In this document: in pieces, positions 1-32,000 of the stretch
Position numbering within the stretch: the stretch's first letter is position 1
Layout of the letters: the number at the start of each line of letters is the position of its first letter
Assembly: GCF_001311925.1 (NCBI RefSeq)
Contig: NZ_BBCG01000003.1
Coordinates: 92,681-124,680 of the forward strand
Source of the DNA: Cellulosilyticum ruminicola JCM 14822
GTDB taxonomy: Bacteria > Bacillota > Clostridia > Lachnospirales > Cellulosilyticaceae
Reading direction: 5' to 3'
Length of the DNA stretch: 32,000 nt
Notes under the pieces: model-generated
Told to the model about the DNA's origin: nothing
The model's database searches: none
Seen by the model: the letters and a program-made list of their open reading frames with translations, nothing else
Program-made: the position numbers and the translations under genes

Positions 1-344
1 ATATCACCAATAACATCATTCATTACGTTTGCAACCATAGGTGCATTACGTACAAGCATAATGCTTTCTTGTGCACCTTTTACTTTTGCTGATGCCATAG
101 AATGAAAACTTACTTCATCTACTGAAACAACTGCATTGCCTATACCATCAAATATAATCCCTATTAAAATAATGCTGCTAAGCATTAAAAAAGCAATAAT
201 TAATGATACATCTGTCAATAAAACTTCAAAAATATAACTAAAAAGCATTGCAATTGTAAATGTCATTCCAACTGTAATCCCTAATGATCTAGGGGTTTGC
301 TTTTTAACCTTTACTTTCTTAAACTTTATTTTTTTGGCATACAT
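1..344 (-). CDS. Membrane protein, 5' part only (runs off the window); candidate OLE-associated protein OapA
   Basis: The minus-strand frame is open from ATG 344..342 (AAAGGAG just upstream) to base 1. It translates as MYAKKIKFKKVKVKKQTPRS, then two hydrophobic helices (LGITVGMTFTIAMLFSYIF and VSLIIAFLMLSSIILIGIIF), then ...NAPMVANVMNDVIGD. It is absent from the ORF track because it is truncated. The OapA call rests only on its position directly 3' of the putative OLE RNA and on its membrane topology. Confidence 0.55.
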   Translation of the reverse strand, partial: MYAKKIKFKKVKVKKQTPRSLGITVGMTFTIAMLFSYIFEVLLTDVSLIIAFLMLSSIILIGIIFDGIGNAVVSVDEVSFHSMASAKVKGAQESIMLVRNAPMVANVMNDVIGD

Positions 345-354
345 GTACTCCTTT

Positions 355-1005
355 TACGTCGCTAATCACCCACTTCTCAAAATATAAGATAATAGTTACT
401 GTAAATTTTGTGGCATATAGTCTAGCAGGATTTCCCAAGCAAGTACTTCTTTGTCGCCAAAGAAGCGGTTTCCCTTTAAACTCACCTCAATAAGCACAAA
501 ATAAATCCTATACTTTTTGCGCCAGATCACCTTAGTAACCACACTGTAATCCAATAACTCTCTCACAAAGAACGGTCTAGGAGTTTTCCTCAAAGCAATC
601 TAACATGCTCCTATCCTCTTTTGCGAACCAGGTTTCTATCAACAATCAACTAAATCTTTTGGCCGAAAATTTAACTGTAAATTGATGTCCCCCCTTCTTC
701 ACTCAAGGCAGGCTACACTACCCACAGCTATCACCGCATGGTAGGTTTAATCCTAAGTCGTACAACATTCCCTTAAGAGTGTGCACAAGCATAGGTCTCC
801 ACGGTAAAAGGGTCAACGCCCATATGCCTTATGGATCGCCCTCAAACCTTAACCCCCAGTATCAGCCCATAACGGGGCGTTACAAGCCAACACCAGGAAC
901 TTCATCGATATGCCCTCAAACGGATTTTTAGGCCCGTCTTCAAAGCACCTCAGATTGACTAGAATACCGCATCTTATTTTTTGAAAAGCACGTCATCAGT
1001 CGCTT
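355..1005 (-). ncRNA. ole: Candidate OLE (ornate, large, extremophilic) RNA; ends approximate
   Basis: This is about 650 nt between two tightly packed genes, with only one weak 65-aa ORF (396..593). By eye G+C is roughly half here versus about one third in the flanking genes. There are many short GC-rich complementary segments, for example CCATA-loop-TATGG at 820..834. A near-consensus promoter sits at its 5' side. The context ispA ... [RNA] ... small membrane protein matches the published ole-oapA neighbourhood. I could not check the consensus structure from memory. Confidence 0.6.
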
Positions 1006-1011
1006 TTAAAC

Positions 1012-1040
1012 ATTATAACAATAAGCCTACGTTTTTTCAA
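1012..1040 (-). promoter_or_regulatory. Sigma-A type promoter reading into the putative OLE RNA
   Basis: The minus strand reads TTGAAA (1040..1035), a 17-nt spacer, then TATAAT (1017..1012), with TGT immediately upstream of the -10 (extended -10 TGn). The predicted start is near 1005. The -35 lies inside an 8-bp inverted repeat, AAGCCTAC...GTAGGCTT (1050..1023), which begins at the stop codon of the upstream gene. Confidence 0.55.
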
Positions 1041-1049
1041 CGGTAGGCT

Positions 1050-1496
1050 TTATAGGAATGCACAAAGACCAACAACAATCCCTAAAATACATCCAGCAGC
1101 TACTTGAAGTGGTGTATGTCCTAAAATTTCTTTAAGACGCTGCTGTGCATCTAAACTAGGGTCTTCTAGTACTTTTATAATTTGATTAATCATTGCAGCT
1201 TGTTTACCTGCTTGTAAACGTACATTAGCTGCATCATACATTACAATAAAACTTAAAACTGCTGCAATTGCAAAATAACTGCTATCATAACCATTAACTT
1301 CCCCCACACCTATTGCAAGTGCTGTTACAAACGAGCTATGTGAACTTGGCATGCCACCTGATGCAACAAATTTTCCAAAGTCTATTTTACCCTCTTGTAC
1401 AAATGTAATGATAAATTTTAAAAGCTGCGCAATAAACCAACTGAGTATTGCTACTCCTAGAATTCTATTTGCAAATAACTCTGCAATTGTGTTCAT
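1050..1496 (-). CDS. DUF212 / divergent PAP2 (acid phosphatase, vanadium-haloperoxidase-related) membrane protein
   Basis: 148-aa ORF with a GGMPSSHSSFVTALA motif and several hydrophobic helices, typical of the YuiD/DUF212 family. ATG start at 1496 preceded by GAGGGTGGGG. It lies 10 nt downstream of the ispA stop. Confidence 0.8.
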   Translation of the reverse strand: MNTIAELFANRILGVAILSWFIAQLLKFIITFVQEGKIDFGKFVASGGMPSSHSSFVTALAIGVGEVNGYDSSYFAIAAVLSFIVMYDAANVRLQAGKQAAMINQIIKVLEDPSLDAQQRLKEILGHTPLQVAAGCILGIVVGLCAFL

Positions 1497-1506
1497 AACC
1501 CCACCC

Positions 1507-2385
1507 TCAATTTCTTCTTGTAATAAGCTTAACTGCTATTTCTTTAAGCAGCTGCGTATCTCCATCTATGTGCTCTAATACTTTGATTGCTTTTTCTGTA
1601 AGGTCTTGTGCAATTTTATAGCATTCTTCTACAGTATAAAAACTAAGGTAAGTTGTTTTATGATTTTTACTATCACTTTGAATCGTTTTTCCTAATTCTT
1701 CTATAGTTGATGTCTCATCAAGTACATCATCTATAATTTGGAATACCTTCCCTATATATCTACCATAGGCTTCTAAAGCAGCAATCTCCATTGCCGTTCC
1801 ATGTCCAAGAATAGCGCCCATTTTAGTCGCTGCAGCTAAAAGTGCTCCTGTTTTATTAAGGTGAATAAGTTCTAATGCCTCTATACTAATTTTCTTATTT
1901 TCACTGGCCATATCTAAGATTTGCCCACCAACCATACCTTCAGCACCACTGGCCAAACTTAACACATGTGCTGCACGTACTTTTGACATATCTTCAGATA
2001 TAAGTGCATCTTCTAACATAAGATTAAAAGCTTCTGTAAGAAGTGCATCTCCTGCTAAAATGGCAGTAGCTTCATCAAACTTTTTATGATTTGTGAGTTT
2101 TCCTCTACGATAATCATCATTATCCATAGCTGGTAAATCATCATGAATAAGTGAATATGTGTGTATCATCTCTATTGCACATAAAAACTTACTAATATCC
2201 TCTTTGCCCCCTACGCTTTCATAAGCTAGTTGCATAAGTACGGGTCTAATACGTTTACCACCAGCTTGTAAGCTATAATCCATAGCTTCATAAAGTCTTC
2301 TAAAATGATTTTCACTTGAAGACGGTAATGCTGAAGCTAAATACACATTTACTTTGTCCCTATATGCTGTATAATCTTGTGCCAA
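1507..2385 (-). CDS. ispA: Farnesyl/geranyl diphosphate synthase (polyprenyl synthetase family)
   Basis: 292 aa with both aspartate-rich motifs (LIHDDLPAMDNDDYRRG and FQIIDDVLD). TTG start 6 nt after an AGGGGGA Shine-Dalgarno sequence. Follows xseB, as in Bacillus and Clostridium. Confidence 0.92.
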   Translation of the reverse strand: MAQDYTAYRDKVNVYLASALPSSSENHFRRLYEAMDYSLQAGGKRIRPVLMQLAYESVGGKEDISKFLCAIEMIHTYSLIHDDLPAMDNDDYRRGKLTNHKKFDEATAILAGDALLTEAFNLMLEDALISEDMSKVRAAHVLSLASGAEGMVGGQILDMASENKKISIEALELIHLNKTGALLAAATKMGAILGHGTAMEIAALEAYGRYIGKVFQIIDDVLDETSTIEELGKTIQSDSKNHKTTYLSFYTVEECYKIAQDLTEKAIKVLEHIDGDTQLLKEIAVKLITRRN

Positions 2386-2387
2386 AC

Positions 2388-2609
2388 TTAGTCCCCCTGT
2401 TCTATTTTGTGATATTGTCCTTGCTCATATACATAAATCTCTTGCTCTGCTTTTGCTAATATTTCATTACAAAAAGCTGCAAGCTCCATGCCTTTCTTAT
2501 ATTCTTTAATACTTTCTTCTAAAGTAATCTCACCATTTTCTAAGCGTCTTACACTTTCTTCTAGTGCTAAAATCGCCTCTTCAAAATTCTTTGCTGGTTT
2601 TCTAGCCAT
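2388..2609 (-). CDS. xseB: Exodeoxyribonuclease VII small subunit
   Basis: 73-aa helical protein (FEEAILALEESVRRLENGEITLEESIKEYKKGMEL). It overlaps the xseA stop by 8 nt. Confidence 0.92.
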   Translation of the reverse strand: MARKPAKNFEEAILALEESVRRLENGEITLEESIKEYKKGMELAAFCNEILAKAEQEIYVYEQGQYHKIEQGD

Positions 2610-3831
2610 GTTTTACTTCCTCCTTGTGTGTTACTGCCTCAGAAAATACATTTACTAAGAAACTACCATCTGCTACTGTAATTTTAAGTTTTTCTTCCTG
2701 TCTTGCATCTTTAACAGACTTTACAATTTGGCCTTTTTCATCTTCCACAAGGGCATATCCTCTTTTTAAAGTATTTAAAGGTGAGAGTTTTTCTAACTTT
2801 TGCAACGCAATCTCATATGCCTTACTGCTTTCATGCACTTTTTTTGTAAACCCATAATTTAAAGCCTGCATAAGGTGATCCACCTCCTGCATTTTACTCT
2901 TATAAAATAAATCTTTTCGTTCATAAATAGGCCTACTTGTTAAGTAGTTTAACTGATTACGTGCATTTTTAAGGCATTCTGAAATTGTATACTGCATATT
3001 TTCCTTCATACGTTTAATACGCGCTTCTAATTCTTCTTGTGATGGAATAACTATTTCTGCTGCTGCTGAAGGTGTAGCAGCTCTTTTATCACTTACAAAA
3101 TCAGAGATGGTAAAGTCTATCTCATGGCCCACCGCAGATACTATAGGAATTTCTGATTCAAAAATTGCCCATGCTACTGCCTCTTCATTGAAAGCCCATA
3201 AGTCTTCTATAGACCCACCACCTCTGCCTAATATGATTACATCTACCTTTTTTTCTTCATTCGCCATTCTAATGGCTTCTACAATCTCACCTACTGCATA
3301 TTCTCCTTGTACATGTACTGGATAAATATAAAGTGGAATACTTTTGCAACGTCTATTTGATACTTGTCTAATATCTTGAATAGCTGCACCTGTACTTGAT
3401 GTAATAACGCCTACACGCTTCGGAAACTTCGGCAACTGTCTTTTATATTTTTCATCAAATAAACCTTCATTAGCTAGTTTTAGCTTAAGGGCTTCAAATC
3501 TTTCATAAAGAATACCCATCCCTTGTTTTTCAATATCCTGCACATATGCTTGATATCCACCTGTTTTTTCATAAATGGTAATGCGTACACGTGCATATAT
3601 TTTCATGCCTTCTGTTAGTCTAAAAGAGAGCTTTTTAGCATCTCTTTCAAACATCACAGCATTAATACCAGCTCTTTCATCTTTGATTGTAAAATACACA
3701 TGTCCTGAATGATGATATTTACAGTTTGAAACTTCACCTTGAAGCCATAAATCATTTAACATATAGTCTTCTTCAATGAGATGACTCACATAACGATTCA
3801 CTTCCCATACAGATACAATTTTTCTTTTCAT
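2602..3831 (-). CDS. xseA: Exodeoxyribonuclease VII large subunit
   Basis: 409 aa with an N-terminal OB-fold pattern (VWEVNRYVSHLIE...LWLQGEVSN...HSGHVYFTIKD) and a catalytic core (GVITSSTGAAIQDI, RGGGSIEDLWAFNEE, SAVGHEIDFTISDFVSD). Confidence 0.95.
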   Translation of the reverse strand: MKRKIVSVWEVNRYVSHLIEEDYMLNDLWLQGEVSNCKYHHSGHVYFTIKDERAGINAVMFERDAKKLSFRLTEGMKIYARVRITIYEKTGGYQAYVQDIEKQGMGILYERFEALKLKLANEGLFDEKYKRQLPKFPKRVGVITSSTGAAIQDIRQVSNRRCKSIPLYIYPVHVQGEYAVGEIVEAIRMANEEKKVDVIILGRGGGSIEDLWAFNEEAVAWAIFESEIPIVSAVGHEIDFTISDFVSDKRAATPSAAAEIVIPSQEELEARIKRMKENMQYTISECLKNARNQLNYLTSRPIYERKDLFYKSKMQEVDHLMQALNYGFTKKVHESSKAYEIALQKLEKLSPLNTLKRGYALVEDEKGQIVKSVKDARQEEKLKITVADGSFLVNVFSEAVTHKEEVKHG

Positions 3832-3849
3832 CTTAAGCCTCTACTTTGT

Positions 3850-4266
3850 TTATGCTTCTGCTTTTTTAAGCACACTTCCTAATACCCCATTAATAAATTT
3901 AGGAGATTTTTCTGTACTATATAATTTTGCAATTTCAATTGCTTCATTTACAGCTACTTTATGTGGTACATCTGTGTATTTAAGTTCATAGATTGCAAGT
4001 CTTAAAATGCTAAGATCTACTTTGGCAATACGACTAATGCTCCAGTTTGTTGCTGATTCAATAATTGCTGCATCAATTACTTCTTTGTGGTTAAGTACAC
4101 CATAGTAAGTATCTTGAATAAATTGAACAAGTCCTTTACTTACATACTCTGTTTCTTTTACCATTTCCATTTTTTCGTTATAGAGACGATCAAAATCTTG
4201 TTCTTCATGGAATATCCCCTCATATAACATTTGCATAATTAATTCTCTCGCACTACGTCTAGTCAT
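3850..4266 (-). CDS. nusB: Transcription antitermination factor NusB
   Basis: 138 aa starting [14 protein letters not shown] and ending ...[26 protein letters not shown], typical of NusB. Confidence 0.92.
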
Positions 4267-4289
4267 TTTTTCCTCCTACTACTTCGCTC

Positions 4290-4670
4290 TTACTCTTCTT
4301 GAGCTTTATCAAAACTTACACCTACAACGTGTACATTAACTGATACAACTTTTAAACCAGTCATTGTTTCAACTGAGTTTTTGATTTTTTCTTGAATTTC
4401 TAAGCATACTTTATGAATTTTAACGCCATATTTTACAATAACGGCTACATCTATAAAAACTTCAGATTCTCCAACTTCTACTTTGATACCTTTAGATTTC
4501 TTTTTACCGCTAATAGCTTGTACAAAATCTGCTTTGCTTGGAGCAGTACCTACTACACCTACAACTTCTAAAGTAGCAATCTCTGCAATTACTGCAATTA
4601 CATCATCTGCAATTTGAACTTGGTCCATTTCACATGCTGTCTCAAGTCCTACGATTTTTTGTTCGTCCAT
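4290..4670 (-). CDS. Asp23/Gls24 family envelope or alkaline-shock stress protein
   Basis: 126 aa with IADDVIAVIAEIATLEVVGVVG and a C-terminal VNVHVVGV pattern. It occupies the position of yqhY upstream of nusB. AGGAGG Shine-Dalgarno sequence upstream. Confidence 0.85.
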   Translation of the reverse strand: MDEQKIVGLETACEMDQVQIADDVIAVIAEIATLEVVGVVGTAPSKADFVQAISGKKKSKGIKVEVGESEVFIDVAVIVKYGVKIHKVCLEIQEKIKNSVETMTGLKVVSVNVHVVGVSFDKAQEE

Positions 4671-4711
4671 CTTAATACCTCCTATAGCAATAGCTTCATA
4701 CTTATGTTCCT

Positions 4712-4740
4712 ATTATATACAAAAAAGATAAGGGTTGCAA
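4712..4740 (-). promoter_or_regulatory. Sigma-A type promoter for the asp23-nusB-xseAB-ispA unit
   Basis: The minus strand reads TTGCAA (4740..4735), a 17-nt spacer, then TATAAT (4717..4712). It lies about 40 nt upstream of the asp23 ATG and just downstream of the spoIIIAH terminator. Confidence 0.5.
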
Positions 4741-4847
4741 TTTTATTTTGATGTCCCTTTTAAAAAAGAAAACTCTTTTAACAGTATCACATATTTTTTA
4801 ATAAATATTCACTTTTTCAGACAAGCTGCTTCTTATACTTAATCTTA

Positions 4848-4896
4848 TTACAAAAATAAAGGATACTTATGCTCTTACATAAGTATCCTTTATTTT
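4848..4896 (-). terminator. Rho-independent terminator after spoIIIAH
   Basis: Perfect 14-bp stem AAAGGATACTTATG / CATAAGTATCCTTT (4858..4871 and 4878..4891) with a 6-nt loop. It is extended by A/T pairs and followed on the minus strand by a T-run. Confidence 0.8.
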
Positions 4897-4909
4897 AATT
4901 TCTTCACAT

Positions 4910-5680
4910 TTAGTTATTCTCTGCACTATTAAGTGGTGTAATTTTAATTTTACCTACACTAAAGCCTGTTTTACGATTTACAATTTCCTCTATTTGTGTA
5001 ATATCTGTATCACTTAATTCACTTTTACTTACAACTACATCAACGCCATCATCATCAATGCGTACATAAACTTCTTTGAAGCCTTTTGCACGAAGAAGTG
5101 CTTCTGCACCACTTTCTTTTTCAATGCGTTCTTGAATCTCAAGTAAATTTTCTGCTGCTTTTGCTTTTGTCTCTTGGTCTAAATTTTCATTTGCTACATA
5201 TTCTGTTAATTTTTCAACTTGCTGTGCACGACTTTGCTCACGCAATAATTTTTCTTCTGCAAAATAATCATCGCCTGCTACTGCCCCTGATTTATTATTA
5301 TTTACTGCTGCTACTTCACTTGTTGACTCTTTCTTTGTAATAAGTGCTTGGAAGCTTTGTCCACCTGTTAACTCTTCCTCTGGAAGTACACCATTACTTT
5401 GCAGTTTATCTATATCTTCCTTGTCTGTTTCTGTTTGTGCGACTTCATTATTATTACTTTCTACACCACTAGATAAAGCTTCTTTGGTCTTTTCTGTTGT
5501 AGCATCATAAGACTCAAAGAAATCTTCTTCCTCTGGTAAATTCTTTTCATTGAATGCTGTATTATCTACCAGATTCATAGGTATATTACCATTTGGCTCT
5601 TGTGTGTTTAAATAAGCTGCAATGGCAATCATAAACACTAGTAATGTAATAATTACTTGATTTCTTTTCACATTAAACAT
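4910..5680 (-). CDS. spoIIIAH: Stage III sporulation protein AH
   Basis: 256 aa with an N-terminal transmembrane helix, a long acidic linker, and a C-terminal SpoIIIAH-like domain (AEALLRAKGFKEVYVRIDDDGVDVVVSKSELSD...IEEIV). It is the last gene of the spoIIIA operon. Confidence 0.85.
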   Translation of the reverse strand: MFNVKRNQVIITLLVFMIAIAAYLNTQEPNGNIPMNLVDNTAFNEKNLPEEEDFFESYDATTEKTKEALSSGVESNNNEVAQTETDKEDIDKLQSNGVLPEEELTGGQSFQALITKKESTSEVAAVNNNKSGAVAGDDYFAEEKLLREQSRAQQVEKLTEYVANENLDQETKAKAAENLLEIQERIEKESGAEALLRAKGFKEVYVRIDDDGVDVVVSKSELSDTDITQIEEIVNRKTGFSVGKIKITPLNSAENN

Positions 5681-5692
5681 TTTCTCTTCCCC

Positions 5693-6262
5693 CTAACATT
5701 GTTTTTTTAATACAGATACTTTATGTACTGGAACATCTAATAGATTTGCAACAGACTCAATAATTTGACTTCTTATGTTACTATTATCTGCTCCTTCAGC
5801 TAGTATCAGTACCCCTTTAATTGTTGGCTTATTTTCCTTGACAACATAAGGTGTATTACCACTTTGCATAACAATTTTTTGATTACTACTATTTGTCATA
5901 CTGTTTCTCGTACCACCTGCTTGATCTTTTTCCTCCGTTTGTTGATTATTAGATGTAGTATCAGCTGCCAATACTTTTTCTTCATTTGAGTAAGTTGTAA
6001 CCATAACGCTTACTTGACCCACCCCTTCCATCTTCTCTAAGATGGCTACAAGCCTTTTTTCGATTTGCTGTTCATAATTCGTTTCTGTACGTGCTGTGCT
6101 TTTTACAGTTTGAACTGTGGTGTTGTTTTTTGAATGATTACCTCCAGGAAGCGGTATAAATGTAATTGCAATTCCTGCTATAGCCAAACCAACAGCAATC
6201 AATAAATACTTTTTGTTTTTGCTCTCCTTACTAATTTCATCCAGTTTACCCTTAACCCCCAT
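5693..6262 (-). CDS. spoIIIAG: Stage III sporulation protein AG
   Basis: 189 aa with an N-terminal transmembrane helix and a conserved C-terminus (KPTIKGVLILAEGADNSNIRSQIIESVANLLDVPVHKVSVL). Position in the operon fits. Confidence 0.88.
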   Translation of the reverse strand: MGVKGKLDEISKESKNKKYLLIAVGLAIAGIAITFIPLPGGNHSKNNTTVQTVKSTARTETNYEQQIEKRLVAILEKMEGVGQVSVMVTTYSNEEKVLAADTTSNNQQTEEKDQAGGTRNSMTNSSNQKIVMQSGNTPYVVKENKPTIKGVLILAEGADNSNIRSQIIESVANLLDVPVHKVSVLKKQC

Positions 6263-6274
6263 ATGCGTCCCTCC

Positions 6275-6853
6275 TTAATTCTTTTGTACTGTAATATATA
6301 TATTACAGTCTTGTACGTTATAGAAGTTATTAAGACAAGTTTTTATTTTATTTTTTAATTTTTCTTCATCTCCATCTATAGTGTCACTTTTGTTGCCAAT
6401 ATGTATGGGTACTATCTCAATAAGTGATTTTTTCTTTTTATCCCCAATTGTCAGATAAATTTCTTTTATACTCATCTCTTCATCACACGTAATTTCTATA
6501 TCACTTATCCCTATTTGCAATTCTTTTTCTATAGCTGTTTTTATTCCCTGTCTATAAACTTCTTTCAAACCCTCTTGCTGCATATCTACTTCTTCTTGAT
6601 AATCTATTTTATTATCATCTTCTAAAAGCCCTAACTGCTTCTCATAACGCTGAATATATGTCTCATAGCTTTCATTCCCACTTGGCAAGAGTCCTATAAT
6701 TGGACGCAACATGGTATAAACTAATATACAGCCTAAAACCATTTTTACATATTTACGGTAGTCCGTATCAGGGAATATCATTTCAATGATGACAACAAAT
6801 AACATCATCCAAATGAGCATCTGCATATATCCTCTTATTTGCTCCATGTTCAT
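6275..6853 (-). CDS. spoIIIAF: Stage III sporulation protein AF
   Basis: 192 aa with two N-terminal transmembrane helices and the FPDTDYRKYVKMVLGCILVYTMLRPI pattern. Position in the operon fits. Confidence 0.85.
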   Translation of the reverse strand: MNMEQIRGYMQMLIWMMLFVVIIEMIFPDTDYRKYVKMVLGCILVYTMLRPIIGLLPSGNESYETYIQRYEKQLGLLEDDNKIDYQEEVDMQQEGLKEVYRQGIKTAIEKELQIGISDIEITCDEEMSIKEIYLTIGDKKKKSLIEIVPIHIGNKSDTIDGDEEKLKNKIKTCLNNFYNVQDCNIYITVQKN

Positions 6854-6860
6854 CCCTTCC

Positions 6861-8033
6861 TTATCCTATTTGACCTCCTACACTCATACATATAATCAAA
6901 ACAAGTACACATAAAACTGTTACAATACCTACACAGCTCATAATAAATTGACACCCTTTAGCAAGCTTTAATGCAATGTCTGCCATTTTCTTGTCTCCTA
7001 TAGGCTCAATAACAGCTCCTGCAACTTGATAAACAATGATATAAGCTAAAATTTTAATAAGCGGTACACTTACAATGACTAAGAGCCAAAAAACAACGGC
7101 TATGGCAAATGTATTTTTAACAAGCCCTAACACACCTATAACAAATTCTAAAGCACCATTAGTCGCATTTCCTACTACTGGAATAAATGCTGTAGCCAAC
7201 TTTAGCGTGGACTTTTTAAGTGCCACATCCACATATGGTAAGGTCATACGGTACATTCCCAATAAAGAAATACTAATACCTACAATAGAAACAAGTAGCC
7301 ATTTAATCCCTTTATAAAAAAGTTTTATAAAATTACTAATCTTAAATTCACTACTCATAGTACTAATAAGCTCCAAAATAACCACAGAAATAATGCAAGG
7401 TAATACTACATTCAAAATAATCGTACTACATACATCCAGTCCTGATACAATTACTGGGGCCATAGCAGCTGTAGCACTAATATAACCTGTTGTCGTCATA
7501 AAAGCCAAAAGGGTAGGCAAACAAACATACATCACTTCACAAAGATGATGAATGGTATCTGTTGCCAAATTCACCATAATACTAAAAGATTGCACAATAC
7601 TTAAAATAATCACCATATAACATACAAAAAATGCTATTTTACTAATAGCTTTAGTTTTGAATGAAGTGGTCAAAACTTGTAGCAGATTGCATAAAAGCAC
7701 AATTAATATAAAACGTGCCCCTACTTGTACAAACACTCCAACTTCGTTAAAAATACTTTTTCCAACAAATCCCAAAACATTTCTTACACTTAGTTTTTTT
7801 TCACCATTTAATAAACTCAGCATCTCTTCTTTTAAATTAAAGTTTTCATTTCCTGGAAGTGCTGTTTGTAACTTATCTTGCAAATTCTCTATCTGCTCCC
7901 AATTAAATAACCCTACACCATAATTTAAAATTTCATGCGTTCCTTCACTTGTTTCTGCCTTTGTTGAAATCATACAAAAAATAAAACTTATTAATAATAC
8001 AATCACTAAACTTATAATTTTCTTTTGTCTCAT
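6861..8033 (-). CDS. spoIIIAE: Stage III sporulation protein AE (polytopic membrane protein)
   Basis: 390 aa with a signal-like N-terminus followed by many transmembrane helices. Size and position match spoIIIAE. Confidence 0.88.
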   Translation of the reverse strand: MRQKKIISLVIVLLISFIFCMISTKAETSEGTHEILNYGVGLFNWEQIENLQDKLQTALPGNENFNLKEEMLSLLNGEKKLSVRNVLGFVGKSIFNEVGVFVQVGARFILIVLLCNLLQVLTTSFKTKAISKIAFFVCYMVIILSIVQSFSIMVNLATDTIHHLCEVMYVCLPTLLAFMTTTGYISATAAMAPVIVSGLDVCSTIILNVVLPCIISVVILELISTMSSEFKISNFIKLFYKGIKWLLVSIVGISISLLGMYRMTLPYVDVALKKSTLKLATAFIPVVGNATNGALEFVIGVLGLVKNTFAIAVVFWLLVIVSVPLIKILAYIIVYQVAGAVIEPIGDKKMADIALKLAKGCQFIMSCVGIVTVLCVLVLIICMSVGGQIG

Positions 8034-8061
8034 CTTTTCACCTTCTATCCGCTTAAGTTTC

Positions 8062-8454
8062 TCATAATAAATTGGTGATCATCTCAATAAGTGCAAAAAT
8101 AACTGGTGCTGCTACTACAAAAATCATAACCTTACCGGCGAATTGTACAGCACTTCCTATAGCATCTTCACTAGCGTCTTTACAAAGTTGATAACCAAAC
8201 TCTGCAAGATACGCAATGCCTACCACTTTTAATACAATATTTAAGTAAATATTATCCATCCGAATACGTGCTGCTAGATCATAAATAATTTCAATAACCG
8301 TTCTAAGCTGAGTTGCAATGAAAGTAAGCAAAATAATAGATGCCACAAGTCGAATAAATATCGAGATTTCACTGCCATAAGCAGCACTTTTTGTAAAAAG
8401 CTTAATTAGTAACGTGGTGGCCACTGCAAAACAAATCAACCTGACAATTTCCAT
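8062..8454 (-). CDS. spoIIIAD: Stage III sporulation protein AD
   Basis: 130-aa four-helix membrane protein (VGIAYLAEFGYQLCKDASEDAIGSAVQFAGKV). Position in the operon fits. Confidence 0.88.
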   Translation of the reverse strand: MEIVRLICFAVATTLLIKLFTKSAAYGSEISIFIRLVASIILLTFIATQLRTVIEIIYDLAARIRMDNIYLNIVLKVVGIAYLAEFGYQLCKDASEDAIGSAVQFAGKVMIFVVAAPVIFALIEMITNLL

Positions 8455-8475
8455 ATAAACCTCTCCTTAAGTCTG

Positions 8476-8673
8476 TTAAAATACAAACATTGTCTCCACC
8501 ACCTGAAAGAGCTGACCAACATGTTGCGCAACTATGTATAATGCCATTACAACGCCTACTAAGGTAATTGGCAAAATTACTTCATCAGCTCCTGCTTTTT
8601 TAAGCAATGTATTAATAAGTGTAATACATATACCAAGTCCTGCTAATTTAAAGATTACATAAATATCAAACAT
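8476..8673 (-). CDS. spoIIIAC: Stage III sporulation protein AC
   Basis: 65-aa two-helix protein starting MFDIYVIFKLAGLGI, which resembles the B. subtilis SpoIIIAC N-terminus. AGGGGGA Shine-Dalgarno sequence upstream of ATG 8673. The track ORF extends to 8700, but that upstream ATG has no ribosome-binding site. Confidence 0.82.
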   Translation of the reverse strand: MFDIYVIFKLAGLGICITLINTLLKKAGADEVILPITLVGVVMALYIVAQHVGQLFQVVETMFVF

Positions 8674-8700
8674 AATCTTCCCCCTATCTTCTAAAATCAT

Positions 8701-9225
8701 TTATATTAAAAAAATACTGATACAAGCTCCTATGAAAAAACCGATATACTTATTCACTATTGTTGTTTTTTCATAATGTCTTTTAGCTTCTATAACACTT
8801 ATTTTTAAAGCTTCTATCACCATCTCAATGTTTTTTTCTTGCATTTCTTTATCTAAGTACCCACATGCTTTGCCAAAACGTTCTAATCGTTCATAATCTT
8901 CATCATGCAAATACAAGCTGTTTTTTTGGCTACTTAACGCCTTCCCCCACATTTCTTCTACATCCCAACATTCTTTGTTTTCTAATTGAACTGCAAATAT
9001 TTTAAATATATCCCCAACTTCCTTTTTTGCAAAATGCAAGCTGTTTTTACAGGCTTCTTTTAAAGGTGAGAGTTGATAATCTATATCTCTTTTTATAATC
9101 TCAAATATATAAACAAAGTTTTCAAGTTCTTTAATTCGCTTTTTTTCCCTGGCATCTATAATGAACCCACTCATTGTACAGCCCAGCAATATAAAACAAA
9201 TACCTATGAACTTCATTTTAATCAC
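8701..9225 (-). CDS. spoIIIAB: Stage III sporulation protein AB
   Basis: 174 aa with an N-terminal transmembrane helix, a helical body (LENFVYIFEIIKRDIDYQLSPLKEA) and a C-terminal transmembrane helix. Position in the operon fits. Confidence 0.85.
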   Translation of the reverse strand: MIKMKFIGICFILLGCTMSGFIIDAREKKRIKELENFVYIFEIIKRDIDYQLSPLKEACKNSLHFAKKEVGDIFKIFAVQLENKECWDVEEMWGKALSSQKNSLYLHDEDYERLERFGKACGYLDKEMQEKNIEMVIEALKISVIEAKRHYEKTTIVNKYIGFFIGACISIFLI

Positions 9226-9242
9226 TCCCTCTTATGTCCATC

Positions 9243-10163
9243 TTAAAGTGTAATAATATTTTCAATCGTACATATTCCTCTTTTATGCGATAAAATGATA
9301 ACACGTTCAAATGCCCCTTCTTCAATTAACTTATTGATCAAAGTTTTTTTTCTACATTCTTCTAAGTCTCGTCCATGTACTGTGCATAAAATACTAACCC
9401 CTGCACATAACATTTCTTCTATGGCATAAACATCTTCTGTCTTACCTATTTCATCTACAGCTACCACATCCGGTCCCATAGCTCGAAGTAACATACGCAT
9501 TCCTTCTACTTTAGGACAATTATCCAGTATATCCGTTTGAGGCCCTAAATCATTTTGCGGTACGCCTAAATAACATGCCCCTATTTCAGAACGTTCATCT
9601 ACTACACCTACTGTATAAGGACCATACCCTGAAAACCCATAGCTTAACTGCCTAATCACATCTCTTAGGAGTGTTGTTTTTCCGCAGCCTGGCGGAGAGA
9701 CAATCAGTGTATGATAAACACCTTTTTTCCCCACAATATATGGCATAACCGAATTCGCACAGCCTACAACCTCATGCGCAATACGTATATTCATCCCACT
9801 AATATATTTAAGTGTTTTAATGCCTGCATGTTCAAGAACTGCCTTCCCTACAATTCCTATACGATGCCCCCCTTCAATAGTAATAAATCCTTGTCTTATT
9901 TCCTCCTCCATGGCATATAACGAGAACTCACTAATGCTTTTTAAAATCTGTTCAATATTTTCCCTTTTTACACGATAGCTTTCATGGATTGCTACTTTTC
10001 CCTTTTCATTTAATCCATATTGTTCTCCACCTATATGCAAAGTAATAGGCTGTCCTATTCTAAGTCTTATTTCCTGTAAACTATTAAATGTTTCAGCTGT
10101 AAGCATGCTAAGCATTTCTTTTAAAGGACTTGGCAACCTTCCGATAAACCTTTTTCTCTCCAT
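9243..10163 (-). CDS. spoIIIAA: Stage III sporulation protein AA (secretion-type AAA ATPase)
   Basis: 306 aa with Walker A SPPGCGKTTLLRD and Walker B VVAVDEIG. The N-terminus LPSPLKEMLS...EIRLRIGQP parallels B. subtilis SpoIIIAA. Confidence 0.92.
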   Translation of the reverse strand: MERKRFIGRLPSPLKEMLSMLTAETFNSLQEIRLRIGQPITLHIGGEQYGLNEKGKVAIHESYRVKRENIEQILKSISEFSLYAMEEEIRQGFITIEGGHRIGIVGKAVLEHAGIKTLKYISGMNIRIAHEVVGCANSVMPYIVGKKGVYHTLIVSPPGCGKTTLLRDVIRQLSYGFSGYGPYTVGVVDERSEIGACYLGVPQNDLGPQTDILDNCPKVEGMRMLLRAMGPDVVAVDEIGKTEDVYAIEEMLCAGVSILCTVHGRDLEECRKKTLINKLIEEGAFERVIILSHKRGICTIENIITL

Positions 10164-10221
10164 AACTTTTCCTCCTTTGTATCCTTGCGTTATTTTAATA
10201 TATGCACTTTAAGGACTAGCT

Positions 10222-10281
10222 AGAACAAAAAAGCATTTCCATGTATACTATGTTCTCATAGTCATACATGAAAATGCTTTT
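10222..10281 (-). terminator. Rho-independent terminator after the LtaS-like gene
   Basis: 17-bp stem with one mismatch, AAAAGCATTTCCATGTA (10229..10245) / TACATGAAAATGCTTTT (10265..10281). It begins 4 nt after the stop codon and is followed on the minus strand by TTTTTTG. Confidence 0.75.
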
Positions 10282-10284
10282 ACT

Positions 10285-12219
10285 TTATTCTTCATTTTCT
10301 ATCCCCTGTACAATCAGTTTGGTGGATTTATATAATGTATTTTTATTAGTCAAATATCCTTCACCTAGCACTAAATCATATCCTATTAAATTTAGCTTTT
10401 CATTATAATCTTGTTCATCTGTAAAACACTTTTGTGCACTTCCTATAATTCCTTTTGGCAAATGATACATTTCAAACAAACTAGGATACAAGGTATATGC
10501 TGCCCTTATCTCTGTTTTAGATACAATACCCTTTGGAATATCTTGATTACTTACAATAAAGTATGGCACTTCATATCTTGGATATGTGTCATCCATTGTA
10601 ATGACATCCATTGTTGGGATATGATCACCATAAACAACTAGTACTGTAGGTTCTTTATTTTCTTCTACAAACTTTATAAGTCTGCCAATCGTTTTATCTG
10701 TATCATGTAATCGATCTACATAATCTTGCACTTGATTGACTGCTGCTTTACTTATTACTGGCACAAGCATATCCAAGTCATTTAACTGTTCTTGACTCCT
10801 TACATTAACTTCTTTTTGCTTAGAAATATAATCATAATGATAACTTGAATGTGTCCCTACTGTTACAGCAAATATAAAACTAGGTTCAACACAGTTATTA
10901 ATCGTCTCTTTGATATATGGCAAGAATACCTCATCTTTAGGCCAATCCTGGGCATATGTTACATTTTTCATACCTTCTAATGGAATAAATTTTTCAAAAC
11001 CTAACTTATTATAATTTTCACTACGCTTATAAAAATTACTATTATTATTATGGATTGCTGTTGTATGATAACCTATTCCTCTTAAAAGCTGTGCTGCTGA
11101 TTCTAACGCCCTATCATCTAACTTACTACTTGTATAAGGTACTTCTGCTGGAAATAAATCTGAAATACGTATCCCCGTTAATATTTCAAATTCTGTTCTT
11201 GCAGTATTAATATCTGGCATTTTAAGAATGCCACCATTCTTTCCTTCTATATAAGGTCTCATATTCGGCACAGGGTCTTTATCATAACTCACACCTTTTA
11301 AACTATACGGATCAATGAAAGATTCTACTTGTAGAAAAATAATATTAGGCTTTATGCATTTTTCTTTTACTGGTTCTTCTTTCATTTGTGCTTTAATTTT
11401 TTCCTTAATCTCTCTTAAACTTTCTGCACTATAATCTTTAGGTTCATAAGCAATTTGACTTTCATAAGAAGCTAAGAAACTATATAAAAATCCATCTTCC
11501 TCATATTCCTTAGTCACATCTTCTGATTCCTTTTGCATATTAGCAGTTGTTCTGCCTATGAGTGTTACCTTCTGTGACATAGCTTCTAATTTCTCAATTT
11601 TTTCTTTAATCTCCTCTAAAGCAGATGGATTCTCACAAGCTGCCATTTCTTCAGTAGTCTCAATCCATATTTCATCAATACTCTCTGCAATAACATCTGC
11701 TTTTCCTACTTCTGTAATAGCTATTGTATTTAATAATGTCATAATCACAACAAAAGTAACAATTACTTTAGGACGATACAGCTCATGTTGTATCTTATAT
11801 GTTTTAGTCAAAAACAGTGTCATTCCTCCTAATAGTAATATAATAAGCACTACTAATGGCACTGAAACATACTTATTAGCAATGGTTAAACCATCTTTTA
11901 ATATAAAGAAATCTGCCCACCTTAAAGGTAAACCACGAATAACTAGCATTACACGATTTGTATAGGTAAGGATTATTAATGTAATGCTAAGTATATTAAA
12001 CACAAATAACATTTTATTAAACAATAAACAAGGTGCTGTCACAACTAATACAATCAAATAATTCATTAAAAATACATCCATATGTGTTAACAAATAACTA
12101 AAACACGTTTTTAAAGAAGTTGCACTAATACACTCTATTGTTATATATAATAATAAACTTAAACTCATCCATAGTTCTATACGTTCTTGATCATTTCTAT
12201 ACCTACTCTCCATATTCAC
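10285..12219 (-). CDS. LTA synthase / phosphoglycerol-transferase family membrane protein (sulfatase domain)
   Basis: 644 aa with about five N-terminal transmembrane helices, a charged linker, then a sulfatase-type domain (NIIFLQVESF ... GTHSSYHY ... VVYGDHIP). Confidence 0.8.
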   Translation of the reverse strand: MNMESRYRNDQERIELWMSLSLLLYITIECISATSLKTCFSYLLTHMDVFLMNYLIVLVVTAPCLLFNKMLFVFNILSITLIILTYTNRVMLVIRGLPLRWADFFILKDGLTIANKYVSVPLVVLIILLLGGMTLFLTKTYKIQHELYRPKVIVTFVVIMTLLNTIAITEVGKADVIAESIDEIWIETTEEMAACENPSALEEIKEKIEKLEAMSQKVTLIGRTTANMQKESEDVTKEYEEDGFLYSFLASYESQIAYEPKDYSAESLREIKEKIKAQMKEEPVKEKCIKPNIIFLQVESFIDPYSLKGVSYDKDPVPNMRPYIEGKNGGILKMPDINTARTEFEILTGIRISDLFPAEVPYTSSKLDDRALESAAQLLRGIGYHTTAIHNNNSNFYKRSENYNKLGFEKFIPLEGMKNVTYAQDWPKDEVFLPYIKETINNCVEPSFIFAVTVGTHSSYHYDYISKQKEVNVRSQEQLNDLDMLVPVISKAAVNQVQDYVDRLHDTDKTIGRLIKFVEENKEPTVLVVYGDHIPTMDVITMDDTYPRYEVPYFIVSNQDIPKGIVSKTEIRAAYTLYPSLFEMYHLPKGIIGSAQKCFTDEQDYNEKLNLIGYDLVLGEGYLTNKNTLYKSTKLIVQGIENEE

Positions 12220-12298
12220 ACTCCTCTGATGTACGATGAGCTGTACTTAGTTTACTTCATATAAAAGTATGATAAGTAAAACTTTTACAATTTAATAC

Positions 12299-12327
12299 AA
12301 AAAAACAGCAAGTAAGTACCTGCTGCC
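12299..12327 (-). terminator. Rho-independent terminator after efp
   Basis: The minus strand reads CAGCAGGTACTTACTTGCTG, a hairpin of about 8 bp including one G-U pair, followed by TTTTTTT. It lies about 10 nt after the efp stop. Confidence 0.7.
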
Positions 12328-12335
12328 TTTTGAGA

Positions 12336-12893
12336 TTATGCTCTACCTGTATATTCACCTGTACGTGTATCGATACGGATTTTTTCACCTTGGTTAATGA
12401 ATAATGGTACCATTACTCTAGCACCTGTTTCAACGATTGCTGGTTTTGTAGCACCTTGTGCTGTATCACCTTTGATACCTGGTTCTGTTTCAGTGATTTC
12501 AAGTTCTACTGAAAGTGGTGGTTCAATTGCAAATACGCTACCTTGATGAGAAGCAATTTTAACCATTTCATTTTCTCTAACGAATTTTAAGCTATCGCCA
12601 ACTGTATCAGCGTCAACTGCGATTTGGTCATAAGTATTAACATCCATAAAGTGATATAATTCACCATCTGAATATAAATATTGCATATCTTTACGTTCGA
12701 TATGAGCTTTTGGCATTTTTTCAGTTGGACGGAAAGTTTTTTCTACTACCCCACCTGTTTTAATATTTTTAATTTTACAACGTACGAAAGCCGCACCTTT
12801 ACCTGGTTTTACATGTTGGAATTCAATAATTTGATAAATATTACCTTCCATTTCGAAAGTAATACCATTTCTAAAATCACCTGCTGAAATCAT
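12336..12893 (-). CDS. efp: Translation elongation factor P
   Basis: 185 aa starting [10 protein letters not shown]...[19 protein letters not shown]...[11 protein letters not shown], collinear with Bacillus EF-P. AGGAGG lies 7 nt upstream of ATG 12893. The longer track ORF (to 12920) adds 9 residues that are not conserved. Confidence 0.95.
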
Positions 12894-12978
12894 TACATTT
12901 CCTCCTAATATTCTTTTCACATATAGTGTAAACTACATTGTTATAATTTTCAACGATTTTTTTACGCTTACTTAATAA

Positions 12979-14049
12979 TTATAAGGTCTTTGGCGAATGT
13001 GTTATATTTAAAATACCATTTTCTGTCACAATCACCAAATCTTCAATCCTTACTCCCCCAAAGCCTGGCACATAAATACCTGGTTCTACAGTTATTACCA
13101 TTCCTGGCTCAATAATTGTTTTTTCTGCTGGAGAAAATCTTGGATTTTCATGAATATCAATTCCCACCGAATGACCAAGTCCATGTCCAAAGAGTTCGCC
13201 ATAACCTGCTTCAATAATAATATCTCTTGCCACTTTGTCTACAGCTAAACCTTGAATTCCAGGTTTAATAGCATCAAGTGCTGCAAGTTGTGCCTTTAAT
13301 ACTGTATTATAAATTTCAAGATGTTTAGCAGTAGGTTCACCTATTACAATTGTACGTGTCATATCTGAGCAATAACCTTCATAAATACATCCAAAATCCA
13401 TTACCAAGAAATCGCCTTCTTTAAGTGTTTCATTACCTGGCACAGCATGTGGTAGAGATGATTTTGCACCAGCTGCTACAATAGAATCAAATGAAGTACC
13501 TGATGCACCATTTGTACGCATAATACGCTCAATTTCTAAAGCAATATCTGTTTCTGTAATCCCTTCTCTCCAGTGTGCTTCGATATATGAAATAACGCCT
13601 TCAAATGCTAAATCACCAATATGCTCTGCTTTTGTTAATTTAGCAAGCTCATCCGCATCTTTTATTTGTCTTGCTTCTTCTACAAGTTTATTTGTTGGTA
13701 CAAATTCAAATGCTGTTTTTTTAGTAAGCTCTACATATGTGTTATACACTGTATGTTCACTTTCAAAACCAATGCGTTTAGCACCCTCTTCTTGTGCCAA
13801 TTTAAGTGCTGATTCAATTAGTCCTAGGGTACCTTGATTTAAGCTTTCAAAATGTTTACATTGTATGCCCACTTGTTCCATATAGCGAAAATCCGTAATA
13901 ATTACTTGACGTTTTTCTGAAATGTAAAGTAGTGCACTAGATCCTGTAAATCCACTTAAATACATACGATTTGCTTTGCTTCCAACAAGCATAGCATCTA
14001 AATTTAATGCTTTCATTTTACTTAATAAAGCTTGTATTCTTTTTTCCAT
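12979..14049 (-). CDS. M24 family Xaa-Pro aminopeptidase/dipeptidase (YqhT/PepP-like)
   Basis: 356 aa with a creatinase-like N-domain and M24 metal-binding motifs (DFGCIYEGYCSDMTRT, HGLGHSVGIDIHE, EPGIY, RIED). It sits upstream of efp, as in Bacillus. Confidence 0.9.
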   Translation of the reverse strand: MEKRIQALLSKMKALNLDAMLVGSKANRMYLSGFTGSSALLYISEKRQVIITDFRYMEQVGIQCKHFESLNQGTLGLIESALKLAQEEGAKRIGFESEHTVYNTYVELTKKTAFEFVPTNKLVEEARQIKDADELAKLTKAEHIGDLAFEGVISYIEAHWREGITETDIALEIERIMRTNGASGTSFDSIVAAGAKSSLPHAVPGNETLKEGDFLVMDFGCIYEGYCSDMTRTIVIGEPTAKHLEIYNTVLKAQLAALDAIKPGIQGLAVDKVARDIIIEAGYGELFGHGLGHSVGIDIHENPRFSPAEKTIIEPGMVITVEPGIYVPGFGGVRIEDLVIVTENGILNITHSPKTL

Positions 14050-14242
14050 CTTATATGCTCCTTCATGCTACATTTTCTGTCATAATGCTGTTAATGTTTT
14101 TTATAGCATTAATATTATAATATACTTTGCTATAATATGTAATTATTTTCTAATAAATAATTTGTATCTGATTCAAAAAATTATTCTACACATTATTAAA
14201 CACAGTATATTATATTTATCTTTAAAATTTACGAAGTATTTA

Positions 14243-14743
14243 TTATACTATTTTAATATGTTCTAAGATTTCATCTACTAATTGTATTACAGACTTATTT
14301 TCGCATAAAATTCTTATCTTACTTGCTGCTTCATACAATACTTGGCGGCTTTTATAACGAGCATGAACTTCCTCATAACTTGTTACAAGTGGTCTAGCCT
14401 TATCACTAGCAATACGCTCATAAAGCGTGTCAAATTCCCAATTTAAATAAACAGTATTGTTTTTTACAAGCATTTCTATGTTTTCAGGCGTTACAACCAC
14501 ACCACCACCTGTTGAAATAATCGTTTTGGGCTCCTCAAGTACTTTACTAAGATATTGTGTTTCCAATCTTCTAAAATAACCTTCCCCTTTTTCAGCAAAA
14601 ATATTTGCAATAGAGTTTTTTTCACCTTTTACAATTTCTGCATCTAGATCAACCCAATTCCAACCCATTTTTTTAGCTAAAGCCTCTCCAACAGTTGTTT
14701 TTCCACTTCCCATAAAACCAATTAAACATATTGTCTCTCCCAT
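14243..14743 (-). CDS. aroK: Shikimate kinase
   Basis: 166 aa with Walker A GFMGSGKTTVG, plus DLD and STGGG motifs. Its start overlaps the preceding pilin-like gene by 22 nt. Confidence 0.92.
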   Translation of the reverse strand: MGETICLIGFMGSGKTTVGEALAKKMGWNWVDLDAEIVKGEKNSIANIFAEKGEGYFRRLETQYLSKVLEEPKTIISTGGGVVVTPENIEMLVKNNTVYLNWEFDTLYERIASDKARPLVTSYEEVHARYKSRQVLYEAASKIRILCENKSVIQLVDEILEHIKIV

Positions 14744-15207
14744 GTGTTACCTCTTTTATCTTCTTTATAATAAACTGTTACTTTTCCTGTTGCAACACGT
14801 ACGGTAATACGTGCTTCTTGATTTAAACTTGTATGCTTTAATACAATTGTTCCTGCTTTAGAAGGTGCCATTTTACCATAAAATTTAATATTTTTTCCTG
14901 TCATTAATTGACCTTGGTCGTCTCTTATAGAAACCTTTGTACCTCCTTGAACTACTATTTTATAAAAAGCCGGTTCGTTACCTTGCCTTAGATAAATCTT
15001 ATTTTCCATACAATAAATATTGTATTGTCTGCCTGTCATAACACTACATTGTTGTATTTCTCTAACACCTTGAACCACTTCATTTACAACACTTTCAAAT
15101 TGTAATCTCTGCACACGTTTTATACCCATTTTAACTGATAAACTCATTATACTTATTAAAAAAATAACTAGAATTAATTCTAAAAAAGAAAAACCTCGCT
15201 GATTCAC
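14722..15207 (-). CDS. Type IV prepilin-like protein (pseudopilin, GspH/FimT-like size)
   Basis: 161 aa with a class III signal, MNQRG|FSFLELILVIFLISIMS (Gly -1, Phe +1, Glu +5). The GTG start overlaps the aroE TAG stop (TAGTG), and the 3' end overlaps the aroK start. Confidence 0.8.
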   Translation of the reverse strand: MNQRGFSFLELILVIFLISIMSLSVKMGIKRVQRLQFESVVNEVVQGVREIQQCSVMTGRQYNIYCMENKIYLRQGNEPAFYKIVVQGGTKVSIRDDQGQLMTGKNIKFYGKMAPSKAGTIVLKHTSLNQEARITVRVATGKVTVYYKEDKRGNTWERQYV

Positions 15208-16070
15208 TATTGCTCCCTATCTTTTAAAAGCTCCTGCTTGATTTGAAGAACAGCTTCTTTATCACAACTCATATGATGCATTAATTCATAGGCAATAACT
15301 GCTTGATAATATAACATACCAAACCCATTAACTGTAATACACCCTTCCTTTCTCGCTGTTTCTAGAAATTTGGTTTCCCAAGGCTCATAAATTAAATCTA
15401 CTGCAACCTCAGCTGTTTTAAGTAGTTTCTCACTACATTTAGGCATTTGACCTTTTAATCCGCCCATGCCTAAACCAGTAGTTTGAATTACCATATATGC
15501 TTCTAGTTCTAAATCTTCGGCATCTTCATATACAAAAGTTGGTATATTATAGTAATTGGTCATATGTGTTTTTAAAGCTTCTGCTTTTTCTTTTGTACGA
15601 TTTACAATACAAATTGATTCACATGTATCAGCTACTGCTGTATAAGCTGCATAAGCTGCACCTCCACTTCCTATTATTACCACTTTTTTACCAGTCCATT
15701 CAATTCCTTTTTCTTTTAAAGAAAGAGCTAATCCTTCTGCATCTGTATTATGCCCTATGTAGCCTTCATTGGTATATACCAGTGTATTAATTGCACCTAC
15801 AGTATTTGCCTCTTTTGAAACCTCTATAACGTATTTAAACATTTCTTGTTTATGCGGCATCGTTACATTAAGTCCTTTAATCCCTAAAGCATGCGCTCCA
15901 CTTACTGCTGTTTTTAAATTTTCCTTTGTAACACAAAAGGGCACATATACTGCCCTTTGCCCTAATTTTTCTGATAATGTATTGTGAATAAGTGGTGACA
16001 ATGTATGTGCAATAGGATCTCCTATTACACCGCATACATTATCACTTCCCTTTATATAATTTTCTCTCAT
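15207..16070 (-). CDS. aroE: Shikimate 5-dehydrogenase
   Basis: 287 aa with GVIGDPIAHTLSPLIHN, NVTMPHK, NTD and a GSGGAAYA Rossmann motif. Confidence 0.93.
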   Translation of the reverse strand: MRENYIKGSDNVCGVIGDPIAHTLSPLIHNTLSEKLGQRAVYVPFCVTKENLKTAVSGAHALGIKGLNVTMPHKQEMFKYVIEVSKEANTVGAINTLVYTNEGYIGHNTDAEGLALSLKEKGIEWTGKKVVIIGSGGAAYAAYTAVADTCESICIVNRTKEKAEALKTHMTNYYNIPTFVYEDAEDLELEAYMVIQTTGLGMGGLKGQMPKCSEKLLKTAEVAVDLIYEPWETKFLETARKEGCITVNGFGMLYYQAVIAYELMHHMSCDKEAVLQIKQELLKDREQ

Positions 16071-16569
16071 AGGATCTAATCACCCTTTTTTCTATTCCTC
16101 TTTTAATTTTTGTCTTCCATTCATCTTTATCACTTACTGGTTTCACTAAAATTGTTTGAATGCCTACTAGATTACCACCATAAACATCTGTAAAAATTTG
16201 ATCACCTACAATAACAGCTTCTTCTTTTTTACAAGCCATTAAATGAAGCGCTTTTCTAAAACCTTTTCCTAATGGTTTTTGTGATTCATGAATTGCAATA
16301 ACTTTTAACTTTTCATTAAATTTCATCACACGATCCTTCGTATTATTTGAAACTAATGTAATTTTAAATCCCTCTTCTTGCAATTTAGCAAAAAATTCTA
16401 CAATCTCATCTGTTGGATGTACTACATCATATGGCACAAGTGTATTATCTATATCAAAGATAATTCCTTTAATCCCTTTTTGTTTTAGTCCTTCGACATC
16501 CATATCAAAAATTGATGCAATATACGCTGTTGGGTATAACTTTTTAATCATTGTGAGCCTCTTTTTCAA
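16042..16569 (-). CDS. yqeG: YqeG-family HAD superfamily phosphatase
   Basis: 175 aa with FDIDNTLV, LVSNN and VGDQIFTDVYGGN motifs. It lies upstream of aroE, as in B. subtilis (yqeG ... aroD). Confidence 0.88.
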   Translation of the reverse strand: MKKRLTMIKKLYPTAYIASIFDMDVEGLKQKGIKGIIFDIDNTLVPYDVVHPTDEIVEFFAKLQEEGFKITLVSNNTKDRVMKFNEKLKVIAIHESQKPLGKGFRKALHLMACKKEEAVIVGDQIFTDVYGGNLVGIQTILVKPVSDKDEWKTKIKRGIEKRVIRSYERKLYKGK

Positions 16570-16576
16570 TTACTTT

Positions 16577-17872
16577 CTAGTTATCTTCATTCTCACTAGG
16601 ATATAAATACTTATTTTCATTAAGCTTCTCATTATATTCTTCCTCAGTGAGCAATTCCATATTCATAAATGTGATAAACTCAATGTTCCCATCATCCATG
16701 CCTACAAAATACTTATAATTATAATATACTATTTCATTATTGCTTAGTAAAGCTTTAATTGACATACTCGTTACAAAACGAGGTTGCATTTTTGTGCTAT
16801 ATCTACTGGACATCACACAAATGGCCCCTGGCATAATTTCTAACTTTACAATGTTATCTTTATACGGACTTACTTCTGACATAAATATCTTCTTATAAGT
16901 TTGCTGATCTATTATAAAGTCATTTTCAAGGCCAATCTCACTTAACACATCATAACATATATGCTCATCTACCTTCTGAGCATCACACAGTTTATTAAAA
17001 AATGTCTTATCTACTTTCATTAATTTTGTAAATACTCTTTTGAGACGACCTTCTTCTTTTGAACTTACCTGATCATAATAGGGTAACCTTTTAGCATGCT
17101 GCATATTTATGATATTCACACGACTTTTGCCTTCACATAACAGTACATTTGCTTCTTCTATGCTTTTAATTTGAAGTGCTTTTATTTGAAGCACTTCAAC
17201 CCAATATTTTTGTCTTATTTTAATTTGATCTCTCTCTCCTTTTTCCATATTTCTTGCATATGTATAATCATTTTTACTAGGATATTCTTTCTCTAAATCA
17301 AGCCTTCTATTATTAGCTTTGTCTTGAATTTTAACATAATATTCTACTTCATCTTTCCAAGTATAATTTTCTAAAAATAATGCTATAGGTTCCACATCTT
17401 GCAATAATGTTATACTCACTTCATAAACTATACTTTCTTCTTTATAATCTATTGGCTTAGTTTCCAAATCTATTACTTGTGAATTATCACAAGTTACATA
17501 TTCATCAATCAATACCTTTCTGGGCAATTGTAACTTCTCTTTCAAATATTGTTGTTCTAATTTCACCAAAGCCTCTTTTGCTAAATAGCTCCCCAATCTC
17601 TCTTTGATGATTTTTTGATAGTTCTTTAAATGACTAGCATATTGACTCTGATTTTGCTTATAAGTTTTATTAAGTTCTAAAATTTCATCCTCAGTAAACG
17701 AAAAATATTGTTTAAAAAACTTTTCAAACTGCGATTTATCAGGTTTGTCAATTAACGTACACGCCTGATTTTCTATAAGAGGCGTAGGTGTTACTAAAAG
17801 TGTTTCATACTTTCCACACCCACTTATACATATTAATATCATAAATAAGCTCATACATTTTATCCGCTTCAC
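16577..17872 (-). CDS. Hypothetical lipoprotein, last gene of the pilus block
   Basis: 431 aa. GTG start 6 nt after AAGGGGGAG. Signal peptide with lipobox LICISG|C. No family recognised by eye. It starts 13 nt after the preceding gene and ends 7 nt before yqeG. Confidence 0.6.
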   Translation of the reverse strand: MKRIKCMSLFMILICISGCGKYETLLVTPTPLIENQACTLIDKPDKSQFEKFFKQYFSFTEDEILELNKTYKQNQSQYASHLKNYQKIIKERLGSYLAKEALVKLEQQYLKEKLQLPRKVLIDEYVTCDNSQVIDLETKPIDYKEESIVYEVSITLLQDVEPIALFLENYTWKDEVEYYVKIQDKANNRRLDLEKEYPSKNDYTYARNMEKGERDQIKIRQKYWVEVLQIKALQIKSIEEANVLLCEGKSRVNIINMQHAKRLPYYDQVSSKEEGRLKRVFTKLMKVDKTFFNKLCDAQKVDEHICYDVLSEIGLENDFIIDQQTYKKIFMSEVSPYKDNIVKLEIMPGAICVMSSRYSTKMQPRFVTSMSIKALLSNNEIVYYNYKYFVGMDDGNIEFITFMNMELLTEEEYNEKLNENKYLYPSENEDN

Positions 17873-17885
17873 CTATGACTCCCCC

Positions 17886-18647
17886 TTAATCACTTATCTT
17901 CTTTAGCACTTCAATCTTTAATTTAACTTCTTCCATAGCTATATCTAAAGTAGAGTTTGTCTTGTAGAAAACCTTTCCTACTGAATAATTTAATTTTTCA
18001 CTATGAAATGGCCCTAGTATTTCTTTTAAATTGTTTTTCGTGTCATATTGTGTAATTTTAAGCGCATCTAATATCTGACGATATAAAGCATTATCTGTTA
18101 AATGTACTTTTAACAGCATATCCCCATCATAACAAATCTTCAAATGTGCCCCTTGATCAATAACAAGTCCTGGACTATAACGTTCTTCTCTCATGCCACA
18201 CATACGACTTTCCCTTCTTTCCGGATTCATTCCTTCATCCTTGCCTTGAATAATTAAACTTCCATTGATTTGAATATTTCCTTTTACTCTTACATTTCCT
18301 TTACTTATAATCACCCCATTAAATACATTCAACTTCTTATCTGTAGCTATTAAAGTTAAAGTCCCATTTCCGCCATTAATTATTAAGCCAGGGCATCCTA
18401 CAAGGCTACTTCCTTCTATGTGATATAACTTACTTACATCAACTATTTCATCATTTTCATCTATAATAATTACTGGATTACTAGAAGACCAACCCTCATC
18501 ACACTTTATAGGTAAATCTTCTATTACCTCATCAAAGCCTAAAGACTGCGGAACATCTTTTTCATCTACCTTGCCATAAAATACACTTTGCTTGGCAATT
18601 ATATACCCACGAAGTCCTAAATAATCACTTTTAAATGTCTCATTTTT
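17886..18647 (-). pseudogene. 3' portion of the large PilX-like gene, displaced by a 1-nt frameshift
   Basis: The frame is open from 18647 to the stop at 17886 (253 codons), but it has no ATG, GTG or TTG before the TTG at 18332. It overlaps the last 31 nt of ORF 18617..20494 in the -1 frame. It carries the same kind of Asn/Gly-rich repeats (LIINGGNGTLTL, NVFNGVIISKGNVRVKGNIQINGSLIIQG) as the upstream ORF. Confidence 0.6.
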
Positions 18648-20494
18648 TCATGATAACACTTCCCATACATCAGTGCTTTCTTATACCATTTATACACCTC
18701 TCCTAAGCCTTCATAATACTCAGCTTTCTCTTTTGTCTGTGCTAAAATATAGTCTACCCCTTCGTAGTCTCCTCTACTCGTATAGTTTTTAAGCTGCCAT
18801 ACTGTATTTCCCTTTAAATCAGACGTATCAAATCCTTTCATAAAAAACTTTTTAGCTGTATCTTCTGATATTGCTCTTGCTAATGAAGTTGTATTGTTCG
18901 CTGAAATTTTAGCGGGTGCATAAGATGTATTTAAAATATCTGTGCTATATAATTGAATCTTATCTCTTTGAATAAATGGACTATATGGTGACTCTATCTC
19001 CAAATAACTTGCATTACTTTCCCTCTCTTCCCCCACCTCATATCCTTCCCATAAATCAATTTCACAAAAAGGTGCACCTACACTCTCCCAAAGCTTCATC
19101 GGTAAATCACTGTGTGCTACAGTTATATAAGGTTGTCCATTTACTAAAATACGATCAGTTAAAATCCGTGTATTTTCGCCTTGTACAAACACACCACTAC
19201 TCACATTAGGCTTATTCAAGCATCTCTTCTCTCCTCTAAAATCACTGCCATCACTTACACCAAAAATCGTTCCATCAATGCTTATTTGAGCTGTTCTAAT
19301 CCATTTACTAATTAATACATCGTTTTCTGCAAAAACATTTTGCCCTATATGAATGCTTAAATTACTTCCCTGCTTCTGCATTTCAAAAGGGATTTGATTA
19401 TTTCCCTCTTTATAATAATCATCTACAATGCCAACTGTATTGGCTATAAGATCTCCTCTTAAAACTTCTATTTGCGTTGCTAAACCGTATTTATCCATTT
19501 TATTAGACCATCCATTAGTGGCAATAATATTATTGACACATACTAAGTCACCATTTTTTACTTTCAGCTTTCCGCCATTACTTACAATAATACCGCCATT
19601 TCGTGTAATCTCAGAAGATAAACTTTCACCATTTCTAAAAATCGCATCTTTGTGTATCTGACCACTGCCTTTAACTTGCAAATCTCCATTTTCTACTTCT
19701 AAACTGCCACCGTTTGTAATAACTACATCTGAAAAACTAATCAAACCACTAGCTAAAATTTCTGGCGGACGTGCTGCCCAAATATAATTTTCATGAATTT
19801 GATTTGTCATATCTTGAGATATATGTATTTTCACCATTGCAACTACGCTTTGTGTATCATACAAGCTATTATCTTTTATATTTTTAGTCATTGCTGTAGC
19901 CATAATCTTAATTTGCGTTTGATCTATTACTTCTCTCCCTTTTACACTATTTTTAACAGGTAACACTTTCACCGTTATAGTTGTTCTATACGGACTTGTA
20001 TAATCACTACTAACCTCTTCAGAAATCACATACTGATTGATTAAATATTTTTGCGTAATCAACTCATAAATTCTTTTTTGCAATTGCTTCACAAATACTT
20101 CATCAACTATCTTTAATTGCCCCTTTTCATATACAAACGGTTCATATTTCTCACATAACCTATCCGCTTTCATCGCTCCTAGTTTCTCAATGTCATTTTC
20201 AAAAACTGTAAGTCTTTCTATATATTGCTTTGAAATATCTTTTATTAATAAATCTATCTCATTTTCCAACTCATTATTCATACATGCTACTTGTTTTTCC
20301 ACTGCTCCACATGCTAAATAATACGTATTACTTGTTTCTTTTCTCAAATTCACCAAATGCATTTGTAAACTTGCACTATGCATACATACCATTGTCAATA
20401 TCAATAAAGCCAACAATATAATCACAACTACAAATAAAACATTTCCATCTTGTTTCCTTTGATCATCCTCAAGTTTATTATTCTTCCCCATCAT
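18617..20494 (-). CDS. Large PilX-like / tip-associated pilus protein, 5' portion of a probably about 870-aa gene
   Basis: 625 aa. It has an N-terminal hydrophobic anchor (NVLFVVVIILLALLILTMVCM) with no G|F..E cleavage motif, as in PilX_N-type proteins. It has internal repeats ITNGGSLEVENGDLQVKG and VSNGGKLKVKNGDLVCVN. Its ATG directly abuts the TAG of the upstream gene. Confidence 0.6.
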   Translation of the reverse strand: MMGKNNKLEDDQRKQDGNVLFVVVIILLALLILTMVCMHSASLQMHLVNLRKETSNTYYLACGAVEKQVACMNNELENEIDLLIKDISKQYIERLTVFENDIEKLGAMKADRLCEKYEPFVYEKGQLKIVDEVFVKQLQKRIYELITQKYLINQYVISEEVSSDYTSPYRTTITVKVLPVKNSVKGREVIDQTQIKIMATAMTKNIKDNSLYDTQSVVAMVKIHISQDMTNQIHENYIWAARPPEILASGLISFSDVVITNGGSLEVENGDLQVKGSGQIHKDAIFRNGESLSSEITRNGGIIVSNGGKLKVKNGDLVCVNNIIATNGWSNKMDKYGLATQIEVLRGDLIANTVGIVDDYYKEGNNQIPFEMQKQGSNLSIHIGQNVFAENDVLISKWIRTAQISIDGTIFGVSDGSDFRGEKRCLNKPNVSSGVFVQGENTRILTDRILVNGQPYITVAHSDLPMKLWESVGAPFCEIDLWEGYEVGEERESNASYLEIESPYSPFIQRDKIQLYSTDILNTSYAPAKISANNTTSLARAISEDTAKKFFMKGFDTSDLKGNTVWQLKNYTSRGDYEGVDYILAQTKEKAEYYEGLGEVYKWYKKALMYGKCYHEKMRHLKVII

Positions 20495-21649
20495 CTACTC
20501 CCCAATATAAAAATCAATCATCCTTTTAATCAACTTTCCTTTTTTTCCTATAATAGGTGATTTTTCTCTTGTAGTAACCATAATAATAAAATCATCATTT
20601 CGACTATTAGACGTCGTCCTAACCAAATTAATTTTTCCATTTTCATTATTCAACACACTGACCTTAATTTTTTCATCAATTTCCGTCAATGTATCTACCC
20701 CTTCTAGGGCATCCCTGATAATACGTATTGTTTGCTCATTTGATGTTTCATTCTCAAACTGTAACACAAATGTCTTAATCTCTTGATTAAGCTCTATCTG
20801 ATTCTTTGCCTTATTGATTTTTCTTAAAAGGCCATTCACATTAACTTCAATAATGCCCGGCCTATTCTCTTTTTTAGAAGATGTAATAATATATCTTAAT
20901 CCTTCAATCTTTCCTTTTGCATCTCTTAATATAATTGGTTTAACCTTACTTTGCCCATCTTTGAAATTATTTACGACTTCTAACCGACTTACTTCATTAA
21001 ATCTATCTGCTTGTTCTAGGTCGTTTGCCGTTAATGTAATAACCTGCTTATCCGTAGGCTCTTTAGAATTCCTTTTGCCTTCATATTTTTCTATTACCTT
21101 ACTAATAGCCTTCTCTTCTTGTTCTTGCACTGTATCAAAGACCTCATTTATATCCGAATAAAAACTAATCCCCTTTGATAACTGCGCCTTATCACATACG
21201 GCTGTCTTTTCTTCTTTCCATTCTTTTAAGGGCCAAATCATGACTTCATATGCATAACGTTGTATTTCATAATCTTTTTCTAACTCTTCCATTGTCCTAT
21301 GCACAAGAAACGACTCTAACCTTAATCTATTCCCTATATTTTCAGTATTCTCTAGCCAATCTTGAATACTTCTGCTTAATTTCGAATCAGGATATACTTC
21401 AATTTGTATATTTTCTTTTTGCCTTTTAAGGCATACCTCTTCCTCTAATTGCTCCTTAACATTTGCCATTAATGCCTCTGTATAATACACGCCTTTTTCT
21501 ACTGCATTTGATGCTGCATATATCTTACGGTTTATTACAAAACTCATACAAATAGGAGCAATTACTAAAGTAACTAATGCCAAACTTATGACAAACTCTG
21601 TATAAGTAAAACCTTTATTTTTTAGTTTTTTCCCTATGGATTTTCTCAT
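20495..21649 (-). CDS. Large type IV minor pilin-like protein
   Basis: 384 aa with a class III signal, MRKSIGKKLKNKG|FTYTEFVISLALVTLVIAP, followed by a long charged domain of unknown fold. Confidence 0.7.
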   Translation of the reverse strand: MRKSIGKKLKNKGFTYTEFVISLALVTLVIAPICMSFVINRKIYAASNAVEKGVYYTEALMANVKEQLEEEVCLKRQKENIQIEVYPDSKLSRSIQDWLENTENIGNRLRLESFLVHRTMEELEKDYEIQRYAYEVMIWPLKEWKEEKTAVCDKAQLSKGISFYSDINEVFDTVQEQEEKAISKVIEKYEGKRNSKEPTDKQVITLTANDLEQADRFNEVSRLEVVNNFKDGQSKVKPIILRDAKGKIEGLRYIITSSKKENRPGIIEVNVNGLLRKINKAKNQIELNQEIKTFVLQFENETSNEQTIRIIRDALEGVDTLTEIDEKIKVSVLNNENGKINLVRTTSNSRNDDFIIMVTTREKSPIIGKKGKLIKRMIDFYIGE

Positions 21650-21672
21650 ACTATCACATCCTATTTATGCCC

Positions 21673-22839
21673 TTAACTTATTTTTATACTCCCTTTTGAT
21701 TCTCCCTTTGAAAGCTCTTCTTCAAATTCATTGTAAATATGGACATTTTCTAGCAAACTTCCATTCAACTTCACCTCTAAATCCTCTTCTAAATCATTAT
21801 AAATATAGATATATATTTGCGGCATTACTTCTTGAATTTGCCGCATAGTAGACTCAAGATAAAGTATAGGCTTTTTCACTTGTATCGTGCAGGAGTCTTG
21901 CTTAACATTCCCTTTTTCGTCTTCTATCTTTATGCTATAACCTACTTGGTCTATTTTAAGTGTCATATAAATATTTTCCTTGGAAATAAGTCCTGCGTGC
22001 TTTTCACCTGGTCCACTTAATTTATACGTTTCACCAGACGTAAAGAGATCTACTAAAGTAATTTCAAAAATATCTCTTCCACTTTCTTCATCAAATATTT
22101 CTTGACTTACTTCAATACTTTCATCTACTCTATCACTTTTTTCATTCATATCTTTATTATAAACATTCGTAAAAGGAGCTTCATTATGAATAACCCCCTG
22201 TGTTTCACTTCTATCTTTTTCTGTTTTACCTTCTTGTGTATACATTACTAACCTTAACTGTGTTTGTACAACTTCTGATAAATCTTTTCCAAAGTGTTCT
22301 TGCAAAACCTTCATCTCATCTTTATCGTTTATTTCTTGAACTTGATTTGTTAACATCACGTTTTGAATCGTTATCATTTCCCGGGCATTATTTAAATTTC
22401 TAATAAAAGTCTTTGCTTCATCATATGAGCTTATAAAGTCTAATATATAATATTGTTTAATAATATTCCCAACATCTCCTTTATAAACTTCTCTTCCTTC
22501 ATCTGTAATCTTAAACTGATATAAGCCATTTAATTTCATATATTGATTTAAGGTATACATTTGCAATACCATTGTATCCTCTTCTGGTATGCTACTTTGA
22601 AGCGCCGCTTCCTTCGTCTGCATTACCTCCAACTGTAACTGTAGCTGCTGTATTTTCCCTAGTCCTTCATTTAATTCCTGTAATTTACTTTCACCTGTTG
22701 CAATACTTTCATTTTGATCAGCTATACACTGCTTGAGCTTAGGATATCTTTGCATCATATAATAGCTTTGCAAAATTAAAATAATGCACAATATACTCAT
22801 TCCTATTTTTTGTTCCATCATTACTGAATTTTTTTTCAT
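21673..22839 (-). CDS. pilO: PilO-like pilus assembly protein with a C-terminal extension of about 200 aa
   Basis: Start chosen at ATG 22839 (AAAGGGGA Shine-Dalgarno sequence, just after the pilMN stop). It has a transmembrane helix (IGMSILCIILILQSYYMM), a coiled coil (LQELNEGLGKIQQLQLQLEVMQ) and a PilO-type core (SSIPEEDTMVLQMY...ISSYDEAKTFIRNLNN). Confidence 0.7.
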   Translation of the reverse strand: MKKNSVMMEQKIGMSILCIILILQSYYMMQRYPKLKQCIADQNESIATGESKLQELNEGLGKIQQLQLQLEVMQTKEAALQSSIPEEDTMVLQMYTLNQYMKLNGLYQFKITDEGREVYKGDVGNIIKQYYILDFISSYDEAKTFIRNLNNAREMITIQNVMLTNQVQEINDKDEMKVLQEHFGKDLSEVVQTQLRLVMYTQEGKTEKDRSETQGVIHNEAPFTNVYNKDMNEKSDRVDESIEVSQEIFDEESGRDIFEITLVDLFTSGETYKLSGPGEKHAGLISKENIYMTLKIDQVGYSIKIEDEKGNVKQDSCTIQVKKPILYLESTMRQIQEVMPQIYIYIYNDLEEDLEVKLNGSLLENVHIYNEFEEELSKGESKGSIKIS

Positions 22840-22852
22840 TATAAATCCCCTT

Positions 22853-24526
22853 TTAACTTTCTTCTTTACCTTCTTCAAATAGCATTTCTTGCTGCATTTC
22901 ATCTTCTTCATCTAAGCTTTCTTCTTCAAACAGTTCCCCATCATTTTCAATACGACTTATGTGTGGCATTATTTTCAATGTATAGTTCATTTGCTTCTGC
23001 CCGATTTCATCCTCATTATTAATTGTTAACTTTATATTTTCACGCCCATAATTATTCTGTAACATATCCATATACTGACTAATCATCTTATAATACAAAG
23101 CATTACCCTCTATAGTTACTTCATACGTATCTCCCGATTGATTTAGGTTTAATGTATCAATCGTTACACCTTTAGGAACACATGTTATAAAACTATCCAA
23201 AACACGTTCACTAATAAAAGCTGTACCTTTTAACACATTATACTGTCTTTCCCATTTTTCTAAGTTTATACGCCCATCATTCAACCCTTGCATAATTTCT
23301 TTTATTTTTCTATACTTAGGTCCTTCTATTTTTTCCTCTACAACTTTTAATCGCTCCTGTGCCTTCTGTAATTGCACTACAGGATTTATAATAAAAACAG
23401 CACAAAAAATTAAACTTTCTACTAAGCCAGCTATAACAATTATACGTTTCCATCTTTTATATTGCTGCTTATAACTATATTGTTCTAGCAATAAATTAAT
23501 TTGTTTTTTCTGCCTTCTCAAACGACTATTATAACCATTCATTACCCCCAATATATTAATAAGTAGATGTTTATATGGCATCAATATGATATTAGTTGCT
23601 TCCTCCACCTTATTTAAGCTACTTATTTTTTCTACAGGAATTTTAAAAACATCATGTATATATGATCTAATACCTTTTAGCATACTGCCCCCACCTATTA
23701 AATAAATCGTTTTAATAGGCCCTTTAGAAAAATTACTCTCATAGAACTGCAAGAGCCGCTCCATTTCTACAATAATATTTTCCTGAATCTGCTCTAATAT
23801 CATTGTACTTAATACGTCGTCTTCCATTTTCTTTTCTTGATCTGTACCATAGTTGTCATATTCATAAGTTCTTTTATGGATATGTACTATCCCAAAGTCT
23901 ATCTGTCTTGTCAGCACAGTACTGCCTTTTGAAATAATAGTCATAATAGTTGTTTCGTTTCCAACATCTATGATCATTATATTTTCATCTTGCTCGTAGG
24001 CAATATAACCATTCTTTCCAAATACAAACTCTAATGCTTCAGAAGGTACTGTTAGAAATACAAGTTCTTTCTTTATAGTTTTCATGATTTCTGTTATATT
24101 ACATATATTCTGTCTAGGCATTGCTACAATACGTATTTCAAGTTCTTCTTCCCTTACTCCATTTAAAATCTTATAATCAATTTGATAATCGCCTTTTTTC
24201 ATGGGTAAGTACTGCGTTGTATGCTTTTGTAAAGCTGCTTTAATCATCCGATCTGACATTTTACCTATCTTTATATCTCGTACAATCATCTCTTTTCCAC
24301 TAACTACTGCAACTACTTTCTTGGCCTTATACCCTTTTAGTTTTATTTCTCTTAGTAAAAGATTTTTAACAAGCTCTATATTTTGAACATCCCCATCTTT
24401 TATACTTCCTTCAGGCATCTTGATTAAAGAAAATTTCCTAATCTTAAGATTTTGAGATGTTTTAAATCCTTCAATGATTTTAATATAATAGCTTCCAAAT
24501 TCTATTCCCATAATCCATTCGCCCAT
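22853..24526 (-). CDS. pilM: PilM-PilN fusion (actin-like ATPase fold plus transmembrane helix and PilN-like domain)
   Basis: Start chosen at ATG 24526 (GAGGAGG 6 nt upstream); the track's TTG at 24541 lies inside that Shine-Dalgarno sequence. The N-terminus MGIEFGSYYIKIIEG and the IDVGNETT and LIGGGS motifs are PilM/FtsA-like. A transmembrane helix (IIVIAGLVESLIFCAVFII) follows, then a PilN-like domain and an acidic tail. Confidence 0.8.
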   Translation of the reverse strand: MGEWIMGIEFGSYYIKIIEGFKTSQNLKIRKFSLIKMPEGSIKDGDVQNIELVKNLLLREIKLKGYKAKKVVAVVSGKEMIVRDIKIGKMSDRMIKAALQKHTTQYLPMKKGDYQIDYKILNGVREEELEIRIVAMPRQNICNITEIMKTIKKELVFLTVPSEALEFVFGKNGYIAYEQDENIMIIDVGNETTIMTIISKGSTVLTRQIDFGIVHIHKRTYEYDNYGTDQEKKMEDDVLSTMILEQIQENIIVEMERLLQFYESNFSKGPIKTIYLIGGGSMLKGIRSYIHDVFKIPVEKISSLNKVEEATNIILMPYKHLLINILGVMNGYNSRLRRQKKQINLLLEQYSYKQQYKRWKRIIVIAGLVESLIFCAVFIINPVVQLQKAQERLKVVEEKIEGPKYRKIKEIMQGLNDGRINLEKWERQYNVLKGTAFISERVLDSFITCVPKGVTIDTLNLNQSGDTYEVTIEGNALYYKMISQYMDMLQNNYGRENIKLTINNEDEIGQKQMNYTLKIMPHISRIENDGELFEEESLDEEDEMQQEMLFEEGKEES

Positions 24527-24549
24527 TATGCCCCTCCTCAAAATACCTT

Positions 24550-25116
24550 TTACCTCTTATACTTTAATGACTCATCCACTTTAATTTTTGTTTTTAATGC
24601 CGTTTCCTCTTGACTGCCTATATAACATGTAACTTCTACATAATCAGTATTGTAATTCCATGCTATATCAATTGCATCCACCATATCACTAATTAAATTT
24701 TGTGTCACACTATTATCAGCTCTATATAGCAAGCTATATTTTCCCTCATTCTTATTACTATTGGTATTTAACTTAATGCGTCCTTGCATACCATCCGCTG
24801 AATAAATCCGCATCTCTTTTAGTTTTCCTTCTATAGGGCAATCTTCTAAATTTCTATGCGGCTTAACTACTTGTTGTCCTTTTACAGTAGCTACTATAAA
24901 CTCAATTTCTTCTGCATTCCTAATCTCATCCCTTATAAACTGACTTACAACCCTTGCCTCAGTATCATACATATTCTTTCTTTGAAAATTTTCTACATCT
25001 CTACAACTTTCATAAAAGAATCCCAATATACTCTGAAACAAATAAGCTGACAGTAAAATAACCATAACTGTTTCCAACAAACTATATCCTAAATCGCTCA
25101 CCTTAGTATGTTTCAT
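24550..25116 (-). CDS. Type IV minor pilin-like protein
   Basis: 188 aa with a class III signal-like N-terminus, MKHTKVSDLG|YSLLETVMVILLSAYLF (Glu +5). Confidence 0.7.
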   Translation of the reverse strand: MKHTKVSDLGYSLLETVMVILLSAYLFQSILGFFYESCRDVENFQRKNMYDTEARVVSQFIRDEIRNAEEIEFIVATVKGQQVVKPHRNLEDCPIEGKLKEMRIYSADGMQGRIKLNTNSNKNEGKYSLLYRADNSVTQNLISDMVDAIDIAWNYNTDYVEVTCYIGSQEETALKTKIKVDESLKYKR

Positions 25117-25180
25117 CTTGTTTAAATACCCACCATGTTTTTATAAAACTGCATAATCTGTTCTCCCCATAAAATCATAA

Positions 25181-25816
25181 TCATCGTGCACCACATAGCC
25201 AAGGTCCAAAAGGATAAGCCTCACTTTTCCTACGTATAATATATAAAATAGTTCCTACTATTAATGCCATTACACTTGCTATCAGTAACATAATAATTAA
25301 TTTTTCAATTCCCACATAAATTCCTAACATCCCCATAATACGTACATCTCCAAAACCTAAACCCTCTATTTTTCTTACTTTAAGAAACCACATATAAATT
25401 ACATAAAAGAAACCATAGCCTAAAATGCCCGCTACAATACAGTCCCACAAATAAAACCAATCATAAAGCATAAGACTTAAAGCAGCTTTAAATCCAACAC
25501 CTATTCCACTACCTATTAAAATAATAGAAGTTGGTAAAATCATAAACTTTAAGTCTACACATATTAATAGCATAAGTACACACCAAAAACTCATATTCAT
25601 CCACATCATAAAGGATATACCATATTGTTTATAACAAAGTGTCCCCATTAAAAATATTCCTATTTCTATTGCTATAAAGCCCCATAAACATTGTTTCTTT
25701 TGAATAACACGACCTTCCATTTGCTTTATAACCCTCATCATGCAAATATTTAAAAAACAACCACTTATTATTCCTAGCACTATAAGTCCAACCACTTTCA
25801 CTCCTCCTCTAAACAT
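25181..25816 (-). CDS. pilD: Prepilin peptidase (A24 family). As sequenced it is C-terminally truncated by a frameshift; the restored gene would span 25122..25816
   Basis: Both catalytic Asp contexts are present (ICVDLKFMILP and GLGFGDVRIMGMLG). The frame ends at PFGPWLCGAR*, while the conserved tail LAMWCTMIMILWGEQIMQFYKNMVGI* is in the adjacent frame. A GTG at 25795 with an AGGAGG Shine-Dalgarno sequence is an alternative start. Confidence 0.8.
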   Translation of the reverse strand: MFRGGVKVVGLIVLGIISGCFLNICMMRVIKQMEGRVIQKKQCLWGFIAIEIGIFLMGTLCYKQYGISFMMWMNMSFWCVLMLLICVDLKFMILPTSIILIGSGIGVGFKAALSLMLYDWFYLWDCIVAGILGYGFFYVIYMWFLKVRKIEGLGFGDVRIMGMLGIYVGIEKLIIMLLIASVMALIVGTILYIIRRKSEAYPFGPWLCGAR

Positions 25817-25825
25817 TCTAATAAG

Positions 25826-26290
25826 CTATGATTTAGGTAACGTAACACCTTTTTCACCTGATTTTACAATCCAAAATTCTTTATTAGGATCGCTCGTTCT
25901 TAACCGATTATAAACAGTCTCATTCACAACTAACACAAAATGTCTTAATTCATCAGAATACATGCACATGGCCCCATCTGTTTGAATGATAATCATATTA
26001 TTCTTTAAATACTTATCATCTAAAAAATCTTCTTCTTTTAAAGCTTCAATTACTGATTGGTCTAACGGACTTCCCTTTTTAATTTTTCCTGGTTCAATAC
26101 CTACATCTGCCTTATATAAATCTATCTGCTGCTGTAAGGCCTTAACTGTTGTAACATCTGATGTCAGCCTTGCTCTTGCAGATATGGTCGTAAATTGTGG
26201 TACTAATGTCGCCCCTAAAATTGCCATAATGGCTAGCACCACAATCAATTCTAGTAGCGAAAACCCATATTCATTTTTTCCACTTCTCAT
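25826..26290 (-). CDS. pilA: Type IV major pilin candidate
   Basis: 154 aa with a class III signal, MRSGKNEYG|FSLLELIVVLAIMAILGATLVP. AGGAG Shine-Dalgarno sequence upstream. It lies between pilC and pilD. Confidence 0.85.
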   Translation of the reverse strand: MRSGKNEYGFSLLELIVVLAIMAILGATLVPQFTTISARARLTSDVTTVKALQQQIDLYKADVGIEPGKIKKGSPLDQSVIEALKEEDFLDDKYLKNNMIIIQTDGAMCMYSDELRHFVLVVNETVYNRLRTSDPNKEFWIVKSGEKGVTLPKS

Positions 26291-26328
26291 ACCACTACTC
26301 CTAAACTATATTTCTTAAATTACTTATG

Positions 26329-27405
26329 CTATATAATTGCTGTAGCTGCTGAAAATATAGGCTGCATAATGGCTAACATCATACCACCTATAAGTACTGC
26401 AAGTATTAATGTCAAAGTTGGTTCAATTAAAATAATGCACTGCATCATTTGTGCATCCACTTCTTCTTTAAAATACATTCCGATTTTCCTTAACATTTCA
26501 TCCACTTCGCCTATTTCTTCACCAATATAAATCATTTGAATAAGCATAGATGGACACACGCTACCTCCTTGCAATGCATTATGCAAACTACTTCCCTGAT
26601 GTAAATAATGAATTGCATTTTCCAACTCATTTTGCATCACATTATTTTTAATGACCTTCTTAGTCATTTCCATAGCTTGCAAAATTGGAACACCCGCAGC
26701 AATTAACATAGACATTGTATTTGCAAAATTTACAGTTATTATTTTTTTATTTAAACATCCTATAATAGGTAATTTTAAGCTAAGACTATCTAAAATCACT
26801 TTACCTTGCTTACTTTTAGCAAACAAATAGCCTATGGTTAAACACACGCACAATGCTATCCCTATTTCTATACCATACTTCACAAAAAACTCACTTACAG
26901 CTATAACTATTTGCGTTGTTCTAGGAATTTCTGCTCCAGTTTCTGTTAGTAACAACATAAAATTAGGAATAACCTTTATCATTAAAATGATTGTTACAAT
27001 TACAACAGCTCCTACTACGATCATTGGATAAATCAAAGCCTTTTTAATCTTGCTGTGCATCTCTAATTGCTGCTCAAAATGCATAATTACTTCCTTCAAA
27101 CTCCCACACATATTACCAGAAGCTTCGCCACATGCAATCATACTTACTAAAAGCCTTGGAAAGACATTAGTTTCATCCATCGCTTCAGAAAAACTATATC
27201 CATTCATTAAAGCTGCATAAATCTGATTTAAACTTACTTTCATTCCTTTATCCCCACAGCTTTCTATGCAAATTTCTAAAGCCTTCGTAATATGCACGCC
27301 AGCTTGTAGCATAGCTAAAAACTGCTTACAAAACAAGTTAATTTCTTTTAAAGGAAGCTTTTCTTTTAAGACAACCCTTTTTTCCTCTATTTTTAGCTCC
27401 AACAT
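26329..27405 (-). CDS. pilC: Type IV pilus platform protein (GspF/PilC family)
   Basis: 358 aa with two GspF-type repeats (LFCKQFLAMLQAGVHITKAL ... and MSMLIAAGVPILQAME...) and three hydrophobic segments. Confidence 0.88.
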   Translation of the reverse strand: MLELKIEEKRVVLKEKLPLKEINLFCKQFLAMLQAGVHITKALEICIESCGDKGMKVSLNQIYAALMNGYSFSEAMDETNVFPRLLVSMIACGEASGNMCGSLKEVIMHFEQQLEMHSKIKKALIYPMIVVGAVVIVTIILMIKVIPNFMLLLTETGAEIPRTTQIVIAVSEFFVKYGIEIGIALCVCLTIGYLFAKSKQGKVILDSLSLKLPIIGCLNKKIITVNFANTMSMLIAAGVPILQAMEMTKKVIKNNVMQNELENAIHYLHQGSSLHNALQGGSVCPSMLIQMIYIGEEIGEVDEMLRKIGMYFKEEVDAQMMQCIILIEPTLTLILAVLIGGMMLAIMQPIFSAATAII

Positions 27406-27415
27406 CTTCTACTCC

Positions 27416-28480
27416 TTATATCAAATTCATTTGACGATTCAATATATCATTTTTTAAACTGTAGTTTCTAGCTGTATCTAATGTTATTTTATTTGACTTG
27501 CAAAGCCTTATAAGTGATTCTTCCATGGTCAACATACCTTGCCCTAAACTTGTTTGAAGCACTGAATAAATTTGATATACTTTTCCCTCACGAATAAGAT
27601 TTTTAATGGCATCATTATTAATCATAAGCTCTACTGCCACCTCACGGCCCAATGTATCACTACTTTCTAAAAGCTGCTGCGAAATAATTCCTTTTAATAC
27701 ACTTGCAAACTGTACACATATCTGCTTTTGCTCATGAGGCGGAAACATACCTATGACACGTTCTACAGTTTGCTGGGCGCCTATAGTATGCAAAGTACTA
27801 AGTACCAAATGCCCTGTTTGAGCAGCTAATAAAGCAATCCTCATCGTTTCCAAATCTCTTATTTCTCCTAATAATATAACATCTGGGTCTTCCCTTAAGG
27901 CGGCTCTCACGCCGCTTGCGAAATTTAGGCAATCCACCCCTATTTCCCTTTGATTTAAAATACTTTTCTTAGATGTGTGCAAGAATTCAACAGGTTCTTC
28001 CAACGTTAAAATGTGTTTTTCCTTAGCTCCATTAATATAATCCACCATACTAGCGAGTGTAGTAGATTTTCCACTTCCTGTTGGGCCCGTAACAAGTATT
28101 AAGCCTGTGTTTTCCAACAAAGTCTCAAGCGTTTCATAAGGTAAACCTAGTGCTTTCATAGAAGGAATTTCATATTGAATAAATCTTAATGCAATACTAT
28201 AACACCCTTTTTGTTTAAATATATTTACTCTAAAACGTGCCTTAGTTTTTAACATGTAAGCGAAATCCACTTCGCCTTCTTCACTCAGCTTCTGAATAAG
28301 CTGCTGATTGTCTCTAAGGAGCATTTTAACATACTGCATCATTTCTTCTTTAGTAATAGATGATAATCCTAATTTTATCAATTTACCATTAAGCCGCATT
28401 GTTGGTATATTATCTACTATGAGATGTAAATCTGATCCCTTCCTAGAGATGACTTCTTCCAATAAATAATTAATATACAT
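27416..28480 (-). CDS. pilT: Type IV pilus retraction ATPase PilT
   Basis: 354 aa with Walker A GPTGSGKSTTL, Asp/His boxes, and the PilT signature AIKNLIREGKVYQI. It lacks the tetracysteine motif. Confidence 0.9.
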   Translation of the reverse strand: MYINYLLEEVISRKGSDLHLIVDNIPTMRLNGKLIKLGLSSITKEEMMQYVKMLLRDNQQLIQKLSEEGEVDFAYMLKTKARFRVNIFKQKGCYSIALRFIQYEIPSMKALGLPYETLETLLENTGLILVTGPTGSGKSTTLASMVDYINGAKEKHILTLEEPVEFLHTSKKSILNQREIGVDCLNFASGVRAALREDPDVILLGEIRDLETMRIALLAAQTGHLVLSTLHTIGAQQTVERVIGMFPPHEQKQICVQFASVLKGIISQQLLESSDTLGREVAVELMINNDAIKNLIREGKVYQIYSVLQTSLGQGMLTMEESLIRLCKSNKITLDTARNYSLKNDILNRQMNLI

Positions 28481-28495
28481 CCTATTTCCTCACTT

Positions 28496-29485
28496 TTACT
28501 GCTTATAAGTTACCCTTAACATTTCTTCCATGCTTGTATCACCATTTAAAACATGCTCATAGGCGTTTTGCCACAAAGTGTGCATACCTTCTTCTTCTGC
28601 TATTCTTTGAAGAATTTCAGTATCCCTCTCACCTTTAGCAATCATTTCCTGAAGCTTTTGGCTAATCATTAAAATTTCATAAATTGCCATTCTCCCCTTA
28701 TAACCTATGTGATTGCACGCTTTACATCCTTTAGGTTTATAAACCATTATGCCTTCTGGCACCTTATAAATAATTGCTTCAGTTGCAGTCACTTGATGTT
28801 TCTTACGACATACTGGACAAAGCCTACGTATAAGCCGCTGCGAAATAACCCCTTTTACTGCCGCTGCAACCATATAATCTTCAACCCCCATATCAATCAA
28901 TCTAGGAATCGAACTAATTGCATTATTAGTATGCAAAGTACTCAATACTAAATGCCCTGTAATTGCTGCACGTATAGCAATACCTGCCGTTTCTTCATCT
29001 CGCATTTCTCCAATCATAAGTACATCAGGATCTTGTCGTAATATAGCACGCAAAACTTTACTAAAATCCAATCCTATTTTCGTATTAACTGCCACTTGAC
29101 TAATCCCTTCTATTACATTTTCCACTGGATCCTCTACTGTAATCATATTAATGCTTTCATGATTTAACCATTTCAAAGACGCCGCTAATGTTGTAGATTT
29201 TCCACTTCCAGTAGGCCCCGTTAATAAAATAATACCATAAGGATTCTTAAGTAACTGTTTGATTTTTATATAGTCTTCCTCTTTAAAACCTATCTCAGAA
29301 AGCGTAAAGCCTCTATGATTACGATAAATAAATCTTATGACTGTTTTCTCACCATGAACAGTTGGTAAAATACTTACTCTAAGGTCAACTTGCTTCCCAT
29401 TTATTTCTTGAAATATACGTCCATCTTGTGGTAATCTTTTTTCCGCAATATCTAAATTCGCTAAGACCTTAATACATCGTGTCAT
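28496..29485 (-). CDS. pilB: Pilus assembly ATPase PilB/GspE, C-terminal ATPase part of a frameshift-split gene
   Basis: 329 aa with LDIAEKRLPQDGRI, Walker A GPTGSGKSTTL, and the tetracysteine motif CPVC...CKAC. The frame stays open upstream of its ATG back to 29539 and encodes IDGYLRKITEVKNETLEN. Confidence 0.88.
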   Translation of the reverse strand: MTRCIKVLANLDIAEKRLPQDGRIFQEINGKQVDLRVSILPTVHGEKTVIRFIYRNHRGFTLSEIGFKEEDYIKIKQLLKNPYGIILLTGPTGSGKSTTLAASLKWLNHESINMITVEDPVENVIEGISQVAVNTKIGLDFSKVLRAILRQDPDVLMIGEMRDEETAGIAIRAAITGHLVLSTLHTNNAISSIPRLIDMGVEDYMVAAAVKGVISQRLIRRLCPVCRKKHQVTATEAIIYKVPEGIMVYKPKGCKACNHIGYKGRMAIYEILMISQKLQEMIAKGERDTEILQRIAEEEGMHTLWQNAYEHVLNGDTSMEEMLRVTYKQ

Positions 29486-29535
29486 ATTCTCTAATGTCTC
29501 GTTCTTAACTTCAGTAATTTTCCTGAGATATCCAT

Positions 29536-30030
29536 CTATCTATAACGAATACGCGCACCCTTTTCAAACGGCTCAATATGCATATCTGAAGCCTCATTTA
29601 AAACACAACGTTCCAACAGATTATGAATAAGTTTCATAGAGGCACTAACTTCTTTATCTTCTATTTTATATTCCATATGTGCTACTGTTTCATCCCGTAT
29701 TTCCTTTTCAAATTGATTCACAATGTTTTTGGTTTGTATAAATGAATAAAATTGTTCTATCATATACTGAATGTTTTTTTCTGAGGCGCGAACAGGTATG
29801 ATTTCCATATTGGTACTAAGACGAAGGTCATCTAATGCATATATATTAAACGGATCTAACATGGCCACTTTAAGCTTATTATCAAACTTTTCAAATGCAA
29901 TCATTTTATGCTTTCTTGCCAAAAATTCTGGTACTTTAGTAACACTTTCTAAATCAATCATCTCTTGCTCTAAATTTATTTCTTGCACATTTAAACCACT
30001 ATAACTTGTTTTACTATTTTCTTCGTTCAT
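29536..30030 (-). CDS. pilB: PilB/GspE N-terminal (T2SSE_N-type) part of a frameshift-split gene
   Basis: 164 aa with LARKHKMIAFEKFDNKLKVAMLDPFNIYALDDLRL, ending ...SDMHIEPFEKGARIRYR*. That is exactly where PilB homologues continue with IDG.L. Confidence 0.85.
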   Translation of the reverse strand: MNEENSKTSYSGLNVQEINLEQEMIDLESVTKVPEFLARKHKMIAFEKFDNKLKVAMLDPFNIYALDDLRLSTNMEIIPVRASEKNIQYMIEQFYSFIQTKNIVNQFEKEIRDETVAHMEYKIEDKEVSASMKLIHNLLERCVLNEASDMHIEPFEKGARIRYR

Positions 30031-30107
30031 TTATAACCTCCTTACAATTCATTATTTATTAGTAATAGCCTAAATTATTTTATATTTCCAAATTCTTCTT
30101 GTAATAT

Positions 30108-30135
30108 ATTATAAGCTTTTACAAATATTTTACAA
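30108..30135 (-). promoter_or_regulatory. Candidate sigma-A promoter of the pilus operon
   Basis: The minus strand reads TTGTAA (30135..30130), a 16-nt spacer, then TATAAT (30113..30108), about 75 nt upstream of the pilB ATG. The region is very AT-rich, so a chance match is possible. Confidence 0.35.
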
Positions 30136-30228
30136 TACCATTTTCTCAATAATTTACATTTTTTCTTTATATTATTCATATTTCAATAAGTAATTAAAAT
30201 TTTATTAAGTATATAATAACTTTTTGCA

Positions 30229-30255
30229 TAAAAAATAGGGACTCTTCTAAGCCCC
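30229..30255 (-). terminator. Rho-independent terminator insulating the pilus operon from the upstream gene
   Basis: The minus strand reads GGGGCTTAGAAGAGTCCC (6-bp stem, 6-nt loop; 30255..30238), followed by TATTTTTT. Confidence 0.65.
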
Positions 30256-30329
30256 TTCAGATTGTTGACAAACGAATTTTTTGAAAATAATTTCATCAAT
30301 TAAGTGAAGATTATTCAATGAAACCCATT

Positions 30330-30377
30330 AAAATAAGGGTAAAAAGAGCTATTTAAGCCTCCTTTTACCCTTATTTT
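30330..30377. repeat. Strong inverted repeat (15-bp stem, 18-nt loop)
   Basis: AAAATAAGGGTAAAA (30330..30344) pairs perfectly with TTTTACCCTTATTTT (30363..30377). It could act as a terminator in either direction, or be the core of a small inserted element. Confidence 0.6.
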
Positions 30378-30448
30378 CTATTTCTAGGCTATTAAAAGAT
30401 TACAGAAAAGTTAATTGTCTACAGACTGTAGTGACTCTTCTAAGTCCC

Positions 30449-31249
30449 TTAATTGTAATTCAATTTATTTTTACACACTCTTAGTCCTTGATCATTTCCT
30501 ACACCAGTTGGTTCAAATTTCCCTCTATAGTTAGTTTCACAACATCTTACATCACCGATAATACCACCACCCTTCCAAGCTCTATAGATTCCAGTAGGAT
30601 TTTCAATATCTGCATACCAGTCAAAACACCATTCTCTTACATTTCCAGACATATCATATAATCCTAGCTCATTTGGCTTCTTCGCTTTGATAGGATGTGT
30701 TTTATTATTATTACTTTCGATCTTATTCCAATTCCAATCCCCTTCTAAATACTGATTTCCTGCATTTTGCCAATGCCAAGCAACTTCATCTGCATTTTCA
30801 CTACCACTAAATTTAGTTCCTTTACTTTGACTGCCGCCACTTGCTGCATATTCCCATTCCTCTACAGTTGGCAAACGATAGCCATTTGCTTGTTGATTAA
30901 TCGTAACTGTCCATTTTTGATTATCATACTCACATATATTTTCACTATCAAAAGTTTCTTGATCAATATTGTAATAAGGTTCTAAACCTTCCTTAAGACT
31001 TCTTAAATTACAGTACGTCACACTGTCATACCAACTTACCATTTCTACAGGTAAATCTTTACCTTTAAACTGAGAAGGATTTGTTCCCATAACTGTCTGC
31101 CACTGTTTTTGTGTCACTTCATGGGTGCTTATATAAAAATCAGTTATATTATTATCTCCTTTTATAAGTACAAATTCTTCATTTGGTTTATTAACGCACC
31201 CAATTAAAGTTAATCCGATGCTCACTAATAATAATAGTTTTTTGTTCAT
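30449..31249 (-). CDS. Formylglycine-generating-enzyme (SUMF1/FGE-sulfatase) domain lipoprotein
   Basis: 266 aa with a lipobox LTLIG|C and FGE-type motifs (EVTQKQW, VSWYDSVTYCN, YRLPTVEEWEYAA, GLYDMSGNVREWCFDWY, GGG..., GLRVCK). Confidence 0.8.
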   Translation of the reverse strand: MNKKLLLLVSIGLTLIGCVNKPNEEFVLIKGDNNITDFYISTHEVTQKQWQTVMGTNPSQFKGKDLPVEMVSWYDSVTYCNLRSLKEGLEPYYNIDQETFDSENICEYDNQKWTVTINQQANGYRLPTVEEWEYAASGGSQSKGTKFSGSENADEVAWHWQNAGNQYLEGDWNWNKIESNNNKTHPIKAKKPNELGLYDMSGNVREWCFDWYADIENPTGIYRAWKGGGIIGDVRCCETNYRGKFEPTGVGNDQGLRVCKNKLNYN

Positions 31250-31376
31250 CTTCTATACCTCTTCTTTTATCTATAAATTAGTTACTAAATAATATCTAAA
31301 TAATATGCAGGTAAGTTTTGATTTATTAAATTTTTAAATCCAAAATTTCTTTAATACATATGTATTAAAAAAATGC

Positions 31377-32000
31377 TTACCAAACTGTTACATTTGCATA
31401 TCCACTGCTTTGATAACCTTCTACACATAAAGCTTGATATGACCAATTACTTCCAAGGTACATACCACATCTTTGCCAAGCATTAACATGATTTTGGAAT
31501 GTAATTTGAGAATTTGTACCTGTTGGTCTCTTAGATTGTCTTACACTCCAATATTGTTGAAATGTTTGTGTACCATCAATTGAAGGCTGATTGTATCGCA
31601 TTGTTGTATAAATATCATAGTTGCCACCATCACTATACACAGAACCCTTATAAGTACCAGTTGGTCTATATGTTCCCCAAGTATCTACAATATAATATTC
31701 AATAAGTGAATTTCTTGTCCAACCATAAAATGATAAATAACCATTTCCAGATGGTTGGAATGCACCAGCATTATATCCTACTACCCTATTAGGGGTTCCA
31801 TAATTCCATCCTTTACCAACAACGAAATTTCCACAATTACTCCATGATACGCTGTAGTTACCACCTTGCCCATTTACTGCATTGACATATCCACCACCAT
31901 CTGTCCAGTTCTGCCAATAATCTGTTGCTTGGACATTAGTTGCTAATGCCATTGTAGCTATACAAAATACAGTTAATAGTTTTTTACGTAATTTAGACAT
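31377..32000 (-). CDS. Secreted glycoside hydrolase family 11 endo-1,4-beta-xylanase (catalytic domain only)
   Basis: 207 aa with a signal peptide ([25 protein letters not shown]), then [10 protein letters not shown]...NFVVGKGW...[17 protein letters not shown]...[26 protein letters not shown]...EGYQSSG.ANVTVW, the classic GH11 pattern. The ATG is the last codon of the window, so a longer N-terminus cannot be excluded. Confidence 0.92.

What the first reader, a model, noticed from the sequence alone, without database searches (positions are those of the whole stretch)
346..1049. Large structured non-coding RNA between ispA/DUF212 and a small membrane protein: probable OLE RNA
This window is otherwise packed gene to gene, with gaps of 0-60 nt. 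Here about 700 nt contain only one unconvincing 65-aa ORF. By eye the G+C content rises from about one third to about one half. The region is full of short GC-rich complementary segments, and a near-consensus promoter sits at its 5' edge. The published neighbourhood of OLE RNA in anaerobic and extremophilic Firmicutes is xseA-xseB-ispA-ole-oapA-dxs, which is the context seen here. OLE is one of the largest bacterial ncRNAs whose biochemical role is still unclear. It forms a membrane-associated RNP and has been linked to alcohol, cold and Mg2+ stress. A new representative in a xylanolytic spore former would therefore be useful.
Basis: partly seen in the sequence, partly recalled or inferred. 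Interest (0 to 1): 0.8.

Follow-up and report, generated by a model that had tools for sequence, protein, structure and literature searches.

The report
OLE RNA gene next to oapA
The 700-base gap holds a full-length copy of OLE RNA, a large and well-known bacterial non-coding RNA that works at the cell membrane with the protein OapA; this is a routine database match in Cellulosilyticum ruminicola, not a new kind of element.

Summary
The observation and the interpretation both hold. Window 370..991 (minus strand) matches Rfam RF01071 (OLE RNA) over the whole model (1-616/616) at 420.3 bits, against a gathering score of 50. No other family matches, even at E<=1. In an independent MAFFT alignment with 40 OLE loci found through OapA, 87.5% of pair cells are paired (42-46% when partners are slid), and 132 of 168 pairs show compensatory changes. 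The 65-aa ORF is broken in the relatives and shows no codon periodicity. The context is asp23-nusB-xseA-xseB-ispA-DUF212-[promoter]-ole-oapA; relatives continue with dxs-tlyA-nadK-argR. The promoter TTGAAA-17-TGnTATAAT is conserved in five of the eight closest relatives. There is no terminator before oapA. The host is Cellulosilyticum ruminicola.

Four details go beyond the Rfam call:
- A long closing helix P1, plus P2 and P3, which Rfam does not annotate.
- The P13 hairpin lacks the bulge and GNRA tetraloop that form the main OapB site in H. halodurans. Most close relatives lack it too.
- A DUF212 (PAP2-like) gene sits between ispA and ole in 22 of 42 comparable loci.
- The window differs from other assemblies only by one-base indels, which are probably sequencing errors.

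Verdict: an ordinary member of a known class, of low interest.

The parts
1012..1040 (-). Sigma-70-type promoter with extended -10: TTGAAA (1040-1035), 17-nt spacer, TG (1020-1019), TATAAT (1017-1012). The inferred transcription start is near 1005.
   Evidence: Consensus scan, 11 of 12 positions. The same hexamers sit at the same distance from OLE in L003, L023, L006, L005 and L008 while the spacer diverges, and TGnTATAAT lies directly upstream of OLE in many distant loci. The start site is inferred, not measured.
370..991 (-). OLE RNA, full-length type (Rfam RF01071, model positions 1-616).
   Evidence: 420.3 bits, E 2.3e-120. It is the only family matching at E<=1. 138 of 154 model pairs are canonical. 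Covariation in alignment A2 supports the structure.
972..1002 (-). 5' strand of closing helix P1 (OLE nt -11 to 20). It pairs with 360-389. Rfam does not annotate this helix.
   Evidence: For the core (988-972 with 389-373), 15 of 16 pairs show changes on both sides across 41 sequences (helix 1). The extension into the leader and trailer is 88.8% paired in 9 Cellulosilyticaceae sequences against 40-52% when slid, but shows little covariation.
360..389 (-). 3' strand of closing helix P1. It ends about 8 nt before the oapA ribosome-binding site.
944..963 (-). 5' strands of P2 (UCUAG, 963-959) and P3/P3.1 (957-944). Partners are at 580-576 and 609-596. P3/P3.1 has 13 base pairs plus one G.G mismatch. 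This is the helix proposed in the literature to span the membrane.
   Evidence: 84.7% of cells are paired against 29-45% when slid, and all 9 P3.1 pairs covary. The role of the helix comes from PMC12265935, not from a test here.
576..609 (-). 3' strands of P3.1/P3 (609-596) and P2 (580-576), flanking the small hairpin GAG-GAAAA-CUC (591-581).
919..938 (-). P4 hairpin with the conserved A-rich loop CCUAAAAA. The literature identifies this loop as a dimer contact.
   Evidence: Matches the Rfam consensus. The loop is invariant or nearly so in A2. The role comes from PMC12265935 and PMC12286853.
900..909 (-). J4a/5 segment AUCGAUGAAG, the 5' half of the k-turn bound by OapC in H. halodurans.
   Evidence: Identical to the consensus, with C85-G92 invariant in 41 sequences. 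The role comes from PMC9723947.
803..899 (-). P5/P5.1 (899-853) and P6/P6.1 (848-803). The P6.1 loop is one base shorter than in the L001 assembly and in relatives.
   Evidence: (helices 3-5)
614..795 (-). P7 (795-752), P8 (744-719) and the long P9 (709-614), with the palindromic loop GGCC at 664-661. All three are present, so this is the 'full-length' type and not variant 1 or 2.
   Evidence: GGCC is at least 90% conserved. The types are defined in PMC11332333.
391..562 (-). 3' domain (about P12-P15): nested helices 562-552/401-391, 543-539/413-409 and 526-521/426-421, and P14/P14.1 with a GCGA tetraloop at 457-454.
   Evidence: Helices 18-23 are 89-99.6% paired with extensive compensatory change. 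Helix names are approximate and taken from PMC7936274.
488..519 (-). Atypical P13: a 13-bp AU-rich hairpin with a UUUA loop, in place of the usual roughly 8-bp bulged stem capped by a GNRA tetraloop (the main OapB site).
   Evidence: Rfam leaves 22 nt unaligned here against 11 in the model. The fold is -8.2 kcal/mol with no GNRA. A GNRA cap is present in 27 of 41 aligned OLEs by the automatic call (and by eye GUGA/GUAA caps also in L009, L037 and L042, which the fold misassigned) but absent in the window and in L003-L008.
396..593 (-). 65-aa ORF inside OLE. It is not a gene.
   Evidence: No Pfam hit. It has stops or frameshifts in nearly all relatives, including the closest, and substitutions by codon position are 99/140/106.
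1..355 (-). Ribosome-binding site AAAAGGAG (355-348) and the 5' part of oapA (ATG 344 as the window reads; probably ATG 340 in the real genome). The gene runs off the window edge.
   Evidence: 114 of 114 residues are identical to the NCBI Cellulosilyticum ruminicola protein P0002. There are 2,674 homologues. A weak CNNM/CorB-type membrane-domain hit was found in the L008 orthologue.
1050..1496 (-). DUF212 (divergent PAP2 family) membrane protein gene between ispA and ole.
   Evidence: Pfam PF02681, 169.8 bits. It holds the same position in 22 of 42 related loci that have ispA upstream.
1507..3831 (-). ispA (1507-2385), xseB (2388-2609) and xseA (2602-3831), the usual upstream neighbours of ole.
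   Evidence: Pfam polyprenyl_synt, Exonuc_VII_S and Exonuc_VII_L.

Best explanation
Identity (shown): window 370-991 on the minus strand encodes a full-length OLE (ornate, large, extremophilic) RNA of Cellulosilyticum ruminicola. It lies immediately upstream of its partner gene oapA.

Expression (inferred): the RNA has its own extended -10 sigma-70-type promoter and starts near 1005. No terminator precedes oapA, so ole and oapA are probably one transcript. Read-through from ispA-DUF212 is also possible.

Fold (shown by the covariance model and by covariation): the class architecture is present. A long helix P1 closes the 5' and 3' ends. P2 and the roughly 14-position P3/P3.1 helix lead into domain 1 (P4-P9), and a 3' domain (P12-P15) follows.

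Assembly and function (inferred from work in H. halodurans, C. acetobutylicum and C. botulinum, not tested here): two RNAs dimerise through the P4 A-rich loops, the P5.1/P6.1 loops and the palindromic P9 loop GGCC. OapA binds the RNA and holds it at or across the membrane. OapC binds the k-turn formed by J4a/5. The particle helps the cell cope with stresses such as cold, short-chain alcohols, excess Mg2+ and poor carbon sources. Its chemistry is unknown.

Local peculiarity (the absence is shown; its consequence is inferred): the principal OapB site is missing. OapB either binds elsewhere, for example at the retained P14.1 GCGA loop, or is not part of the particle in this lineage.
For: - Rfam: RF01071 at 420.3 bits over the full model, the only family matching at E<=1.
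- Pairs: 138 of 154 model pairs are canonical in this sequence.
- Covariation: in MAFFT alignment A2 of 41 loci, 87.5% of cells are paired against 42-46% when slid; 132 of 168 pairs have changes on both sides; 0 of 500 shuffles reach the observed values.
- P2 and P3/P3.1: 84.7% paired against 29-45% when slid.
- Conserved motifs present: CCUAAAAA, AUCGAUGAAG, GGCC, GGGAAAUCC and others.
- oapA lies directly downstream on the same strand and is 100% identical to the NCBI C. ruminicola protein.
- OLE was found upstream of oapA in 77 of the 80 loci retrieved through OapA, and all 15 tested with Rfam score 422-538 bits.
- The promoter is conserved in five of the eight closest relatives.
- No terminator-like site lies on the minus strand in 1-2600.
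- The host belongs to Bacillota, Clostridia.
Against: - Nothing argues against the identity.
- The score of 420 bits is the lowest among the loci tested.
- P13 lacks the GNRA and bulge motif.
- The middle of P6 has two U.U mismatches, and P6 does not carry a perfect CCUCC anti-Shine-Dalgarno mimic (sequence).
- Expression, processing, dimerisation, membrane location, protein partners and phenotype were not and could not be tested here. All are carried over from other species.
- The promoter-scan hit count equals the shuffle expectation, so the promoter rests on conservation alone.
Confidence: 0.95

Rival explanations
1. The gap hides a missed protein-coding gene, the 65-aa ORF at 396..593 (-).
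For: The ORF exists, on the same strand as its neighbours.
Against: It has no Pfam hit. It uses a TTG start and lies wholly inside a 420-bit RNA match. In 40 relatives the aligned stretch carries stops or frameshifts in nearly all, including the closest, L003 (2 stops, length not a multiple of 3). Substitutions by codon position are 99/140/106, with no third-position excess.
Confidence: 0.01
2. It is a decaying, non-functional relic of OLE rather than a working RNA.
For: It has the lowest Rfam score among the loci tested. The OapB site in P13 is lost. There are one-base deletions relative to the consensus in P9 and in the P6.1 loop.
Against: All helices and nearly all invariant nucleotides are retained. 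The whole family Cellulosilyticaceae keeps ole, oapA and, in most members, the promoter, with compensatory changes between species; that pattern indicates purifying selection. The one-base deletions are absent from two independent assemblies of the same sequence, which score higher (427 and 433.5 bits), so they look like sequencing errors. oapA is intact.
Confidence: 0.03
3. OLE here has no promoter of its own and is made only by read-through and processing of the long xseA-ispA-DUF212 operon transcript, as reported for H. halodurans. On this reading the promoter match is chance.
For: The gene cluster is transcribed as one polycistronic RNA in H. halodurans (PMC12265935). The number of promoter-like sites in 1-2600 equals the shuffle expectation. 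No strong terminator follows DUF212.
Against: TTGAAA-17-TGnTATAAT sits at the same distance from OLE in five of the eight closest relatives while the spacer and flanks diverge, and an extended -10 lies directly upstream of OLE in many distant loci. The two routes do not exclude each other.
Confidence: 0.12
4. It is a different structured RNA, such as a group II intron remnant or a riboswitch leader of oapA.
For: None was found. The only support is its position as a 5' leader of oapA.
Against: cmscan against 4,227 Rfam families returns only OLE, at the gathering thresholds over the whole window and at E<=1 over 250-1150.
Confidence: 0.005

Closest known systems
Full-length OLE RNA (Rfam RF01071; studied in Halalkalibacterium halodurans, Clostridium acetobutylicum and C. 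botulinum)
   Same: It matches the full model. P1-P9 and the 3' domain are present, as are the conserved loops used for dimerisation (P4 A-rich loop, P9 GGCC) and the k-turn sequence. oapA lies immediately downstream, xseA-xseB-ispA lie upstream, and the host is an anaerobic spore-forming member of Bacillota.
   Different: P13 lacks the bulged stem and GNRA tetraloop that bind OapB. A DUF212 gene is inserted between ispA and ole. A conserved promoter lies directly upstream of the RNA. P1 is unusually long, about 29 positions. The Rfam score is about 90-120 bits lower than in the Bacilli tested.
OLE 'variant 1' RNAs (TANB77 clade; Fernando and Breaker 2024, PMC11332333)
   Same: These RNAs also often lack the OapB-binding nucleotides at the end of P13.
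   Different: Variant 1 has shortened P7, P8 and P9 and occurs in reduced genomes that mostly lack OapB and OapC. Here P7, P8 and the long P9 are all present and align to the full model.
Other large ornate bacterial RNAs (ROOL, GOLLD, raiA motif)
   Same: They are also large, highly structured non-coding RNAs of unknown chemistry, and ROOL and GOLLD form homo-oligomers (PMC12286853).
   Different: They share no sequence or structure with this region: none of these Rfam families matches it. They are not linked to oapA.

Membership tests
OLE RNA (RF01071) | Scores above the curated gathering threshold of the family covariance model over most of the model | tested here: met
   420.3 bits against 50, model positions 1-616 of 616, not truncated.
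OLE RNA (RF01071) | Ornate secondary structure of about 25 helices, maintained by covariation | tested here: met
   138 of 154 model pairs are canonical. In an alignment not fitted to the structure, 87.5% of cells are paired against 42-46% when slid, and 132 of 168 pairs have compensatory change. P2 and P3 are also supported.
OLE RNA (RF01071) | Roughly a quarter of nucleotides almost invariant across the class | tested here: met
   A2 has about 150 invariant and about 80 nearly invariant columns among 41 sequences, and the window shares them.
OLE RNA (RF01071) | oapA (a four-helix membrane protein gene) immediately downstream on the same strand | tested here: met
   The ribosome-binding site and ATG lie 26-30 nt after the Rfam match. 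The protein is 100% identical to C. ruminicola P0002 and has 2,674 homologues. 77 of 80 loci retrieved through it carry OLE upstream.
OLE RNA (RF01071) | Host is an anaerobic or extremophilic member of Bacillota | tested here: met
   Cellulosilyticum ruminicola, in Clostridia, Lachnospirales. A spoIIIA operon is in the window.
OLE RNA (RF01071) | Typical gene cluster xseA-xseB-ispA-ole-oapA-dxs | tested here: met
   The upstream part is in the window, with DUF212 inserted. dxs-tlyA-nadK-argR was seen only in the relative L008, because the window ends inside oapA.
OLE RNA (RF01071) | Sequences that form the OapC k-turn (J4a/5, J5/6, P6 shoulder) | tested here: met
   AUCGAUGAAG and GGGGGUUAAGG are present and match the consensus, and the J4a/5 bases are invariant in A2. 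This is a sequence test only; protein binding cannot be tested here.
OLE RNA (RF01071) | P13 hairpin with a single-nucleotide bulge and a GNRA tetraloop (primary OapB site; present in most but not all members) | tested here: not met
   The window has a 13-bp AU-rich hairpin with a UUUA loop. A GNRA cap is present in at least 27 of 41 aligned OLEs and absent from the window and from L003-L008. The literature already records members without it (PMC11332333), so this does not exclude membership.
OLE RNA (RF01071) | Dimerisation loops: P4 A-rich loop and palindromic P9 loop | tested here: met
   CCUAAAAA (933-926) and GGCC (664-661) are present and conserved. This is a sequence test only.
OLE RNA (RF01071) | Abundant stable RNA of about 600 nt, localised to the membrane through OapA, with stress phenotypes on deletion | not testable with these tools
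   This needs RNA-seq or Northern blots, fractionation and genetics in C. ruminicola.
OLE 'full-length' type versus variants 1 and 2 | P7, P8 and the long P9 are present | tested here: met
   All three align to the model: 795-752, 744-719 and 709-614.

The most novel reading that the evidence does not exclude
The Cellulosilyticaceae carry a structurally full-length OLE RNA that has given up the P13 bulge and GNRA site for OapB. In this clade the P13 region differs in length and sequence even between close relatives. Their OLE particle would then work without OapB, or with OapB moved to the P14.1 GCGA loop. Separately, a PAP2-like membrane phosphatase gene (DUF212) sits between ispA and ole in half of the comparable loci. 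This could point to a functional tie between the OLE particle and polyprenyl-phosphate (cell-envelope lipid carrier) metabolism. Neither point is reported in the papers I could search.
Probability: 0.25. Interest if true: 0.4.

Novelty: new member of a known kind. Interest (0 to 1): 0.2.

Why it matters
For annotation, it fills the largest unannotated gap in the window with a known RNA gene. It also removes a spurious ORF and corrects the probable oapA start.

For OLE biology the gain is small. It adds one more representative from a cultivable, cellulolytic rumen anaerobe. It also shows that loss of the canonical OapB site is not confined to the reduced 'variant 1' RNAs, and that the dedicated promoter, the long closing helix and the DUF212 neighbour are conserved within this clade.

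It does not make the central open question, what OLE does chemically, any more testable than it already is in H. halodurans.

Tried and rejected
- A missed CDS was rejected.
- Other RNA families were rejected: the Rfam search at E<=1 returned only OLE.
- I checked whether the leader motif CUGAUGAC and the trailer motif GUGAU form a C/D-like k-turn in the extended P1. By hand the mismatches are two G.G, not tandem G.A, so I dropped the idea (sequence).
- I checked whether the P5.1 and P6.1 loops covary between clades. The clade has GCCCC with GGGC where others have GCCCA with UGGC, but L011 and L013 break the pattern, so I make no claim.
- The hairpin at 1047-1020 that overlaps the -35 hexamer is present only in the window and L003 and has no T-run, so I do not treat it as a terminator.
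- I tried to learn whether C. ruminicola encodes OapB. This remains unresolved.
- A look-up of the NCBI OapA (P0002) to get the downstream DNA of the same genome found no record.
- Literature searches for DUF212/YuiD function and for 'OLE RNA' together with Cellulosilyticum returned nothing useful.

Full report
1. THE OBSERVATION

On the minus strand, the DUF212 gene ends at 1050 and the next gene starts at 344. That leaves 705 nt without a credible CDS. This is the largest of 35 intergenic gaps in the window, whose median is 17 nt. Several other gaps of 116-418 nt exist, so 'gaps of 0-60 nt' overstates how tightly the genes are packed.

G+C is 42.3% for 370-991 against 32.7% for the whole window, and it peaks at 50.5% in 701-900. 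Only 0.7% of 622-nt windows reach this value, and all of them overlap this region.

The 65-aa ORF at 396..593 (-) is real as a string.

A promoter-like site lies at the 5' edge: TTGAAA, 17 nt, TATAAT with an upstream TG, at 1040..1012. It matches 11 of 12 positions.

2. WHAT IT IS

A scan of the whole window against 4,227 Rfam families gives a single hit. It is RF01071, OLE RNA, at 370-991 on the minus strand. The score is 420.3 bits (gathering score 50) with E 2.3e-120, and the match covers model positions 1-616 of 616 without truncation. A permissive rescan of 250-1150 at E<=1 again returns only OLE.

I transferred the Rfam consensus structure onto the sequence. Of the 154 model pairs that have bases on both sides, 138 are canonical.

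3. INDEPENDENT SUPPORT FROM RELATIVES

The downstream ORF is oapA. Its 114 residues inside the window are identical to the NCBI Cellulosilyticum ruminicola protein P0002. The species belongs to Bacillota, Clostridia, Lachnospirales, Cellulosilyticaceae.

An alignment of 12 OapA homologues retrieved 80 genomic loci. A sequence-only nhmmer search with the window's OLE found an OLE on the same strand directly upstream of oapA in 77 of these 80. All 15 loci that I tested with Rfam score 422-538 bits over the full model.

I then built a plain MAFFT alignment, not fitted to any structure, of the window plus 40 full-length relatives (A2) and counted pairs on the window-derived structure:
- 87.5% of 6,718 pair cells are standard pairs, against 42-46% when the 3' partners are slid by 1-3 columns.
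- 132 of 168 pairs show changes on both sides.
- 0 of 500 shuffles reach the observed value on any measure.

4. THE CODING RIVAL

The stretch aligned to the 65-aa ORF carries stop codons, or has a length that is not a multiple of three, in nearly all relatives. This includes the closest one, L003, at 92% DNA identity. Substitutions among the eight closest relatives fall 99/140/106 on codon positions 1, 2 and 3, so there is no third-position excess. The ORF also has no Pfam hit. It is not a gene.

5. ANATOMY BEYOND THE RFAM ANNOTATION

OLE nucleotide n corresponds to window position 992 - n.

(a) P1. A closing helix pairs the 5' and 3' ends (988-972 with 389-373). In 41 sequences, 15 of its 16 pairs change on both sides (helix 1). 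In the nine Cellulosilyticaceae sequences the pairing continues into the leader and trailer, to about 1002 and 360. There, 24 positions are 88.8% paired against 40-52% when slid. Few changes are compensatory, so this extension rests on conserved pairing potential rather than on covariation.

(b) P2 and P3/P3.1. P2 (UCUAG/CUAGA, 963-959 with 580-576) and P3/P3.1 (957-944 with 609-596; 13 base pairs plus one G.G) are 84.7% paired against 29-45% when slid. All nine P3.1 pairs covary. P3/P3.1 is the helix that Lyon and Breaker (PMC12265935) propose spans the membrane. Its length here fits their estimate of about 14 bp.

(c) Conserved motifs. The motifs assigned roles in other species are present:
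- The P4 A-rich loop, CCUAAAAA.
- J4a/5, AUCGAUGAAG, which forms the OapC k-turn (PMC9723947).
- The palindromic P9 loop GGCC at 664-661, a symmetric kissing loop in the cryo-EM dimer (PMC12286853).
- The P14.1 GCGA tetraloop at 457-454.
These are seen.

(d) Type. P7, P8 and the long P9 are all present. This is therefore the 'full-length' type and not variant 1 or 2 of Fernando and Breaker (PMC11332333).

6. ONE REAL DEPARTURE: P13

In H. halodurans, OapB binds a bulged P13 stem capped by a GNRA tetraloop (PMC7936274). Rfam leaves 22 nt of the window unaligned at this point, against 11 in the model. I folded the P13 segment of each aligned sequence. The canonical motif, a stem with a one-base bulge capped by G-GNRA-C, is present in at least 27 of 41.

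The window instead has a 13-bp AU-rich hairpin with a UUUA loop (519-488). Its closest relatives (L003 to L008) have short hairpins that lack GNRA and differ from one another. The region therefore evolves freely in this clade.

I could not determine whether these genomes encode OapB.

P6 is also less regular than the consensus. It has two U.U mismatches, and its 3' strand reads CCCUUUUACC rather than a CCUCC anti-Shine-Dalgarno mimic (bS21 site from PMC12054373).

7. EXPRESSION SIGNALS

The -35 and extended -10 elements lie at the same distance from OLE in L003, L023, L006, L005 and L008, although the spacer and the flanking sequence differ. A TGnTATAAT motif lies directly upstream of OLE in many distant loci as well. 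This conservation supports the promoter. The scan alone does not, because the number of sites it found equals the shuffle expectation.

No terminator-like site lies on the minus strand between the promoter and the window edge. The ribosome-binding site GGAG (351-348) follows the end of P1 by about 8 nt. I infer an ole-oapA co-transcript. Read-through from upstream is also possible, and 3' processing may occur as reported in H. halodurans (PMC11332333). None of this was measured.

8. CONTEXT

Upstream on the same strand lie DUF212 (a divergent PAP2 family), ispA, xseB, xseA, nusB and asp23, followed by the spoIIIAA-AH operon. In the relative L008, oapA is followed by dxs, a tlyA/FtsJ-type methyltransferase gene, nadK and argR.

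DUF212 lies between ispA and ole in 22 of the 42 retrieved loci that have ispA upstream. These include Cellulosilyticaceae, Epulonipiscium, Vallitaleaceae and Acidaminobacter. None of the Bacilli loci has it. I found no mention of this neighbour in the OLE papers I could read and no functional literature on DUF212.

9. DATA QUALITY

Two independent assemblies of the same sequence are available: L001 from SRR3479029 and L002 from DRR017713. They differ from the window only by single-base insertions, most of them in runs of one base:
- +U near 670 in distal P9, in both assemblies.
- +A near 336 (A7 becomes A8), in both assemblies.
- +G near 829 in the P6.1 loop, in L001 only.
- +C near 362, in L001 only.

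Each OLE insertion moves the RNA towards the family consensus. The Rfam scores are 427.1 bits for L002 and 433.5 bits for L001, against 420.3 for the window.

The A8 version makes oapA start at the second ATG (340). That start gives MPKKIKFKK, as in all relatives, and has a normal 7-nt spacing from the ribosome-binding site. The window's A7 version keeps the frame open only from ATG 344, which gives MYAKKIK, the start annotated at NCBI. The window therefore probably carries homopolymer under-calls.

10. VERDICT

The element is an ordinary, full-length member of a well-studied RNA class. Any Rfam-based annotation would find it, and the class has already been catalogued in 2,822 genomes (PMC11332333). 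I found no paper that names Cellulosilyticum in this connection.

The clade-specific features are incremental: no canonical OapB site, a dedicated conserved promoter, a long P1, and the DUF212 neighbour. Interest is low. The identity is essentially certain. The functional account is carried over from other species.

Noticed in passing
window ~829, ~670, ~362, ~336 (compared with L001 and L002): The window differs from two independent assemblies of the same sequence only by one-base deletions, most of them in runs of one base. The versions with the extra bases score higher against the OLE model (427 and 433.5 bits against 420.3). This points to homopolymer sequencing errors in the window's assembly.
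   Followed up: partly
window 331-344: The oapA start has overlapping ATGs (ATGTATG) followed by an A-run. With A7 (the window) only ATG 344 is in frame, giving MYAKKIK, the NCBI annotation. With A8 (L001, L002) ATG 340 is in frame, giving MPKKIK as in all relatives, with better spacing from the ribosome-binding site. The annotated start is probably an artefact of a one-base error.
   Followed up: partly
window 1050-1496 (-); loci L003-L011, L013-L015, L017, L023-L025, L032, L036, L040, L045, L067, L068: A DUF212 (divergent PAP2) membrane protein gene sits between ispA and ole in 22 of 42 comparable loci from several clostridial families, but in none of the Bacilli loci. It has no NCBIfam name, and I found no functional literature on it.
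   Followed up: partly
window 28496-30030 (-): The type IV pilus ATPase PilB/GspE is split into two ORFs: 29536-30030 matches the N-terminal part of the family and 28496-29485 matches the C-terminal part. This is either a frameshift pseudogene or another sequencing error.
   Followed up: no
window 16577-22911 (-): Several large ORFs beside the pilus genes have no NCBIfam hit: 431, 148, 625, 384 and 412 aa. The 431-aa and 625-aa ORFs were also tried against Pfam, without a hit.
   Followed up: no
window 30031-30448 and 18333-18616: These are the next-largest intergenic gaps (418 and 284 nt). They have no Rfam match at gathering thresholds, and I did not examine them further.
   Followed up: no
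window 1020-1047 (-): A 9-bp hairpin (AAGCCUACG...CGUAGGCUU) follows the DUF212 stop codon, and the -35 hexamer of the OLE promoter lies in its loop. It is present in the window and L003 only and has no T-run.
   Followed up: partly
window 992-1002 and 360-371 (-); alignment A3: The leader motif GCGACUGAUGAC and the trailer motif GGGUGAU are conserved in the Cellulosilyticaceae. They pair with an invariant G.G mismatch (A3 columns 14 and 77) in all nine sequences. The reason for the conserved mismatch is unknown.
   Followed up: partly
L041 (CAVJLG010000040.1): A contig labelled Barnesiella intestinihominis (Bacteroidota) carries nusB-xseA-xseB-ispA-ole-oapA of Bacillota type. This is probably bin contamination, in line with the remark in PMC11332333 about OLE hits outside Bacillota.
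   Followed up: no
window 31377-32000 (-): A glycoside hydrolase family 11 (xylanase) gene lies at the right edge of the window.
   Followed up: no
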